A stretch of 64,000 bases of DNA from Pirellulales bacterium (GCA_044376405.1 JBILKZ010000003.1:4895-68894), one strand, 5' to 3'; shown: positions 1 through 64,000, counted from the stretch's first letter. Numbers and translations: made by a program. The notes: generated from the letters alone by a model not told the origin.

Positions 1-3000
1 GAAGCCGTCCGGCTGTCGCTCCAAAGCATCGAGGCCTTCGACCAGCGTGCAGCGCTCTCCAAACAGCGGATCCAGGCGCTCGAACTACTCGACGTCATCC
101 GGGCGGAACTCCCCTATCTGGCGGCATGGTGGGTCGAGGAATCGCGACACGCTGCCCGCCAGCCGAGCGACATGGAGAGCGGGAGCCTGCGCACGAAGCC
201 GGACGACATTGTGGCGCTGCTGCTGGCGTTGGAACAACTCGAACTGACTGTCGACGCGGCCGCGGTGGCCGCGGGCGACCAGGAGCCCGCGGCGGCGCCC
301 TCGACCGGCAACATCGACGAAGTGCGGGCCCGCTGCGAGGCGTTGTTCACGGCGATCAAGTCGGTCTACCTGGAGAGGTGCGCCGACCTGGCCACGCAAG
401 CCCCCGACAGCCCGCGCACACACGGTGCCATCCGCCGTGTACTCACGCTGCCATTGGCGCAAGGGGATCTGCGGATGCGGCTGCTGCGGCGTGCGGAAAC
501 TCTTGATCGTCGCCACGCTGCCCTGATGGCCCGCGCGGACTCGCAGAACGACGATCCGCTCCCGCCGATCGACCAGGCAGCAGCCGTGGCGGGATGGGTG
601 CCCTGGCGGAACGCGATGATGAATCCAGTGCTCCCCATCATCGCGGCGAACCCGTTCGGCACGCCAACATTGCCCACGTCGGCAGCGGACATCGCCACAA
701 GCGTCGGTCGTCAGGTGACGGCCGTCCGGTCTTCTGCGCGATCCCTTCCCTCGGTCATCGCCGACTTCGACCGCCAGCGTGCCGAGTTGGAGATCGGCAG
801 CCGCGACAGTGATGCCCGGGTGCTCGAACTGCTCATGCGTGGGAGCCGCGTGAGCCGTCGTCTGGCCGCCGTGGCTGGTCAGCGTCCGCGGATCACTGAG
901 GGCGCGACGCCCACGCGACGCTACTTCGCCGCGGCGTGGCACAAACGGCTGATGCAACACGCCGAGATGACGCTGGAAGAGTTTTGGGGCGGCGTTGAAC
1001 CGGATGAACCGGTCTACTGCTTCCACAAGGCCCGCGTGTTGATCGAGTCGGCAGCAGAGATCGTCAGGAGCAATAGTGTCGTCTTTGGAGACCGCGAACG
1101 CGCCCGTCTGACGGCGAAGGTCGATGCGCTCGCCTCACAGTGGAGCGGGTTCGCCGACCTCGACATAACTCCCAACCGGCTCATTCTGCCGTCGGCGAGC
1201 GGCGTCGAGGCCCCGCGAAATAAAGTCAGCCTCACCGCCCATCCGGGCGTGCCGTCCGGCCTTGCCGCGTTGTGGCTCTCCGAGTCGGTGGAGGGCCGGC
1301 CGCTCGAGCTTCTTCAGAGTCAGGCCGTTGATGGATCCCAAGGGGCCGCTCGTCAGGGCTTCGCCAGCCGAGCGGGCGTGCCGGTGTCTTCGCCGCCCGA
1401 GGAAGCATCCTGGCAACTCGATCCCACGGCCGCCCGCAGCATCGAGTTGAACCGAACGGCCGTTCTCGACCTGACGGCCTGGTATCGCGGCCACCGCATG
1501 GTCGTCGGTCTCCCGGTCGCGGCGGCGGCGGCCTCGCGGACGACCGAATGGGAGGCCTCGGCCGAACTCGCGACGCGGGTCACGGTCCGCGGCGACCTGC
1601 CGCAGGCACAATCAGTGGCGATCGTCTTCGACTGCTCCGGTAGCATGGGGCAGCGATTGGCCGACGGTCGGACCCGGCTCGACGCCGGGAGGGCCGCGGT
1701 CGCCGAACTCCTCGCGGGCATGGCCACATCCGGCCGGTGGGACGTGTCGCTCTGGCTCTACGGCCACCGCACCAAGTGGTCACGCAACAAGGATGGGAAG
1801 TATGTCGCGGGCCTCACGCCCGCCGGCACCGCCGCCAAGGCCAGTGCCGGTCGCGCCGGCCAGCCCTTCACGATGGTGCCGGGCGACGATGTGGAGCAGG
1901 TGCTGCCGATGCAGGCGCTCACGCGGGCCGTGGTGGAACGAATCAGCATGACGTTGTCTCCACTCGAGCCCGGTGGCGAAACCCCGCTCTATCTGGCGAT
2001 CTCGGAGGCATTGGCAACCGACTTCGACGGTGGCCGCACCGACCTGCCAGGCCACGTGCTCGTGGTGACCGATGGCGCGAATGACCAGACCGGCGGCCGC
2101 TACGTGACCGCATCGGCGGTGCAAGACCAGCTCGCGAGGAAGAACGGCCGCCGCCGCGTGCCTCTCAGAATTGACGTGGTTGGCTTCGGGTATGCGGCCA
2201 ATGCAACGGACCGCGCGTCGCGCATGGATGATGTGCGGAATCTCGCCACCGGCTCCGGGGGCCGCTTCTACGAGGCCGCCAACGCCGAATCGCTGGCCAG
2301 ATCGCTCCGCGAATCGATGCGGGTCATACGCTGGCAGGTGCGGGGGCCGAATGCGCCTCGGGAGACTGCCGGGCTCGGTGCGTCGCTGACGCTGCCGCCG
2401 TCGCTCGCAGGTCGGCCCCAGCCCTACGAGGCGGTGCTCGAGTCTGGAGCGAATCCGCCACGCCGCGGCTTTGAAGCGGAGGGCGGCGAGGCGATCGATC
2501 TCTTCGTCGGCGGTGGCGGCAGAAGACTCGAGTTCCGCCGTTACGATGGCGGCACGGAACAGGGTCTGCGAGATAGCCGCACGAACCTCTTCGCCTCCTC
2601 CGACCCACAGCGGCTGTTCTTCGTCGGCGGACATCTGGCCTCCCGGTTCGGCGACTCGGTCCGCTTCCCGTTGTCTATTCAGAATGCAAACGCCGCCGAG
2701 TTCTCGCCGCGACCCGTCGAGAGCTGGGTCGAGGTGGCGCCCCGCTCGAGTGACGGGGCGATCGGTGCCCCGTTCGTCTTTTATGATCTCTCGTTTCAGC
2801 CCAACCGCCCTGTGCCGGTGCTCGATCTTGTGGCGGCGCACTGGCCGCGATCGGCCGACCGGGCCGAGATCCGCGGCTGGTTCCGCTTCACGAAGACACC
2901 GCCCGACATCGCCGTGCCGCTCGCCGACCTGACACCGGGCGTAGAGCGGCGACTGGAGCTGGCGGGCCTGCCGGGGTCCGAGATCCGGGTCAGCCTGGCG

Positions 3001-3297
3001 CCGGCCGAGGCTGCCGACCATGTGCAGCTCTCTGTGCTGGAGAGCCATCCGTCCGCGATGGCGGACAAGCTGCCCTGCGTGCGGGTCTGCGTGACTCCTG
3101 GCTGCCTGCGGGCGGTGCACGTCGTCGAGCCGGAGACAGGCCGGGTGCGGCATGAATTCACCGTGCGTCTGGAGGGGGGCCGCATGCCGCAGGATGTGCA
3201 ACTGTTGATCACCGACAAACAGCGGGTGCTGAATGGGGCGGTGAGCGTGACGGCAGCGGGCGGTCTGCCGCTGGCCGTGCCGGTGCCGGCAGAGTGA
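1..3297 (+). CDS. von Willebrand factor type A (vWA) domain protein, 5' end probably outside window
   Basis: Frame 1 is open from nt 1, with no stop before the ATG at 172 used by the ORF track, so the gene likely starts upstream. It has a central MIDAS-type vWA signature AIVFDCSGSMG ... LVVTDGANDQTG. I recognise no other motif. Confidence 0.75.
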   Translation, partial: EAVRLSLQSIEAFDQRAALSKQRIQALELLDVIRAELPYLAAWWVEESRHAARQPSDMESGSLRTKPDDIVALLLALEQLELTVDAAAVAAGDQEPAAAPSTGNIDEVRARCEALFTAIKSVYLERCADLATQAPDSPRTHGAIRRVLTLPLAQGDLRMRLLRRAETLDRRHAALMARADSQNDDPLPPIDQAAAVAGWVPWRNAMMNPVLPIIAANPFGTPTLPTSAADIATSVGRQVTAVRSSARSLPSVIADFDRQRAELEIGSRDSDARVLELLMRGSRVSRRLAAVAGQRPRITEGATPTRRYFAAAWHKRLMQHAEMTLEEFWGGVEPDEPVYCFHKARVLIESAAEIVRSNSVVFGDRERARLTAKVDALASQWSGFADLDITPNRLILPSASGVEAPRNKVSLTAHPGVPSGLAALWLSESVEGRPLELLQSQAVDGSQGAARQGFASRAGVPVSSPPEEASWQLDPTAARSIELNRTAVLDLTAWYRGHRMVVGLPVAAAAASRTTEWEASAELATRVTVRGDLPQAQSVAIVFDCSGSMGQRLADGRTRLDAGRAAVAELLAGMATSGRWDVSLWLYGHRTKWSRNKDGKYVAGLTPAGTAAKASAGRAGQPFTMVPGDDVEQVLPMQALTRAVVERISMTLSPLEPGGETPLYLAISEALATDFDGGRTDLPGHVLVVTDGANDQTGGRYVTASAVQDQLARKNGRRRVPLRIDVVGFGYAANATDRASRMDDVRNLATGSGGRFYEAANAESLARSLRESMRVIRWQVRGPNAPRETAGLGASLTLPPSLAGRPQPYEAVLESGANPPRRGFEAEGGEAIDLFVGGGGRRLEFRRYDGGTEQGLRDSRTNLFASSDPQRLFFVGGHLASRFGDSVRFPLSIQNANAAEFSPRPVESWVEVAPRSSDGAIGAPFVFYDLSFQPNRPVPVLDLVAAHWPRSADRAEIRGWFRFTKTPPDIAVPLADLTPGVERRLELAGLPGSEIRVSLAPAEAADHVQLSVLESHPSAMADKLPCVRVCVTPGCLRAVHVVEPETGRVRHEFTVRLEGGRMPQDVQLLITDKQRVLNGAVSVTAAGGLPLAVPVPAE

Positions 3298-3336
3298 GGC
3301 CCCTGCTCATACCCCGTTTCGGCATACACTGACCGC

Positions 3337-4707
3337 ATGGACGCTTCGCCCCCCGAGCCCGCACCCCCTTCTCCGGCACGCGATGAACGTGTCGCGTCGC
3401 CCGGCACTGCCGCGGTCGTCGCCCTTGCGGTGCTGGCCTTTGGCGCCGCGGTCACGGTCATGGGGCCTGTGCTGCAGCCCTTCCTCGTGGCGCTGTTTCT
3501 CTTCCACGCTACGCAGTTCGGCGCGAAGTCGCTTGCCAGGCTGGGTATGCAGCCGTGGTCTGCCTACCCCGCGCTCATCGGCATGACACTCATCTTTTCG
3601 ATTCTCACCGCCCAGTTCGTCTACCGCGAGGCCGATATTTTTCGCACCACGTGGCCGCGATACGAGGATCGGATCACAGGCTATCTCTCCGCATGGTGGC
3701 CCACCGTTGCCACCCAATCGCCGCCGGCAAAAACGACCGCAGTGGAGAGCGACGGATCTCCGGCGCGGCCACGCGTTCAGCCCGGCACAACTCCGCACGC
3801 TGCCGACGCCGCGCAGGCGGCTGCGGTTCCGTCAGACGACACGCCCGCGGCTGACATCGAGCCACTGCCTGAGCAGACCAAGGATCTGCTGGCGACCGCT
3901 CCCGTCGCTGTCGAGAAACCGGAGGCGGCCGAAGCGGGCGAGGCCGATCATGTGGCCGAAGGTCACGCTGATGCCAAAGGCACGCAGAACGCAGCCACGC
4001 CGTTAAGGACACCGAGGGCCGTGGTGCGGCCCGTCCGCACGACGCTCGCCGAAGTTTTTCGGATCAGCTCGCAGGACGTGCTGGACTATGTCTTCTCGCA
4101 TGGGCTCCATGTTGTGGAGCTTTTCGTGGTGGTTTTCTGCTACCTCGTATTCCTGTTCCTCGGCAGTCAAAAGTTGAAGGCCCGCGTGCTCCGCGCCTTC
4201 CCCGGCGAGCGTGGATCGCGGCTGGTGGCCATCGGCGAGGGCATCACGGAATCGATGGAGCGGTTTATGGTGGTGAAGACGGCGGCGGGGGTGGGGATGG
4301 CCGTCTCAGCCGGCATGATCATGTACCTGTTCGGCCTCGACCACTGGATGCTCTGGGCATTTCTGTTTTTTGCCGCCAATTACATCACCTACATCGGCAG
4401 CATGGCGGCCTGTATTCCGCCGCTCGTGATGGCCTACCTCGACCTCGACCATGCGGCGATGGCGACGCTGCTCTCCGCGTTGATCGTGCTCAACCGCGTC
4501 TTCTGGATCGACTTCTTCGAACTGCGGATGTCAGGCAAACAGCTCAATCTCGATCCGACACTCCTCTTCCTCTGGCTCTCCTACTGGGGCTGGGCCTGGG
4601 GGATTCTCGGCCTGATTCTCGCCTATCCGATGATGGCCGCGCTGCGGATCACGCTCGAGCATCTCGGCGGCCTGCAGGGCTGGGCCCTGCTGCTCAGCGA
4701 CGAGTAG
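3337..4707 (+). CDS. AI-2E family (PerM/UPF0118-like) membrane transporter
   Basis: 456-aa ORF with several hydrophobic helices. The family-typical C-terminal half reads MERFMVVKTAAGVGMAVSAGMIMYLFGLDHWMLWAFLFFAANYITYIGSMAACIPPLV. It contains a long Ala/Pro/Glu-rich insert after the N-terminal helices. Confidence 0.8.
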   Translation: MDASPPEPAPPSPARDERVASPGTAAVVALAVLAFGAAVTVMGPVLQPFLVALFLFHATQFGAKSLARLGMQPWSAYPALIGMTLIFSILTAQFVYREADIFRTTWPRYEDRITGYLSAWWPTVATQSPPAKTTAVESDGSPARPRVQPGTTPHAADAAQAAAVPSDDTPAADIEPLPEQTKDLLATAPVAVEKPEAAEAGEADHVAEGHADAKGTQNAATPLRTPRAVVRPVRTTLAEVFRISSQDVLDYVFSHGLHVVELFVVVFCYLVFLFLGSQKLKARVLRAFPGERGSRLVAIGEGITESMERFMVVKTAAGVGMAVSAGMIMYLFGLDHWMLWAFLFFAANYITYIGSMAACIPPLVMAYLDLDHAAMATLLSALIVLNRVFWIDFFELRMSGKQLNLDPTLLFLWLSYWGWAWGILGLILAYPMMAALRITLEHLGGLQGWALLLSDE

Positions 4708-4738
4708 GGCATCGCCGGGCCGCAACACCACGCCGCCG

Positions 4739-5860
4739 TTAGGCGAGGATCCGCAGCATGCGGCGGAGCGGCTCTGCCGCGCCCCAGAGCAGCTGGTCGC
4801 CGATCGTGAAGGCGCCGACATATTCGGGCCCCATCGCAAGCGTCCGCACGCGGCCCACGGGGATGGTCAGGGTGCCGGTCACGGCAACGGGCGTGAGTTC
4901 ACGGAGCGTTGCCTCGCGGGTGTTGGGCACGACCTTCACCCACTCGTTGTCGGCAGCGATCATCGCCTCGATGTCGGCCACGGGCACGGCCTTCTTCAGC
5001 TTGAAGGTGAGGGCCTGGCTGTGGCACCGCATCGCCCCGACCCGCACGCAGAAGCCGTCCACCGGCACCGCCGGTGTGCCGAAGCCTTCCCCCTGCCCCA
5101 GGATCTTGTTGGTCTCGGCCATCCCCTTCCACTCTTCCTTCGACATGCCGTTGCCCAGATCCTTGTCGATCCAGGGAATCAGCGAGCCGCCGAGGGGGAC
5201 ACCAAAGTGAGCCGTCTCCGCAGCGGTGAGGCTCCGTTGCTTGGAGATCACGCCGCGGTCGATCTCGAGGATGGCGCTCTTGGGATTGTCGAGGAGATCC
5301 TTCACCTCGGCGTAGAGCGTGCCGTATTGCGTGAGCAACTCCCGCATGTGCTGGGCGCCGCCGCCCGAGGCGGCCTGATAGGTCTGCGTGCTCATCCACT
5401 CGACGAGGCCAGCCTTATAGAGCGCGCCCACGCCCATCAGCATGCAGCTCACAGTGCAGTTCCCGCCGATCCAGTTCTTCACGCCCTGCTTGAGTCCGCG
5501 TTCGATCACCGTCATGTTCACCGGGTCGAGGATGATGACGGCGTCGTTCTGCATGCGGAGCGTGGAGGCGGCGTCGATCCAGTGCCCCAGCCAGCCGGCG
5601 GCCCGCAGTTTGGGAAAGACTTCCGACGTGTAGTCGCCGCCCTGGGCCGAGATGATGATGTCGCACCGCTTCAGGGCGTCGATGTCAAAGGCGTCCTGGA
5701 GAACGGTCTCATTCTTGGCTATCGGCGGAGCCTGCCCCCCAGCGTTCGACGTCGAGAAGAAGAGCGGCTCGATCAGCGCAAAATCACCCTCGGACTGCAT
5801 GCGGTCCATCAACACCGACCCCACCATGCCGCGCCAGCCAACCAGACCCACCAGTTTCAT
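4739..5860 (-). CDS. asd: aspartate-semialdehyde dehydrogenase
   Basis: Collinear with E. coli-type Asd over the full length: [28 protein letters not shown] (active-site Cys) and [16 protein letters not shown]. Confidence 0.95.
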
Positions 5861-5922
5861 GGACTCGTCCTTCGGAAATACGTTGGATACGTGAATGCGA
5901 TGATACTATCGCGCCGCCGGAC

Positions 5923-6384
5923 TCAGTTGGAGGGCGTGGTGGGCCCGGGAGTGGCCGGCTTCGATGGGGCCGGGTTGAGGTCGATCCACACCTCGTCGCC
6001 GACGGCTATCCTGAGGAGCGGCTCCGGGTCGAACTCCACGGTCAGACTCCCGCTGACGCGGTCCCACTGCACGAGCGTCACCTTGCCGATGACGGTCGTC
6101 GCGTTGTTCACGGTCCGGTAGACGGGGTCGCGAAGCGCGACGTTGGGTCGCACCGTGAGGCCGCCGTCCTTGCCCAAGTGGGCCGGCGTGTCGCCCGGGT
6201 ATTTCGCATCATGGCTGTCGATCACCTCGAAGAAGAACGGTGTGCCGTGCGGTGCCAATGCGAGGCTGGCCTGCGCATCGGCCGCGCGGACGCCTCTGGT
6301 GAGCGGCGGCCCGAGAAGTGCCAGGAGAGCCAGTGTCGGAAAGCAGAGTGCCAGCGAAACGGAACGGTGGTGAAATAGAAGCAT
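5923..6384 (-). CDS. hypothetical secreted protein
   Basis: The ORF track gives 5923..6423. I moved the start to the internal ATG, which gives a signal-peptide-like N-terminus MLLFHHRSVSLALCFPTLALLALLG. No recognisable domain. Confidence 0.5.
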   Translation of the reverse strand: MLLFHHRSVSLALCFPTLALLALLGPPLTRGVRAADAQASLALAPHGTPFFFEVIDSHDAKYPGDTPAHLGKDGGLTVRPNVALRDPVYRTVNNATTVIGKVTLVQWDRVSGSLTVEFDPEPLLRIAVGDEVWIDLNPAPSKPATPGPTTPSN

Positions 6385-6909
6385 CTGTGCCTCGAGGCTC
6401 GGGGAAATCGGTCCCCAGAACACGTTCGCCAGCCGCGACTATTCCGGCGTCATCGACTGGGGAATCGTGTACGGATGCTAATGGACGATGCATGTGAGCG
6501 CATAGACCATCGGCACATGTGGGTCACGCCGTGCCCGTAGCCTTCTTTGCCGGTGGAACCACGAGCGGTGCCACCAGTCGTCCCCGCAGTCGCATGGCCA
6601 GCAGTTCGTCCCGGATCGCCAGTCGCCTGACCAATCTGAGCAGGTTCTTGTTTGCAGCGACCATGGAAACGGACCCTTTCCCATAGAGAAAGAGAGGAAT
6701 GCACCCCAAGCCAATACCTTTGATTACGGCCGACGGGACGTTTTGTTCGGTGGAATCCGCATTGTTTCATAGCGTCTTCAGAGGGGCGTTTTTCGTCGAT
6801 TGAGGGGCGACGCCGCTGACATGGTGGCGGAGGGAGGACCTGGCCTGCCTTGGAAATCCTGATCCAGTCGGTATGAAGGTCTACTGCCCTACGGGCAAGG
6901 AGACTTTCG

Positions 6910-7194
6910 ATGACGAGAAGACGGAAGAAGCACCGCCCCGACGAGATCGTGGCGAAGCTGCGTGACGCGGACGCGATGCTCAACGCGGGTAAGGATCTGG
7001 CAGCAGTGCTGCAGGCCTTGGAGGTCAGCGATTCGACGCTTGAGCGGTGGCGTGCGCAGTACGGCGGGATGAAGTGCGAGGAAGCCAAGAGGCTGAAGCA
7101 CCTCGAGGATGAGAACCGGCGGCTGAAGCAACTGGTTGCCGATCAGGCCCTCGACATTCAGATGCTGAAGCACCTCTCGGAGGGAAACTGGTAA
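6910..7194 (+). CDS. IS3-family transposase OrfA (HTH/leucine-zipper part)
   Basis: 94 aa with the typical IS3 OrfA sequence ...STLERWRAQYGGMKCEEAKRLKHLEDENRRLKQLVADQALDIQMLK. Confidence 0.9.
   Translation: MTRRRKKHRPDEIVAKLRDADAMLNAGKDLAAVLQALEVSDSTLERWRAQYGGMKCEEAKRLKHLEDENRRLKQLVADQALDIQMLKHLSEGNW
7182..7188 (+). promoter_or_regulatory. candidate -1 programmed ribosomal frameshift heptamer G GGA AAC
   Basis: GGGAAAC fits X XXY YYZ in the orfA zero frame (gag GGA AAC tgg taa). The -1 frame is open from about 7170 and continues into OrfB. A possible stem GAAGC...GCTTC lies at 7205-7230. Confidence 0.6.
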
Positions 7195-7268
7195 GCCCTT
7201 CCCGGAAGCGAGCGGCGGTAGCTGAGCTTCAGACGAAGTTCGGCATCTCCGAGCGAAGGGCATGCACG

Positions 7269-8087
7269 GTGGTTGATCAGCCGCGGAGCAGTCAGCGATT
7301 CGAGGCCAAGCCCCGTACCGACGAGGCACCGCTCGTGAAGCGGATGCTCCAGTTGGCGAGGGCCCGGCCACGGTATGGATACCGTCGAATTGGATGGCTC
7401 CTTCGAGAAGAAGGATGGCGTGCAGGGTTGTCTCGGGTGTTTCGACTGTGGCAACGAGAGGGGCTGAAAGTGCCTGTAAAGAAGCGGAAAAGGCGACGAA
7501 TCGGGACGAGCGCAAACGGCTGCCACCGGCGTCGGGCCGAGGGTCCGAACGACGTCTGGTGCTGGGACTTCGTCTACGACCGGACGGTGAGCGGCAGCCA
7601 GTTGAAGTGGCTGTCTGTCGTCGATGAGTACACCCGTGAGTGCCTGGCCTTGAAGGTTGATCGTGGCATCACCAGCGAGGACGTGATCGACACGCTCTCT
7701 GAGCTCTTCGCGATGCGCGGGGTGCCCAAGCACATTCGCAGCGATAACGGTCCTGAGTTCATTGCCCACGCCCTCCGTCGGTGGCTTGGGCAGGTAGGTG
7801 TCGATGCTATGTACATAGCGCCGGGCAGCCCCTGGGAGAACGGCTACGCCGAGAGCTTCCACGGCCGCCTGAGGGATGAGTTCCTGGCAATGGAGATCTT
7901 CGATGGCGTCCGGGATGCCCGGGCGCTCACAGCTTCTTGGAGAGACGAATACAACACCCAGCGGCCACACAGCTCGCTGGGCTACCAGACCCCGGCCAGG
8001 TTCGCCGCCGCGTGTGCGGCTTCCGCCTCGGCCAAGGCCTCGGCTCCAGCCGCACACGCTGGTTCCCTTGGTCACCCCTGTTCCTAA
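7269..8087 (+). CDS. IS3-family transposase OrfB (DDE integrase core); probably expressed as an OrfAB fusion 6910..8087 by -1 frameshift
   Basis: The frame is -1 relative to orfA and is open upstream of the first ATG, reading VSPSRKRAAVAELQTKFGISERRACTVVDQPRSSQRF, which is typical of the IS3 OrfB N-terminus. Integrase-core motifs present: WCWDFVYD, HIRSDNGPEF, ESFHGRLRDEF. Confidence 0.9.
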   Translation: MVDQPRSSQRFEAKPRTDEAPLVKRMLQLARARPRYGYRRIGWLLREEGWRAGLSRVFRLWQREGLKVPVKKRKRRRIGTSANGCHRRRAEGPNDVWCWDFVYDRTVSGSQLKWLSVVDEYTRECLALKVDRGITSEDVIDTLSELFAMRGVPKHIRSDNGPEFIAHALRRWLGQVGVDAMYIAPGSPWENGYAESFHGRLRDEFLAMEIFDGVRDARALTASWRDEYNTQRPHSSLGYQTPARFAAACAASASAKASAPAAHAGSLGHPCS

Positions 8088-8136
8088 ACCCTCATATCGC
8101 CTGGCACATGAAATCCAACCCGGTCAGCATCGTCCG

Positions 8137-10656
8137 ATGGCCGAGAACCCCGCCCACATCCGGGCCGACGTGCTGGCGAAGACGGCGGCGGCCCAAGCCG
8201 GCGCGGCCGAGGCGGCAAGCAAAGGCTGGCAGCCGGGCAAGGAGATCCTGAAGAAGGGCCGCTTCGTGATCTTTGCCGGGCACGGGCATGTGTATGCGCT
8301 TGCCGAGCCGCTCGTGAGCGATGCCCAGGGGGCGGCGGTGCTCAAGCTCGCCGAGCCGCTTGTCGAACCTGTAAAGGAAGGCGAGACCGTCGCCGAAGTC
8401 CAATTGAAGATGGATTTCTGGTCCGCCGCCGATCCGGCGATCTGGGAGCAGGCCGGTGGGGACTTCGTGCGGGAAACCGCGGGTTACGGCGCCAATGCCG
8501 AGACCTGGAAGATGATGAAGGAGATCTATCCGAATCCGCCCCACGTGCAGATCGTCAGCAACAACGAGGGCGGCCGCAAAGTCGGCATCGGCGAATCGGG
8601 CGTGAGCTGGCATGCCCAGAACCAGAAGCTGGAAAAGGAGGCCGCCAGACAGGCCTATGTGAAGGGGTATGTGGAGAAGATGTCGGCCTACCTGCGCGGC
8701 ATCCGCAAGGCGCTGCCCTGGCCGGAGTCGACGGTGAAATGCATCGCCTACAACGGATTCGGCGTGAACTTCGAGGTCGGCCGCTGGGGCGGCTGGCAAG
8801 GGGGCGCGATTCCTTTCAAGCACGTCGACATGTATCCCTGGCTTGCCTGGGACGGTTCGGCGCCCGACTTTTACTGCTACGACTGGAACTACGCCACCGA
8901 CGAGCACGTCGGCTCGCCGCATATCGGCGCGATGCAGGCCTACACGATGCTCGCGCCGCGGGCCGAGGCCCAGGTGCCGGGCTACCAATGGCAACTGGCG
9001 ATCTGGGACGGCGGACAGAAAAAGCGGTACTCGTATGCCCGCTGGGGTGAACTCACCCGGACTCGCGACATCGGGAAGACCGCAACGGCGATCACCGCCA
9101 GCGGCGCCCTGAAGCTGCCGATCGAGGACGCGAAACCCGGCGCGCTGATCTTGGAGCAGGGCGACTTCTTTTCGATCGAGGGGCATTCGGACTACCAGCC
9201 CGCCCTCTGCACGGCACAGTTCGACGAGGTTTCTCTGCCGGGCGAGGCCGGTGGCGGCATCGGCCTCTTCGCATCCTCCGCCGACATCGGACCGGTGGGC
9301 CTTCCCGGCAAGGCAGCCTTCGCCGACGGCGTCTATATGGTGACAGGAGCGGGCCAGGGGTTTGATCAACGGTCGGCGAAGCCCGATGGCTTTCACTACC
9401 TCTATCGCCCCCTGCCAGAAGACGGCACAGTGTCTGCCCGGGTGAAGGCGATGGATAATCCCGTCGCCGCAATGCGGCCGGCCGCGACCGCGTATGTGCC
9501 CAACACACCCGGCGCCGACTATGCCGATCCCGCCGCGGCGGCGCTCCAGAAGGAGTTCGATGAGAAGCAGTCCAAGGTGGAAGGCACGGCGGCAGCCGGG
9601 GTCATGATCCGGGCGTCCAACGCCCCCGGCGCCCCGTTCGTCATGCTCTGCCAGCGGGGCACGCGGGTGTTTTTGATTCTTCGTCGCGATAAAGAGCAGC
9701 GGGCGGTGTTCACGCTCGTCACCGACAAAATCAATGCCGCCACCAAATGGCTGCGGCTCGAGCGCAAGGGGGATGATGTCGTGCCGGCCTATTCCACCGA
9801 TGGCGCGTCGTGGACGACTGTCGAACCGGTGAAGGTAAAGCTCGGCAAGGAGCCTTTGGCCGGCCTGGCGGTGACCTGCAGCAATTCGACACCCTTCAAG
9901 CTTCAAGTGTATAGCGCCGCCGCGGACGTCCGCGCCGATGCCGACGGGAAAGCCGTCATTCCCGTTGGAACACTGCAAGGCGGTCCGATTCTCATCAACG
10001 CCCATTTCAAGCCGATCGCCCAGGGGGCGAAGGTCTATTTCCACAACTACATGGACCGCTACGAGGGGCTCTGCAATGCCGCCCTCTGGCTCACGCGGCC
10101 GCGGATCATCCGCGAGTTCGGATGGGGCGACTTCAACGGCCAGGTCGACCGGCAGTGGAAGACGCTGATGCGGGCCGTCGACCGGGTGTGGACCGATCCC
10201 GTGCTCACGCGGTTTTGGCGCAAGGGCACGCTCGTGGTCAACCCGGACTACGAGGCGGCGACGGGCGTGAAGCATCCCCTCTGGGAGCTGACCGACCTCG
10301 ACAAGTCGGGAAAGGTCGGCCCCTGGCTTGAACTATGGAAGAAACAGGATCGTTTTCATCAATTGACCGTTCCCATCAATCCGCCCTTCGCGAAGTGGCC
10401 GCAGGTGTATCAGGTCGCTTTCCAGGCGAATCCCGATGACGAAGACGCGGTCATCAAGGTCTGGGCCTTCGCCTACGAGCTGGGCCAGACGCCCGACCGC
10501 GAGTGGCTGCTCTACGTGCAGTCGCCCCGCGAAGACCGCAAGGCGGTCGAAGTGAAGGTGCCCGGCTTCGGCGACGTCAGCGTCGACGTGCCCCGCACCG
10601 GCGCGTTCTATCACCTGAGCGAAGGCCACCCGGCCCCCACCCGCGTTAGCCAATAA
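8137..10656 (+). CDS. hypothetical 839-aa protein with a central concanavalin/LamG-like (DUF1349-type) segment
   Basis: The ORF-track start (7876) lies inside the IS. The first in-frame ATG after the IS end is 8137 (MAENPAHIRADV). No signal peptide. The central segment GLFASSADIGPVG...DGFHYLYRPLPEDGTVSARV...WLRLERKGDDVVPAYSTDGASWT looks like a beta-sandwich lectin/glucanase-type domain. This assignment is tentative. Confidence 0.65.
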   Translation: MAENPAHIRADVLAKTAAAQAGAAEAASKGWQPGKEILKKGRFVIFAGHGHVYALAEPLVSDAQGAAVLKLAEPLVEPVKEGETVAEVQLKMDFWSAADPAIWEQAGGDFVRETAGYGANAETWKMMKEIYPNPPHVQIVSNNEGGRKVGIGESGVSWHAQNQKLEKEAARQAYVKGYVEKMSAYLRGIRKALPWPESTVKCIAYNGFGVNFEVGRWGGWQGGAIPFKHVDMYPWLAWDGSAPDFYCYDWNYATDEHVGSPHIGAMQAYTMLAPRAEAQVPGYQWQLAIWDGGQKKRYSYARWGELTRTRDIGKTATAITASGALKLPIEDAKPGALILEQGDFFSIEGHSDYQPALCTAQFDEVSLPGEAGGGIGLFASSADIGPVGLPGKAAFADGVYMVTGAGQGFDQRSAKPDGFHYLYRPLPEDGTVSARVKAMDNPVAAMRPAATAYVPNTPGADYADPAAAALQKEFDEKQSKVEGTAAAGVMIRASNAPGAPFVMLCQRGTRVFLILRRDKEQRAVFTLVTDKINAATKWLRLERKGDDVVPAYSTDGASWTTVEPVKVKLGKEPLAGLAVTCSNSTPFKLQVYSAAADVRADADGKAVIPVGTLQGGPILINAHFKPIAQGAKVYFHNYMDRYEGLCNAALWLTRPRIIREFGWGDFNGQVDRQWKTLMRAVDRVWTDPVLTRFWRKGTLVVNPDYEAATGVKHPLWELTDLDKSGKVGPWLELWKKQDRFHQLTVPINPPFAKWPQVYQVAFQANPDDEDAVIKVWAFAYELGQTPDREWLLYVQSPREDRKAVEVKVPGFGDVSVDVPRTGAFYHLSEGHPAPTRVSQ

Positions 10657-10687
10657 AAGTGGACGCAGCTCTTTTCGTCCCCCGGTT

Positions 10688-11620
10688 ATGATCGTGATGC
10701 CTTATGATGGAGAAATGAGCTGCGTCCCCTTTTTGCTCTTTTTGCTCTTCGCGGCGACTGGGCTCGCACGAGCAGACGACACCGCCCCGGTGTTCATGGC
10801 GGACCGAGGCACTTGGCAGCACCGCATCGAAAGCCCGTACCTTTCGGGAACGAACCTCGTCGAGGTGCTCCTGCCGGATGCCTATGCGAACGATGACACG
10901 ACGAGGTTTCGCGTGGTCTACGTGCTGCCGGTCGAGCCCGGTGAGCAGCGGCGGTGGGGCGATGGGCTCAAGGTGATCCGCGAACTCGGCCTGCACAATC
11001 GCCACAAGCTGATCTGCGTCACGCCCACGTTCGATACGACCCCCTGGTATGGCAACCACGCCACCGACCCGAGGACACGGCACGAAGACCACCTGATGAA
11101 GGTCGTGCTGCCGCTCGTCGAGTCGCATTATCGCACGGCAGAAGGGCCGGACGGCCGACTCCTGCTCGGATTCAGCAAGTCGGGCTGGGGGGCGGTCTCC
11201 ATCATGCTCAGACATGGCGACGCATTCGGCGCCGCGGCGAGTTGGGACGCCCCGCTCATGTTCACCGAGAAGCAGTTTGGCATCTGGGAGACGGGCAGGA
11301 ACTTCGGCACCCCGGAGACGATGGCCACGCACCTGCCCACGGCTCTGCTACGGCAGCATGCAGGGGAGTTTCAAGACAAGCCGCGGCTGGTGATCACGGG
11401 GAAGGCGTCCTTCGGCACCAATGGCGATCCGCGGTTTCCCTACGACGGACCGTCCCACACCGAGGCCTTTCACGAACTGGCTGACTCGCTCGGCGTGAAA
11501 CACGCCTTCCGCGCCGACATCAAGGCCACACACTCGTGGAATAAGGACTGGGTCGAGCCGGTCGTGGGTATACTGGTCGTCCTTGGGGTGGATGCCGCTC
11601 CACCACCGGGCGGCTCGTGA
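10688..11620 (+). CDS. alpha/beta hydrolase, putative esterase family
   Basis: Nucleophile elbow GFSKSGWG lies in an esterase-like context (YVLPVEPGEQ...LLLGFSKSGWGAVS). An alternative start at 10715 gives the signal peptide MSCVPFLLFLLFAATGLARA. Confidence 0.8.
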   Translation: MIVMPYDGEMSCVPFLLFLLFAATGLARADDTAPVFMADRGTWQHRIESPYLSGTNLVEVLLPDAYANDDTTRFRVVYVLPVEPGEQRRWGDGLKVIRELGLHNRHKLICVTPTFDTTPWYGNHATDPRTRHEDHLMKVVLPLVESHYRTAEGPDGRLLLGFSKSGWGAVSIMLRHGDAFGAAASWDAPLMFTEKQFGIWETGRNFGTPETMATHLPTALLRQHAGEFQDKPRLVITGKASFGTNGDPRFPYDGPSHTEAFHELADSLGVKHAFRADIKATHSWNKDWVEPVVGILVVLGVDAAPPPGGS

Positions 11621-11700
11621 CATCGCAATCGCATCACGCGGCCCACGACGTTCCAGCCGCAGGCCGCGTCAATGCGGCCATGCTCGTAAAAAGTGAATCC

Positions 11701-13389
11701 ATGAGACACCTCTTTGCATTGATCGTTGCCGTTCTCCTCGTGCCCCTCCGGGCCGCGGAGCCGGCGCAGCCCGTCGAGCCGATCCGCGACATCGTGATCT
11801 ACGGCGGCACGAGCGGCGCAGTGGTGGCGGCCGTCCGCGCGGCGATGCTCGGATCGAGCGTGGTGATCGTCTCGCCCGACAAGCATCTCGGCGGGCTCTC
11901 CAGTGGCGGACTCGGCTACACCGACAGCGGCAACACCCGCGCGATCGGCGGCCTCGCGAGGGAATTTTATCGCCGCGTCTGGACGCACTATCAGTCACCC
12001 GAGTCATGGAAATGGCAGCCGCGGGAATCCTTCGCTGGGCTCGGGCAGGGCGTGAAGAAGACCGACGTGGGCGACAACTCGATGTGGCTCTTCGAGCCGC
12101 ACGTCGCTGAACAGATTTTTGATCGGTGGCTCGAGGAGAAGGGCGTGACGGTGGTCCGCGAGGCCCTGCTCGACCGCGAGAAGGGAGTCGAGATGGGGCC
12201 GCTAGGCGGGGCGGCCGTGGGCCCGCGAATCGTGGCAATCACGACGCTCGCCGGGCCGTCTGGGCCGGCCCGGCGTTTCGCTGGAAAAGTCTTCATCGAT
12301 GCCACCTACGAGGGCGACCTGATGGCGGCGGCCGGCGTGAAGTATCACGTGGGACGCGAGGCGAATAGCGTCTACGGCGAGGAGTGGAACGGCAACCAGG
12401 TGGGCATCCTCCACCACAAACACCACTGGGCGATGCCGGTCGATCCGTTCAAGCAGCCGAGGAATCCCGCCAGTGGACTCCTCCCACTCATCTCCGCCGA
12501 TCCGCCAGGCACGCGAGGCGAGGGCGATGCCCGGGTGCAGGCCTACTGCTTCCGCATGTGCCTCACCGATCACCCCGACAACCGCGTGCCGTTTGCCAAG
12601 CCCGCCGGCTACGACCCTGGCACGTATGAACTGCTCGCGCGGACGTTGGCCGCCGGCTGGCGGGAAGTGTTTCAGAAGTTCGATCCCATCCCAAACCGCA
12701 AGACCGACACCAACAACCACGGTCCCTTCAGCTTCGACCACATCGGCGCCAACTACGACTACCCCGAGGCGTCGCACGAGCGGCGGCGGGAAATCATCGC
12801 CGACCACGCCGCGTATCAGCTGGGGCTGCTCTGGTTTCTCGCGCACGACGAACGCGTGCCGGCCGACATCCGCGCAAGAATGCAGACCTGGGGCCTTCCC
12901 AAGGACGAGTATGCCGGCAACGGCCACTGGTCGCCGCAACTCTACATCCGTGAGGCGAGGCGGATGCTCGGCGACGACGTGCTCACCGAGCACGAGTGTC
13001 TCGGCCACCGCGACGTGAAAAAGCCGATCGGCATGGGCTCCTACACGCTCGACTCGCACAACGTCCGCCGCTATGTGACGCCCGATGGCACCGTGCAGAA
13101 CGAGGGCGACATCGGCGTCAAGCCGAAGCAGCCCTACCAGATCGGCTACGGGTCGCTCGTGCCGAAGAAGGCAGAGTGCACGAACCTGCTCGTGCCGGTC
13201 TGCCTGTCGGCAAGCCACATTGCCTACGGGTCGGCACGTATGGAGCCAGTCTTCATGCTGCTCGGTGATGCGGCTGCAAACGCTGCCGTGCTCGCGGCCC
13301 GCGCTGGATCAGCCGTGCAAGACGTCGACTATCCTTCGCTCCGTGGCCTGCTCGAATCGCAGAGCCAGGTGCTCGCACTTCCCCAATGA
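11701..13389 (+). CDS. FAD-dependent oxidoreductase (secreted)
   Basis: Rossmann dinucleotide motif IVIYGGTSGAVVAAVRAA...VSPDKHLGGLSSGGLGYTD. The start is moved from 11617 to the ATG giving the signal peptide MRHLFALIVAVLLVPLRAAEP. Confidence 0.8.
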   Translation: MRHLFALIVAVLLVPLRAAEPAQPVEPIRDIVIYGGTSGAVVAAVRAAMLGSSVVIVSPDKHLGGLSSGGLGYTDSGNTRAIGGLAREFYRRVWTHYQSPESWKWQPRESFAGLGQGVKKTDVGDNSMWLFEPHVAEQIFDRWLEEKGVTVVREALLDREKGVEMGPLGGAAVGPRIVAITTLAGPSGPARRFAGKVFIDATYEGDLMAAAGVKYHVGREANSVYGEEWNGNQVGILHHKHHWAMPVDPFKQPRNPASGLLPLISADPPGTRGEGDARVQAYCFRMCLTDHPDNRVPFAKPAGYDPGTYELLARTLAAGWREVFQKFDPIPNRKTDTNNHGPFSFDHIGANYDYPEASHERRREIIADHAAYQLGLLWFLAHDERVPADIRARMQTWGLPKDEYAGNGHWSPQLYIREARRMLGDDVLTEHECLGHRDVKKPIGMGSYTLDSHNVRRYVTPDGTVQNEGDIGVKPKQPYQIGYGSLVPKKAECTNLLVPVCLSASHIAYGSARMEPVFMLLGDAAANAAVLAARAGSAVQDVDYPSLRGLLESQSQVLALPQ

Positions 13390-13397
13390 CCGTCGTG

Positions 13398-14357
13398 CTA
13401 CCGGGGCTTCAAGTGGCGGTCGAAGAACTCGATCACCGCCGGCCGGAGATCCCGCTGCGCCGGCTGCAGGTGGAATGCGTGCGCAGCCCCTTCGACGACG
13501 ATCAGTTCGCAGGGCACACCCGCGGCCCGCGCCGCCTCCATGAGACTGGTGGACTGAGCCAGCGGCGTGGTCTTGTCGGCCGTGCCATGCAGCAAGAGCA
13601 TCGGCGGGTCTTCACGAGAAATGTTCTTGATGGGCGAGGCTGAGTCCCAGAGTTCGGGAGCCTCGGCGTGGGGCTTTACGAACATCGGCAGGTTGTCGTA
13701 TGTCTGCAACGGCGTGCCCCCCTGCCAGGTCGAGGCGCAGTGCGGATAGAGCGGCACCGCCGCCTGGATGCGGCAGGAGAATTCCGCATCCTCCGCCGGG
13801 TCGAGGCCACATTCCGGTCCGCTGACGGCCAGCAACGCCGTCAGGTGACCGCCGGCGGAGCCGCCGATCGCTCCGATGTGCGCGGCGTCCAACTGTAACC
13901 TGTCGGCGTGCTTCCGCAGCCAGCGGACGGCACGTTTGGCTTCCTGGATGTTGGCCGGAAACGTGGGCATGCCGGGCTTCGCCAGCTGGTAGTTGATCGA
14001 CATGCAGACATACCCCTGCCCCGCCAGCGTCGTCGCGATATTGATCTCCCGGGCGGCCGCCTTGTCGCCACCCGTCCATCCTCCACCGTGAATGATGACG
14101 ACACCGGGAACCTTTTTCCCCGGCTCCATGACAGCGGGCAGGTAGAGATCCGCCTTTTCAGACCGATCACCGCCGAGATAGGCAACGTCTTTCTCGACCC
14201 GCACCTCCGCCGCCACGCCGGCCACGCCGGCCACGGCGAGCATCGCCGCGAGCAGTGACGCGAACGCGGCCACGACCATCGGCAGCCAAGAACCACGACG
14301 CCAGCAATCACGAGTCCTGGAATGACGATGAACGATCGACAGGTTTTTTTCGCACAT
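13398..14357 (-). CDS. alpha/beta hydrolase fold-3 type esterase/lipase
   Basis: HGGG oxyanion motif (VVIIHGGGWTGGDK), nucleophile elbow IGGSAGGHL and LLLHGTADKTTP. The N-terminus is hydrophobic. The start may instead be the internal Met at 14279. Confidence 0.85.
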   Translation of the reverse strand: MCEKNLSIVHRHSRTRDCWRRGSWLPMVVAAFASLLAAMLAVAGVAGVAAEVRVEKDVAYLGGDRSEKADLYLPAVMEPGKKVPGVVIIHGGGWTGGDKAAAREINIATTLAGQGYVCMSINYQLAKPGMPTFPANIQEAKRAVRWLRKHADRLQLDAAHIGAIGGSAGGHLTALLAVSGPECGLDPAEDAEFSCRIQAAVPLYPHCASTWQGGTPLQTYDNLPMFVKPHAEAPELWDSASPIKNISREDPPMLLLHGTADKTTPLAQSTSLMEAARAAGVPCELIVVEGAAHAFHLQPAQRDLRPAVIEFFDRHLKPR

Positions 14358-14533
14358 GATGACCCCCTCTGGAAAAGCGACGTTCGCCGGCAGTATCTGG
14401 TTTCGCGCACGCCGGCGAAAGGGTGGCCTTGAACGGGGCTTTTTTGCTCACCACCGCCGCACTGCCGGTGAACTATCATAGGAGGCGATGGCGACAGTCT
14501 CTGCAGCGGTCTCCCCTGGGCTCGGTCGACACG

Positions 14534-17500
14534 ATGGGCGGAACACCGACACACACAAGGGCATGGCATTCTGCACCCGCATGGGGAGCGGCCCTGCTGC
14601 TCGCCTCCACTGCCTTCGGCGCAGACCCCGTGATCACAGCCGTTCGGCCGCTGACGCTCTCCTCGGGAACGTCCACCTCTCTGGTGATCCAGGGCAAGAA
14701 CCTGACGGCTCCCCTGCGGCTCAAGGCCAGCCGTTCGACCGTGTCGATCCCGGTCGAAAAGGTCGAGCCTGAAACGGCCCTCGCGACGGCGACTCTGCCG
14801 GCCAACGCCTCGCTGGGGCCGCTCGCAGCATGGCCGTCGACAGCGGCCGGGCCGCTGCCACCGATCGTCATGCTGATCGATGATCTGCCGGTCCATACCG
14901 ACAACGGGAACAACCACACCCGCGACACGGCGCAGTTCCTCCCCTCCTTGGCCTGCGTCGACGGGACGAGCGACGGCGGGAAGAGCGACATGTATCGGTT
15001 CCAGGTGCAGGCCGGCCAACGTGTCGCCGTCGAGGTACTCACGCTGCCGATCCGCTCCACGATGGATCCGGTGGTGAGGCTTGTCGATGCCGACGGCACC
15101 GTGCTGGCCATGGCCGACGACGGGGCCGCAGGACCGGAATGCCGGCTGAGCCACACGTTCGCCAAGACGGGTGACTGCTGGCTCGAGATTCGCGACAATT
15201 CCTATAAGACCGGGGCGGGCTACCACCTGCGGCTCGGCGATTTCTCGATCATCAGCCATGCGTTTCCACTCGCCGTGCAGCGAGGCACCACCACCCGGAT
15301 CGGCTTCACCGGCGCTGACGGTGCCGCGGCGGTCGTGAGCGAGGTCACCGTTGCCAGCGATTGCGAGGACTCCTCGCTCACCGTCGCCGCACGGCTGCCC
15401 GGCGGACGATCGTCGGCGTGGGCACGCGTGCTCGTGCACGACACGCCGCAGGTCGTCGAACCTGCAGACAGCCGAGGGATGACGGCTGCCCACACGATCC
15501 CAGTGGGCATCAGCGGTCGCCTGGACAATGCTGGCGAGCGCGACAGCTATCGCCTGATGGGTACGAAGGGACACGCCGTGCGGATTTCAGCCCGCACCCG
15601 CAGCCTCGGCTGCGCGACCGTGCCACGGATGCGGCTGCTCAGCGTGGGCTCGAATGCGTCCGACGCCGCATCCAACAAACTGCTTGCAGAAAGCGACCTC
15701 AGAAACTCCGCTGAATCAACGCTCGACTTCACGTTTCCGGAGGACGGCGAATACCGCCTCGAGGTGTCCGATCTCGCGGGCCGTGGCGGGCACGGATTCG
15801 GTTATTTTCTCGCCGTGCAGCGGGTACCGCCCGTGGTGGTCGAACTCAAGCCAGTCGTGGCGACAAGGGAAAGCTTTGCAATCGAAGCCGACCGTGGATG
15901 CGCGGCCGTGGACGTGAAGGTCACGCGGGCTGGATACGACGGTGAGGTCGTGATCTCGCTCGCCGGAGAAGTGCCGGGCCTGCGGGTCGTGAATCCCGTG
16001 ATCCCGGCCAAGACAACAGAAGCGCGGGTGTATCTGGCAGCCGATGCAGGCTGGACGGAAGAGTCCTCCGCGTTGGTACGACTGCGGGCCGAGTGTCTGG
16101 GACAGCCGTCGAGTTTGAACTCCGTCGGCAGCACGGCCGTGCGGCGTCTCAAGGAGCCGCATGTTCCCTTTCCACCGGACTGGGCCGACGGCGTGCTCAG
16201 CATCGCCGGGGTGAAGGCCGGCGAGGCGTTGTTCGCCATCGAGCCACTCGCCCCGGTGAGTTTCACCCGCGGAACGGCCAAGCAGGAGATCAAGCTGCCG
16301 CTCAAACGTCTGGATCCGGCATTTACGGGTGTCGTCACGATCTTCGGCAGCAGCCTGCCCAAGGGTTTCTCACTGACGAGCACCTTCGACAAGGAATTGT
16401 GCCAGATCACGCTCACGGGCACCGCGACCGACGGCAGCGAACCCACGTCGATGCGGCTCTTCGCCGTGGCAGAACAGAAAAACCGCGGGCAGATCGAGCA
16501 GGTCAACCTGCCTGTCATGTGGAGCGATCCGGTACAGCCACCCGCCACCGACGCCCAAAAGACCAACCAACCCAGTGAAGCCAACAAACCCAGTGAAGCC
16601 AACAAACCCAGTGAAGCCAACAAACCCAGTCAAACCAACCAAGAAGCCAGTCCGCCGACGCAGATCGCCGCGGCAACCGTCACTGGCACGCCACCCTTCG
16701 ACGTTTTTCCACACACGATCGCCCTCGATGGGGCCAGGGACCGGCAACAGGTCGCCGTGACGAGCGTCGATGCAGCCGGATTGTCGCGGGATCTCACGCG
16801 GCAGGTGAGCATCGTCGTGGCGAACGAGTCCGTCGCCACGGTTCGCGGTACCGTGATCATCCCGGCAGGTGACGGCACGACAGAAGCGGTCATCACACTG
16901 AACGGGAGTCGGGTGACCGTCCCGATCACGGTCACACACCATGCGGTGGCGCGGCCCCGGCAGTTCGAGAATGAGGTGCTCGTGGCGTTGTCGAAACAGA
17001 CCTGCAGTTCCGGCGCCTGCCACGGCTCCCCCAGCGGCAAGGGTGGCTTCCGGCTCTCGCTCCGCGGCTTCGACGAGCCGTTCGATGAAACGACGCTCAT
17101 CCGCGAGGATTTCGGTCGCCGCGTGAATCCCCTGGAGCCCGAGGCGAGCCTCCTTCTGCGGAAGCCGCTCATGAAGCTAGCGCACGGCGGTGGCAGGCAG
17201 CTCCTGCCGAGGGACGAGGCGTATGCGATCCTCCGCGACTGGATCGCGGAGGGCGCCAAGGCCGACCCGCCCGATACACCGCGGTGCGTGCGGCTCGCGG
17301 TCACTCCGGGAACCAGGCAGGTGCAGCAATTGGAGGCCGGCGGCCGTCAGCTCGTCGCCATCGCACACTTCTCCGACGGGTCGTCCCGCGACGTCACCCA
17401 TCTCGCCGCGTATGAGAGTTCCCACACAGGCGTCGCAACGGTCGATGCCCATGGATGGACGACGCCGCACCGGCGGGGCGAGGCCGTGATCCTCGTCCGC

Positions 17501-19045
17501 TATCTCGAGCACATCACGCCGGTGCCTCTCATGTTCATCGAGGATGTGCCCGGGTTCGCCTGGAAGGCGCCGCCGGAAGTCAACGTCATCGACAGGCTCG
17601 TCAACGAGAAATTGCGAGATCTTCGCTACCTCCCCGCCGAGCCATGCACCGACGCGGAGTTTTTGCGACGCGCCTCGCTCGATATCACAGGTGCCCTGCC
17701 GCAGGTGCGGGAGACCGAGGCATTCCTGGCCGACACGTCCGCCGATAAGCGGGCCACACTCATTGATCAGCTGCTCAACCGAGATGAATACGCCCGGTTC
17801 TGGTCGCTCAAATGGGGAGACCTGCTCCGCGTGACCAAAAAGCACGCCGGCGAGGAGGGCGTTCACAAGTATCACCGCTGGATCGAGGATTCCTTCCGAC
17901 GCAACGAGCCGCACGACGCGTTTGCCAGACAGCTGCTGCTGGGATCGGGCAGCACGCTTGCCAATCCGCCGGCGAATTTCTATCGCACCGTCACCACGAC
18001 GGAGGAGACCGTCGAGACGGTGTCGCAGGTCTTTCTCGGCGTGCGGCTGCAGTGTGCGAAGTGCCACAACCATCCCTTCGACCATTGGACGCAGGACAAC
18101 TACTACGGCATGGCCGCGTTCTTCGACCGCGTGAAGACACGAAAGACCGAGCAGCCCGGCGAGACGATCGTCTACTCCGCCGACAGTGGTGAGACGAAGC
18201 AGCCCCGCACCGGCAAGGCCATGAGTCCCTGGCTCCCGACGGGCACGGTCGATGCGGATGCCGCTGACGACCGACGGGCTGCGTTCACCGACTGGCTCGT
18301 GTCCCCTGGCAACCCGTATTTCGCGAGGGTCGAGGCGAACCGGATCTGGAGCCAGTTCTTCGCCCGCGGCATCGTCGATCCCGTCGACGAGTTCCGCGAC
18401 TCAAACCCGCCGAGCAACGCGGCGCTGCTCGATGCGCTCGCCAGGGCGTTCACCGACGGTGGTTTCGATCGGAAGAGGCTCATTCGGATGATCTGCACCA
18501 GCCACACCTATCAGGCGAGCTGTCGCACCAGCCCACTGAACAGGGACGACGCGCTCTATTTCTCACACCAGCAGCCGAGGCTTCTCGGGGCGGAGCAGCT
18601 GCTCGACGCGATCGATCAGGTGACGGGGACCGAGCAGTCCTACGGCACGCTGCCGTTAGGCACCCGCGCGGTGGAACTGCCCGGCCCCGATCTCGTGAAG
18701 GTGGACTTCCTCAAGACGTTTGGAAAGCCGCAGCGTGGCACGGTCTGCGCCTGCGAACGGGCCGATGACTCGAGCCTCGGCATGGCGATCGAGCTGATCA
18801 ACGGGCGGCTGATGAATGAGAAGGTGGCGAGCCCGACGAACCGCATCCGGCCTGCCGTCGCCGCCGGCCGGCCGGTCGAAGCGATCGTCCGCGAACTCTA
18901 TCTCGCCGCACTGTGCCGGTTTCCCACGGAGGAGGAACAGCAGGCCGCCGTGGACCGGTGCCAGAAGGCCAAGGATCCGGTCAGCGGCCTCGAAGATGTC
19001 TGTTGGGCGCTGCTCAACACCGATGAGTTCGTGTTTCAGCATTAG
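14534..19045 (+). CDS. PSCyt2/DUF1549/DUF1553 (PSD1) family giant protein with N-terminal beta-sandwich modules
   Basis: Motifs CSSGACHGSPSGKGGFRLSL and LGVRLQCAKCHNHPFDHWTQDNYYG (DUF1549 type), plus a DUF1553-like C-terminus (FARGIVDPVDEFRDSNPPSN). The start is moved to the ATG giving the signal peptide MGGTPTHTRAWHSAPAWGAALLLASTAFG. Confidence 0.85.
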   Translation: MGGTPTHTRAWHSAPAWGAALLLASTAFGADPVITAVRPLTLSSGTSTSLVIQGKNLTAPLRLKASRSTVSIPVEKVEPETALATATLPANASLGPLAAWPSTAAGPLPPIVMLIDDLPVHTDNGNNHTRDTAQFLPSLACVDGTSDGGKSDMYRFQVQAGQRVAVEVLTLPIRSTMDPVVRLVDADGTVLAMADDGAAGPECRLSHTFAKTGDCWLEIRDNSYKTGAGYHLRLGDFSIISHAFPLAVQRGTTTRIGFTGADGAAAVVSEVTVASDCEDSSLTVAARLPGGRSSAWARVLVHDTPQVVEPADSRGMTAAHTIPVGISGRLDNAGERDSYRLMGTKGHAVRISARTRSLGCATVPRMRLLSVGSNASDAASNKLLAESDLRNSAESTLDFTFPEDGEYRLEVSDLAGRGGHGFGYFLAVQRVPPVVVELKPVVATRESFAIEADRGCAAVDVKVTRAGYDGEVVISLAGEVPGLRVVNPVIPAKTTEARVYLAADAGWTEESSALVRLRAECLGQPSSLNSVGSTAVRRLKEPHVPFPPDWADGVLSIAGVKAGEALFAIEPLAPVSFTRGTAKQEIKLPLKRLDPAFTGVVTIFGSSLPKGFSLTSTFDKELCQITLTGTATDGSEPTSMRLFAVAEQKNRGQIEQVNLPVMWSDPVQPPATDAQKTNQPSEANKPSEANKPSEANKPSQTNQEASPPTQIAAATVTGTPPFDVFPHTIALDGARDRQQVAVTSVDAAGLSRDLTRQVSIVVANESVATVRGTVIIPAGDGTTEAVITLNGSRVTVPITVTHHAVARPRQFENEVLVALSKQTCSSGACHGSPSGKGGFRLSLRGFDEPFDETTLIREDFGRRVNPLEPEASLLLRKPLMKLAHGGGRQLLPRDEAYAILRDWIAEGAKADPPDTPRCVRLAVTPGTRQVQQLEAGGRQLVAIAHFSDGSSRDVTHLAAYESSHTGVATVDAHGWTTPHRRGEAVILVRYLEHITPVPLMFIEDVPGFAWKAPPEVNVIDRLVNEKLRDLRYLPAEPCTDAEFLRRASLDITGALPQVRETEAFLADTSADKRATLIDQLLNRDEYARFWSLKWGDLLRVTKKHAGEEGVHKYHRWIEDSFRRNEPHDAFARQLLLGSGSTLANPPANFYRTVTTTEETVETVSQVFLGVRLQCAKCHNHPFDHWTQDNYYGMAAFFDRVKTRKTEQPGETIVYSADSGETKQPRTGKAMSPWLPTGTVDADAADDRRAAFTDWLVSPGNPYFARVEANRIWSQFFARGIVDPVDEFRDSNPPSNAALLDALARAFTDGGFDRKRLIRMICTSHTYQASCRTSPLNRDDALYFSHQQPRLLGAEQLLDAIDQVTGTEQSYGTLPLGTRAVELPGPDLVKVDFLKTFGKPQRGTVCACERADDSSLGMAIELINGRLMNEKVASPTNRIRPAVAAGRPVEAIVRELYLAALCRFPTEEEQQAAVDRCQKAKDPVSGLEDVCWALLNTDEFVFQH
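16571..16642 (+). repeat. in-frame 18-bp tandem repeat (PSEANK x3 plus one degenerate unit)
   Basis: cccagtgaagccaacaaa occurs three times in perfect tandem, followed by cccagtcaaaccaaccaa, inside the CDS above. Confidence 0.9.
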
Positions 19046-19068
19046 CACTGGCCTCGTCAGGAGTCACC

Positions 19069-20412
19069 ATGAAACCGGTCGGCAGTTCTGCTCGCAGCTG
19101 CATTCTGGCCCTGATCGGCTGGGGGGCGATGCGTACGCTGACTTGTGCCGCTGAGCCGGTCAGCTTCAAGAGCGACATCGCGTCCATTCTCGTGGACAAC
19201 TGCATTGCCTGCCATGGACAAAAGAAGGCCGAGGGTGGGTATCGACTCGATACGTTCGAACAGCTGCAGCGGCCGGGAGACTCGGGCGCGGAGCCGATCA
19301 TTGCTGGGTCCACTCCCGGCGGTGAGATCCTGCGGCGCGTCACAACGAGCGACCCTGACGAGCGGATGCCCCCGGACTCGAATCCGTTGCCAGTCGCCGC
19401 GATCGAGACGATCCGCGGCTGGGTCGCCTCAGGCGCGGCGTTCGACGGGGGCAAGCCATCTGAGTCGCTGGCGATGGTCATGCCGCCGCGTACGCATGCG
19501 GCGGCGCCCAAGGCCTATACCCACGCCATCCCCATCGCCGCGCTGGCCTTCACACCCGATGGCCGACAATTGGTGGTCGGCGGCTATCACGAACTGCTCG
19601 TCTTCGATGCCGGCGAAGGAAAGCTCCTGAGGCGGATCGGCAACCTCGGCCAACGGACATTCGCGATCACCTTCCTGGCCGACGGCAGGACGCTCGCCGT
19701 GGCCAGTGGGGAGCCGGGCCGCGATGGCGACGTGCGGCTGGTCAACTTTGAGCAAGGGCTCGTGACAAGCGTGTTCGCCCGCGCCGTCGATGTCGTACTC
19801 GATCTCGCACCTCGTCCCCAGAGCGACCACGTGGCGGTGGCGTCGGCCGATGGAATCGTCCGCATCATCGATACTGCGAGCGGTGCGGAGGTGCGGGCGA
19901 TCGCCAGTCATGCCGACTGGGTGACCGCCGTGGCCTGGAGTGACGACGGCACGAGACTGGCATCCGCAAGCCGCGACAGGTCGGTCAAGGTCTATGACGC
20001 CGTCTCCGGCGAACTGCTCGCCAACTATCAGGATCACGGCGAGCCCGTACGGGGCGTCGCCTTCACGGCCGATGGCAAGCAGGTGCTGTCCGTGGGAGCC
20101 GACAAGAAATTCCATCGCTGGGACATCGAGACCATGAAAAAAGTTGCCGGAGTCGATCTGCAGGGGGAGGGATACAAGCTCGTCCGCAGCGACGACACCG
20201 TCTCCGTGGCCAGCACCGACAGACTGCTACGGTCGATCGACATCGCGAAGAACGCGGTCGCGCTGACCTTCAAGGGCCACGCGGACTGGCCTGTCGCCAT
20301 CGCGGTGCACCCGGCCAGCGGCAGGATCGCCAGCGGCGCACTCGATGGCGAGGTGCGGGTGTGGAACAGCGGCGACGGCAGCCGCGTGAAGTCGTGGGTC
20401 GCCAGACCCTGA
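19069..20412 (+). CDS. planctomycete cytochrome-c-like (PSCyt1) domain protein with WD40 repeats
   Basis: Signal peptide, then CIACHGQKKAEGGYRLDTFEQL, then WD40-like units (ASADGIVRIID, SASRDRSVKVYD, GALDGEVRVWN). It starts 23 nt after the preceding gene. Confidence 0.85.
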   Translation: MKPVGSSARSCILALIGWGAMRTLTCAAEPVSFKSDIASILVDNCIACHGQKKAEGGYRLDTFEQLQRPGDSGAEPIIAGSTPGGEILRRVTTSDPDERMPPDSNPLPVAAIETIRGWVASGAAFDGGKPSESLAMVMPPRTHAAAPKAYTHAIPIAALAFTPDGRQLVVGGYHELLVFDAGEGKLLRRIGNLGQRTFAITFLADGRTLAVASGEPGRDGDVRLVNFEQGLVTSVFARAVDVVLDLAPRPQSDHVAVASADGIVRIIDTASGAEVRAIASHADWVTAVAWSDDGTRLASASRDRSVKVYDAVSGELLANYQDHGEPVRGVAFTADGKQVLSVGADKKFHRWDIETMKKVAGVDLQGEGYKLVRSDDTVSVASTDRLLRSIDIAKNAVALTFKGHADWPVAIAVHPASGRIASGALDGEVRVWNSGDGSRVKSWVARP

Positions 20413-20455
20413 TTTGCGCGGGAAAAAGGCCATCGACGGCTTTTTCCACCGCCGG

Positions 20456-21892
20456 CTACAGGATCGCCTCGATCGGCCGCCCCTTCGAAATCACCAGCGG
20501 TCGACCGAACCGATCGTGCAGTTCCGTGGAAGGTGCAAACCCGAGGCAGTGATGGATCGTCGCGATGAGGTCCTGCGGTTCGACGCGGCCCTCGAGTGGA
20601 AAGCCGCCCTGCCGGTCGGACTTCCCGTACACCACACCGCCCTTGACGCCACCGCCTGCCAGCGCGACGGAGAAGACGTGCCCCCAGTGCTCGCGGCCGC
20701 CGGCGGGGTTGATCTTCGGCGACCGGCCAAACTCCCCCATCCAGACGACGAGCGTCTCTTCGAGCATGCCCCGGGTGGCCAGGTCCTCCAACAGGGCCGA
20801 GTAGGCCTGATCCATCGGCGGCATGAGCGCCTTCTTCAGCCGCTCCGTGTTCTTGGCATGCGTGTCCCAGGCAGGTGAGCCGTTGTCGTCATCCTCCCAG
20901 CGTGTCCAGTTGACCTGCACGAGCGACACGCCCGCCTCGATCATGCGGCGGGCGAGCAACACGCTCTGTCCAAACCGGTTGCGACCATACCGATCGCGGA
21001 CGGTGGCTGTCTCCTGATCGATGGCAAAGGCCCTGCGGGCCTCGTCGGCCCGCAGGAGATCCAGCGCCTTGGCCTGCCAGGTGCTCCAACGGTTCACCGA
21101 GGCGTCATCGAGCGTCCGGAACTGCCTGTTCATCAGGTTCTGCAGGGCGAGGCGATCCTCCAGCCGGTCCGGCGTGATCTCGGCCGGCAGAGAAATGTCG
21201 GGCGGACGGAAGTCGGGTTTGTTCGGGTCGCACATCACGAGCCAGGGATCGGCCTTGTCGCCAAGCCAGCCGGCATCCTGTCCCGGCCAGACCGAACCAT
21301 CGGTGTTCCAGATGTGCTCCGGCAGACGGATGGCCCCTGGCAACGCCGACTGGTCACCGCGGAGATGCCGCACCACTGCGGCCAGCGACGGAAAATCGTT
21401 CGGGGCGCCGGGGTTGGCGTTCTCCACACCCTTGGGAGCATGCGGCTGGCCCGTGAGCATGTAGTACCCGCTCGATGAATGGGCGTTGTCGCCGGTCGCC
21501 ATGGCACGCAGGACGGCGATGTGGTTTGTCAGCTTCGCCGTCAGCGGCATCAGTTCGCCCACCTGAAGGCCGGGCGTGGCCGTGGAGATGACGCCGAGGT
21601 CTCCACGAATCCCCACCGGTGCGTCCGGCTTTGGATCCCATGTCTCATGCTGCGGCGGCCCGCCGAGCATCATCAGCACGATGCACGACTTTGCCTTGCC
21701 GAATCCGGGCCCCAGATCGGCGGCAGGCTGCGCCGCCGTGCTCGCGCGGGCGGCAGCGAGTGCGGGCAGGCTCATCGAGCAGACGCCCAAACCGCCGAGC
21801 CGCATCCATTCACGCCGCGAAACCCGATCGCACAGCGTCGTGTCCGGACCCAGGAATGAAAGCATGCTCCGCCCTCCGCCCATCACGTTCAC
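20456..21892 (-). CDS. DUF1501 domain protein (sulfatase-fold, Tat-type signal)
   Basis: SRREWMRLGGLG N-terminus, LGGPPQHETWDPKP and MGEFGRSPKIN...GREHW, all typical of DUF1501. Confidence 0.9.
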   Translation of the reverse strand: MNVMGGGRSMLSFLGPDTTLCDRVSRREWMRLGGLGVCSMSLPALAAARASTAAQPAADLGPGFGKAKSCIVLMMLGGPPQHETWDPKPDAPVGIRGDLGVISTATPGLQVGELMPLTAKLTNHIAVLRAMATGDNAHSSSGYYMLTGQPHAPKGVENANPGAPNDFPSLAAVVRHLRGDQSALPGAIRLPEHIWNTDGSVWPGQDAGWLGDKADPWLVMCDPNKPDFRPPDISLPAEITPDRLEDRLALQNLMNRQFRTLDDASVNRWSTWQAKALDLLRADEARRAFAIDQETATVRDRYGRNRFGQSVLLARRMIEAGVSLVQVNWTRWEDDDNGSPAWDTHAKNTERLKKALMPPMDQAYSALLEDLATRGMLEETLVVWMGEFGRSPKINPAGGREHWGHVFSVALAGGGVKGGVVYGKSDRQGGFPLEGRVEPQDLIATIHHCLGFAPSTELHDRFGRPLVISKGRPIEAIL

Positions 21893-22073
21893 TTCATCGG
21901 CCCGCGGCCCGTATCACCGTCAGGATTTTACCCTCGCCCCGCCGGGTGTCCCGCCGACCTCGTCGCCGAGTGCATCCACATTCTGCACGAACATTTTTAC
22001 CGCCCCACCACTCGCGGTTATAGTCATTTTCGGTGGGATTCCTGAGCAACGCGACATTCCTTCGGTGTAGGAC

Positions 22074-23096
22074 ATGAAAACCGGCTTCCGCACGATGTCG
22101 TTCTCGCCGGTCGCGCCGGCCGCCCGTCGCGGCTTCACGCTGGTCGAACTCCTCGTCGTCATCGCGATCATCGGCACGCTCGTCGGGCTCCTGCTCCCCG
22201 CCGTGCAGGCAGCCCGTGAGGCGGCCCGACGCTCGGCGTGTCAGAACAATCTGAAGCAGCTTGGCGTGGCACTGCTCAACCACGAGAGCGCCAAGCGGCA
22301 GTTCCCACCCGTCTGCCTGATCAGCGCCACGCAGCTGTCGGACAGCTTCTCCGCTCAGGCCTATCTCCTCCCCTACATGGAGCAGAGCAGCGTCGCCAAC
22401 CTGATCGACTTCACGAAGAGCTTCACGCTCCAGCCGCAGGTCACTGCCGCCCGAATCTCGGTCTTCATCTGCCCCAGCGAGATCAATACCAAGCCCAACG
22501 AGTCGGTGCCGGGCATCACGCACCAGCCGCTCAACTACGGCGTCAGCTGTGGCACCTGGTTTCAGTTTGACCCACCTTCAGCGCAAACCGGCAACGGCTC
22601 GTTCGCCGTCAACATGGAGATGCGCGTGCGGGACTTCACCGACGGCACGAGCAAGTCTGTAGGATTCGCCGAGGTGAAGGCCTATCAGGCCGCTATCCGC
22701 GACGGCCTCAACCCGTCAGCCATCGGCGCCCCGCTCCCCGCCACGCCCGCCGACGTGATCGCGCTCGGTGGAACGGCAACGGCAGACATCGGCCACACGC
22801 AGTGGGTCAACGGCATCATCCTCCACTCCGGAATCTCACACACATTCCCTCCGAATACCGCGATCCCAATGACCGTGGCAGGCAAGACCGTCGACTGCGA
22901 CTTCACGAGCAGCCGTTTGGGGGTCACGATCACCTCACCCACCTACACCGTGTTCACGAGCCGCAGCTATCACGCCACCGGGGCGGGCGTGACGATGATG
23001 GACGGCAGCGTCCGGATGATCGGCTCCGACATCGACCTCGCTGTCTGGCGAGCACTCGGCACCCGCGCCGGTGGCGAATCGATGCAACTGCCCTGA
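22074..23096 (+). CDS. DUF1559 domain protein with prepilin-type N-terminal cleavage/methylation segment
   Basis: [52 protein letters not shown]. Confidence 0.9.
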
Positions 23097-23134
23097 TCCG
23101 CTGCCCGCCTGCCAGTGGCGACCGGACACCGGCC

Positions 23135-26100
23135 TTACGTCCCGGGCAGAGGGCGGCTGACGGGCTTCGCGGCTGGAGCCGAGCCGAAGCCCGGGGTGCG
23201 AAGGCCGACGCCGATGCCGCCAGCCCCGGCATTGAGCTGATCGAGGTCGAGGTAGCGGGCATCGTCGACGTCAACACGGTTGATCGCCCGCCAGTAGAGG
23301 ATTTTCCCAGCTGAGGCGCTCGACGTGGCCGCCCCCACCTTCGCCTGCCGGTAGAGCTGCGCGTCGCTGCGGCCGTCGCCCTCGAAGACGAGCAGGTCCT
23401 TCGCCTCGCTCCAGGTGAGCCGGGCGCTCCGCGCGGTGAACGATTCCCCTTCCACGAGCACGTTGCCACCAGCGGCCATTTCGATGGAACTGCGTTTCTG
23501 CCCCGGTGCCGGCGGTGCCTGCCCCACCCCCAACACGTCGCTCGAGATGGTCACGACCCGCGGCGGTAGGCCTGCGGCAGCGCGTGGGTCGAGCGTGTCG
23601 CCCCACTTGGCGACCGGCCCCCAGATCGCCTCGACACGCTGATGGAACTCCATCACGCGACGGTTGATGTTGCCCCGCATGCCTCGCTGGAAATCGACAC
23701 CCAGGTAGGTGAGTTCGTCGGGCTGCGCCGCCGCCACCGGGGCCGCCGCCGCGCCGGGCGTCTGCGGCCCGGTCGGCAGCGCCATTCCCGGCGGCTGTCC
23801 AAATCTCGTGCTCGCCAGCCGTCCTGGGCCTGTGCCCGTTACATTCCCCGTGGTGCGGTCAATGACGAGATCCCGCACGAAGAGCTGCTCGACCGACTTG
23901 CCTCCATCCTGCGCGGCCGACTCGCTCTCGATCCGCACGCCACTGCCACATGCGATCCGCGCCACGTCGGGCCGCGCCGCCGGCTGTGGCTGACCAGCTG
24001 AGAACTCAATGGGCCTGTTAAATACTACGTCGAGCGAGCCGGCCCGCACGGCCGTTCCACCGCTGACGGTCACCACGCGGTCGACAAAGCGGGCGGTGAG
24101 CCCGTCGAAGTCCATGCGTCCCTGCCAGTTCACATCGAGCGAGCCCGGCTGTGCGGCAGCCGCTGCTCCACCGACGGCCGCCGGGGCCGGCGTTGCTGGC
24201 GCTGGCGACATACCGCCGGTGAATCCAAACGACTCGAATCCACCCACGCCGGCGGCCAGCGGCACCTTCAGCCTGCCGGCACCGTCCACGGTGAGCCGAT
24301 TCCTGCCCCGATCAAAGTCGATGAGCGGTCCCTGCAGATCGAGTCCCCTTCCCCGTACCTCCGCCGGACGACCCGACACGATCGCCCGCGCGTCGAACCG
24401 CGTGGGCCGCGTGAGCTGCATCTGGTCGCCGCGAATTTCCATGCCAGCTTCAGCGGCCACGTCTCTTACCGCGGCCGCAGCCTGTTCACGCGGCTCCTCC
24501 ACGACGTGCACCTGGCCCTCGAGCGACATCTCTTCGAGTTCGCTCTTGTTGCCCGCCATGCTCACGAGGCCGCGAACGAGTGCCGCTGTGGCCACCATCC
24601 TGCCACTGCTGGGGCTCTTCTGGCCATGGGGCTTGGGTGCCGCGGCACCGGCTGGATTCGCCCCGGCCGAGCCTTGTCCCGCCACGGCGGCCGACGGCTG
24701 CTGGGCGATTCCTAGGGGCGTCGCTATCGAAGGCTCCTGTTTGCGGAACCAGACCTCCATGCGATCGGTCCGCGCGGCCAATTGCTCCGCCTCCACCTCC
24801 ACCATGCCGCGGGCCAGCATCCGCGTCGGTCGCACGCCCGACAGATCGGGGCCAGCGTTCCCCGCATCTGGCGCCACGGCCGCCGGCGTCCCGCCGTTCG
24901 GCGACGTCGCTTTGGCCAACTCCAGCCAGAGATGCATCTCGGAGCCGCTGAGCCGGCCCTGCGTCTCGACTGCGACCTCTGCATCACCGGCGATCGACGC
25001 CACGTGCCCTTCTCCATCCGGACGCATCCGCAGCCACTTCTGCCAGCGGGCCTGCACAGGCGGCGATCCCGCAGACCGTGTCCGTAGCCAGCCTGGCCCC
25101 ACGGCCATCAGCGAGCCCGGCGCGGAGGACGGCCCGGGCACGTAGTCGATCGAGCGGGCCTCCATCTCCGTGCCCCGCGCGACAAGCGACACCGGCTCCT
25201 CGCCGTCGAGCAGGATCCGACGCGTGGCGATCTCATAGCCGAGCCGGGCCGCCCGGGCCTCGAGCCCGGCGCCACTCGACCGGGCGACCACTGGCGTGCC
25301 CTTGGCTTGAATCTCGATCGGCTTCAGTTCCGACTTGCCACCCGAACCACCAGCCGCGGGTTCCTGCCGGCCGAGCATGATCGCCAGCAGTTCACAGGCG
25401 AGCTGGTCGGTCGAACCTCCGGGCACCGTGCGGACGACCTCCACCTGATCCTCGCAGGTGATCACGTTGGCCGACACATTCAGACAGAGGCCACCACGAC
25501 AGGTGACGAGCACGGGTGCCGCGTCACCGGCCGAGCCTGGCTCACCAATGGCTTCAGCTGCCGGCTGCTTCTGCCCCGGCAAAAGCCCGCCCTGCATGCC
25601 CTCCAGTCGCATCCGCACGTCGCGGTCGAGCCGGATCGAGTCGATGCCGCCAATGCTGGGTCCCTGATCCGATGCCCCTGGGCGTGGCAGCAGCCTCGCC
25701 AAGAGTGCCCGACCACTTCCGGTCGACCGTCCATACCGAAACTGCACCATTTCTGCGGTGCGGACCTCGAACTCTTCGAGTTCCACGTCACGGGTGACGA
25801 TCTCGATGTCGTCGTCGGCGCCAGGCGACGATGGGGTGCCACGGATCGTCACCTGACCGCGGAGGCTGCCGCCGATGAGCCGCGCGAGCCGGCCCTGCCG
25901 CAGGTCGAGCGGTTCGTCGAACTCGAGCACGGCCCCCTGGGGCACCCGCAGCACGAGTGTCCTCCCCTCGCTTCCGTCGTCCGCCACGCGGTTGCGGTCG
26001 GGCAATATCACCAGCGTGCAGGGTACGAGGTTCACCCGGCCGTCAGGCAGCGCCTGATACTGCTTGAAGAGGAGCCGCATCTGCCTGCTCTCCAGCATGA

Positions 26101-26329
26101 TGGGATCCTCGCGTTCCCAGGAGCCTGCCGGAAAGATGTCGCCCAGCGCCGCCAGTCGGCGGTCTGCCCGGGCCCGGATCGCGGCGGCCTGCTCGGGCGA
26201 CAGTTCGAGCGACTGTTGCTCATCGTGTACGCGCGGCTCCACCAACGGCACCACGGTGAGCCGGTGAAAGCCGGCCGCCGCGAGGACGATGAGAAACACC
26301 CGCAACGTGCGTCCGAGGCGATGTTCCAT
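23135..26329 (-). CDS. 1064-aa N-terminally membrane-anchored protein with multiple OstA/LptA-like sequence patterns (function inferred only)
   Basis: It has a single N-terminal hydrophobic helix (LRVFLIVLAAAGF). Recurrent strand patterns resemble OstA_N/LptA units, for example MAAGGNVLVEGESFTARSARLTWSEAKDLLVFEGDG, IEIQAKGTPVVARSSGAGLEARAARLGYE and LDVNWQGRMDFDGLTARFVDRVVTVSGG. It starts 27 nt downstream of kdsC. Confidence 0.75.
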   Translation of the reverse strand: MEHRLGRTLRVFLIVLAAAGFHRLTVVPLVEPRVHDEQQSLELSPEQAAAIRARADRRLAALGDIFPAGSWEREDPIMLESRQMRLLFKQYQALPDGRVNLVPCTLVILPDRNRVADDGSEGRTLVLRVPQGAVLEFDEPLDLRQGRLARLIGGSLRGQVTIRGTPSSPGADDDIEIVTRDVELEEFEVRTAEMVQFRYGRSTGSGRALLARLLPRPGASDQGPSIGGIDSIRLDRDVRMRLEGMQGGLLPGQKQPAAEAIGEPGSAGDAAPVLVTCRGGLCLNVSANVITCEDQVEVVRTVPGGSTDQLACELLAIMLGRQEPAAGGSGGKSELKPIEIQAKGTPVVARSSGAGLEARAARLGYEIATRRILLDGEEPVSLVARGTEMEARSIDYVPGPSSAPGSLMAVGPGWLRTRSAGSPPVQARWQKWLRMRPDGEGHVASIAGDAEVAVETQGRLSGSEMHLWLELAKATSPNGGTPAAVAPDAGNAGPDLSGVRPTRMLARGMVEVEAEQLAARTDRMEVWFRKQEPSIATPLGIAQQPSAAVAGQGSAGANPAGAAAPKPHGQKSPSSGRMVATAALVRGLVSMAGNKSELEEMSLEGQVHVVEEPREQAAAAVRDVAAEAGMEIRGDQMQLTRPTRFDARAIVSGRPAEVRGRGLDLQGPLIDFDRGRNRLTVDGAGRLKVPLAAGVGGFESFGFTGGMSPAPATPAPAAVGGAAAAAQPGSLDVNWQGRMDFDGLTARFVDRVVTVSGGTAVRAGSLDVVFNRPIEFSAGQPQPAARPDVARIACGSGVRIESESAAQDGGKSVEQLFVRDLVIDRTTGNVTGTGPGRLASTRFGQPPGMALPTGPQTPGAAAAPVAAAQPDELTYLGVDFQRGMRGNINRRVMEFHQRVEAIWGPVAKWGDTLDPRAAAGLPPRVVTISSDVLGVGQAPPAPGQKRSSIEMAAGGNVLVEGESFTARSARLTWSEAKDLLVFEGDGRSDAQLYRQAKVGAATSSASAGKILYWRAINRVDVDDARYLDLDQLNAGAGGIGVGLRTPGFGSAPAAKPVSRPLPGT

Positions 26330-26356
26330 GAAATGGTCCGCTGGCGGGAGTCGCCG

Positions 26357-26932
26357 TCAGGCCCTCCCGAGATTCATGCCTTCGTCGATGCCCGCGCGAG
26401 GCGAAGTGTAGCCGTCGACGATGCTCTCCCAACCGCCGCGGGCCCGGAGCATCCGTTCGACGAGTTCGCGGACCGCGCCGCGACCACCTGGCAGGATGGT
26501 CACCACCGTGGCAGCAGCCCGCAATTCCTCGCAGGCGTCGGCGACGGCAGCGCCCACTCCACACCGGGCAACCACCGGGAGGTCTGGCAGGTCATCGCCC
26601 ATGAACGCCGTCTGCTCCCACGACAGTCCGCATTCCTTGATGATCGCTCCGGCAACGGCGAGCTTGTCATCGACTCCCTGCCGCACGAATTCGATCCCGA
26701 GTTCAGCGGCCCGCCGTTCGACGATGCGGCTCGAACGGCCCGTGATGATGCCCGTCCGGCCGCCGGCCCGCTGCCAGCCGCGGATGCCCAGGCCGTCGCG
26801 GATGTGGAATGTCTTCTGCTCCACGCCGTCACCGCTCCAGGTGACGCCGCCATCAGTCAGCACGCCGTCGCAGTCGAGCAGCAGCAGCTGCACCGCGGCG
26901 AGTCGGCGGTCGAGATCGGTGGTTGGTGTCAT
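26357..26932 (-). CDS. kdsC: 3-deoxy-D-manno-octulosonate 8-phosphate phosphatase (HAD, KdsC family)
   Basis: LLLLDCDGVLTDGGV...FHIRDGLGIRGWQRAGGRTGIITGRSS...AFMGDDLPDLPV. The start is moved to the internal ATG (MTPTTDLDRRL). The 59-codon N-terminal extension in the ORF track looks non-coding. Confidence 0.85.
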   Translation of the reverse strand: MTPTTDLDRRLAAVQLLLLDCDGVLTDGGVTWSGDGVEQKTFHIRDGLGIRGWQRAGGRTGIITGRSSRIVERRAAELGIEFVRQGVDDKLAVAGAIIKECGLSWEQTAFMGDDLPDLPVVARCGVGAAVADACEELRAAATVVTILPGGRGAVRELVERMLRARGGWESIVDGYTSPRAGIDEGMNLGRA

Positions 26933-26987
26933 GGGATCGCTTCGTGACAGGTTGAATTCAAACGTCAGCTCACGGAACGGCGCCGGC

Positions 26988-28070
26988 TCATGCGGCCGTG
27001 GCACCAGGCAACGGCATGGTGTCGCTGCCGGTCGCGCCACCGGGCTCGGCGGGCGTGAGGCCGACGAGATCGACGATGTCGAGCAGTCCGACGGGGCGAC
27101 CGTCGGCATCGACCACAGGCAGTTCGCTCAGCCGACGTGACTCGAGCACCGCCACGGCATCCCGCAGCCGCGCTCCCGCCGTCACCGCCGTGGGCAGGCT
27201 GGTCATCACACCGCGGATCGGTCCATCGATGGCGACGTCGTTGCGGCGTTCGAAGAGCCGGGCCAGATCGCTGTCGGTGAATATGCCGGCCAGCATGCCG
27301 GCGTCGTCGATGATCATCACGGCGCCGGTTCGCCGCGACGGCAGCGGCTGCGAGAACACGGTCCGCACCGTTTCCTCCGGTCGGGCCGTCCGGCACTGCG
27401 AGAGCGGCCGCATCGCGTCGTCGACCCGCATCAACTGTCTGCCCAGGCTGCCCCCGGGATGCCGGGCTGCGAAGTCCTCGTGTGTGAAGCGGCGCAGGCT
27501 GCTCGTGACCAACGCCAGGCTATCGCCCAGCGCCAATAGGATTGACGTGCTCGTGCTGGGTGCCAGGCCGAGCACGCATGCCTCGCGGACAGGGCCGGTG
27601 GCCACCACGACCTCCGCCGCGCGGCCGAGCGTGCTGTCGACCCTGCCGGTGAGAGCGATGATCTTCACGCCCGCAGCCGCGAGGTGCGGCAGGAGCCGTG
27701 TGATCTCCTCCGTCTCGCCCGACTGTGAAAGCCCGAGCACGACGTCGTCGCGGCGCAACACGCCGAGGTCGCCGTGCATCGCCTCGGCCGGATGGAGAAA
27801 GTGGCTGGGTGTGCCGGTGGAGGCGAGCGTGGCCGAGATCTTCTGGGCGACGAGTCCCGCCTTGCCGATGCCCGTGACGACGACCTTGCCGCTGCAGCCT
27901 GCGATCATCCGCACAGCCCTACAGAACGACGCGTCAAGCGCAGCGGCCATCCGCAGGACGGCGTCTCCCTCGGCGCGGAGAATCTCACGGCCGTGGTCGA
28001 GCACGTCGGCGTCGGAGGGCTCCAACTGGGAGCTTCGTTCATCGATCGGAAGCGACGAGGGCGCAGTCAT
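26988..28070 (-). CDS. kdsD: arabinose-5-phosphate isomerase (SIS + tandem CBS, KdsD/KpsF family)
   Basis: GKVVVTGIGKAGLVAQKISATLASTGTPSHFLHPAEAMHGDLG, followed by two CBS-like repeats. Confidence 0.9.
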   Translation of the reverse strand: MTAPSSLPIDERSSQLEPSDADVLDHGREILRAEGDAVLRMAAALDASFCRAVRMIAGCSGKVVVTGIGKAGLVAQKISATLASTGTPSHFLHPAEAMHGDLGVLRRDDVVLGLSQSGETEEITRLLPHLAAAGVKIIALTGRVDSTLGRAAEVVVATGPVREACVLGLAPSTSTSILLALGDSLALVTSSLRRFTHEDFAARHPGGSLGRQLMRVDDAMRPLSQCRTARPEETVRTVFSQPLPSRRTGAVMIIDDAGMLAGIFTDSDLARLFERRNDVAIDGPIRGVMTSLPTAVTAGARLRDAVAVLESRRLSELPVVDADGRPVGLLDIVDLVGLTPAEPGGATGSDTMPLPGATAA

Positions 28071-28200
28071 GGTGGAGTCCAGCCGAGGGCGTGCGCGCGG
28101 AACCGCCGCGCGGGGGCGGGACTATAGGCCGACTGGGCAAACGCCGCAACGCGTGTTTTTCCGAGCGCGGCGAGTCAGCAATGATACGGAACACGCCGAG

Positions 28201-28315
28201 CGGGTGGCCCGGACACGCTCCGCTCGCTTCGGCGGCTCCTCGGTGAACTCTCCAGCCACGGTTCCGCCATGGGCTCGGAGGCGCCTGAGGCTCGCTTCGG
28301 TGTCCGGGCCACCCG
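28201..28315. other. perfect 16-bp inverted repeat enclosing an 83-nt GC-rich interior
   Basis: CGGGTGGCCCGGACAC (28201-28216) pairs with GTGTCCGGGCCACCCG (28300-28315). The interior holds two copies of CTCGCTTCGG. It lies in the 307-nt gap between the fba stop and the kdsD start. Confidence 0.6.
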
Positions 28316-28377
28316 CCCTGGTCCACGGTGGGTTTGACCGCTTGGCAGCACGATGTCGTGTTTGCGAGAAGACAGCC

Positions 28378-29421
28378 TCACGCTTTCGCGTATCGCTTCG
28401 CCATCTCGTCGAGTGTGACCACCGGCACCTTGCGGGCGTTGCCGGCCTGGCCAAACTGCACCATCCGCTCCGCGCAGACCTTCTTCATCGCCTCGCGGGC
28501 CGGCTTGAGATAGTCACGGGGATCGAACTTATCCGGGCTCTCCCAGAGCACCTTGCGGACGGCACCGGTGATCGCCATACGGCAGTCGGTGTCGACGTTG
28601 ATCTTCCGCACGCCGTGCTTGATGCCTCGCTGGATCTCCTCGACGGGCACGCCCCAGGTCTGCGGCATCTTGCCGCCAAACTTGTTGATGATGTCCTGCA
28701 GTTCCTGCGGCACGCTCGACGAGCCGTGCATCACGAGGTGGCAGTTGGGAAGCCGCCGGTGGATCTCCTCGATCTGCTTCATCGCCAGCACCTCGCCGTC
28801 GGGCTTGCGAGTGAACTTGTACGCGCCGTGGCTGGTGCCGATGGCGACGGCCAACGCGTCGACGCCCGTGTCGGCCACGAACGAGGCGGCCTCAGCGGGA
28901 TCGGTGAGCAGCTGATCGTGCGAGAGCTGCCCCTCGGCGCCGTGGCCGTCCTCCGCCTCACCGTGGCCGCTCTCCAGCGAACCGAGGCAGCCAAGCTCAC
29001 CCTCCACCGACACGCCTCGCGCGTGGGCCATCTTCACGACGTCCTTCGTCACCTTGACGTTGTAGTCGTAATCGGCCGGCGTCTTGCCATCCTCCTTGAG
29101 CGACCCGTCCATCATCACACTGGTGAAACCGTTGTCGATTGCGCTCACGCACGTGGCAGTCGAGTTGCCATGGTCCTGGTGCATCGCGATGGGGATCCAC
29201 GGATAGAGCTCGGCGGCGGCGAGCATCAGGTGGCGGAGGTAGTTGTCCTGGCTAAAGCTCCGGGCACCGCGGGACGCCTGCACGATCACCGGCGACTCCG
29301 TCTCCTTGGCCGCCTCCATGATCGACTGGATCTGCTCCATGTTGTTGACGTTGAAGGCGGCGATGCCATACCCGTTCTCGGCGGCGTGATCGAGCAGGAT
29401 GCGCATGGGAACGAGCGGCAT
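28378..29421 (-). CDS. fba: fructose-bisphosphate aldolase, class II
   Basis: [56 protein letters not shown] ... MHQDHGNS ... HGSSSVP. The start is moved to the internal ATG. Confidence 0.93.
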
Positions 29422-29567
29422 GGGAGTGTCTCCGATGGTGGGCGGGAAGGTCTGGACTGGTGGGAGCCGCAGGTCGGCCCCAGATCGATCGAACGAGATC
29501 ATACGGAAAAAACAGACGTGGTAGAATCCCCGCAGCACGACCGCCCAGACTGCCGGATGCAGCACGC

Positions 29568-29993
29568 ATGGACCTCCGCCCCACCACCGATCCGATCCGG
29601 AGCTTTCTCTACGTCGCCGGGGGCTGGCTCTGCGTGGGGCTGGCCGTGGTGGGGGCTGTGCTCCCCCTCGTTCCGACGACCCCTTTCCTGCTGCTGGCCA
29701 GCTGGTGCTTCTACCGCGGCTCGCCCCGTATTCATGCCTGGCTGCATCGCTCCAAGTTGTTTGGCCCCACGCTCGATGATTGGCAGCACTACCACGGCAT
29801 CCGGCAGACGATGAAGCGACGCGCGATTCTGATGGTGGCTGCCGTCGTCGGCTGCAGCCTGCTGCTCAACAGCCTGCCCTGGTGGCTGCGGTATCTCGCG
29901 CTGGCCGCCGTGGCGATCGGACTCTACGTGATCTGGACGGTTCCCACGCTGCCCGACGACGCGCCCCGCGCCCCCCGCACGAGCGTGGAGTGA
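29568..29993 (+). CDS. DUF454 (YbaN-like) inner-membrane protein
   Basis: [30 protein letters not shown] matches the YbaN signature. The start is moved to the internal ATG (MDLRPTTDP). Confidence 0.75.
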
Positions 29994-30017
29994 TGGCCTG
30001 CGTTTGCGAGCGCCGCA

Positions 30018-31502
30018 CTAATGCTCCACACCCGACTCCGGCTCGGGGAGCCAGTGGGTGAGGATTGCGCCAACCAGCGCGTAGGCCCCGGCCACGCCTG
30101 CGCCCACCAGCGCGATCCGCACCGGGTCGGGCGGCGTCGCGGCAGAGAGCGTGAGCGTGAGCCAGGCGGCGGCCGTGCCGAGCACGCGGCCACCGATGTT
30201 CGCGGCAAAGCTCTCGCCCGTGCCGCGGAGATGAGTGGGGAAGACGAGCGGGATGTAGTTGCCCCAGAAGCTGAACTGCGACACGGTGAACAGGCCGGCC
30301 ACGAAGATGCCCGCCTTGATCAGCGGCAGCGAACCAGCGTTCGGCAGTTGCGTCGAGATCCACCAGAAGAGCGCCGGCACAAGCAGGAGCGCCGGCAGCT
30401 GGAAGACCCGCAGCAGCAGCCTGCGGCTGGCGATCCGCAGCGCCGCGAAAGCCAGGAGCACGCGGCCCACCAAACCACCGATTTCCTGATAGATCGTGAC
30501 GCCAGCAACCGCCTCGTCGGTGGCGTTTCCAGCGATGCTCTTCAGCCGTCCGGGAGCCACGGTTTCCCCCTTCGCCTTCGCCGCGGCGATCGCCTCCTCC
30601 TGCGCTTCCTTCGCCGTGGCGAGAATCGCGGCGTGCCCCTTCGGCCCGCCGAGGATTTGGGGCAGCTGCTGGATCGCGCCGAAGGCGATGCCGTAGCTCG
30701 CGGCGAAGACCAGCGTCGTCACCAACGTGGCGCGGACGAGCGCGGGGCTGAACAGTTCGCGGATGCTGGGCCGCTTGAGCGTGCCAGCCGCCTTCTTCTG
30801 GGCCCACACGGGGCTCTCGGGCAGGAACGGCCGGATGAGGATCAGCGGCAGGGCTGGGATGACACCGGAGATGAGCGTGTACCGCCAGGCCTCGTGATCG
30901 CCGTGGATCGCGGGCAGTGCCAGCGCGAACTTCGCCGCGAGAATGTTGGCCACACCCACGAGCAGCCCGCCGAGCGAGGAGAACGCCTGCGTCCAGCCGA
31001 GCGCACTCTCCCGCTGCCGCGCATCGGGAAACAGTTCGGCAAGCCATGCCACCGCGGCCACGAATTCCACGCACACGCCGATGAACACGAGGCAGCGGAA
31101 AAAGAGCAGCTGCGGCAGCGACGTGGCAAAGCCCGCCGCCAGCGCCGCGAACGCGTAGAGCAGGATGCTGAACGTGAGCACCCGCCGCCTCCCCAGCAGG
31201 TCGGTGAGGTAGCCGCCCAGCAGACCGAAGACGCCGCCGGCGATCGCGGGAACGAAGAATAGCGCCCGGGCCCACTTCGTGTATTCGGGCGACCCTGGCA
31301 CGAGCAGCGGCACGCCCGCAGCCGTCGCGCCTCCCAGCGCCGCGAGCGCTGGCTTGATCACCAGCGGCAGCATCAGCAGTTCGTAGATGTCAAACGCAAA
31401 ACCGATCGCCGCGATGGCGCAGACGAGCCATCCGGTCGTCGACAGCCGGCCTGATGCGGTGAGCCCGCTCATGCGGGCAGAAGAGTCGTGAGGCGCGGCC
31501 AT
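30018..31502 (-). CDS. MFS transporter
   Basis: 494 aa with about 12 hydrophobic segments and the MFS loop motif GYLTDLLGRRRVL. Confidence 0.85.
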   Translation of the reverse strand: MAAPHDSSARMSGLTASGRLSTTGWLVCAIAAIGFAFDIYELLMLPLVIKPALAALGGATAAGVPLLVPGSPEYTKWARALFFVPAIAGGVFGLLGGYLTDLLGRRRVLTFSILLYAFAALAAGFATSLPQLLFFRCLVFIGVCVEFVAAVAWLAELFPDARQRESALGWTQAFSSLGGLLVGVANILAAKFALALPAIHGDHEAWRYTLISGVIPALPLILIRPFLPESPVWAQKKAAGTLKRPSIRELFSPALVRATLVTTLVFAASYGIAFGAIQQLPQILGGPKGHAAILATAKEAQEEAIAAAKAKGETVAPGRLKSIAGNATDEAVAGVTIYQEIGGLVGRVLLAFAALRIASRRLLLRVFQLPALLLVPALFWWISTQLPNAGSLPLIKAGIFVAGLFTVSQFSFWGNYIPLVFPTHLRGTGESFAANIGGRVLGTAAAWLTLTLSAATPPDPVRIALVGAGVAGAYALVGAILTHWLPEPESGVEH

Positions 31503-31594
31503 GCGGCGAACTCCATGGAGAACAGAAAACGAAGGAAGCCGATCAGGCCCAAAAGCCTATCGGCAAACCTTCGCGCGGAGAAATCGGGCCGATC

Positions 31595-32068
31595 TCACGG
31601 GCCGATCGACGGCGGGCACTTGGCGAGGAAGTCGCGAGGGCCACGGGTCGTGTAGTAGGGATAGGCGACGGCACCGGTGGGCGGGCCGGCTGGCCCGGTC
31701 GCGCCGTAGTTGGAAGCTTCGAGGGCAGCCTCTTCCTCGGGGCTCAGGTGATGCTTGGCCAGGCCACCGTAACGGCCAACGTGCCGCTTGTGGCAGGCTC
31801 CGTCTTCGCAGTCCCCACCCTGGCATGCGCCACCCTTGCAGCCGCCCGTCGGGCAAACGCCGCCCTGACAGGCACCGCTTTCACAGGCGCCATCCTGACA
31901 GGCGCCATCCTGACACGCACCGTCTTGGCATGCCCCGCCACCTGCATGCCGAGCCTGATGGGCGTAGGGGCCATCGAAGTTGGCGAGGAAGAGGCGATCG
32001 ATGATCGAACAGCCGCTCGACATGCCGAACACGGCGATCAACAGGACAAAGCTGGCAGAGCGTTTCAT
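31595..32068 (-). CDS. lipoprotein with Cys-every-fifth-residue repeat
   Basis: The start is moved to the ATG giving MKRSASFVLLIAVFGMSSGC (lipobox-like). It is followed by GGGACQDGACQDGACQDGACESGACQGGVCPTGGCKGGACQGGDCEDGAC and the C-terminal tail AVAYPYYTTRGPRDFLAKCPP. Confidence 0.6.
   Translation of the reverse strand: MKRSASFVLLIAVFGMSSGCSIIDRLFLANFDGPYAHQARHAGGGACQDGACQDGACQDGACESGACQGGVCPTGGCKGGACQGGDCEDGACHKRHVGRYGGLAKHHLSPEEEAALEASNYGATGPAGPPTGAVAYPYYTTRGPRDFLAKCPPSIGP
31793..31942 (-). repeat. 15-bp periodic coding repeat (G-x-C-x-x units)
   Basis: Ten Cys residues at strict 5-residue spacing. The nucleotide units are near-identical in the centre (ggcgccatcctgaca twice on the plus strand). 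Confidence 0.85.
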
Positions 32069-32239
32069 GGGCGAATTTTCCCGAGGGGCGGGGACGGTCG
32101 GCGGCAAACCACTGCCGGACTCCATCGCGATCACCAACGGTATCGGTCGTGCCGGCCGCACCAGTTGAAAAAACTCTGCGGGCGTGAAGCCAGGCAAGAT
32201 GGGCGGCGTTGCCGGCCCGGACGTCGTGTTTTTCGTGAA

Positions 32240-33574
32240 TCAGCCGTTATAGCGGCCGACGATCAGCGAGATGTTCTGCCCGCCGAAGCCGAAACTGTTG
32301 GAGAGCGCCTGATCGCACTTGCCTGCGCGGGCCTTGTTCGGCACGTAATCCAGGTCGCAATCGGGATCGGGATTCTCATAGTTGATCGTGGGCGGCAGCA
32401 TGCCGTCACGGATCGCCAGCAGGCAGACGATCAGTTCGGTGGCTCCCGCCGCCGCGATCAGATGCCCCATCATGCTCTTCGTGCTGGAGACAGGAATCTT
32501 GTAGGCATGCTCGCCAAACACATTCTTGATCGCGAGCGTCTCGACACGGTCGTTCACGCTCGTGCTCGTGCCGTGGGCGTTGATGTAATGGATGTCGTGG
32601 AGGCCCAGGCCCGCGTCGGCGAGTGCCAGGCGGATGCACGACGATGCTCCCCGGCCTTCGGGATGCGTGTCGGTGATCCGATAGGCATCAGCAGTCGAGC
32701 CGTAGCCGATCAGTTCCCCATGGATGTGGGCACCGCGTCTCTTCGCGTGTTCGAGTTCTTCCAACACCACCATGGCCGCTCCCTCGCCGAGCACGAAGCC
32801 GTCGCGCTCATTGTCGAACGGCCGGCTGGCCCGCGCGGGCTCGTCGTTGCGGGTGGAGAGGGCAGTGAGCAGGTTGAACCCGGTCACGCCGAAGGGATGG
32901 ATCATGCTGTGCGTGCCGCCGGAGAGCATCACGTCAGCCTCACCCCGGCGGACAATCTCAGTCGCCTCGCCGATCGCCTGGCTCGAAGCCGCGCAGGCCG
33001 TGAGACAGTTGAGGTTGGGCCCCTGCGCGTCGAACAGTCCCGCGAGGTGGCCGGCGGGCATGTTCGGTTCCTGCTCCACCTCCGCGAGCGGATGGAGCGT
33101 CTCCAGTCCTTCTTTCGTGAACTTCGCCACGTCGAGCACGTCGCCCGTGATCGCCGCATTCATCATGCGAGTGAAGGAGTCGAAGTCCTGCTGCCCTTCG
33201 CCGCTGCCCAGGTAAACGCCCAGTCGCGTTGGATCGGCGGGCAGACCGTGCGGCAGGCCGGCATCCTTCATCGCCTGCAGGGCCGCCCCCGCCGCGAATT
33301 TCGTGTGACGCCCGCAGAATCGCCAGCGGGCTGCGTCCTGGCCCTCGTCGCTGATGTCCCAATTGCGGACCTCGGCGGAAATCTTGGTCGGGAATCGCGA
33401 GGCGTCGAACACGGTTGTCGGGCCCACCCCCGACGCGCCCGCCATCAGGTTTTTCCAGAGCGGCTCCACGCCCAAGCCTAGCGGCGTGACGCAGCCAATG
33501 CCCGTGATCACCACCCTGCGCCTGCCGGCCACCATCGCCGCCCTCCGCTCACCACTGGAGTCTGTCGGGATCAT
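32240..33574 (-). CDS. fabF: beta-ketoacyl-ACP synthase II-like (KAS II)
   Basis: VVITGIGCVTPLG, active-site CLTACAASSQAIG, and NAHGTSTS and SSTKSMMGHLIAAAG (Cys-His-His triad). The ATG at 33574 shares one base with the upstream TGA (TGATG) and has GGAG a few nt upstream. The ORF track starts at a GTG at 33580. Confidence 0.9.
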   Translation of the reverse strand: MIPTDSSGERRAAMVAGRRRVVITGIGCVTPLGLGVEPLWKNLMAGASGVGPTTVFDASRFPTKISAEVRNWDISDEGQDAARWRFCGRHTKFAAGAALQAMKDAGLPHGLPADPTRLGVYLGSGEGQQDFDSFTRMMNAAITGDVLDVAKFTKEGLETLHPLAEVEQEPNMPAGHLAGLFDAQGPNLNCLTACAASSQAIGEATEIVRRGEADVMLSGGTHSMIHPFGVTGFNLLTALSTRNDEPARASRPFDNERDGFVLGEGAAMVVLEELEHAKRRGAHIHGELIGYGSTADAYRITDTHPEGRGASSCIRLALADAGLGLHDIHYINAHGTSTSVNDRVETLAIKNVFGEHAYKIPVSSTKSMMGHLIAAAGATELIVCLLAIRDGMLPPTINYENPDPDCDLDYVPNKARAGKCDQALSNSFGFGGQNISLIVGRYNG

Positions 33575-34074
33575 CACCACTCCGGCCGCACGAGCCGATT
33601 GCCCGCTTCGTCGCGACCGACATCATAGATATGCATCTGGTCGAGCCACCGCAGCAACTCGTGGGGTTCGAACAGCTTCGGCACCCCTTCGCCCGGCTCG
33701 AGATGGGCAAAGAACAATTCCGCCTGGCCCTGCACCTTGTCGCCCACCGTGCTGGTCACCTTCGTCAGTGAACCGGTCGGTTTCAGGTCAAGGATCTCGG
33801 CACGAAAACGGATCGAATCGCCCGGCACGGCATCGAATTGAAACTCTGCCTGAGCCACCTTCGCGAGCACGACCCGTCGATTGTAGTCGATCGCATCGGC
33901 CACAAGCAGGCCCGCGGTCTGCGCCATGCCTTCCACGATCAGCGAGTTTGGCATCAGTGCCGCACCAGGAAAGTGGTCGTGCATGTGCTCCTCTGCGAGA
34001 GACACATTCTTGACGGCAGTGGCGTGACGGGCCCGCACGAACTCGTCGAACCTGTCGATCCAAAACCAGCGCAT
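33574..34074 (-). CDS. FabZ/FabA-like hotdog-fold dehydratase
   Basis: MRWFWIDRFDEF...AEEHMHDHFPGAALMPNSLIVEGMAQTAGLL (catalytic His context). The start is moved to the internal ATG. Confidence 0.8.
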   Translation of the reverse strand: MRWFWIDRFDEFVRARHATAVKNVSLAEEHMHDHFPGAALMPNSLIVEGMAQTAGLLVADAIDYNRRVVLAKVAQAEFQFDAVPGDSIRFRAEILDLKPTGSLTKVTSTVGDKVQGQAELFFAHLEPGEGVPKLFEPHELLRWLDQMHIYDVGRDEAGNRLVRPEW

Positions 34075-34129
34075 AGGAGGGAAGGCCGGCAGCGAGGCCG
34101 TGTTTCCTGGGGACGTGACAGCAGAAAAT

Positions 34130-34516
34130 TCAGGCAGCCAGCTTGCTCTGCACGTAGCGAACCATGTCCTCGACGGTGAGGGTGTTCGCAAAGTTCTGCA
34201 CGCTGGGATTCTGCTCGAACTTGGCGAGATCGGCGAAAGGCATCCGCGACTTGAGCGTCGCGATGCCCTTCGCGTTCACCTTGCCGTCGACGACATACTC
34301 GGAGCTGGAGAGAACGTCTTCTGGAAAGAGTTCCCCGCGGGAGATCTTGATGCCAAACGCCTTCTCGAGGCGGAAGACGATGTCGAGGAAGTCGATCGAC
34401 TCGGCACCGAGATCGCCCACCATGGTCGCGTTCGGGGAGACATCCTCCTCGTCGACGCCCAGTGCGTCTACGAGTGCAGACCTGACCTTTTCGAAAATTT
34501 CATCGCGCGACGGCAT
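34130..34516 (-). CDS. acyl carrier protein with about 50-aa C-terminal extension
   Basis: The phosphopantetheine-site context is MVGDLGAESIDFLDIVFRLEKAFGI. At 128 aa it is longer than a canonical roughly 80-aa AcpP. The start is taken at the ATG (MPSRDEIFEKV). Confidence 0.8.
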   Translation of the reverse strand: MPSRDEIFEKVRSALVDALGVDEEDVSPNATMVGDLGAESIDFLDIVFRLEKAFGIKISRGELFPEDVLSSSEYVVDGKVNAKGIATLKSRMPFADLAKFEQNPSVQNFANTLTVEDMVRYVQSKLAA

Positions 34517-34708
34517 CGACGTGGCACCTTGCAAACGGGGAGAAAAAACCTAACCGACATTCGAAGGTTTTAGTGTCGGCCCGCCTTCAAGGGAACCCGA
34601 ATCCTATTTTTTTGGATTCCACGGCCAAAACCGGCAGGAGACTCGGCCGTGAAAGGCCTGCGAAAATCCACCAGGGCACGAAAATACCCGCAGACCGGCC
34701 GTCATCAC

Positions 34709-35320
34709 TCACGTACCGGCCGCGGCCGGGGATGCCAGCAGACCGGAATCACTGGCCCCTGAAACGCCAGAACCTGAAACACCAGAACCCTGCGCCTGCA
34801 TGGCACTCGGGCCGCCATAGGCGACCCGCCGGCCGCCGTCCAACTGCCGGGACGCCGGGTGGAGAATCGACCAGAGCTTCCTCATCTCCGCCCGCACGCG
34901 GGTGTCGACCGCGTCACCGTAGGGAATCCGGTCGGCCATGTTGTAGCGCTCCAGCACCAACCGGGCAGTGAGACTGGTGCGTTCTCCCACCTTCCCACTT
35001 GCCTTGACCTTCACGAATGGTCCGTCCTGCGACTGGATCTCAGCCGTGACGGTGAGCACCTTGCCCGGCTCGACGAAATCGCCGTATTTCACGTTCCTGG
35101 CCTCCCGCAGCACCACGATGCTGTGGGCAAAATCCTCGCCCAAGCGGATGGCCCAGGCGGCCGCCTGCGTCATCGATTCCAGCATCAGCACGCCGGGCAT
35201 GACCGGAAAGCAGGGAAAATGGTCGGCCAGATATTCCTCGGAGAGGGAGAGCGTCTTGATAGCCGTGATGCTCTTACCGGGCTCGATGGCCGTGACACGA
35301 TCAAGCAGAGTGAAACGCAT
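34709..35320 (-). CDS. FabZ-like hotdog-fold dehydratase with Gly/Ser-rich C-terminal tail
   Basis: MRFTLLDRVTAIEPGKSITAIKTLSLSEEYLADHFPCFPVMPGVLMLESMTQAAAW. The 125-codon N-terminal extension in the ORF track is rejected. Confidence 0.8.
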   Translation of the reverse strand: MRFTLLDRVTAIEPGKSITAIKTLSLSEEYLADHFPCFPVMPGVLMLESMTQAAAWAIRLGEDFAHSIVVLREARNVKYGDFVEPGKVLTVTAEIQSQDGPFVKVKASGKVGERTSLTARLVLERYNMADRIPYGDAVDTRVRAEMRKLWSILHPASRQLDGGRRVAYGGPSAMQAQGSGVSGSGVSGASDSGLLASPAAAGT

Positions 35321-35754
35321 GGCGACTCCATTCAAATCCTCGATGCACGCAGTATAGGAAATCAGCGCTGGCCCACAACCGCCGGGAATACGCCGCACAA
35401 TCGTTTTCACAAAACTGCCACGCTGACAGCCGCTCCAGACCGCACAGCCCCGAAGTTCTGCCACGCCACAGCCGGAGCCGTGGCCAGTCGGGGTTAAAGT
35501 CTTGTTTTTTGCGGCATTCCCCGCTTGTCGGCCATTCGGCCGCATCCGCCTTCCGGTTCGGCACGCTCTTTGCATTTCTCGTTTCGCGTGTCGGTGATTT
35601 GTTTGCAGGTGATTTGTTTTTGTCCGCCTTCGCTGCGAATGATTCAGCAGTTCAGCGTGCTGCGCGACAACAGGCGTCACACCGCAGAGCTGCATCGTTC
35701 CAGGGATGGCGGGCGAAACATCGTGCCACTGGGTTCCATGCCTCAGTTTTCCAT

Positions 35755-35773
35755 ACCTCAGACGTTCTGAGGT
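35755..35773. promoter_or_regulatory. perfect palindrome ACCTCAGA-CGT-TCTGAGGT upstream of the first hsp20
   Basis: Arms are 8 bp with a 3-nt spacer. CCTCAG occurs at 35741 and 35756, and CTGAG at 35767, 35778, 35790 and 35802 (11-12 nt phasing). Confidence 0.5.
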
Positions 35774-35850
35774 TTATCTGAGGCTCTGCCTGAGACTCTG
35801 TCTGAGTTTCTTGGTTCTTCCTTTGCCCTTCCCTTCCCGAGGAGCATGTC

Positions 35851-36405
35851 ATGCCCATGTATCGACCGATGTCTGGAGCGGGTTTTGCATACCCGCTGGA
35901 TGAACTGCGCGACGAGTTGGACCGGTTGTGGACCTCCCTCACAGCGGCCCCGCCGCTGCATGGATGGGGCGTTCGGCCCGGCTCCGACGTCTTTCCGGCC
36001 GTCAACCTCAGCGAGAGCGACGACTGCATCACCGTTGAAGCCGAACTGCCCGGACTCGAAGCCGGCGATGTTGATATCGCTGTGAGCGGCGAGGAACTCG
36101 TATTGAAGGGAGCCCGGCCGGAGCCGCACCGTCCCACTGAGCCCGCGGCCGCCAAGCCCACGACCGCTGAAACCGGCGATCCAGCCGGGCAAAGCACATC
36201 CGGGCAAGGCAACGGGGAGCGGCACAAGGCCGTCACCTGGCATCGCCGGGAACGGGGCACGGGCAGCTTCGAACGGCGGCTCACGCTGCCTGTCGCCGTG
36301 GATGCCAGCCGCGTCGAAGCCAAACTCGTCGACGGCGTGCTCACCATCACCTGCCCGAAGGCCCCTGAACGTCAGCCTCACAAGGTGAAGGTCCGGGCCG
36401 GGTAA
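35851..36405 (+). CDS. Hsp20/alpha-crystallin family small heat-shock protein (with loop insertion)
   Basis: FPAVNLSESDDCITVEAELPGLEAGDVDIAVSGEELVLKG ... RRERGTGSFERRLTLPVAVDASRVEAKLVDGVLTITCPK. The SD GAGGAG lies 6 nt upstream. Confidence 0.9.
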   Translation: MPMYRPMSGAGFAYPLDELRDELDRLWTSLTAAPPLHGWGVRPGSDVFPAVNLSESDDCITVEAELPGLEAGDVDIAVSGEELVLKGARPEPHRPTEPAAAKPTTAETGDPAGQSTSGQGNGERHKAVTWHRRERGTGSFERRLTLPVAVDASRVEAKLVDGVLTITCPKAPERQPHKVKVRAG

Positions 36406-36427
36406 TGCTGCGGCACGGCTGAATCCC

Positions 36428-36462
36428 ACGCCGTGGCCTGTCACCAAGTCAGGCCACGGCGT
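36428..36462 (+). other. 11-bp perfect stem-loop between hsp20 copies 1 and 2
   Basis: ACGCCGTGGCC (36428-36438) pairs with GGCCACGGCGT (36452-36462), with a 13-nt loop. No U-tract follows. Confidence 0.5.
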
Positions 36463-36514
36463 CCACCGATCGACAGACGGTATCCCAACAACCCCTTCCG
36501 ATAGGAGCATTCCC

Positions 36515-36934
36515 ATGGTCACACCCACCCAAACCGCCCCACAAGCAGCCAACCAACCGCGGCCCGAACAGCCCGCCCAGCAGCCGAAGGCCGCAGCGGC
36601 CCCCGGCCTCACCTACCAGCCCAACGTCGACGTCTGCGACTGTGGTGCCGAAGTGATGCTGGTCACCGACATGCCGGGGGCGTCGGCGGAGAGCATGAAC
36701 GTCTCCTTCGAGGACGGCGTGCTGTCGGTGCATGCGAAGGTGCCGCAGCGGTCCCTGCCGGGCCGGCAACTCGTGCAGGAATACGGAATCGGCGACTACC
36801 GTCGCTCGTTCCGGCTGGGCGAGGGCTTCGATGCGTCGCAGATCTCCGCCGAGTACCGCAAGGGCGTGCTCACGATCCACGTGCCACGGCTGGCGGCGGT
36901 GCGGCCACGGAAGATCGAGGTGCGGCCCGCCTGA
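36515..36934 (+). CDS. Hsp20/alpha-crystallin family small heat-shock protein
   Basis: YQPNVDVCDCGAEVMLVTDMPGASAESMNVSFEDGVLSVHAKV...GDYRRSFRLGEGFDASQISAEYRKGVLTIHVPR. Confidence 0.9.
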   Translation: MVTPTQTAPQAANQPRPEQPAQQPKAAAAPGLTYQPNVDVCDCGAEVMLVTDMPGASAESMNVSFEDGVLSVHAKVPQRSLPGRQLVQEYGIGDYRRSFRLGEGFDASQISAEYRKGVLTIHVPRLAAVRPRKIEVRPA

Positions 36935-37029
36935 CCGTCGTGCGGTGCGACCACAGAAAACGTGAAGAACGATGGTGTCGAGTGTTTTGCGAGTGAACAG
37001 TCTCAACTGAAAAGAAAAGGGGACGATCC

Positions 37030-37515
37030 ATGAGTCTGATACCTTTTCGCATGAAGCGGTCGAGCGGCATGGAGCCTGCCACCCTGACGACGATGGCCGA
37101 TTTCCGCAACGAGATGAACCGTCTCTTCGAGGGCTTCTTCAGCCGTCCGCTGACGGGGCCGTCGTGGTTCGAGACGGGCGAACCCAGCCAGTGGATGCCC
37201 GCGATCGATCTCTCGGAGAGTGGCGAGGAGATCCACGTGCGGGCCGAACTGCCCGGCATCGACCCGAAGGACGTCGATGTCAGCGTCTCGGAAGACCGGC
37301 TGGTGATCTCGGGCGAGAAGAAGTCGGCGACGCAGAAGACGACCGACGGCTGGACGCACCGTGAGAGCCACTTTGGCAGCTTCAGCCGCGCGATCCCGCT
37401 GCCGGAGGCGGTCGACCCCGCGAAGGTGACGGCCCGTTACGACAAGGGCGTGCTCACCGTCGAACTGACGAAGTCGCCGTCGAGCACCTCGCGGAAGGTG
37501 CCGGTGCTCACGTAA
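37030..37515 (+). CDS. Hsp20/alpha-crystallin family small heat-shock protein
   Basis: WMPAIDLSESGEEIHVRAELPGIDPKDVDVSVSEDRLVISGEKK...RESHFGSFSRAIPLPEAVDPAKVTARYDKGVLTVELTK. Confidence 0.92.
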   Translation: MSLIPFRMKRSSGMEPATLTTMADFRNEMNRLFEGFFSRPLTGPSWFETGEPSQWMPAIDLSESGEEIHVRAELPGIDPKDVDVSVSEDRLVISGEKKSATQKTTDGWTHRESHFGSFSRAIPLPEAVDPAKVTARYDKGVLTVELTKSPSSTSRKVPVLT

Positions 37516-37564
37516 GAAACGGCCGCTTGTCGCGTCATGTCGGCCAACGTCAAGGTATGCTGGG

Positions 37565-37593
37565 GGCCACGGGAGGAATCGCCTTCCGTGGCC
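37565..37593 (+). terminator. 12-bp stem-loop after the hsp20 triplet (weak U-tract)
   Basis: GGCCACGGGAGG-AATCG-CCTTCCGTGGCC with one G-U pair, followed by CTCAGCTCTTTCATC. It is intergenic only if the next gene starts at 37621. Confidence 0.4.
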
Positions 37594-37620
37594 CTCAGCT
37601 CTTTCATCTGCGACCCTCCG

Positions 37621-38460
37621 ATGCCACTCGTGCTTTCGCCAATCGCCGCGGCCGACGAAGGCCCGCTCTCGATCGAATTCGAGGGCGTTGTGCCCGACCG
37701 GCTACTCGATCTCGACGCCGCAGCCGTCGCCCGTTTCCAGGTGCTGGCCGACGGCCGTCCCTGTCCGCTCGGCGACCTGTTCACGATTCATGGCGATGCC
37801 GCCGATGGCCGGATCGAGTGCGTCGGCGATTTCTCCCGCGTGCATCGGCTCGGCGCCGGCATGCAACAGGGCGAGATCACGGTGCGAGGCAGCGCCGGCC
37901 GCCACGCAGCCGCGGCGATGGCGGGAGGCAGGCTGACCGTCAACGGTGACGCCGGCGACTGGCTGGCTGCCGGGATGACGGGCGGCGAGGTGCTTGTGGA
38001 GGGCAATGCCGGCGACAACGCCGCGGCGGCACTCCCCGGTGATGATCTCGGCGTCCGCGGCGGGCTGATCACGATCAACGGCGACGTCGGCTGCCTGGCC
38101 GGGGCGAGAATGCGGCGGGGCCTGCTCGGCATCGGTGGCTCCTGCGGCGAGGCGGCCGCCTTCGAAATGCGGGCCGGCACGGTGCTCGTGGCTGGTCGGG
38201 TGGGCCGGCGGCCCGGCGTGGGGATGCGGCGGGGCTCGCTCATTGCCCTGTCGGCCATGCCGGACGTACCGCCCACCTTTTCCCGTGGCGCATCCTGGTC
38301 GCCCACCGTTCTCCCGCTCTTGGCAGCCCGGCTGGCCCGGGCTGGATTCAGGGCCACCGCAGGCCGGCCGGCCGACGCCTTCGGCGGCGTCTGGCAGCAG
38401 TGGCATGGCGATCTCCTGACCGGCGGCCGGGGCGAGATTTTCCACCGACTCTGCCCCTGA
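37621..38460 (+). CDS. formylmethanofuran dehydrogenase subunit C / FhcC-like GXGXG beta-helix protein
   Basis: GEITVRGSAGRHAAAAMAGGRLTVNGDAGDWLAAGMTGGEVLVEGNAGDNAAAALPG...LITINGDVGCLAGARMRRGLLGIGGSCGEAAAFEMRAGTVLVAG. The start is moved from 37537 to the ATG at 37621. Confidence 0.75.
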   Translation: MPLVLSPIAAADEGPLSIEFEGVVPDRLLDLDAAAVARFQVLADGRPCPLGDLFTIHGDAADGRIECVGDFSRVHRLGAGMQQGEITVRGSAGRHAAAAMAGGRLTVNGDAGDWLAAGMTGGEVLVEGNAGDNAAAALPGDDLGVRGGLITINGDVGCLAGARMRRGLLGIGGSCGEAAAFEMRAGTVLVAGRVGRRPGVGMRRGSLIALSAMPDVPPTFSRGASWSPTVLPLLAARLARAGFRATAGRPADAFGGVWQQWHGDLLTGGRGEIFHRLCP

Positions 38461-38557
38461 GCCCAAAAATTGCGGATTTCCGTAACCCCGCTTCCGAGAC
38501 GGTCGATTCTCCGTTATTCTTTGGGACTCTCGTTCCGAACCTCAGAAGACAGCAACT

Positions 38558-38926
38558 ATGCCCACGATCAGCCAGCTCGTCCGCAGCCGCCGCCGGCCCA
38601 AGCGGAAGTTTTCCAAGTCGCCCGTGCTCGACCGCTGCCCGCAGAAGCGCGGCGTCTGTCTGCAGGTTCGAACGATGACGCCCAAGAAGCCGAATTCGGC
38701 TCTTCGGAAGATCGCCCGCGTGCGGCTGTCGAATCAGAAGGAAGTCACCGTCTACATCCCGGGTGAAGGCCACAACCTGCAGGAGCACTCGATTGTGCTC
38801 ATCCGCGGCGGCCGTGTTCGCGACCTCCCCGGTGTTCGCTACCACATCATTCGCGGTGCGCTCGACACGCTGGGCGTGCAGGGTCGGAAGCAGTCCCGCA
38901 GTCTCTACGGTGCAAAGAAGGGTTGA
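38558..38926 (+). CDS. rpsL: 30S ribosomal protein S12
   Basis: MPTISQLVR...[25 protein letters not shown]...[32 protein letters not shown]. Confidence 0.97.
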
Positions 38927-38935
38927 TAAGCAATC

Positions 38936-39406
38936 ATGGGAAGAATCACATCGAGCCGCGAGCAACTCCGTCCCGATCCGCGTTTTGGATCGCTGTTGGC
39001 CAGCAAGTTCGTTAACTGCCTGATGGAAGACGGCAAGAAGAGCGTCGCCCAAAACATCTTCTACAAGGCGATGGACATCGTCTCCGAGAAGATTACCGAC
39101 GCCGAGCCGATCGAGATCTTCAACCGCGCCATCGAAAACATCAAACCTTCGGTCGAAGTTCGGTCGAAGCGTGTCGGTGGTGCTGCCTACCAGGTGCCGA
39201 TGCAGGTCAGCCGCAACCGTCAGCAGTCGCTGGCGATCCGCTGGCTGCTCCTGTCGGTGCGTGAGAAGAAGGGCCGGGGAACGCACGAGAAACTCGCCGA
39301 AGAAATCGTCGCCGCCTACAAGCGCGAGGGTGCTGCGGTGACCAAGCGTGACAACGTGCACCGCATGGCCGACGCCAACAAGGCGTTCGCGCACTTCGCC
39401 TGGTAA
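38936..39406 (+). CDS. rpsG: 30S ribosomal protein S7
   Basis: PDPRFGS...[23 protein letters not shown]...[13 protein letters not shown]...[25 protein letters not shown]. Confidence 0.96.
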
Positions 39407-39416
39407 GGCGTGAGGC

Positions 39417-39929
39417 ATGGATCCTGCCGCGTCGCATCTGCTCGGTCAGCTGATCCGGGGCCGGTCCGTTGCCTCGCTGGCCACGCTCCATGAGGGTCTG
39501 CCGTTCGCGTCGATGGTGCCCTACGCCGTCTGGCACGACGACGCCGACGAACGTCTGCTGTTCGTCACGCACGTCAGCCGGCTCTCGGCTCACACCCGCG
39601 ACATGCTCGAGTCGCCGCAGGTCTGCCTGATGATCACGGCGCCGGAGGCCACGAGCGTCTCCGAGCCGGTGCTGCCACAGGCGTTGCCGCGGGTGTCGAT
39701 CCCGGCCGTCGCCACGTTCATCGATCGGGAGCATGCCGACTATTCATCGCTTGCGCGGGCGTATCTCGAAAAGTTCCCCTTCGCAGCCGACTGGTTCCAA
39801 CTCGGCGACTTTTCGATCGTGGCGTTCACGCCGGCGGGTTCAGCCCGCTTCATCGCTGGCTTCGCCCGCGCGATGACGGTGTCGACCGCGCAGCTGCAGG
39901 CCGCCGTCGGCGGTGGCGGACAGGCCTAA
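39417..39929 (+). CDS. pyridoxamine-5'-phosphate-oxidase-like (split-barrel, HugZ/PNPOx-related) protein
   Basis: [22 protein letters not shown]...[27 protein letters not shown]. The family call is by resemblance only. Confidence 0.6.
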
Positions 39930-39960
39930 CGCTCACTCTCGAGAAGGGAAAGAAGGCCGA

Positions 39961-40113
39961 CACGCCGAGTTGCTTGAGGTTGTTGCTACAACTGCTGCAA
40001 CGGGCCGACTCCCGGGCCGCCTGCACCGCCGGCAGGAGCAGCCCCACGAGCGTGCCGATGATCGCGATCACGACCAAGAGCTCCACGAGCGTGAACCCCG
40101 CACGCCGCTTCAC
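39961..40113 (-). pseudogene. truncated DUF1559 gene (only the prepilin-type N-terminal ~50 codons remain)
   Basis: (V)[50 protein letters not shown] is followed by unrelated sequence. Intact family members, such as 22074..23096, are about 340 aa. The residual ORF runs into the 3' end of the preceding plus-strand gene. Confidence 0.7.
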
Positions 40114-40457
40114 GACCGCCTGCACGAACCCCTGCGGACTCCGGCCAAGCGATCTCGAGACGCGGCCTCGCAACCGCGGCCATGAATAGAAACATGAACA
40201 GAAACATGAGCATGAACTGGTGCTGGTGCGCATGATTCCGGTGCTCCGCAAAAAAATGACAGCCGATCAGGATGCGTGGCCATGCCCCGCTGGCCGACGA
40301 CACCACCCTACCCTAGGGGGAGTCTATTTTTTTTTGTGCCACCGGCCGCAAGGACCGTGATTTACGCGATCACAACAATCTTTTACGTTTTGAGGATCAC
40401 AAGCAGCGATCCTTCTCAGGAACATGCTGCCCCGCTTGCGATTGACCGTTCGCGTTC

Positions 40458-40486
40458 TTGACTCGACAGTGAATCATTTGTACACT
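40458..40486 (+). promoter_or_regulatory. sigma70-like promoter TTGACT-N17-TACACT upstream of the toxin-antitoxin pair
   Basis: -35 TTGACT is at 40458-40463 and -10 TACACT at 40481-40486, with a 17-nt spacer. It lies in a visibly AT-richer stretch about 55 nt upstream of the ATG at 40540. Confidence 0.5.
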
Positions 40487-40539
40487 ATTGGAACTGAGGC
40501 TGAAGTAGGTTTCATTTCGATGCACGAGAGTCGATTCCA

Positions 40540-40773
40540 ATGACCGCAATCGAAATTCTCCGTGAACTGGCCGCATTGACTCCGTCGGAACGTCGCGAGA
40601 TCGCGCAGCGACTTGCTGAAATGGAAGGCGGCGCGGTCGATCTGAGCCGTCGCGGCATCGACACCCATGCTGCCGCCGAGTTGCGTGGCAGTCTGCAGCA
40701 GTTCGCAGAGGATTGGAATAGCCCGGAAATGAGCGTCTACGATGACTACGATGCCGCCAAAGCAACGCTGTAA
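40540..40773 (+). CDS. putative type II antitoxin (addiction-module-component-like N-terminus)
   Basis: MTAIEILRELAALTPSERREIAQRLAEME... with an acidic C-terminus EDWNSPEMSVYDDYD. It overlaps the start of the downstream PemK/MazF-like gene. Confidence 0.65.
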   Translation: MTAIEILRELAALTPSERREIAQRLAEMEGGAVDLSRRGIDTHAAAELRGSLQQFAEDWNSPEMSVYDDYDAAKATL

Positions 40774-41107
40774 CCGTGGCGATGTCGTCCTGGTGCTCTT
40801 TCCGCATTCCGATCTCAAGAGTGCAAAAACGAGGCCGGCGATTGTGGTGCAAGCCGACGATCTCCGAGCCGACTTGCCGCAAGTGATCGTGGCCATGATC
40901 AGCGGCAGAGTGTTTCGTGCCGGTCATCCCAGCCGCGTCGTCGTTCGACATGACGCGCCCGAATGGCAATCCTCTGGCCTGTTGGGCGACTCGGTCGTGA
41001 TGACTGACAACCTCGCAACCGTTGCCGAGGCAGCCATCGACCGGGTGATCGGCACACTACCGATGCACGCAATCAATCAGTCGCTTCGTCACACGCTGGG
41101 GCTCTGA
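40742..41107 (+). CDS. MazF/PemK family toxin (mRNA interferase fold)
   Basis: RGDVVLVLFPHSDLKSAKTRPAIVVQADDL...VIVAMISGR...SGLLGDSVVMTDNLATV. The start could instead be the ATG at 40751. Confidence 0.75.
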   Translation: MTTMPPKQRCNRGDVVLVLFPHSDLKSAKTRPAIVVQADDLRADLPQVIVAMISGRVFRAGHPSRVVVRHDAPEWQSSGLLGDSVVMTDNLATVAEAAIDRVIGTLPMHAINQSLRHTLGL

Positions 41108-41179
41108 CCGCCGACGATAGCCAGCCCTCAGAACCGGGCTATTTGCAAATAAAGCGATCACGGCGGACTCAGCTGCCCG

Positions 41180-43159
41180 CTACCGCACCCGCACCCGCAT
41201 CGGCAGCATCATGAGCGGCCGGCCCGACGAGAACTGCACCAGCGCGTCGGCCTCGGCAGCCAGCCCTTCGAGCCCAGGCACGCCGGCCATTCGGGCCAGC
41301 AGCGCCGCCCGCACGAGGGCTTCGCGGGCGAAGCTCGAGCCCGTGGCAGTTCCGGCACTGGCAAGCCGCGCTACCGGGGCCGCGTCGCCGGCCATGCCGA
41401 AGAGATCGTCGAAGAGGCCACGCGGCTCAGGGAGGAGCACCCGCTCGATCGCCTCGTCTGCACCGATCCCAGCCAGTTTCTTCGCCTCGTCGATGGCATC
41501 GTCAAGCGTACCGAGACGATCCACCAGTCCGAGATCCTTTGCCATCCGCCCGGTGAAGACCCGGCCCTCGGCGAGCTTGCCAATGGTCTCCATGTCGAGC
41601 TTGCGGCCAGAGGCAACCTTCGACGTGAACAGCCGGTAGACGTCCTTCATCGTCGCCAGAAACACCTCCCGCTCCTGCTCGGTAAAGGGCGTTTGCATCG
41701 AGAGCCAACCGGCATTGCGGCCCTTGGCCACGACGTCGGTATGCACGCCATATTTCTCGAGCGCCTTGCCGACGGCGATCTTGCCGCCGACCACGCCAAT
41801 CGATCCCGTGAGCGTGCCCGGGGCTGCCACGATCTTGTCGGCCGCCACCGCTACGTAATAACCGCCGCTGGCCGCGGTGTCCCCAAGGCTTGCCACCACC
41901 GGCTTCGTGGTTCGCTCGGCCTCCCGCCAGATCAGATCGCTGGCGAGCGCCGACCCGCCTGGCGAATCGATCCGCAGCACGATCGCCGCCACCTTCTCGT
42001 CTTTCGCCGCATCCCGAATCGCCTCGATGACGCTGTCGGATCCGGCCGAACCTCCGGCGAGCAGTTCATCCTTGCCCTTCCCTTCCTTGATCTCACCCGT
42101 GAGATAGATGATGGCGATCTGCTTGTCTTTCCCGGCAGCCGCAGCCTGCTTCTGGCCCGACAGCAGTTCGACGAGCTTCACGAGCCCACCGATGCCGGAA
42201 AAGTCGTTGTCCATTTTCTGTTCGGCGTAGTCACGGGAGATCTTCGGCTCGTCAAGTTTCAGCCGACCGGCCAGGCCGCTGATCACCTCGTCCTCATAGG
42301 CCACAGCGTCGATGAGCTTGGCCTTGACCGCCGCCTCGGGGGTGAACACACCGGTATCGATCAGCGTGCGGACCTGCTCCGCGGGCAGCTTCCGATCGGC
42401 GGCGACCCGCTCGACGAGCTGCTCGTAGAGATCCCCGACAAACTGCTCATATTGGGCGCGGAGCTGCGGGCTCATGCTCGTCCGTGTGAGCGGCTCACCC
42501 GCCCCCTTGAACTCTCCCACCTGCAGGATCTCAGCGTCGACGCCGAGCTTGTCGAGCATCGCCTTGAAGAAGGTCACCTCGGTCCGCACGCCCGTGATCT
42601 CGAGCGTGGCTGCCGGCGGCATCGCCACCGTGTCGCACGCCGACGCGACGACGTAGTGCACGGGATCCGCTCCGATGAGGTGTGCGGCCACCGGCTTGCC
42701 CGCCTTGCGGATCCGGCCGATCGCCGCCCGCAGTTCTTCGGCCCGCCCGCGACCGATGGCCGGCGACTCGATCGACAGCACCACCCCCTTCACCCGCGTG
42801 TCGGCGGCAGCCTTGTCGAGCCGCTCGATGAGACGGTGCAGGTGGGGCGACACATCTGCCAAGAGCCCGCCCTGGCCGACGCCGTCGGGAATCGATCCGG
42901 CCAGAGTGATTTGGGCGATCACCGGCGACTTCTTCTTGGCCTGCTTCTCCGTGGCCTTGGCGTCTTTGTCATCTTTGTCATCTTTGGCATCCTTGTCGGC
43001 CACCTTGGCCTTTGGCTCGGCGGTTGCCGTCTGCCCGTGGACAGCCGTTAGCGGCAGAGCGGCCATGGCCAACAGCAGGACCGTCAGACAGCCCGCACTG
43101 GAAATACAAGCACGGCGGACAGTTCCAACAGGGCTCGGAAGGCCAAAAAAGTGATGCAT
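41180..43159 (-). CDS. sppA: signal peptide peptidase SppA, 67K type (two S49 domains)
   Basis: Two ClpP/S49-like halves (VVLSIESPAIG... and IVLRIDSPGGSALASD...LGDTAASGGYYVA). The start is moved to the ATG giving MHHFFGLPSP...CLTVLLLAMAALPLTAV. Confidence 0.85.
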   Translation of the reverse strand: MHHFFGLPSPVGTVRRACISSAGCLTVLLLAMAALPLTAVHGQTATAEPKAKVADKDAKDDKDDKDAKATEKQAKKKSPVIAQITLAGSIPDGVGQGGLLADVSPHLHRLIERLDKAAADTRVKGVVLSIESPAIGRGRAEELRAAIGRIRKAGKPVAAHLIGADPVHYVVASACDTVAMPPAATLEITGVRTEVTFFKAMLDKLGVDAEILQVGEFKGAGEPLTRTSMSPQLRAQYEQFVGDLYEQLVERVAADRKLPAEQVRTLIDTGVFTPEAAVKAKLIDAVAYEDEVISGLAGRLKLDEPKISRDYAEQKMDNDFSGIGGLVKLVELLSGQKQAAAAGKDKQIAIIYLTGEIKEGKGKDELLAGGSAGSDSVIEAIRDAAKDEKVAAIVLRIDSPGGSALASDLIWREAERTTKPVVASLGDTAASGGYYVAVAADKIVAAPGTLTGSIGVVGGKIAVGKALEKYGVHTDVVAKGRNAGWLSMQTPFTEQEREVFLATMKDVYRLFTSKVASGRKLDMETIGKLAEGRVFTGRMAKDLGLVDRLGTLDDAIDEAKKLAGIGADEAIERVLLPEPRGLFDDLFGMAGDAAPVARLASAGTATGSSFAREALVRAALLARMAGVPGLEGLAAEADALVQFSSGRPLMMLPMRVRVR

Positions 43160-43347
43160 GGTGGTGCCACTCCCAAAAAGACGTGCCAGAGGACTTGAAA
43201 ATGAACGGCCGTATAGTAAGATACTGGCGTCCACACGAGGAAACGACCGATCACTCCGTCGTCTCGCGGACTTCTCAACAACCGCGTCGATCATACACCA
43301 CCGCAAGATACAACACCTGAAGGAAGGCGTCGCCACGCTCGACACAC

Positions 43348-44142
43348 ATGTCCAAAACCCCCGCCAGCAAAACGTCATCGAAGAAGGCCTCTTCTCCTCG
43401 CTCAGCTGCAGGCAAATCGGCCGGAAAGCGGCCCGTCGCCTCGGCTGCGGCCCTGCGGAGTGTGGCCTCGCTCCAAAACGGCCTGCTCGGTAGTAGCCTG
43501 CTTGGCAATAAGGTCTTGGGGCGAACCGTAGACACCGGCACCGAAGGTGACGACGCTCCGACCGAGCGACAGATGGAGATTTATGCCTTCATTCGCGACA
43601 AGATCCACTCCCGCGGCTACGGCCCCACGGTCCGCGAGATCGGCACAGCGTTTAAGATCCGCTCACCCAACGGCGTGGTCTGCCACCTCAAGGCGCTCGA
43701 GCGCAAAGGGCTGATCACCCGTGGCAAGAACATGTCGCGGGCAATCGAACTTGTCGCCGAACCGGCGCATATCAGGGGCCTGCCGCTGGCAGGCTGGGTG
43801 GCGGCCGGCACGCTGCGTCCGGCAGAGGAACAGAGCGAGCGGATCGACTTCGAAAGCCTGTTCAAGCGGGACAACCACTTCGTGCTCAAAGTGATGGGTG
43901 ATTCGATGATCGACGCTCAGATTGCCGATGGCGACTGGGTGGTGATCCAGAAGAAGCAGACCGCGCATTCCGGCGACATCGTGGTGGCCCAGACGGAAGA
44001 CGGCGAGGCGACGCTCAAGCAGTGGTTCCCGGAGCGCGACCGTATCCGTCTGCAGCCTGCGAATCCCTCGATGAAGCCGATCTACGTGAAAAACGCACGG
44101 GTGCTCGGCGTGCTCGTCGGCGTGGTCCGCAAGACGGGATGA
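43348..44142 (+). CDS. lexA: LexA repressor (possible long basic N-terminal extension; start uncertain)
   Basis: Winged-helix PTVREIGTAFKIRSPNGVVCHLKALERKGLI, S24 peptidase VLKVMGDSMIDAQIADGDWVVI and ATLKQW. The canonical N-terminus would begin near APTERQMEIY. The only upstream ATG is 43348, with no well-placed SD. Confidence 0.85.
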   Translation: MSKTPASKTSSKKASSPRSAAGKSAGKRPVASAAALRSVASLQNGLLGSSLLGNKVLGRTVDTGTEGDDAPTERQMEIYAFIRDKIHSRGYGPTVREIGTAFKIRSPNGVVCHLKALERKGLITRGKNMSRAIELVAEPAHIRGLPLAGWVAAGTLRPAEEQSERIDFESLFKRDNHFVLKVMGDSMIDAQIADGDWVVIQKKQTAHSGDIVVAQTEDGEATLKQWFPERDRIRLQPANPSMKPIYVKNARVLGVLVGVVRKTG

Positions 44143-44154
44143 CCAAAATCCAGC

Positions 44155-44287
44155 AGGATCCCCCGGCTTACGCCGGGGGATCGTATGGGACGGACGGTCG
44201 CCGGCGAACGTACGAACGATCCCCCGGCTTGCGCCGGGGGCTTGTATGCGCTCATGCAAGCCCTGAGCGTAAGCGACGGGATGACCA
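44155..44287 (+). repeat. composite hairpin repeat, locus A (1 degenerate + 1 full copy, plus orientation)
   Basis: CCCCCGGC-TTAC-GCCGGGGG (44160-44179) and CCCCCGGC-TTGC-GCCGGGGG (44221-44240). The second is followed by GGGCTTGTATG-cgct-CATGCAAGCCC and the tail TGAGCGTAAGCGACGGGAT. It lies between the convergent lexA and ntrC-like genes. Confidence 0.85.
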
Positions 44288-44302
44288 GATATAGATGTCG
44301 CG

Positions 44303-45748
44303 TCACGCCACCGGTGCCGCTTCCTGCAGTTGATGCAGCTTGTTGTAGAGCGTCTTGAGGCTGATACCGAGTTCTTCGGCGGTCTTCGCCTTGTTGCCGT
44401 GGTTGCGTTCGAGTCCCTCGAGGATCGCTCGCATCTCCAGGTCGCGGAGGCTTTCCGGCTTGCGTGGCGGGGAGATCGCGACGGACGTCGCGACCGAACC
44501 GCCCGGGGCCTCAGTTGCCGTTCCCGCAACGGTTTTCGCGGGAGCTGCGGCCCTGGGAATCCCCACCCCGAGCCGCGCGGGAAGATGCTCGACCAAGAGC
44601 GGCAGTTCATCACAGAGCACCAGCGCGTGCTCGATTACGTTGGCCAATTCACGGATGTTCCCCGGCCAGCGATGGTGGGTGATCGCCTCGAATACTTCCT
44701 GCACGGCGACTGCGGCATCGGGCGGGGTCTGCGGCCTCGCTTTGTGCACAAAATGCCGCACGAGTGCGGGAATGTCGTCGATCCGCTCACGCAGTGGTGG
44801 AATGGCGATCTCGAACGTGTTGATTCGAAACAGCAGGTCTTCGCGAAACTCTCCGGCACCCACCATCTCCTCCAGGGAGCGATGCGTGGCGCAGACGACT
44901 CGCACATCGACCGTGATCGGCTGGTTGTCGCCCACGCGGCGGATCTCGCCGCTCTCCAGCGCCCGCAGCAGCCTTGATTGCAACTGCTTGGGGAGTTCAC
45001 CAATCTCGTCCAGGAAAAGCGTGCCGCCGTCGGCCACCTCAAAGAGCCCCGCCCGGTGCTCATCGGCACCGGTGAAGGCACCCTTGCGATGGCCAAACAG
45101 TTCGCTTTCCACCAGGTGCTCGGGCAGCGCGCCGCAATTGACCGCCACGAGCGGCCCCGCAGCCCGAGGGCTGCCTTCGTGGATCGCCCTGGCCACCAGC
45201 TCCTTGCCGGTGCCTGTCTCGCCTCGGATGAGCACGTTTGAGTCACTCGCCGCGACGCGGGCGACCAGTCGCCGCACCCGTTCCAAGCCGGGCGAAGCGC
45301 CCACGAGCTGGCCCGTCCCCTCGGCCCGACGAACCCGGCGTTCAAGCGCCCGCAGTCGGCTCGTCAGTTCCCGCTTCTTCCGCACCCGCTCGAGGACGGC
45401 CTGGATCTCGGCCAGTTTGCAAGGCTTGGTGAGGTAGTCGAAGACTCCCTGCCGGACCGCCGTCACCGCGCTCTCGAGCGACGACTTCCCGGTGATGATC
45501 ACCGTCTCCGTGTCGGCCGACGTCTCCCGCACGCGTGCGATCACGTCCAACCCACCCACGCCGGGCATGTCGAGATCGACGATCACGCAGTCGTAGGAGG
45601 TGCGTTCGAGTGCGGCCAGCGCCGTGCGACCGTCGGGACAGACCGTCGCCTCGTGGCCCAGCCGCGGCAATTCGATCCGCATCAGTTCCTGGATCGAGGT
45701 CTCGTCGTCGGCAAACAGGATTCGCATCGGCCTGACGTGCTGCTTCAT
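44303..45748 (-). CDS. sigma54-dependent response regulator (NtrC/AtoC family: REC + AAA+ + Fis HTH)
   Basis: DLDMPGVGG (REC), GETGTGKE, GAFTGA, ESELFGH and a C-terminal AEELGISLKTLYNKL. The SD GGGAGGA lies just upstream of the ATG at 45748. Confidence 0.93.
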   Translation of the reverse strand: MKQHVRPMRILFADDETSIQELMRIELPRLGHEATVCPDGRTALAALERTSYDCVIVDLDMPGVGGLDVIARVRETSADTETVIITGKSSLESAVTAVRQGVFDYLTKPCKLAEIQAVLERVRKKRELTSRLRALERRVRRAEGTGQLVGASPGLERVRRLVARVAASDSNVLIRGETGTGKELVARAIHEGSPRAAGPLVAVNCGALPEHLVESELFGHRKGAFTGADEHRAGLFEVADGGTLFLDEIGELPKQLQSRLLRALESGEIRRVGDNQPITVDVRVVCATHRSLEEMVGAGEFREDLLFRINTFEIAIPPLRERIDDIPALVRHFVHKARPQTPPDAAVAVQEVFEAITHHRWPGNIRELANVIEHALVLCDELPLLVEHLPARLGVGIPRAAAPAKTVAGTATEAPGGSVATSVAISPPRKPESLRDLEMRAILEGLERNHGNKAKTAEELGISLKTLYNKLHQLQEAAPVA

Positions 45749-45769
45749 GGCAATCCTCCCGAATGTGCG

Positions 45770-47455
45770 TTAGGCGGCATGGGCGTCTGGGGCCGATCCA
45801 TGCAACACGGCGACATCGCCCACGGCCGCCACTGGCAGCGTGACGCGAAACGTCGAGCCCTGCTCCTCGCCGGCGCTCGCGGCCGTGATCCTGCCGCCAT
45901 GGTCGGCGACGATGCGATGCACGATCGAAAGACCGAGGCCCGTTCCCTGCCCCGAACGGCGACGGGTGAAGAACGGCTCAAAGAGATGCTCGAGGACCTC
46001 TTCCGTCATGCCACAACCGTCGTCCGTGATCGTCAGCAGCGCCTCGGTGCCGCTCCGCCGCACACCCACGCGAACATGGCCCGACTCACCGATCGAGTCG
46101 AGCGCGTTGACGAGCAGGTTGAGGACGACCTGCTTGATCTCCTGCGGATTGACCATCACCAACACGTCCGGTCCCTCGTCGATCTCGATCGAGCGACCAG
46201 CAAACCGGCCGACATGCCGGAGCATGTCGGCCACGTCGGCGACGAGCGCCATCATCGCGGTCGCCTGCCGTCGCACCTCGCCCAGTCGCGAAAAGTCGAG
46301 GAGCTTCTCGGTGATCCCCTTGCAGCGAAAAGCCTCGGTTTGGATGAGCTCCAGATAGCGTTTCACGATCTGCGCATCGGCGTCGTCTGGAGCCAGCCCA
46401 TCCAGCCGGCTCTCCAGCGACTCGGCGCACATGGCGATCGATGCCAGCGGATTGTTGATCTCGTGGGCGACGCCGGCCGCCAAAAATCCGACGCTCGCCA
46501 GCTGTTCGCTCCGGATCACCTCGCGGGTGCGAAACTGCACCTGCCGGTCGAGGTCGTCGCGAATCTCCTCAAACCGTTCCGTCATGTCGTTGAGCGCGGC
46601 GGCCAACTCCGCCATCTCGTCGCTGGAGTCGAGCTTGAGCCGGAAGCCGAAATCGCCCGCGGCCACCCGGCGTGAACCGTTGCCGAGCAGCCGCAGCGGC
46701 CGAAAAACCCATCGATAGCTGAGCGCGCCAAGCGCCGCCAAGAGCGTTGCGGCCGCCAGAGCCGAGGCCCATGTGGTGACGATCAACGTGCGGTAGCCGC
46801 TGCGAACCTCGTGCGAAAGATCATGGAGACGCTCCTGCAGAAACGTGGGCAGTGCGGCGGAGAGCGCCGCCAACTGGTCCAGGTGCGGACTGCTGTCGAG
46901 CAACCGGCCCCGCTGCCACGGCACGCTGCCCTCGTCCTCTCCATCGTCGCCCGCCGCCGGCGGTGCCGGCGCGACGATCGTGTCGATGGTGTCGAGGCAG
47001 GTCGCGATCGCGGCGGCCGTTTCCCGCTCGCGGCTCCGATCGCCGAAGGGGAACGGCATGTTGTCCAGTTCGCCCTCGGCCAACTCTTCACAGTAGCGGT
47101 CAAGCGACCAGCGGGCGCGGGCGATCTGACCGGTGAACGTATCCGCGAACAGCGGCTCCTCGTCGTCCTCGGCATCATCCTCATCATCAGCTGGTGGAGG
47201 GGGAACCGCCTCGCCAACCAGCCCGAACTCAGCCTCGCCCGAAAGCGCCCGCGCGTGAGCCAGACGCAGACTGCCAACGCTGGCGTTCAAGTCGCTGGCG
47301 CGTGGCAGCTCAGCCGCCCGGCAGCTCAACGATCGCACCAGCCGCCGATAGGAATAGACACCGAGAAAGCTGCTGGCCGACAGCACGGCCACCATGATGC
47401 CGACGAGCGTGCCGCCGAGCAGCAGCTTGTTGCGAATGGGGCGTCGCTTGATCAC
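45770..47455 (-). CDS. sensor histidine kinase (TM-sensor-TM-HAMP-HisKA-HATPase)
   Basis: H-box HEINNPLASI, N-box VLNLLVNALDS and G-box GTGLGLSIV. I take the GTG start (VIKRRPIRNKLLLGG). The ORF track extends to 47728 and Met codons at 47557 or 47728 remain possible. Confidence 0.85.
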   Translation of the reverse strand: MIKRRPIRNKLLLGGTLVGIMVAVLSASSFLGVYSYRRLVRSLSCRAAELPRASDLNASVGSLRLAHARALSGEAEFGLVGEAVPPPPADDEDDAEDDEEPLFADTFTGQIARARWSLDRYCEELAEGELDNMPFPFGDRSRERETAAAIATCLDTIDTIVAPAPPAAGDDGEDEGSVPWQRGRLLDSSPHLDQLAALSAALPTFLQERLHDLSHEVRSGYRTLIVTTWASALAAATLLAALGALSYRWVFRPLRLLGNGSRRVAAGDFGFRLKLDSSDEMAELAAALNDMTERFEEIRDDLDRQVQFRTREVIRSEQLASVGFLAAGVAHEINNPLASIAMCAESLESRLDGLAPDDADAQIVKRYLELIQTEAFRCKGITEKLLDFSRLGEVRRQATAMMALVADVADMLRHVGRFAGRSIEIDEGPDVLVMVNPQEIKQVVLNLLVNALDSIGESGHVRVGVRRSGTEALLTITDDGCGMTEEVLEHLFEPFFTRRRSGQGTGLGLSIVHRIVADHGGRITAASAGEEQGSTFRVTLPVAAVGDVAVLHGSAPDAHAA

Positions 47456-47495
47456 GTCAGAATTCCCTACTGGCAGACTGCGGTGGCGGGGGAAC

Positions 47496-47548
47496 GTAGC
47501 AAAAGCCCCGCTTCGCCAGAAGGGCGACTTCGTCCCGTGAAAAGCGGG
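47496..47548 (-). terminator. possible weak terminator/attenuator between the vWA gene and the kinase gene
   Basis: On the minus strand, CCCGCTT ... AAGCGGG (7-bp stem, 47507-47513 paired with 47542-47548) is followed by GCTTTTGC. The loop is long (28 nt), so this is weak. Confidence 0.3.
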
Positions 47549-47731
47549 CACCGGCATACTGCGGGCCGGGATCGGCGGTGCAACTCGCTGGAACGGCGGG
47601 CTCCCCGAACACCGAAGCGAGCTTAGGACGCCTCGGCGGAGCCGTCGCACCATCATCCCCAACGTCGTCGCCGAGCCGTCCGCGAGCGCAGCGTGTTCGG
47701 GGAGCCCGCCCGGCGGCGCAACCCGCATCCC

Positions 47732-50026
47732 CTACACCAGGCCGAACCGCTTCCGCAGGAACCACTCGGTGCACATGAACGCCGCCAGCAGGAGGAACAT
47801 CGGCCACTTGTCCCAGGCCGCGAACGACCATTCCTCCGTGGTCTCGAAGGCCGCCGGTTTCTTGGCGATCTCGTCGAAGATGCCCGGCAGTTCCTCGGGC
47901 AGCCGCACGCCCCCTCCGGTCGCCTCGGCCAACTGTCGCATCAGCCGCGGATTGGCCCGTGGATTGGCCAGCTCCAGATCCTGTCGCACGACCGTGAATC
48001 GGGCGGCGCGTTCCAGCGGAGTCAGATCCCCTGGCCGCGACGCTTTCACCACCAGCTTCCAATCGCCCGGGTCGCTGAAGTCAGAGGCCGTGCCGGTGAA
48101 CGTCTCGCCCCGCCTCGCAATGCGGACGGGCCGTGGGAGGCCGGACGGTGAAACAGCGAACGCCTCGACCGCGACGTCGGTCACAGCCGTGCCATCGGCC
48201 TTCGTCAGGCCGGCATCGAATGCGAGTGGAACGCCGGGCGAAATTCGCCGCTGCGCCAGACGGATCCAGAGTGCATCCTGTTCGGAGTCGTCGTGCTTGG
48301 CGAGCCAGAGCACCAGTTGCCGCCAGAAGCGCCGATGCTGCTCGACCGCGCCCTGCATCGCCCATCGCCAGGTCGAGTCGCCGGCGAACGCCAGCACGCG
48401 GCCGTCGCCGTATTCGCGACCGACGAGCAGCGGCCGGCCGTCAGCCGTCACGGCAAGCGGCTTGGCCGTGGGCACGAGCCGACCGAGATCGTTTGCGCCC
48501 TCGAGCGGCGGAAGGGCCTGCCAGACCGCACGCGAGTCCTGCTCGCTCTTTCCCTGCCGCAGGATCGACACGCCGCCAAAGCGTGTGTCGGGAAGCATCT
48601 GCAGCGGCCCCTTGAGATGAAGGCTCTCACGCACCGGCTCGTCGAACGACTGCCGTGCGAGACGATCAGGCTCGAACGGCAGCGCCGGTGCGAGTGCAGA
48701 ACTGCCCCAGCCTCCGGCCTCGAACGCATGAAAACCGCCGAGCATGCCGATGCCGGCACCGGCCTGCACCTTACGGAGGATCTTCTGCAGATCGTCGCGC
48801 CGTACCGCCGCGGAGTCGAGGTCTCCGATCAGGAAGACGTTGTAATCGCCCGACAACTGCCGGCTGATATCAACAGGCCAAGTGTCGCGACGGCCTGAAT
48901 CGATCCAGCGGAAATCGACCTGCATATCGGGGCTGGCCGCGAGCACGCGGCGCAAAAACCGCTGCTCGACCCTGAGACTCCCTTCCAGGTAGAGCACCCG
49001 CAGACCGCCGTCGACCACCTCTACGAACGTCGAAAGTTCGTTGTTGGTGACCACCACTTCCCCCTCCTGCCGCTCGACGACGAGCGACAGCTTCCGTTCG
49101 CCCAGGCTCTGCGGCGTCCAGGCGAGGCGGACCGCCTCCTCGACCTCTGCACCTCCTTTCACGGTGGTGCGGGCCACCTCCTCCATGCCGCCGGTCTCGT
49201 TCTCGGCCAACAGCTTCACCACGGCATCCCGGTCTGCCAGCCCCTCCAGTCGCACGCGGCCGGCGACCTCCAACTGGTTCTTGAGGTAGACAGTCTCGCC
49301 GACCGACAGGTTCACGATCGCTGCATCTCGGCCCTGCCCCGCCCCGAGCTGCTGCCCGAACGTGACGCTCCACAGCGGCACACCGGCGTCACCAACGGCA
49401 CGCGCGGCCGTCTGCGGCGGCTCGTCGCGCGGCGGATAGGCGTGCTGGGCGCCGTCGCTGAGCACGATCACACCGGCAAGCTGCCGACCGGCACCAGCCC
49501 GCACCGCCTCGGCAATGGCCGCACCGATCGCCGTCTGATCGGAGGTCTTGCCGGCCTGCCAGGCTGCGAGCGGAAACGGATTGCCTGACGCCGCGGCCAC
49601 GGGACTCAATTCGCGATCGAATGCATACGTTGCGATGTCGAAATCGCCGCTCACCACCAGGGCCTCGGCAGCCGGCCGTGCCGCCGTTAGCGCCGCAGTC
49701 AACGCATCCCAGCGGCTCTGGCCATTGGGACCGTCCGCCACGGTCATGCTCTTCGAGGCATCGGCGAGCACCACCACGGTGCCCTGCTGCCGCGCCTGCC
49801 GAGTCGAGACGAAGGTCGGCCTCAGCATGCAGAGCACGATCGCAAGAAACGCACCGAGCCGCAGAAGCACGAGCAACAGCACGCGACCGTTGGACACACG
49901 GGAGCGGTCGGGTGGCACGGCCAGCAGCACGGCCATGAGCGCGACCGTGACCAGCACCACGAGGAGCCACGAGCCCACAGGGTCAAAGTGAACTGCCACC
50001 CGTTGCAATGACGTGACCGCGATCAT
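47732..50026 (-). CDS. membrane protein with vWA-like and GATase1/ThuA-like segments (Bat-type module component)
   Basis: Two N-terminal TM helices, then VVVLADASKSMTV...VIVLSDGAQH (vWA-like), then VFLIGDLDSAAV...GIGMLGGFHAFEAGGW, and a C-terminal TM helix. Its ATG overlaps the upstream stop (ATGA). Confidence 0.8.
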   Translation of the reverse strand: MIAVTSLQRVAVHFDPVGSWLLVVLVTVALMAVLLAVPPDRSRVSNGRVLLLVLLRLGAFLAIVLCMLRPTFVSTRQARQQGTVVVLADASKSMTVADGPNGQSRWDALTAALTAARPAAEALVVSGDFDIATYAFDRELSPVAAASGNPFPLAAWQAGKTSDQTAIGAAIAEAVRAGAGRQLAGVIVLSDGAQHAYPPRDEPPQTAARAVGDAGVPLWSVTFGQQLGAGQGRDAAIVNLSVGETVYLKNQLEVAGRVRLEGLADRDAVVKLLAENETGGMEEVARTTVKGGAEVEEAVRLAWTPQSLGERKLSLVVERQEGEVVVTNNELSTFVEVVDGGLRVLYLEGSLRVEQRFLRRVLAASPDMQVDFRWIDSGRRDTWPVDISRQLSGDYNVFLIGDLDSAAVRRDDLQKILRKVQAGAGIGMLGGFHAFEAGGWGSSALAPALPFEPDRLARQSFDEPVRESLHLKGPLQMLPDTRFGGVSILRQGKSEQDSRAVWQALPPLEGANDLGRLVPTAKPLAVTADGRPLLVGREYGDGRVLAFAGDSTWRWAMQGAVEQHRRFWRQLVLWLAKHDDSEQDALWIRLAQRRISPGVPLAFDAGLTKADGTAVTDVAVEAFAVSPSGLPRPVRIARRGETFTGTASDFSDPGDWKLVVKASRPGDLTPLERAARFTVVRQDLELANPRANPRLMRQLAEATGGGVRLPEELPGIFDEIAKKPAAFETTEEWSFAAWDKWPMFLLLAAFMCTEWFLRKRFGLV

Positions 50027-52353
50027 GCGCCGGCCTCCTGCTCAACGCCTTCCGGCAGGGGCGGCGGCTCACCGGCCGACCGGCTGGCCCGTGCCGCAGA
50101 CCGTGTCACTGCGGCTCCCGCCTTCACGTCGGCTGCAGTCGCTTCCTCGGCCGCCGCTGCAAACTCAGCCGCCGTACTTGCACCGGCCGCGATTTCCTCT
50201 CGCGGCGCATAGAAGCGGTTAGCCACGATCCAATCGGCCGCCATGACCAGGGCGGTGAGCAGGATGATCCAGCCGAAGAGTTCGGCACCGACGCGTTCCA
50301 GGTTGACGTCTCGCACAAGCTCCGCCTCGGTCCGCGCGATTCTCTGGCCTTGCCCCCATACCGTGGCAAGACTGTCGGCATTGAGACGGGTGAAATCCGT
50401 GGCGGTGGGATCGAGGCTGGCGCTAAACCCGGTCAGCAGGCCCCCCACCGCACCGCCGGCACGGACCGAATAATTGCCGGGAAGCTGCGTGGCAGTGACC
50501 GTCAGCGCACCGCGGGCCTGATCGATGGCGACGGGAAACTCATCCCCGCTCGGCGGCCGCACAAACGCGGCCGGCACATCGGGGCGTGCCACGTGCAGGC
50601 TGGCTGGCCGGCCGGCCACGACATTCAGGTCATCGGTCGTGTCGATCGCCCGCAGGAGCGTCTCGTTGGCGAGCATCACGAACGGCCAGGGCTCGAAGCC
50701 TGTCGCAAGGGTGTTCCACGCGTCCGGATCATCGGCTGACTGCGAGACGGGTGTGGTCACAGTCACCACCATCCCCTGCCCAAGCGTGTGCTCGATCACC
50801 GCGGGCAGTCCGTTGCGGTAGGCCGCCACGACATTGGCCGTCGCGTCTGCGTCGGCGCCAGCGGGCGCGGCGCGACTCGTCTCGAATTCCCAGTGCCTCG
50901 CCACCGGAAAATCCTGCCACGGCACGGCATCGCCAACCCGGCGGAACGCCGCGAGCATGGGATGGTCGAGCGCTGCAGGAGCCAGATAGTTGTCGCCACC
51001 GGCTGCCCGCCAAACCCTCACGATGCCGCCGCCGAGCACCCGCTGCGAGGCTTCACTGTTGAACCGCGACGCATCGCCTGCCTTGGGACCGAGCCACACC
51101 ACCAGACCGCGGCCCGTAGCCACCCACTGACTGAGCAGGTCCCAGGTCGCAGGCGGCAGCGGCGGCGGATCGACGAGGACGATGCCGCGATAGTCGTCCC
51201 AGGCCAGCGACGCCAACTCCGCCACGTCGGCGACCGTGACCGTGAAGGCCGCCTGGCCCGCCTTGGCAAGCGTCATCGGCGCGATGGCCTGCGACAGGAA
51301 CAGGCCCGTGCGCGATGCCGGGGCCGGCGCTGCCACGAGCACGCGGGCCGCAGCCCCCACCTCGACGGTGAAGCACCGTGCGTTGTCGGCCTCGAGGTCA
51401 TCGGTGCCATCGATCACCACGCAGCCCTGTCGAACACCTGGCTCGAGACCCGTGATCTCGAAATCGATCTGACCACCGGCACCCTCCTTCCACGCGCCCG
51501 GCTTCACGGCTCGCCTCATCGAGCGACCGTCGGCACCGACCATCTCCACCGCCACTGCCCGAACGGCATCGGTACCGACGCGACTGGTCGCGACTGTGAG
51601 CCCGAGCGGCGAGCCGGCGGGAATTCTGTCACTGGAGAGCTCGACCGCATCGATCGCAAAATTACGGGCCGACGTCGCGCCCACGTCAACGACGAGCAGG
51701 CTCGTGTCGGGATGCGACGCGGCGAGGTCGAGCGGTGGAGCGTTATCCCAGGCCCCGCGCGAGCAGTCGGTGAAGAGATAGATCTCGCGCCGCGGTATTC
51801 CCGAGCCGTCCAAGAGCCGGAGGCCGGCAGCGAGCGACTGCGCGAGCGATGCCGCCGGCGTGGTGGCGGCGAGTCGGTCGATCCGGGCCGCGGCCGCCGC
51901 GATCGTGGGGGAAAACGCCGCTGCACCGCCCGACGTATCGAGCACGGCAACCTTGCTCCCCGTCGGCAGTTTCTGGAAAAGCACTCTGGCCATGGCAGCG
52001 GCCTGCTCAAGCCGCGTGCGATTGCCTTCCCGCAGGAGCATCCGCGGCGCCGTGTCGAAGATGAATGCCGCCGCCACCGGCCCCTCGCCATCGGCCAGCC
52101 AGCCGGCACCACGGAGCACCGGCCGGGCCAGAGCGAACGCCAGCAGGGCCAGCGCCGCCATTCGCAGGAGGAGCAGAAACAGGTGGCTGAGGCGGAGCCG
52201 TCGGCGGTTTGCGACCGCCTTCTGCCGCAAAAACCGCAGTGCCGGAAACTCCCGCTTCACCGGCTTTCGCCGCATGATGAGATGGAGCACCAGCGGCACG
52301 GCGACCAGCGCCGCGCCACCCAGCAGCATCGGTGTCAGAAACGAGAGGCCCAT
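50023..52353 (-). CDS. BatA-N (aerotolerance-regulator N-terminal double-TM) domain protein with vWA-like region
   Basis: MGLSFLTPMLLGGAALVAVPLVLHLIMRRKP...LLLLRMAALALLAFALARPV is the classic BatA_N/TIGR02226-type N-terminus. It has a C-terminal TM helix. Confidence 0.85.
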   Translation of the reverse strand: MGLSFLTPMLLGGAALVAVPLVLHLIMRRKPVKREFPALRFLRQKAVANRRRLRLSHLFLLLLRMAALALLAFALARPVLRGAGWLADGEGPVAAAFIFDTAPRMLLREGNRTRLEQAAAMARVLFQKLPTGSKVAVLDTSGGAAAFSPTIAAAAARIDRLAATTPAASLAQSLAAGLRLLDGSGIPRREIYLFTDCSRGAWDNAPPLDLAASHPDTSLLVVDVGATSARNFAIDAVELSSDRIPAGSPLGLTVATSRVGTDAVRAVAVEMVGADGRSMRRAVKPGAWKEGAGGQIDFEITGLEPGVRQGCVVIDGTDDLEADNARCFTVEVGAAARVLVAAPAPASRTGLFLSQAIAPMTLAKAGQAAFTVTVADVAELASLAWDDYRGIVLVDPPPLPPATWDLLSQWVATGRGLVVWLGPKAGDASRFNSEASQRVLGGGIVRVWRAAGGDNYLAPAALDHPMLAAFRRVGDAVPWQDFPVARHWEFETSRAAPAGADADATANVVAAYRNGLPAVIEHTLGQGMVVTVTTPVSQSADDPDAWNTLATGFEPWPFVMLANETLLRAIDTTDDLNVVAGRPASLHVARPDVPAAFVRPPSGDEFPVAIDQARGALTVTATQLPGNYSVRAGGAVGGLLTGFSASLDPTATDFTRLNADSLATVWGQGQRIARTEAELVRDVNLERVGAELFGWIILLTALVMAADWIVANRFYAPREEIAAGASTAAEFAAAAEEATAADVKAGAAVTRSAARASRSAGEPPPLPEGVEQEAGA

Positions 52354-52365
52354 GTTCGCCTATCA

Positions 52366-53265
52366 CTAAAACCGGTTTCGGCGGCTGGAGAGATATCCCA
52401 GCAGGGCTCGGTCGAACTGCATGCTCGTGTCGAGCGGTACGTAATCGATACCGGCATGAAAGCAGGTCTTGCGATAGTCCTCCCGAAACGCCTCCACGCC
52501 CGCGACATACTGCTTGCGGGCCGCATCGGCATCGACCACCAGACGGTCGAGCGACTCGGGTTCCGTGAACTCCACCATTCCCTCGAACGGGAAGCGGACC
52601 TCCGCCTCGTCGAGCACGTGGAAGAGGATCACGTCGTGCCCCCGATGACGCAGCCGCAAAAGGGCGTCGCGAACCGGCTCCGGATCCGCCAGCAGGTCGC
52701 TGAACACCATCACGAGCGAGCGGTGCCGGAGCATCGCAGCCACCTGCACCAGGCTGCGGGCGATGTCGGTCTTGCCGGAGGGCTTCACCTTCGCAAGCAC
52801 CGACAGCACCTGCGCGATCTGCGACCGCTTCGAGCGGGCCGGCAGGCTGGCATGGAGCTTCTCGTCAAACACCATCAGGCCGCAGGGATCCTGCTGGTGG
52901 ATCATCAGCCAGCAGAGGGCCGCGGCCAGCGAGATCGAGTAGTCGAGCTTCGTGAGTTCCTGCCGGTAGGTGTAGGCCATCGAGGCGCTCGTATCGACCA
53001 CCAGATACCCGGTGATGTTGGTTTCGGCCTCAAACTTCTTGACGTAGTGCTTGTCGGTCTTGGCGTAGACCAGCCAGTCGATGTCCTTGGGATCATCGCC
53101 GGAGGTGTATTTACGATGCTCACTGAACTCGACGGAAAACCCCTGGTAGGGGCTGGCGTGGAGACCCTGCAGGAAGCCTCGCACGATGAACTGGGCGCGG
53201 AGATCAAGCCTCGCGATCTGCCGCACCACCTCCGGCTTCAGGTATTCCTCGACCGCCCGCACCAT
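52366..53265 (-). CDS. DUF58 domain protein
   Basis: LHASPYQGFSVEFSEHRKYTSGDDPKDIDW is the DUF58 signature. It is followed by a vWA-like half. Confidence 0.9.
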   Translation of the reverse strand: MVRAVEEYLKPEVVRQIARLDLRAQFIVRGFLQGLHASPYQGFSVEFSEHRKYTSGDDPKDIDWLVYAKTDKHYVKKFEAETNITGYLVVDTSASMAYTYRQELTKLDYSISLAAALCWLMIHQQDPCGLMVFDEKLHASLPARSKRSQIAQVLSVLAKVKPSGKTDIARSLVQVAAMLRHRSLVMVFSDLLADPEPVRDALLRLRHRGHDVILFHVLDEAEVRFPFEGMVEFTEPESLDRLVVDADAARKQYVAGVEAFREDYRKTCFHAGIDYVPLDTSMQFDRALLGYLSSRRNRF

Positions 53266-53278
53266 GGGATCGCTCCGG

Positions 53279-54352
53279 TCACTTCACCAGCTTTGGAATC
53301 TCGGGCTCCGGAATCTCGCGGACCAGCCGCTCGATGATCGACTCGCTGGTGAGGCCGTCGGCCTGCGCCTGAAAGTTGGTGGCGATGCGGTGCCGCAGCA
53401 CCGGCACGGCGATCCGCCGGATGTCCTCCAGCGACACGCTGAACCGCCCGTCCATCGCGGCCATCGCCTTGCCGCCCTGGATGAGAAACTGTCCCGCCCG
53501 CGGCCCCGCGCCCCAGTCGACCAGCTCCGTCACGTAGGACGGTGCCTGCGGATCCTTGGGACGCGTCGCCCGCACGAGCCGGGCCACGTATTTCACAACG
53601 TATTCGCTCACGGCCACGCTGCCGACGAGCTTCTGGATGTTGACGATCGCCCGACCCGACAGCACCTTCCGCACCTCGGGCTTCTCGGCCCGCGTCGTCG
53701 CCATCAGGATCTGCTCCTCCTCGCTGGCCGTGGGATACCCAACCTTGATGTTGAACATGAAGCGGTCGAGCTGCGCCTCAGGCAGCGGATACGTCCCCTC
53801 CTGCTCGATCGGATTCTGCGTGGCGATCGTGAAGAACGGGTCGGGCAGGGAGTAGGTCTCCTGACCGACGGAAACCTCCCGCTCCTGCATCGCTTGCAGG
53901 AGCGCCGCCTGGGTCTTGGGCGGAGTGCGATTGATCTCGTCGGCGAGCAGGATGTTGGTGAAGATCGGCCCTTCGACGAAGCGAAACCGCCGCCGGCCGG
54001 CCTCGTCCTCCTCGAGCACGTTGGTGCCGGTGATGTCGGAGGGCATCAGGTCAGGCGTGAACTGAACCCGCTTGAAGCCGACGTCGAGGATACGGGCCAG
54101 CGTCGACACCATCAGCGTTTTGGCCAGTCCCGGCACGCCCTCCAGCAGGCAGTGCCCGCGGGTGAAGATGGCGGCGAAGAGCTGCTCGATGACTTCGTTC
54201 TGGCCGACGATCACCTTCTGCAGTTCCTCCTGCATCAGCTTCCGATGCTGGGCGAACTCCTGCAGAATCTCATCGAGGGTCTTGGGGCGGGCGGCGGTGG
54301 ACACTCCTGTGATCCCTCCGGTTGTGAACCTGGCGTGCGCGTGGGGCGGCAC
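53279..54352 (-). CDS. MoxR-family AAA+ ATPase
   Basis: Walker A LLEGVPGLAKT, Walker B ILLADEINRTPPKTQAALLQAMQE and a C-terminal AAA lid. The ORF-track start is a GTG. An alternative GTG lies at 54304. Confidence 0.92.
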   Translation of the reverse strand: MPPHAHARFTTGGITGVSTAARPKTLDEILQEFAQHRKLMQEELQKVIVGQNEVIEQLFAAIFTRGHCLLEGVPGLAKTLMVSTLARILDVGFKRVQFTPDLMPSDITGTNVLEEDEAGRRRFRFVEGPIFTNILLADEINRTPPKTQAALLQAMQEREVSVGQETYSLPDPFFTIATQNPIEQEGTYPLPEAQLDRFMFNIKVGYPTASEEEQILMATTRAEKPEVRKVLSGRAIVNIQKLVGSVAVSEYVVKYVARLVRATRPKDPQAPSYVTELVDWGAGPRAGQFLIQGGKAMAAMDGRFSVSLEDIRRIAVPVLRHRIATNFQAQADGLTSESIIERLVREIPEPEIPKLVK

Positions 54353-54499
54353 AATACCTCAGTATCCGCCCCAGCACCGAAACCAGCAAACGTCCATCGT
54401 TCTACCAGCCGCTTTTCCACATGCCGTCGTCCAAGGTCGATCTGTGCCCATGGGAGAAAACCGGTACGATGGATTCAGGCCTTCACGAAAGGGTGTGAC

Positions 54500-56902
54500 T
54501 TGACTTTTCCGGCACGAATCTACGAGCGATGCAGCGATGCGTTGGTGCGACTCCTGCTCGTCGCCGTGCTCTGCCTGACAGCGCCACATGGTAGGGCGGC
54601 CGACCCGGCGCCGGTCTCGCCCGAGAAGATCCAGAGGGCCATCGATAAGGCCTGCGACTGGCTGATCCGTGAGCAGGAGGCGAACGGCTCCTGGGAGTGC
54701 TCGATGCGCACGGAGGAGACGCGGGTGGGCGCCACGTCGCTGGTCATGCTGGCACTGGCCAATGCGGGCGTCGACCGCAGCCATCTCGCCATTCAGCGTG
54801 GCCTCGACTGGCTGCGGCGACAGAAGCCCGACGAGACCTATTCCGTCTCCCTGCAGACGCTCGTGCTGGCGATGCTCTCACCCGACGCCGACCGCGCCAT
54901 CCTCGAGCGCAACGTCGAATGGCTGGAGAAGGCGCAGGTGCCGCAGGGGCCGGCGACAGGCTCCTGGTCGTATGGCACCAACAAGGGAACCGGCGACAAC
55001 TCCAACGCCCAGTTCGCCCTGCTCGCACTCCACGAGGCCGACAAGGCCGGCGTCCGCGTCCGCCGCGAGGTCTGGGCCCGGGCGCAGCAATACTGGGCCT
55101 CATGCGCCAACCCCGACGGCTCGTGGGGCTACACCATCGGCAACGCGGCCGGGTCGGGCAGCATGACCTGCGCGGGCATCGCCAGCATCTGGATCACCTC
55201 GGAGCACATCGGCACGCCCGACGCGCGGGCCGCCGCTGAGAGCGTCTCCTGCTGCGGCGGCGGGTCTTCGCCGAAGGTCCTCGAACGCGGCCTGCAGTGG
55301 CTCGGCCGCCGGTTTTCCGTCGTGGAAAATCCGGGCACCGGTGGCCAGACGTGGCTCTACTACTACCTCTACGGTCTCGAACGGGTGGGGCGGTTCACGG
55401 CGAGGCGGTTCATCGGTGAATCGGACTGGTACTTGGAGGGCGCTCGCATGTTCGTCGCCACTCAGGACGGCCTGACGGGGGCCTTCCGCGGCGGTCGGAT
55501 CGAGGATCCGACCGTGGCCACCAGCTTCGCGCTGTTGTTTCTGGCCAAGGGCCGCCGGCCGGTGCTCGTGGCCAAGAGCCGTCATGGCCCCGACGACGAC
55601 TGGAACCGCCACGGCCACGACATCGCCCATCTCGTGGAGCACGTGGAGTCGCGCTGGCGTAACGACCATCCCGCCGGGCTGTCGTGGCACATCCTCGACA
55701 CGCCGTCCGCCTCGCTCGACGACCTACTGCAGGCGCCTGTGTTCTGGCTGTCGGGTCGTGATGCGTTCAACCTCGGACCGGATGCGGGTGGCCGCCTGCG
55801 TCGCTACATCGACGAGGGGGGCTTCGTGTTTGCCGAAGCCTGCTGCCCGTCGAGTGGCGAATTCGATGGGCGGCTCCGGCGGCTCGTCGGCGAAATCTTT
55901 CCAGAGCCGGAATACCAACTCCACCTTCTGCCTCCGGAGCACCCGGCGTGGCACGCCGAGGAGATCGTGCCGCCAGAACTCCATCGGCCGCTGCTGGGCG
56001 TCGATTACGGCTGCCGCACCTGCCTCATCTATGCTCCACCGACGGATGCGCAGGCGAAGGATGCCGCGATGCCGAGCCTCTCCTGCCTGTGGGAACTGGG
56101 CGGCGCGTCGAGCCGAAGCCTGCCAGAGGGTGTCCGCCGCGAGGTGGATGCGGCATTGGCCATCGGCACAAACGTGATTGCCTACGCCACCAACCGCGAA
56201 CTGAAACGCAAAGATGAGCTGTTCGTGCTCGACCGCGCGGTGCCCCGCGAGCCCGATCGACTGGAGCGGGGCCAGATCGCCATCGCCAAGCTGAAGCACT
56301 CCGGCATGTGCGACGCGGCCCCCGCGGCACTGGCCAACATCCTCCGCGCCGCGGCCCGTGAACTGGGCGTCCGCGTCGACGACACGCCGAGCCAGATCGA
56401 TCCCGCAGATCCATCCCTGTTCAACTACCACCTCGTGTTCATGCACGGTCGCCAGGGCTTCACCTACGACGGACAGCGACGGGAACGGCTGCTGCAATTC
56501 CTGGAGCGGGGTGGCACGCTGCTGGCCGACAGTGTCTGCGCCTCGCCTGCGTTCACGACGGCCTTCCGCGCCGAGATCGCCGCGACACTTCCGACCCGGA
56601 AGCTCGAGGAGATTCCGGCGGACGACCCCATCTACACGGCGGCCACCTACGGCGGCTATGACATCCGCACCGTGACGCTCCGTGAACCGGCCGGCGGTGA
56701 TGGCCCGATGAACGTGCGAAAGAGACAGGTGCCGCCGAAACTCGAGGGTGTGCGGATCGGGGATCGGTGGGCGGTGATCTTCTCCCCCTACGATCTCTCC
56801 TGCGCGCTCGAAAAGCAGAACTCGCTCGAGTGCACCGGCTACAGTCGGGACGACGCCGAGAAGATCGCACTCAACGTGCTGCTGTATTCACTCAATCAGT
56901 AG
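54500..56902 (+). CDS. secreted protein: prenyltransferase/terpene-cyclase-like alpha-alpha toroid repeats + C-terminal DUF4159-like domain
   Basis: The first ~430 codons of ORF-track 53186..56902 are antisense to moxR and are rejected. Candidate starts are TTG 54500 or GTG 54545, before the signal peptide RLLLVAVLCLTAPHGRAADP. Repeats NGSWEC, TGSWSY and DGSWGY are present. The C-terminus NYHLVFMHGRQGFTYDGQRRERLLQFLERGGTLLAD...WAVIFSPYDLSCALE is DUF4159-like. Confidence 0.8.
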   Translation: MTFPARIYERCSDALVRLLLVAVLCLTAPHGRAADPAPVSPEKIQRAIDKACDWLIREQEANGSWECSMRTEETRVGATSLVMLALANAGVDRSHLAIQRGLDWLRRQKPDETYSVSLQTLVLAMLSPDADRAILERNVEWLEKAQVPQGPATGSWSYGTNKGTGDNSNAQFALLALHEADKAGVRVRREVWARAQQYWASCANPDGSWGYTIGNAAGSGSMTCAGIASIWITSEHIGTPDARAAAESVSCCGGGSSPKVLERGLQWLGRRFSVVENPGTGGQTWLYYYLYGLERVGRFTARRFIGESDWYLEGARMFVATQDGLTGAFRGGRIEDPTVATSFALLFLAKGRRPVLVAKSRHGPDDDWNRHGHDIAHLVEHVESRWRNDHPAGLSWHILDTPSASLDDLLQAPVFWLSGRDAFNLGPDAGGRLRRYIDEGGFVFAEACCPSSGEFDGRLRRLVGEIFPEPEYQLHLLPPEHPAWHAEEIVPPELHRPLLGVDYGCRTCLIYAPPTDAQAKDAAMPSLSCLWELGGASSRSLPEGVRREVDAALAIGTNVIAYATNRELKRKDELFVLDRAVPREPDRLERGQIAIAKLKHSGMCDAAPAALANILRAAARELGVRVDDTPSQIDPADPSLFNYHLVFMHGRQGFTYDGQRRERLLQFLERGGTLLADSVCASPAFTTAFRAEIAATLPTRKLEEIPADDPIYTAATYGGYDIRTVTLREPAGGDGPMNVRKRQVPPKLEGVRIGDRWAVIFSPYDLSCALEKQNSLECTGYSRDDAEKIALNVLLYSLNQ

Positions 56903-57141
56903 CGTCACTCGATCCCGTCGCTCACGCTCAGGGCTTGTATGCACAGATGACGTGAATCCCATACAAGCCCCCGGCGCAAGCCGGGGGATACCGCTCCCAT
57001 ACAAGCCCCCGGCGCAAGCCGGGGGACACCGCTCCCATACAAGCCCCCGGCGCAAGCCGGGGGACACCGCTCCCATACAAGCCCCCGGCGCAAGCCGGGG
57101 GACACCGCTCCCATACAAGCCCCCGGCGCAAGCCGGGGGAT
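56903..57141 (-). repeat. composite hairpin repeat, locus B: tail + hairpin 2 + five tandem 38-bp units
   Basis: Unit ATACAAGCCCCCGGCGCAAGCCGGGGGACACCGCTCCC starts at 56961, 56999, 57037, 57075 and 57113. GGGCTTGTATG (56931-56941) pairs with CATACAAGCCC (56960-56970). It lies between convergent gene ends. Confidence 0.9.
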
Positions 57142-57154
57142 ACTACGGGAAACC

Positions 57155-57856
57155 TCACTGGTCGGAATCGCTGCTACTGCCGCCAGTGAGGTAGCTCGCG
57201 TAATAGAGCAGCGTGAGCACGCTCTGGAGCGTGCCTGCGACGTATGTCCAGGCCGCGGCGTTGAGCACGCTGTTCACCGACGACATCGACCCGGCCGGCA
57301 CGATGCCGAGGTCTACGAGCTGCGCCTTCGCACGGTTGCTCGCATCGATTTCGACGGGCAGGTTCACCAGCTGGAAGAAGACCGTCGCCCCGAAGAGCGC
57401 GATGCCCAGCCAGGCCACCGGCTTGAGTGCCATCGCCAGCCCGATCATGAACACGATCAGTCCGAAGCCGCTGCCGAAGTTTGCCACGCCGACAGCGGCG
57501 TTGCGAATCGTCATCATCGAATAGCCCTGATGATCCTGCAGTGCGTGGCCCGCCTCATGGGCGGCGATGCCCACGGCCGCCAACGACCGGCTGCCGTAGA
57601 CATTCTGCGAGAGGCGGAGCACCTTCGTCTGAGGGTCGTAGTGGTCGGTGAGCTGCCCCGGCACCGACTCGATCTCCACATCGGTAGCGCCAGCCGAGTC
57701 GAGAATGTGCCTGGCGGCTGCCGCGCCAGTGAGTGGCGCCGGCTCCTGGGAAGCCGCAGCAAACGACGAATGCACCCGCCACTGGGCCCACATCGCCAGC
57801 AGCATGGCCGGGGCAATCGCGAGCATGTACATCGGATCAAAGTAGAAAAACGGCAT
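57155..57856 (-). CDS. YugP-like membrane zinc metallopeptidase (Zn_peptidase_2)
   Basis: MPFFYFDPMYML..., the HEAGHA zinc motif, and C-terminal TM helices. The start is moved to the internal ATG. Confidence 0.85.
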   Translation of the reverse strand: MPFFYFDPMYMLAIAPAMLLAMWAQWRVHSSFAAASQEPAPLTGAAAARHILDSAGATDVEIESVPGQLTDHYDPQTKVLRLSQNVYGSRSLAAVGIAAHEAGHALQDHQGYSMMTIRNAAVGVANFGSGFGLIVFMIGLAMALKPVAWLGIALFGATVFFQLVNLPVEIDASNRAKAQLVDLGIVPAGSMSSVNSVLNAAAWTYVAGTLQSVLTLLYYASYLTGGSSSDSDQ

Positions 57857-57927
57857 GTTTTCTCGGCAGCTCCTCAAAAGCGGGGCCGTGGCCCCGAAAC
57901 GTCGAACCCGAAAGTATTCTAGCAGCG

Positions 57928-57948
57928 GTGCCGGTCAGCGACCGGCAC
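57928..57948. promoter_or_regulatory. perfect 9-bp inverted repeat GTGCCGGTC-agc-GACCGGCAC in a divergent promoter region
   Basis: It lies between the yugP-like start (57856, minus) and the lipoprotein start (57977/57983, plus). Confidence 0.4.
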
Positions 57949-57976
57949 TCCCCTCCCCCTCGCCACACCTTCTGTA

Positions 57977-59131
57977 TTGTCCATGGCATCCTTCTACGCA
58001 GTTGCCCGACCTCCTGTTCGCAGCCGATTTGACAGGGGATTTTCCTGGTCTCTGGCCACGGCCGGCCTGCTGCTTGGCCTGCTGACAGGCTGCGGGCAGC
58101 CGACCACCGTCGCCACGGCGGACGGCAGGCCGGACACTGGCGATGCCGCGGCCACCCGAATCGACCGGCGACCGCTCTGCCAGCGAATCGACGCGGTGCT
58201 GGCCCACGCGCGAGACAACCGCCGGCTGGATGCGTCGGTGCACGGTGCCTGGCAGGTCGTGCACGGCATCCTGGCATTTGGCCGAGACTTCCCGCTCCGA
58301 CACGACGGCACCGATTCGGCCGCGCTCGACTACCTGCTCGACGGCGGTCGGCTCACCGGCTGGAACCTCCGAACGGGTTCGCCTGGTGTCATCGCCTTGC
58401 TGGAGGAAGGCAGCAACACCGGCCAGGGCCATCCCGATCAGTGGCTGGGCTACCTGTCGCAGTGCGGACGGCACGGGATCCCTCGTGACACGAAGTTCGT
58501 GGTCGGGAAGAAGACGTTCACCGTAAACGATCTGCTCACGCAGGCGCAGGCCGACATCCGTCCCGGTAAGGAGGCGACCTGGACCCTGATGGCACTCTCC
58601 GCCTACCTGCCCACTGATGCCACATGGACGGCCAGCGACGGCACGAAATGGAACACAGAGCGGGTCGTGGAGATGGAAGCCGATGCCGACATCGTCACGA
58701 GCGCCTGCGGCGGCGCCCACCGCCTCTACGGACTGGTCGCTGCCCTGAAAAAATACCGTGCCGCCACCGGCCACACACCGGAACAGTTCTCCGGCGGCTG
58801 GGCGGCGGCGCAGGAGGTGATCGACGAGTGCGTCGACCGCGCCAGGCGATTCCAGCAGGCTGACGGCAGTTTTTCGATCCATTCTTTCGAGCGGCCCGGC
58901 ACGTCGGCTGACGTGTTCGCCAGGCTGTCGGCGACGGGCCATATCTTCGAGGTACTCAGTCTGGCGCTCGATGACGAACAGTTGGCTGAGCCCTGGGTGA
59001 CGCGAGCGGCCGAGCGGCTGGTCACCCTGCTCGAACAGACCTCGGACGTGGATGTTGAGTGCGGTGCCCTCTACCACGCCGCCCACGGACTGCTTCTATA
59101 CAGTGACCGGGTCTGCGGCTCTACTGAGTAA
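57977..59131 (+). CDS. hypothetical lipoprotein
   Basis: Lipobox-like LLLGLLTGC. The ORF-track start is a TTG, and an ATG lies at 57983. No family recognised. QADGSFS hints at toroid-repeat proteins only weakly. Confidence 0.7.
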   Translation: MSMASFYAVARPPVRSRFDRGFSWSLATAGLLLGLLTGCGQPTTVATADGRPDTGDAAATRIDRRPLCQRIDAVLAHARDNRRLDASVHGAWQVVHGILAFGRDFPLRHDGTDSAALDYLLDGGRLTGWNLRTGSPGVIALLEEGSNTGQGHPDQWLGYLSQCGRHGIPRDTKFVVGKKTFTVNDLLTQAQADIRPGKEATWTLMALSAYLPTDATWTASDGTKWNTERVVEMEADADIVTSACGGAHRLYGLVAALKKYRAATGHTPEQFSGGWAAAQEVIDECVDRARRFQQADGSFSIHSFERPGTSADVFARLSATGHIFEVLSLALDDEQLAEPWVTRAAERLVTLLEQTSDVDVECGALYHAAHGLLLYSDRVCGSTE

Positions 59132-59179
59132 AGGTTCTCCATTATCCGTGGGGATTTTTTCCGGGGAGTCACCCGACTC

Positions 59180-60715
59180 GTGCACGGCCTTATTTTCTTC
59201 TACCTTCAGAAGTTCGCCGACGTCGCGGCGACCGGCAGCACCTCCTGGAAGGGAGTCAGGGCGAGCACGGCCACGTCGGCCGCCAAGTTCCTGCCGTCGG
59301 GGGTGTATCCCGATGCCGATGCTGTGGCGATCCTGACGACGATCGCAGAGACAACTGGCCGGCCCCTGCCCACGATCCTCGAGGAGTTCGGCGAGTTCCT
59401 GGCGCCGCATCTCGTGAAGGTGGCGGGCTCGGTCGTCGATCCCGCGTGGCGCACGCTCGACCTCATCGAACATACCGAGGCGATCATCCACACCATGGTC
59501 CGCTCCACGACCCCCGGTGCCGCCCCACCGGTGCTGGAAACGGTGCGGCAGAGCCCCGATGAACTGCATCTGATCTACAGTTCCGCACGGCGTCTGTGCC
59601 CGCTGGCCGTCGGCCTGATGCGAGGCATCGCAGCCCACTACAGGGAAACGATCCGTATCGAAGAGCCGAGCTGTCTCCTGCGAGGCGACCCGTTCTGCTC
59701 GTTCGTCGTCGAGCACGTCGCCACAGACACCCACGCGCCGCGGTCACCGCTGACCGAGACGCTCATGTTCACTCCGACGGTGGAACGCGCGGCGGACCAG
59801 CCGACGGGAGGTGCGAGTCCGACTGCGACCTTCGTCAACGACGCCGACCGAGACGTGCTGCCGATGTCGATCGGAGAGTACAAGGTGCTCGCGATGATCG
59901 GTCGGGGCGCCATGGGGCAGGTCTATCTGGCCGAGGATGATCGCCTCGACCGCCGGGTGGCGATCAAGGTGATGCACCCCTCTCGGGCGAGCGATCCAGC
60001 CTCACGGCAGCGGTTCATCCGCGAGAGCCGGGCGACCGCCGCCATCGAGCACCCGCACGTGGTCACGATCCATCAGGTAGGCGAGCACCGTCAGGGTGGC
60101 GACCAGGCTGGTCTGCCCTTCATTGTCATGCAGTGCCTCCACGGCGACACGCTCGCCAAATACCGTGCCGCGGTGGGCACCGTGCCGCTGACGGAGATCC
60201 TCCGGATCGGACGCGAGATCGCCGAGGGACTCGCGGCGGCTCATCGCCGGGGCCTCGTCCACCGCGACATCAAACCCGAGAACATCATCCTCGAGGGTCC
60301 GACGCGGGAGGTAAAGATCATCGACTTCGGGCTTGTCTGTGATCTGGGTGACGATCCTGCCAAGGCCCACGTGACGGTGGACGGCGCGGTAGTGGGCACG
60401 CCGGCCTACATGGCGCCCGAAAGGATTAGCGACCGTCCAGTGGATGCCCGCACCGATCTCTTCGGGCTCGGCGTGATGCTCTATGAACTGCTTGCCGATC
60501 GGCTGCCCTTCACCGGCACATCGATGATGGCGATGCTGGCCTCGATCGCCCGTGGCTCGCCGGTGCCACTCCGCAGCGCGGCCCCCGAGACGCCTGAAGA
60601 TGTGTCCGATCTCGTGATGCGAATGATCGCCCACGAGCCTGCCGATCGCCCGGCCACCGCAAGGGCCGTGGCCGACGCGATCGCGGCAATCGAGAAGCAG
60701 CTGGCCAGCTCGTAA
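59180..60715 (+). CDS. H-NOX (haem NO/O2-binding, HNOB) domain fused to Hanks-type Ser/Thr protein kinase
   Basis: GTG start gives (M)HGLIFFYLQKF, an H-NOX N-terminus. LDLIEHTEAIIHTMVRSTTPGAAPP is the proximal-His region. LHLIYSSARRLCPLAVGLMRGIAAHY contains Y-x-S-x-R. The kinase part has GRGAMGQVY, VAIK, HRDIKPENIIL, DFG and GTPAYMAPE. Confidence 0.85.
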   Translation: MHGLIFFYLQKFADVAATGSTSWKGVRASTATSAAKFLPSGVYPDADAVAILTTIAETTGRPLPTILEEFGEFLAPHLVKVAGSVVDPAWRTLDLIEHTEAIIHTMVRSTTPGAAPPVLETVRQSPDELHLIYSSARRLCPLAVGLMRGIAAHYRETIRIEEPSCLLRGDPFCSFVVEHVATDTHAPRSPLTETLMFTPTVERAADQPTGGASPTATFVNDADRDVLPMSIGEYKVLAMIGRGAMGQVYLAEDDRLDRRVAIKVMHPSRASDPASRQRFIRESRATAAIEHPHVVTIHQVGEHRQGGDQAGLPFIVMQCLHGDTLAKYRAAVGTVPLTEILRIGREIAEGLAAAHRRGLVHRDIKPENIILEGPTREVKIIDFGLVCDLGDDPAKAHVTVDGAVVGTPAYMAPERISDRPVDARTDLFGLGVMLYELLADRLPFTGTSMMAMLASIARGSPVPLRSAAPETPEDVSDLVMRMIAHEPADRPATARAVADAIAAIEKQLASS

Positions 60716-60743
60716 ACGCTCCGGGCTTGCGGCTCCTTCCCCC

Positions 60744-60771
60744 AATAAAAACCCCCGGCGTAAGCCGGGGG
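60744..60771 (-). terminator. second intrinsic terminator candidate (minus strand)
   Basis: Minus strand reads CCCCCGGC-TTAC-GCCGGGGG followed by TTTTTATTGGGGG. Confidence 0.55.
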
Positions 60772-60855
60772 ATATGCCCGGGGGATGGATCGTTGACCAA
60801 CGCCGCCACATCCCATCGCTCACGCTCCGGGCTTTTATGGAACGCGGCGTCCCCC

Positions 60856-60884
60856 AAATAAAAGCCCCCGGCGCAAGCCGGGGG
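60856..60884 (-). terminator. intrinsic terminator candidate for hisS
   Basis: Minus strand reads CCCCCGGC-TTGC-GCCGGGGG followed by CTTTTATTTGGGGG. Confidence 0.6.
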
Positions 60885-60977
60885 ATGAAGCCGGGGGATG
60901 AAGCCGGGGGATGAAGCCGGGGGATGAAGCCGGGGGATGAAGCCGGGGGATTCCGCGCGGACGCGGCGAACGTGCCG

Positions 60978-62387
60978 TCATCCGCCGGCCTTCATCGCCT
61001 CGAGCTGCGAGTGGACGGCGTCGGACAAGACATGGATGTCGCCATGCCAGTCGATGGTGCTGGCGGTCTGCGCGGCGAGGTCCTTGAGCTGCGCGGTGCC
61101 CGCGGCAAACTCGTCGCTGCCGATCACGAGCGCCACGCGAAATCCCTTCTTGGCCGCCATCTTCAACTGGTTTCCGACCCGCTTCGCTTCGGGGTAAAAC
61201 TCCACCGCCATGCCGTCAGCCCGCAGCCGGGCCGCGATGCGGATGTAGTCGGCCAGATGGGCCTCGTCGAAGTGCACGAGAAACACCTCGGCCGATGTCT
61301 CTTTCAGATCGAGTCGGCCGAGCTCCTCAAGGCCCGCGAGCAATCGGTCGATGCCGAGCGACGCCCCCACGCCCGGCAGCGACTGCTTCGTGTAGAGCCC
61401 CGCGAGATTGTCGTAGCGACCGCCGGAGCAGATGCTGCCAAGGGCCGGCAGGTCGTCGAGAAAACTCTCCAGCACGATGCCCGTGTAGTAATCGAGTCCT
61501 CGGGCGATCGATGGATCGATCACCACCCGCCCGTCCGGCACGCCCGCCTGCCGCACGCCGTCGAGGAGGCTCCGCAGGGCGGCCACACCAGTCCGCCCGG
61601 TTTCAGAAGAGCCGACGAGCCCATCGAGGGCGGCCAAGACGGTCGCCGGATCGCCGGAAAGTTGCGCCATACCGAGCAGCTTGGCTCGCACGTCGGCCGA
61701 CACGCCGTGGGCCTCCAGTTCCGCCGCCACCGCTTCTGGCGTCGCCTTGCCGAGCTTGTCGAGCGACCGCAGCACGTCGGTCGAGCGGTCGGCAACGCCG
61801 CACTCGTGCAGGATGCCGGAGAGCACGCGGCGGTCGTTGACGCGGATCGTGAAGCCGCCGATGCCGATCGCGGCGAGCAGGTCGTGCACGACGAGCACCG
61901 TCTCGAGGTCGGCCACGGGGCTCGTGGTGCCGATCGTGTCGAAGTCGCACTGCATGAACTCGCGATACCGGCCCCGCTGCGTGTTTTCGCCGCGCCACAC
62001 CGGCGCCATGTGATACCGCTTGAAGGGCGTGCCAAGCACCCCGATGTGCTGGGCGCAGAACCGGGCGAAGGGCACGGTGAGGTCAAACCTCAGGCCCACG
62101 TCGCGGCCGCCATGGTCCTTGAAGCGATAGAGCTGCTTGTCAGTCTCCTCGCTCCCCTTGCCGGTGAGGATCTCGAGGTATTCGAGCGCCGGCGTGTCGA
62201 TCGGCGCGAAGCCGTAGGAGCGATAGACGCGGCGGGCAATGTCGAGAATTTTCTCTCGGGCCAACGCCTGTGCAGGCAGATGGTCGCGAAAGCCCTTGAG
62301 CGTGCGGGGTTCGATGAGGCTGCGGGATTCGGTCACGTCGCGATGGTGTCCTGTTTTTGTGGTGATGACACGCCGAGAGTGTAGCAT
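60978..62387 (-). CDS. hisS: histidine--tRNA ligase
   Basis: LKGFRDHLP, LRFDLTVPFAR, FKRYHMAPVWRGENTQRGRYREFMQCDFD (class II motif 2) and SGGRYDNL (motif 3). The start is uncertain: ATG 62387, GTG 62336 or the ORF-track 62447. Confidence 0.93.
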   Translation of the reverse strand: MLHSRRVITTKTGHHRDVTESRSLIEPRTLKGFRDHLPAQALAREKILDIARRVYRSYGFAPIDTPALEYLEILTGKGSEETDKQLYRFKDHGGRDVGLRFDLTVPFARFCAQHIGVLGTPFKRYHMAPVWRGENTQRGRYREFMQCDFDTIGTTSPVADLETVLVVHDLLAAIGIGGFTIRVNDRRVLSGILHECGVADRSTDVLRSLDKLGKATPEAVAAELEAHGVSADVRAKLLGMAQLSGDPATVLAALDGLVGSSETGRTGVAALRSLLDGVRQAGVPDGRVVIDPSIARGLDYYTGIVLESFLDDLPALGSICSGGRYDNLAGLYTKQSLPGVGASLGIDRLLAGLEELGRLDLKETSAEVFLVHFDEAHLADYIRIAARLRADGMAVEFYPEAKRVGNQLKMAAKKGFRVALVIGSDEFAAGTAQLKDLAAQTASTIDWHGDIHVLSDAVHSQLEAMKAGG

Positions 62388-62430
62388 CGTACCGCCTTGT
62401 TCCGTTCCCCGCCTCGCGAGCACCCGACCG

Positions 62431-63222
62431 ATGAAAGCCGTCGTCACGATCTTCCAGTTCCGCAGGGCGGTGCTGCCCTATCTCTTCATGCGGTACTGCT
62501 ATCCAGTGATGAAGCAGGCCTTCCCGGGGTCGCTCGACGTCTGGATTATCCAGGACACGGGCCTGGCGAAAGGGAACATCCACACGAGCGCCAAGGTCTA
62601 CTCCGACGCAAAGCGGCATCTCATCGCACAATGGACCGACGAGGGCCGGTATGCCGGAGCCACGATCGTGCGGCACGACGAGCCGCTTGATCCGCGGTAT
62701 CCCCAACTGCTGCCGTCGTACCGCATCGGCATGGAAATCGCCCTGCGAGAGCGAGCAGATTTCCATCTCTGGCTGGAGGATGACGCAATCGTACTCGACC
62801 GCGAGTGCGGCGAGTGGGCGGACCTGCTCGCGGGCAGGGATGCCGGCGTCTACCAACTCGTGCAGAACATCTGCCCGGCTTTCTTCGTGAGCACGCCGCC
62901 GTTTGACACGCGGCTCCTGCCGCTCGTTCGCGACCGGAATATCGACGGCATTCATCAGCCGTTCGACGACACGCAAGGATGGCGACCAAGTGTCGGGGAG
63001 ATCGAGTACTACACCACATGGGCATGCAAGACGGATCGCGCCCTCCTGAATCCAGCTAGTGTCGCCCGGGTCCACCGCCGTCCCGAATCACACGAACTCG
63101 TGCAGTTCGTCAGGAAAATAGCCCCGCACGAGGTGGGACTGCTGAACATTGATTTCCCATGGATCACGGCGAAGTCGCGGCTCTACGGGATGGCCCTGCG
63201 GCTCACGGGATTGAAACCGTAA
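62431..63222 (+). CDS. hypothetical protein (possible GT-A-like fold, weak)
   Basis: The ORF-track start 62239 overlaps hisS antisense, so I take the ATG at 62431 (MKAVVTIFQF). FHLWLEDDAIVLD resembles a DXD-type motif. No firm family. Confidence 0.55.
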   Translation: MKAVVTIFQFRRAVLPYLFMRYCYPVMKQAFPGSLDVWIIQDTGLAKGNIHTSAKVYSDAKRHLIAQWTDEGRYAGATIVRHDEPLDPRYPQLLPSYRIGMEIALRERADFHLWLEDDAIVLDRECGEWADLLAGRDAGVYQLVQNICPAFFVSTPPFDTRLLPLVRDRNIDGIHQPFDDTQGWRPSVGEIEYYTTWACKTDRALLNPASVARVHRRPESHELVQFVRKIAPHEVGLLNIDFPWITAKSRLYGMALRLTGLKP

Positions 63223-63261
63223 GCCGGTCGACGCACAGCACGCGACGATCAGCCAGCCAAC

Positions 63262-64000
63262 TCAAGCCTGGGCGAGCCGCGCGTGCGTGTCAGTCCAGCC
63301 CACCAATGGCAGACCTGTGAAAGTCTCGATGTTCCAGAGAACTCTCCCCATGCCGGGCATGCGGCTCAGAAACGAGCGGTCGCCGCACGTTCGCACCAGG
63401 GCGAAGTTCCGATCGTAGGTAGCGGCGGTGGCCACGCGGTCCATCCAGCCGTCGGCGGGCAGGTCAGCACCGAAAAGCCCCGACGAATCAAGCTGAAACC
63501 GGTGCTCACAGTCGTTGCCCTCGCGCGATGGGCTCGGAACTTTCTGCCAGGGCACTTGCGACTGCGGCACGATTTGAAACGCGTCGTAACCGAGAGAGAC
63601 GAGCAGTTCGAGTTCAGAGTGCGCCCGGCTGACGTCGATCCGCTCCAACTCGCAGCTTAGGAAATCAGGCCGCTCGGCGACATGCCTGAGCGACTCCAGG
63701 CAGAAGTGGTCTGAACCCTCGATGTCGATCTTCATGGAATGGGGAACGCCCAGGGTCCGCAGGCAGCCGACAAAATCGACTGCCGCCACCGATACCCGAC
63801 GAGTGGTGTCGCCGCGTTTCGCGAAGCGGTTCGCCAACGATTCGTCGGTGCTGCCCACCGCATCCAACACATCGTTCACGTAGAACGTGACCTCGCGTCT
63901 CCCGGCGACCCACTCGGCAGGGCTGATGATGGCGCCTTCCACCATGGTGAAACGGCCCGCCAGTGCCGCGTCGGCAAACATCGCACGGCCCTTCTCGGCC
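63262..64000 (-). CDS. FkbM-family methyltransferase, 5' end outside window
   Basis: HSMKIDIEGSDHFCLESL matches the FkbM signature (K-I-D-x-E-G-x-E type). The frame stays open to the window edge and the SAM-binding N-terminal motif is absent, so the gene is truncated by the window. Confidence 0.75.
   Translation of the reverse strand, partial: AEKGRAMFADAALAGRFTMVEGAIISPAEWVAGRREVTFYVNDVLDAVGSTDESLANRFAKRGDTTRRVSVAAVDFVGCLRTLGVPHSMKIDIEGSDHFCLESLRHVAERPDFLSCELERIDVSRAHSELELLVSLGYDAFQIVPQSQVPWQKVPSPSREGNDCEHRFQLDSSGLFGADLPADGWMDRVATAATYDRNFALVRTCGDRSFLSRMPGMGRVLWNIETFTGLPLVGWTDTHARLAQA

Follow-up and report, generated by a model that had tools for sequence, protein, structure and literature searches.

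A conserved hotdog-ACP-hotdog-KAS gene cluster that is probably a second, dedicated type II elongation module of Planctomycetota

In the DNA that we analyzed (a stretch of 64,000 nucleotides from a Pirellulales bacterium, 'the window'), the genes for two hotdog proteins (HD1 and HD2), an acyl carrier protein (ACP) and a FabF-like KAS form a real gene cluster that is separate from the ordinary fatty-acid machinery. The cluster HD1-ACP-HD2-KAS probably encodes a second, dedicated type II FAS-like elongation module that is typical of Planctomycetota and acts alongside the housekeeping FAS, by the mechanism proposed below. The four genes are consecutive open reading frames on the minus strand, each with strong family matches (Table 1), as a first-pass annotation of this DNA had described them (same strand, in the order dehydratase-ACP-dehydratase-KAS). 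Its core idea, a stand-alone module built on a dedicated carrier, also holds, given the conservation of the unit and the separate canonical FAS described below. The annotation had further argued from missing fabD, fabG and fabH genes that this is not the core fab operon; we agree, as the 64-kb window contains no fabD, fabH or plsX, and tblastn detected no other FabG, FabI, FabZ or KAS homologue in it.

Table 1. Features of the cluster and its immediate surroundings, in window coordinates.
Feature	Position	Strand	Basis
HD1, FabZ-like single hotdog protein, 203 aa	34709..35320	-	PF07977 (FabA) match
ACP, 128 aa	34130..34516	-	PF00550 match
HD2, second FabZ-like hotdog protein, 166 aa	33574..34074	-	PF07977 match
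FabF-like KAS, 431 aa	32240..33535	-	PF00109 and PF02801 matches
Conserved promoter-like element (putative), HD1-ACP spacer	34567..34601	-	Block of columns invariant among 8 aligned spacers
Putative lipoprotein, conserved neighbor of KAS	31595..32068	-	Recurs beside KAS in many loci

The ACP matches PF00550 with an E-value of 3e-12, and none of the NCBIfam ACP models reaches its cutoff (the best gives 63 bits vs 66). Ser40, in the sequence DLGAESIDFLD (the ESID context pointed out in the first-pass annotation), is the predicted phosphopantetheine attachment site and is invariant in the family. In the AF2 model (pLDDT 95.5) the protein adopts the canonical four-helix fold and helix II begins at residue 40, that is, the predicted phosphopantetheine serine lies at the N-terminus of helix II of a four-helix bundle, as expected for a carrier protein. 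The approximately 50 extra residues that had been placed at the C-terminus are instead, according to AF2 and Foldseek, an internal insert of ~45 residues (~70-113) between helix III and the last helix (115-127). Foldseek returned solely ACPs of 72-101 residues, with TM scores normalized to the target of up to 0.89, and none of these covers the insert; this architecture is without counterpart among solved structures. Full-length family members were found down to ~40% identity. The net charge of the ACP is -8 vs -15 for Escherichia coli AcpP, and its helix II is less acidic than that of AcpP. A special kinship to AcpXL was considered and rejected: in the PDB sequence search the AcpXL structure 2KW2 (RPA2022) is matched at 4e-9, inside the range for ordinary ACPs (2e-13 to 1e-7), and its Foldseek TM score normalized to the target is 0.65 vs 0.8-0.89 for housekeeping ACPs. 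The anammox protein amxACP is absent among the 60 ACP matches listed.

The KAS matches PF00109 (3e-45), PF02801 (8e-38) and Bacillus subtilis FabF (2e-114); it passes the KAS II subfamily model (483.8 vs a cutoff of 387) and obtains 493.6 bits with the TIGR03150 fabF model, for which the cutoff is 493.75. The motifs of the Cys-His-His triad are intact (TACAAS, NAHGTST and STKSMMGH), and the triad, the Lys and both the N- and C-terminal thiolase-fold domains are those of an elongating KAS I/II; motifs and subfamily model thus bear out the earlier description as a KAS II with an intact triad. Judged from its sequence, the KAS forms a distinct subfamily of its own, with orthologues that are 67-98% identical across loci: it has Glu at the position of FabF Ile108, an insert of ~14 residues after GSGEG, and PLAEVEQEPNM where FabF has PFFVPSTIVNM. 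The Glu and the acidic stretch that replaces pocket hydrophobics argue against a simple long-chain pocket. The most likely start of the gene is the ATG at 33535, which is preceded by GGAGGG. The first-pass annotation took HD2 and KAS to be translationally coupled by TGATG; the TGATG is present (33576-33572), but it is not the conserved start. In relatives there is no in-frame start codon upstream of the Met equivalent to that of MVAGRRR, and the KAS start lies 19-94 nt after the HD2 stop, so coupling by overlap is doubtful and we rejected it as a conserved arrangement.

Both hotdog proteins match PF07977, HD1 at 9e-18 to 6e-17 and HD2 at 1e-10 to 2e-10, and both are below the NCBIfam FabZ cutoff of 113 (86 and 76 bits, respectively); in PDB sequence searches neither is closer to the anammox protein amxFabZ than to ordinary FabZ. 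The HD1 ATG has GGAG 6 nt upstream. The hotdog core of HD1 and its conserved C-terminal extension end at about residue 165; the Gly/Ser-rich tail that follows, noted in the first-pass annotation, is present in the window and conserved only in close relatives. HD2 has a conserved C-terminal extension of ~45 residues. The catalytic His34 is lost from HD2 in 14 of 53 orthologues (Tyr in 9, Gln in 2, Leu in 2 and Trp in 1), and Glu48, Gln52 and Gly55 are invariant in all 53; HD1 has His34 in every correctly called orthologue, lacks Glu48 in just one and has Trp56 almost throughout. Because HD2 can lose its His and always keeps its Glu while HD1 always keeps its His, the residue pattern suits an HD1:HD2 heterodimer in which one active site is obligatory, and HD2 is the likely partner of HD1. 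HD1 retains Glu48 too, so a second active site or homodimers are also possible. A heterodimeric dehydratase with just one active site is already known in ApeI/ApeP (PMC8041823). Membership of HD1 itself in the ApeI family was rejected: the precomputed Pfam label on its orthologues was not reproduced in our own scan, in which PF22818 (ApeI-like) gave an E-value of 0.12 in one orthologue and no match for the HD1 of the window.

The cluster is conserved as a unit, as the synteny check proposed in the first-pass annotation now establishes. Relatives of the ACP numbered at least 596 in our genome scan, and the best 80 are all in Planctomycetota-type loci; HD1-ACP-HD2-KAS is intact in 63 of these, and HD1-ACP-HD2 is found in 13 more, in which the KAS gene is cut by a contig end or was not recovered. 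Median identities to the window are 70% for ACP, 74% for KAS, 56% for HD1 and 48% for HD2. A FabG-like SDR is located between HD1 and ACP in 15 loci, and a second KAS-like gene (HD1-ACP-HD2-KAS-KAS) occurs in one lineage only (loci L091/L092). Within Planctomycetia the cluster seems to be universal; the single Phycisphaerales genome that we examined has just HD1 and ACP side by side, and three of the four most divergent ACPs with context read have no hotdog, KAS or reductase gene alongside. Three subjects do not appear in the first-pass annotation: the hotdog heterodimer signature, the FabG encoded within the cluster elsewhere, and the essentiality data.

Those data come from Planctopirus limnophila, in which Plim_3124 (FabA/FabZ), 3123 (SDR), 3122 (phosphopantetheine-binding), 3121 (FabA/FabZ) and 3120 (KAS) (PMC10632474) were equated with the genes of the window by gene order, annotation and length. 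The Tn-seq supplement gives the score 'only essential' to each of the paralogue families concerned (ACP, hotdog and KAS); five KAS paralogues and two ACPs, the full set in P. limnophila, are essential. For Plim_3124 itself the score is 'unclear', but all listed insertions are within the last ~110 nt of the gene (PMC10632474). With the genes equated in this way, the cluster looks essential in P. limnophila.

We regard it as very improbable that the cluster genes are simply the organism's housekeeping acpP, fabZ and fabF. The KAS lies at the fabF equivalog cutoff and over that of the KAS II subfamily, the ACP is very strongly conserved, and the corresponding P. limnophila cluster is scored essential, all of which would suit housekeeping genes. 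However, P. limnophila has a separate, essential canonical cluster elsewhere, with acpP (Plim_2565), fabD (2566), plsX (2567) and fabF (2564/2562), as well as a third FabZ (Plim_3297) (PMC10632474); the cluster is thus not the housekeeping FAS, in agreement with the first-pass annotation. Rhodopirellula baltica likewise has 5 fabB/F paralogues (PMC2649909). The AcpP, FabZ and FabF equivalog cutoffs of NCBIfam are reached by none of the four proteins, with ACP, HD1 and HD2 under every equivalog cutoff; fabD, fabH or plsX adjoins the cluster in 0 of 95 loci; and both the architecture and helix II of the ACP are atypical. We rejected the housekeeping assignment because of the genes inventoried in P. 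limnophila and the NCBIfam cutoffs.

For the dedicated module we propose the following mechanism. The growing chain would be carried by the unusual 128-residue ACP, and the FabF-type KAS, with its Cys-His-His triad, would condense malonyl units onto the ACP-bound chain. The 3-keto group would be reduced by a FabG-type reductase, which is encoded in the cluster in many lineages and would have to act in trans here. HD1 and HD2 would together constitute one heterodimeric 3-hydroxyacyl-ACP dehydratase, whose obligatory active site would draw His34 from HD1 and Glu48 from HD2. Genes outside the cluster would supply the enzymes that load malonyl and, if the step occurs, reduce the enoyl group. The ACP, through its altered helix II, and HD2, which lacks the basic patch, may keep the pathway apart from the canonical AcpP pathway; within the phylum, amxACP/amxFabZ is a precedent for an orthogonal ACP/FabZ pair (PMC10139942).

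The only recurrent neighbors of the cluster are genes for Hsp20 proteins, a PtsI-like enzyme, a thioredoxin, the lipoprotein and an MFS transporter; acyltransferases, thioesterases and enoyl reductases are not among the recurrent neighbors in the 92 loci clustered, and a FabI-like gene is near the cluster in one locus only. No product-revealing gene is linked to the cluster, so that its context gives no pointer to the output. Our best guess is that the product is a specialized acyl chain for an essential envelope lipid, for example, a long-chain acid of the 3-hydroxy or (omega-1)-hydroxy type that planctomycetes have bound in their cell envelopes. It speaks against an envelope (omega-1)-hydroxy product that very-long-chain (omega-1)-hydroxy acids are missing in Gemmata, whereas the cluster seems to be universal in Planctomycetia.

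The first-pass annotation named the rhizobial acpXL cluster as the closest precedent. In both systems a dedicated ACP is followed by a FabZ-type dehydratase and a FabF-type KAS apart from the core fab genes, and the remaining steps are, or in planctomycetes would be, left to housekeeping enzymes; the rhizobial gene order, acpXL-fabZXL-fabF2XL-fabF1XL, resembles the ACP-FabZ-FabF order, and one planctomycete lineage has HD1-ACP-HD2-KAS-KAS. The rhizobial product is the 27-hydroxy-C28 acyl chain of lipid A, and by analogy the planctomycete module might elongate ordinary acyl chains, giving long or very long (hydroxy) chains for transfer to lipid A/LPS. In addition, ACPs for very long chains are known to be extended (AcpM, AcpXL), 2KW2 is among the structural matches, and lpx genes are essential in P. 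limnophila. A KdsD-like SIS+CBS gene (26988-28121) is located ~4 kb from the cluster in the window, confirming the kdsD gene reported nearby in the first-pass annotation. We nevertheless consider this function unlikely. The ACP has its 45-residue insert and shows no more affinity to AcpXL than to housekeeping ACPs; a further hotdog gene lies upstream and brings a heterodimer signature; outside the one lineage the cluster has a single KAS, not two; the genes examined beside the cluster included neither an LpxXL-type acyltransferase nor an alcohol dehydrogenase; and the acidic KAS pocket region is unlike a long-chain pocket. Whereas acpXL is dispensable in the rhizobial system, the planctomycete cluster is scored essential. 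Synteny in the direction of kdsD was observed in close relatives only, and the fructose-bisphosphate aldolase gene between the cluster and kdsD was recovered in only 12 of 92 loci; the flanking sequence that we retrieved extended as far as kdsD itself in a minority of loci. The lipid data point both ways: (omega-1)-hydroxy C26-C32 acids are found, only residually bound, in some planctomycetes (Telmatocola and Zavarzinella), but very-long-chain (omega-1)-hydroxy acids are absent from Gemmata (PMC3327967).

A KS, a KR and a heterodimeric DH acting without an enoyl reductase could alternatively constitute a highly reducing type II PKS-like system of the aryl-polyene/ishigamide type, with a polyene or polyunsaturated chain as product; we judge this improbable. 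In the aryl polyene (APE) system the dehydratase is a heterodimer of two single-hotdog proteins and has one active site, and a KS, a FabG-like KR and dedicated ACPs function without an enoyl reductase (PMC8041823). The hotdog signature of the planctomycete cluster would suit a dimer like ApeI/ApeP, the HD1 orthologues carry the precomputed ApeI-like label, an enoyl reductase is neither in nor near the cluster, the pocket region of the KAS is polar, an additional KAS-like partner is present in one lineage, and there are weak NCBIfam matches to the cispentacin proteins AmcB, AmcE and AmcF. However, the ApeI-like match is not significant in our own scan, and the KAS is FabF-like, closest to FabF and at the cutoff of the fabF model. 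The APE genes for a chain-length factor, an aryl-loading (starter) ligase, a thioesterase and Lol/MMPL export are lacking in nearly all loci; a KS-CLF pair, an aryl-AMP ligase, a thioesterase and LolA/MMPL are absent from the window and from the recurrent neighbors in 92 loci. A pigment-type product would also not be expected to be essential.

A short-chain FAS, analogous to that of mitochondria, would account for essentiality beside a complete canonical FAS; its product would be a short or medium acyl-ACP, e.g., octanoyl-ACP for use in lipoylation, or else some different chain for a cofactor or precursor. The KAS Glu at the Ile108 position is consistent with this, as the I108F mutant of FabF is limited to about C8. 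HD1 has Ala and an invariant Trp at the tunnel position equivalent to Ile69 of amxFabZ, an enzyme with substitutions in the tunnel and the ACP patch that prefers chains up to C8 (PMC10139942). These are sequence positions only, however; lipB and lipA are not linked to the cluster, octanoyl-ACP in bacteria is normally drawn from the main FAS, and the large ACP insert recalls carriers of long chains, so we hold a short-chain function to be decidedly unlikely as well.

Dedicated ACP modules are already known from rhizobia, mycobacteria, aryl-polyene producers and anammox bacteria. The mycobacterial FAS-II (AcpM, KasA/KasB, HadAB/HadBC, MabA and InhA) is, as we propose for the planctomycete module, an essential second elongation system beside a primary FAS, with an enlarged ACP, FabF-like KAS enzymes and a heterodimeric hotdog dehydratase in which only one subunit needs to be catalytic. 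However, the extension of AcpM is C-terminal and that of the planctomycete ACP internal, the hotdog subfamily of the Had proteins is not that of FabZ, the enoyl reductase is unlinked in planctomycetes, and there is no sequence affinity past the general families. The proposed ladderane cluster of anammox bacteria, in the same phylum, also pairs a dedicated ACP with a FabZ variant (amxACP-amxFabZ), and the pair does not cross-react with the canonical ACP (PMC10139942). That cluster additionally has radical-SAM and desaturase-like genes, amxFabZ forms homohexamers whereas the HD1:HD2 heterodimer is proposed from sequence, and we found no mention of an insert for amxACP.

The planctomycete module is distinct from these in being conserved phylum-wide, in being scored essential in the sole planctomycete with Tn-seq data and in its ACP architecture. 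We found no discussion of it in the searchable literature, and literature searches on the Plim locus tags or on expression in R. baltica returned nothing on the cluster. It places the anammox 'ladderane' ACP/FabZ pair in context, because dedicated ACP/FabZ pairs are not restricted to anammox bacteria within the phylum, and would be a natural example of two type II pathways kept apart in one cytoplasm. Knowing the product would close a gap in what is understood of planctomycete envelopes and lipids and could account for the essentiality of five KAS paralogues and both ACPs in P. limnophila. Tentatively, and with somewhat less than even confidence, we suggest a phylum-wide, essential second acyl assembly line that is orthogonal to AcpP, with a new class of ACP (a 45-residue inserted subdomain), a heterodimeric FabZ-derived dehydratase and its own KAS subfamily, making an indispensable lipid or cofactor chain; if true, it would be a bacterial counterpart of the mycobacterial FAS-I/FAS-II or the eukaryotic cytosolic/mitochondrial FAS split.

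Two sequences beside the coding regions are also conserved. The HD1-ACP spacer contains the motif TTCGGGTTCCC-N-GGCCGACAyTAmAAC, ~50-85 nt upstream of the ACP start, as a block of invariant columns in 8 spacers that are otherwise unalignable; we infer from this pattern a promoter-like function. It has no Rfam match (a search of 31000-37000 gave chance-level matches only), and a promoter and terminator scan found nothing exceeding the shuffled background. The putative lipoprotein, without a Pfam match, combines repeats rich in Cys and Gly with a C-terminal YPYYTTRGPRDFL..PPSIGP motif that is invariant; its gene adjoins KAS in many loci, on either strand, and we count it as a conserved neighbor rather than as an established member of the cluster.

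The 32240–35320 region of the window contains four consecutive genes, all on the minus strand, that encode two FabZ-like single-hotdog proteins (HD1 and HD2), an acyl carrier protein (ACP) and a FabF-like ketosynthase (KAS). The cluster forms a second type II FAS-like module and is strongly conserved. Its ACP has a new architecture, its two hotdog proteins probably make up a dehydratase of the heterodimer type, and its KAS represents a dedicated subfamily. The first-pass annotation had proposed a stand-alone module that is not the housekeeping FAS; the four-gene observation is real and that main idea holds, and three details are corrected here, that is, the C-terminal tail of the ACP, the start of the KAS at a TGATG overlap, and the Gly/Ser tail of HD1, the last being present in close relatives only. 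The best solved relatives of HD1 and HD2 are ordinary FabZs (∼30–35% identity), and their NCBIfam FabZ scores (86 and 76 bits, respectively) are well under the cutoff of 113. The ACP reaches the cutoff of no NCBIfam ACP model. The KAS matches Bacillus subtilis FabF with an E-value of 2e-114 and scores 493.6 bits with TIGR03150 (fabF; cutoff 493.75). Further KAS, FabZ, FabG or FabI homologues were not found by tblastn in the 64-kb window.

Coordinates of the cluster genes, their neighbors and the loci compared (window positions unless a locus or genome is named)
Feature	Location	Strand	Description
HD1	35320..34709	minus	203 aa; PF07977 (FabA/FabZ hotdog family), E 9e-18
ACP	34516..34130	minus	128 aa, between HD1 and HD2; PF00550, E 3e-12; serine in DLGAESIDFLD
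HD2	34074..33574	minus	166 aa; PF07977 (FabA/FabZ hotdog family), E 1e-10
KAS	last gene; likely start ATG 33535	minus	FabF-like; Cys (TACAAS), His (NAHGTST), His (KSMMGH)
Conserved spacer block	34567-34601	minus	between HD1 and ACP
Small putative lipoprotein	31595-32068	minus	signal peptide, lipobox Cys
Lipoprotein at other loci	L029 3931-4032; L034 8425-8487; L045 9797-9886	minus	adjoins KAS
Three Hsp20/alpha-crystallin genes	35851-37515	plus	divergent from HD1
GXGXG-motif protein	37537-38460		upstream of rpsL/rpsG
rpsL and rpsG (S12, S7)	38486-39406	plus	next gene PNPOx-like flavoprotein, not fusA
KAS'	L091 7948-9285; L092 7948-9285		between HD2 and true KAS
L095 variant	40-6192		GT2 glycosyltransferase, PaaK-like AMP ligase, SDR (reverse strand), HD1, SDR, ACP, AcpS-type phosphopantetheinyl transferase, HD2
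Plim_3124	Planctopirus limnophila 4043312-4043815	minus	FabA/FabZ, 168 aa (PMC10632474)
Plim_3123			SDR (PMC10632474)
Plim_3122			phosphopantetheine-binding protein (PMC10632474)
Plim_3121			FabA/FabZ (PMC10632474)
Plim_3120			KAS (PMC10632474)

Although a TGATG overlap is present at 33576-33572, it is probably not the start of the KAS gene: the starts in relatives, together with the GGAGGG that precedes ATG 33535, point to the latter. The KAS tblastn alignments begin at the Met of MVAGRRR; several relatives (e.g., L010, L020, L023–L026, labels of homologous loci in other genomes) have no in-frame start codon upstream of the equivalent Met, and in these the HD2 stop and the KAS start are separated by 19–94 nt. 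Gene calls in close relatives give a KAS of 430–431 aa.

Close relatives of the ACP number in the thousands. The best 120 ACP clusters are 84–99% identical and all ∼128 aa in length, and those with a taxon label are assigned to Planctomycetia, Pirellulales or Planctomycetota; a library clustered at 50% identity contains 744 ACP-related clusters at E ≤ 1e-10, with full-length, insert-bearing relatives down to ∼40% identity. Scanning GTDB at one genome per species located at least 596 ACP relatives, the best 80 of which are all in Planctomycetota-type loci. The order HD1-ACP-HD2-KAS on one strand is found in 63 of these 80; 13 more have HD1-ACP-HD2, with the KAS lost at a contig end or not recovered. 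Median identities to the window in the 80 loci are 70% (ACP), 74% (KAS), 56% (HD1) and 48% (HD2). Some MAG loci are labeled Candidatus Kuenenia stuttgartiensis (L006, L018, L021, L023) or Chitinophaga/Chitinophagaceae (L008, L014, L027); their ACPs are 79–100% identical to those of the window and Pirellulales loci, and the other cluster genes present are also close, so these labels are almost certainly binning or labeling errors.

Variants of the cluster are also found. A gene for a FabG-like 3-oxoacyl-ACP reductase sits between HD1 and ACP in 15 loci; the protein scores 283 bits with TIGR01830 and is also accepted by the NF009466 subfamily model. The single Phycisphaerales genome that was examined has only HD1 and ACP side by side, and one lineage has the order HD1-ACP-HD2-KAS'-KAS. 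KAS' (L091 and L092) retains the active-site Cys (ITCGEASS), with Phe and Asn replacing the two catalytic His residues; a role as a non-decarboxylating partner subunit is possible. The L095 variant, on a low-GC (47%) contig, additionally encodes a phosphopantetheinyl transferase of the AcpS type, a PaaK-like AMP ligase and a GT2 glycosyltransferase; the dedicated AcpS suggests that activation of the ACP may require an enzyme of its own. Among the most divergent ACPs, three of the four contexts read have no adjoining hotdog, KAS or reductase gene.

Each active site of a FabZ dimer pairs the His of one subunit with the Glu of the other. All correctly called HD1 orthologues have His34, and all but one have Glu48; HD1 also has a near-invariant Trp beside the tunnel-glycine position. 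In HD2, Glu48, Gln52 and Gly55 are invariant (53 of 53 sequences); however, 14 of them have another residue in place of the catalytic His34 (Tyr in nine, Gln in two, Leu in two, Trp in one), which means that a quarter of the HD2 orthologues can dispense with a His of their own. The two residues of the composite site formed by the HD1 His and the HD2 Glu are never lost together. This residue pattern is as expected of an obligate HD1:HD2 heterodimer with one required site; HD1 and HD2 would then constitute one heterodimer-type dehydratase that acts on the ACP-bound chain. Mycobacterial HadAB is described as being of this same type. ApeI/ApeP is also described as a heterodimer with one required site (PMC8041823).

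The first-pass annotation had placed the extra residues of the ACP in a C-terminal tail; the predicted structure (AlphaFold2 from 35 family members; very high confidence, pLDDT 95.5) instead shows an internal insert. In the model, helix I (4–19), helix II (40–54) and short helix III (66–69) are followed by a small subdomain (∼70–113; a β-hairpin and three short helices) and then by the terminal helix (115–127). A Foldseek search of the PDB with this model returned solely ACPs of 72–101 residues (TM-scores up to 0.89 target-normalized and ≤0.57 query-normalized), and no solved ACP covers the insert. Helix II is less acidic than in Escherichia coli AcpP (FRLEKAF vs MALEEEF), and the 128-aa protein carries a net charge of −8, compared with −15 for the 78-aa AcpP. 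HD1 and HD2 each have a conserved C-terminal extension of ∼35–45 aa. The basic residues through which canonical FabZ binds ACP are missing from HD2, as judged by comparing its sequence with PMC10139942. Together, the extensions, the missing basic residues and the less acidic ACP suggest a pathway that is insulated from AcpP; such insulation has been demonstrated experimentally for the anammox amxACP/amxFabZ pair (PMC10139942).

Of the possible products, we place first a long or hydroxylated acyl chain destined for an essential lipid of the envelope; in its favor, some known carriers of long chains are enlarged ACPs. Residually bound (ω-1)-hydroxy C26–C32 acids in Telmatocola and Zavarzinella are consistent with this; however, these acids are absent from Gemmata. 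The lipid A version specifically, as first proposed, is doubtful, and the evidence does not support that link. The aldolase gene that separates the cluster from kdsD turned up in only 12 of 92 loci, with kdsD itself beyond the fetched flanks at most loci. The recurrent neighbors are three divergent Hsp20 genes, a PtsI-like enzyme, a thioredoxin, an MFS transporter and a small lipoprotein; acyltransferases, thioesterases and enoyl reductases are not among them. A polyene or unsaturated chain, made by an Ape-like module that lacks an enoyl reductase, is an improbable product.

All KAS orthologues have GSGEG where FabF has GSGIG, an insert of ∼14 aa, and PLAEVEQEPNM in place of FabF PFFVPSTIVNM; as judged from these features, the KAS is a subfamily of its own. 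The Glu is at the position of FabF Ile108, which is known to gate the acyl pocket. This substitution, together with that at the tunnel position in HD1, could point to a short chain such as octanoate, which we rank about equal to the polyene and likewise behind the long-chain or hydroxy products.

In P. limnophila, Plim_3124-3120 are five consecutive genes in the order of the SDR-containing loci (Tn-seq supplement, PMC10632474); on the basis of order, annotation and length, we treat them as probable orthologues of the window genes. The canonical counterparts map to other places in this genome (acpP Plim_2565, fabD 2566, plsX 2567, KAS 2564 and 2562), as does a third FabZ, Plim_3297 (PMC10632474). 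The Tn-seq paralogue tables classify the two-member ACP family (2565, 3122) as ‘only essential’, and likewise the three-member FabA/FabZ and five-member KAS families (PMC10632474); in R. baltica, five fabB/F paralogues are reported (PMC2649909). Plim_3124 was scored ‘unclear’ (PMC10632474); its listed transposon insertions (4043321-4043421) are all within the last ∼110 nt at the 3′ end, outside the hotdog core, so the core appears to be insertion-intolerant and the C-terminal tail dispensable. The cluster is probably essential, and it is distinct from housekeeping FAS; that it is the housekeeping FAS itself is highly improbable and is ranked last.

Of 92 loci, 30 show the Hsp20-HD1 adjacency, among them L001–L004, L042, L043, L049, L050, L059, L062, L070 and L078; some of the 30 are distant, with an HD1 only 53–63% identical. 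The adjacency could reflect plain synteny or shared heat/membrane regulation. The small putative lipoprotein has no Pfam match; it contains variable Cys/Gly-rich repeats (e.g., GACQDGACQD) and an almost invariant C-terminal motif, YPYYT(T/L)RGPRDFL..PPSIGP, and many lineages have its gene beside KAS, in either orientation. The HD1-ACP spacer, otherwise unalignable, contains the conserved block TTCGGGTTCCC...GGCCGACAyTAmAAC, which could be a candidate internal promoter (TTCCCA-17-TAmAAC) for ACP-HD2-KAS apart from HD1; the block is followed by a weak hairpin and then a T-run.
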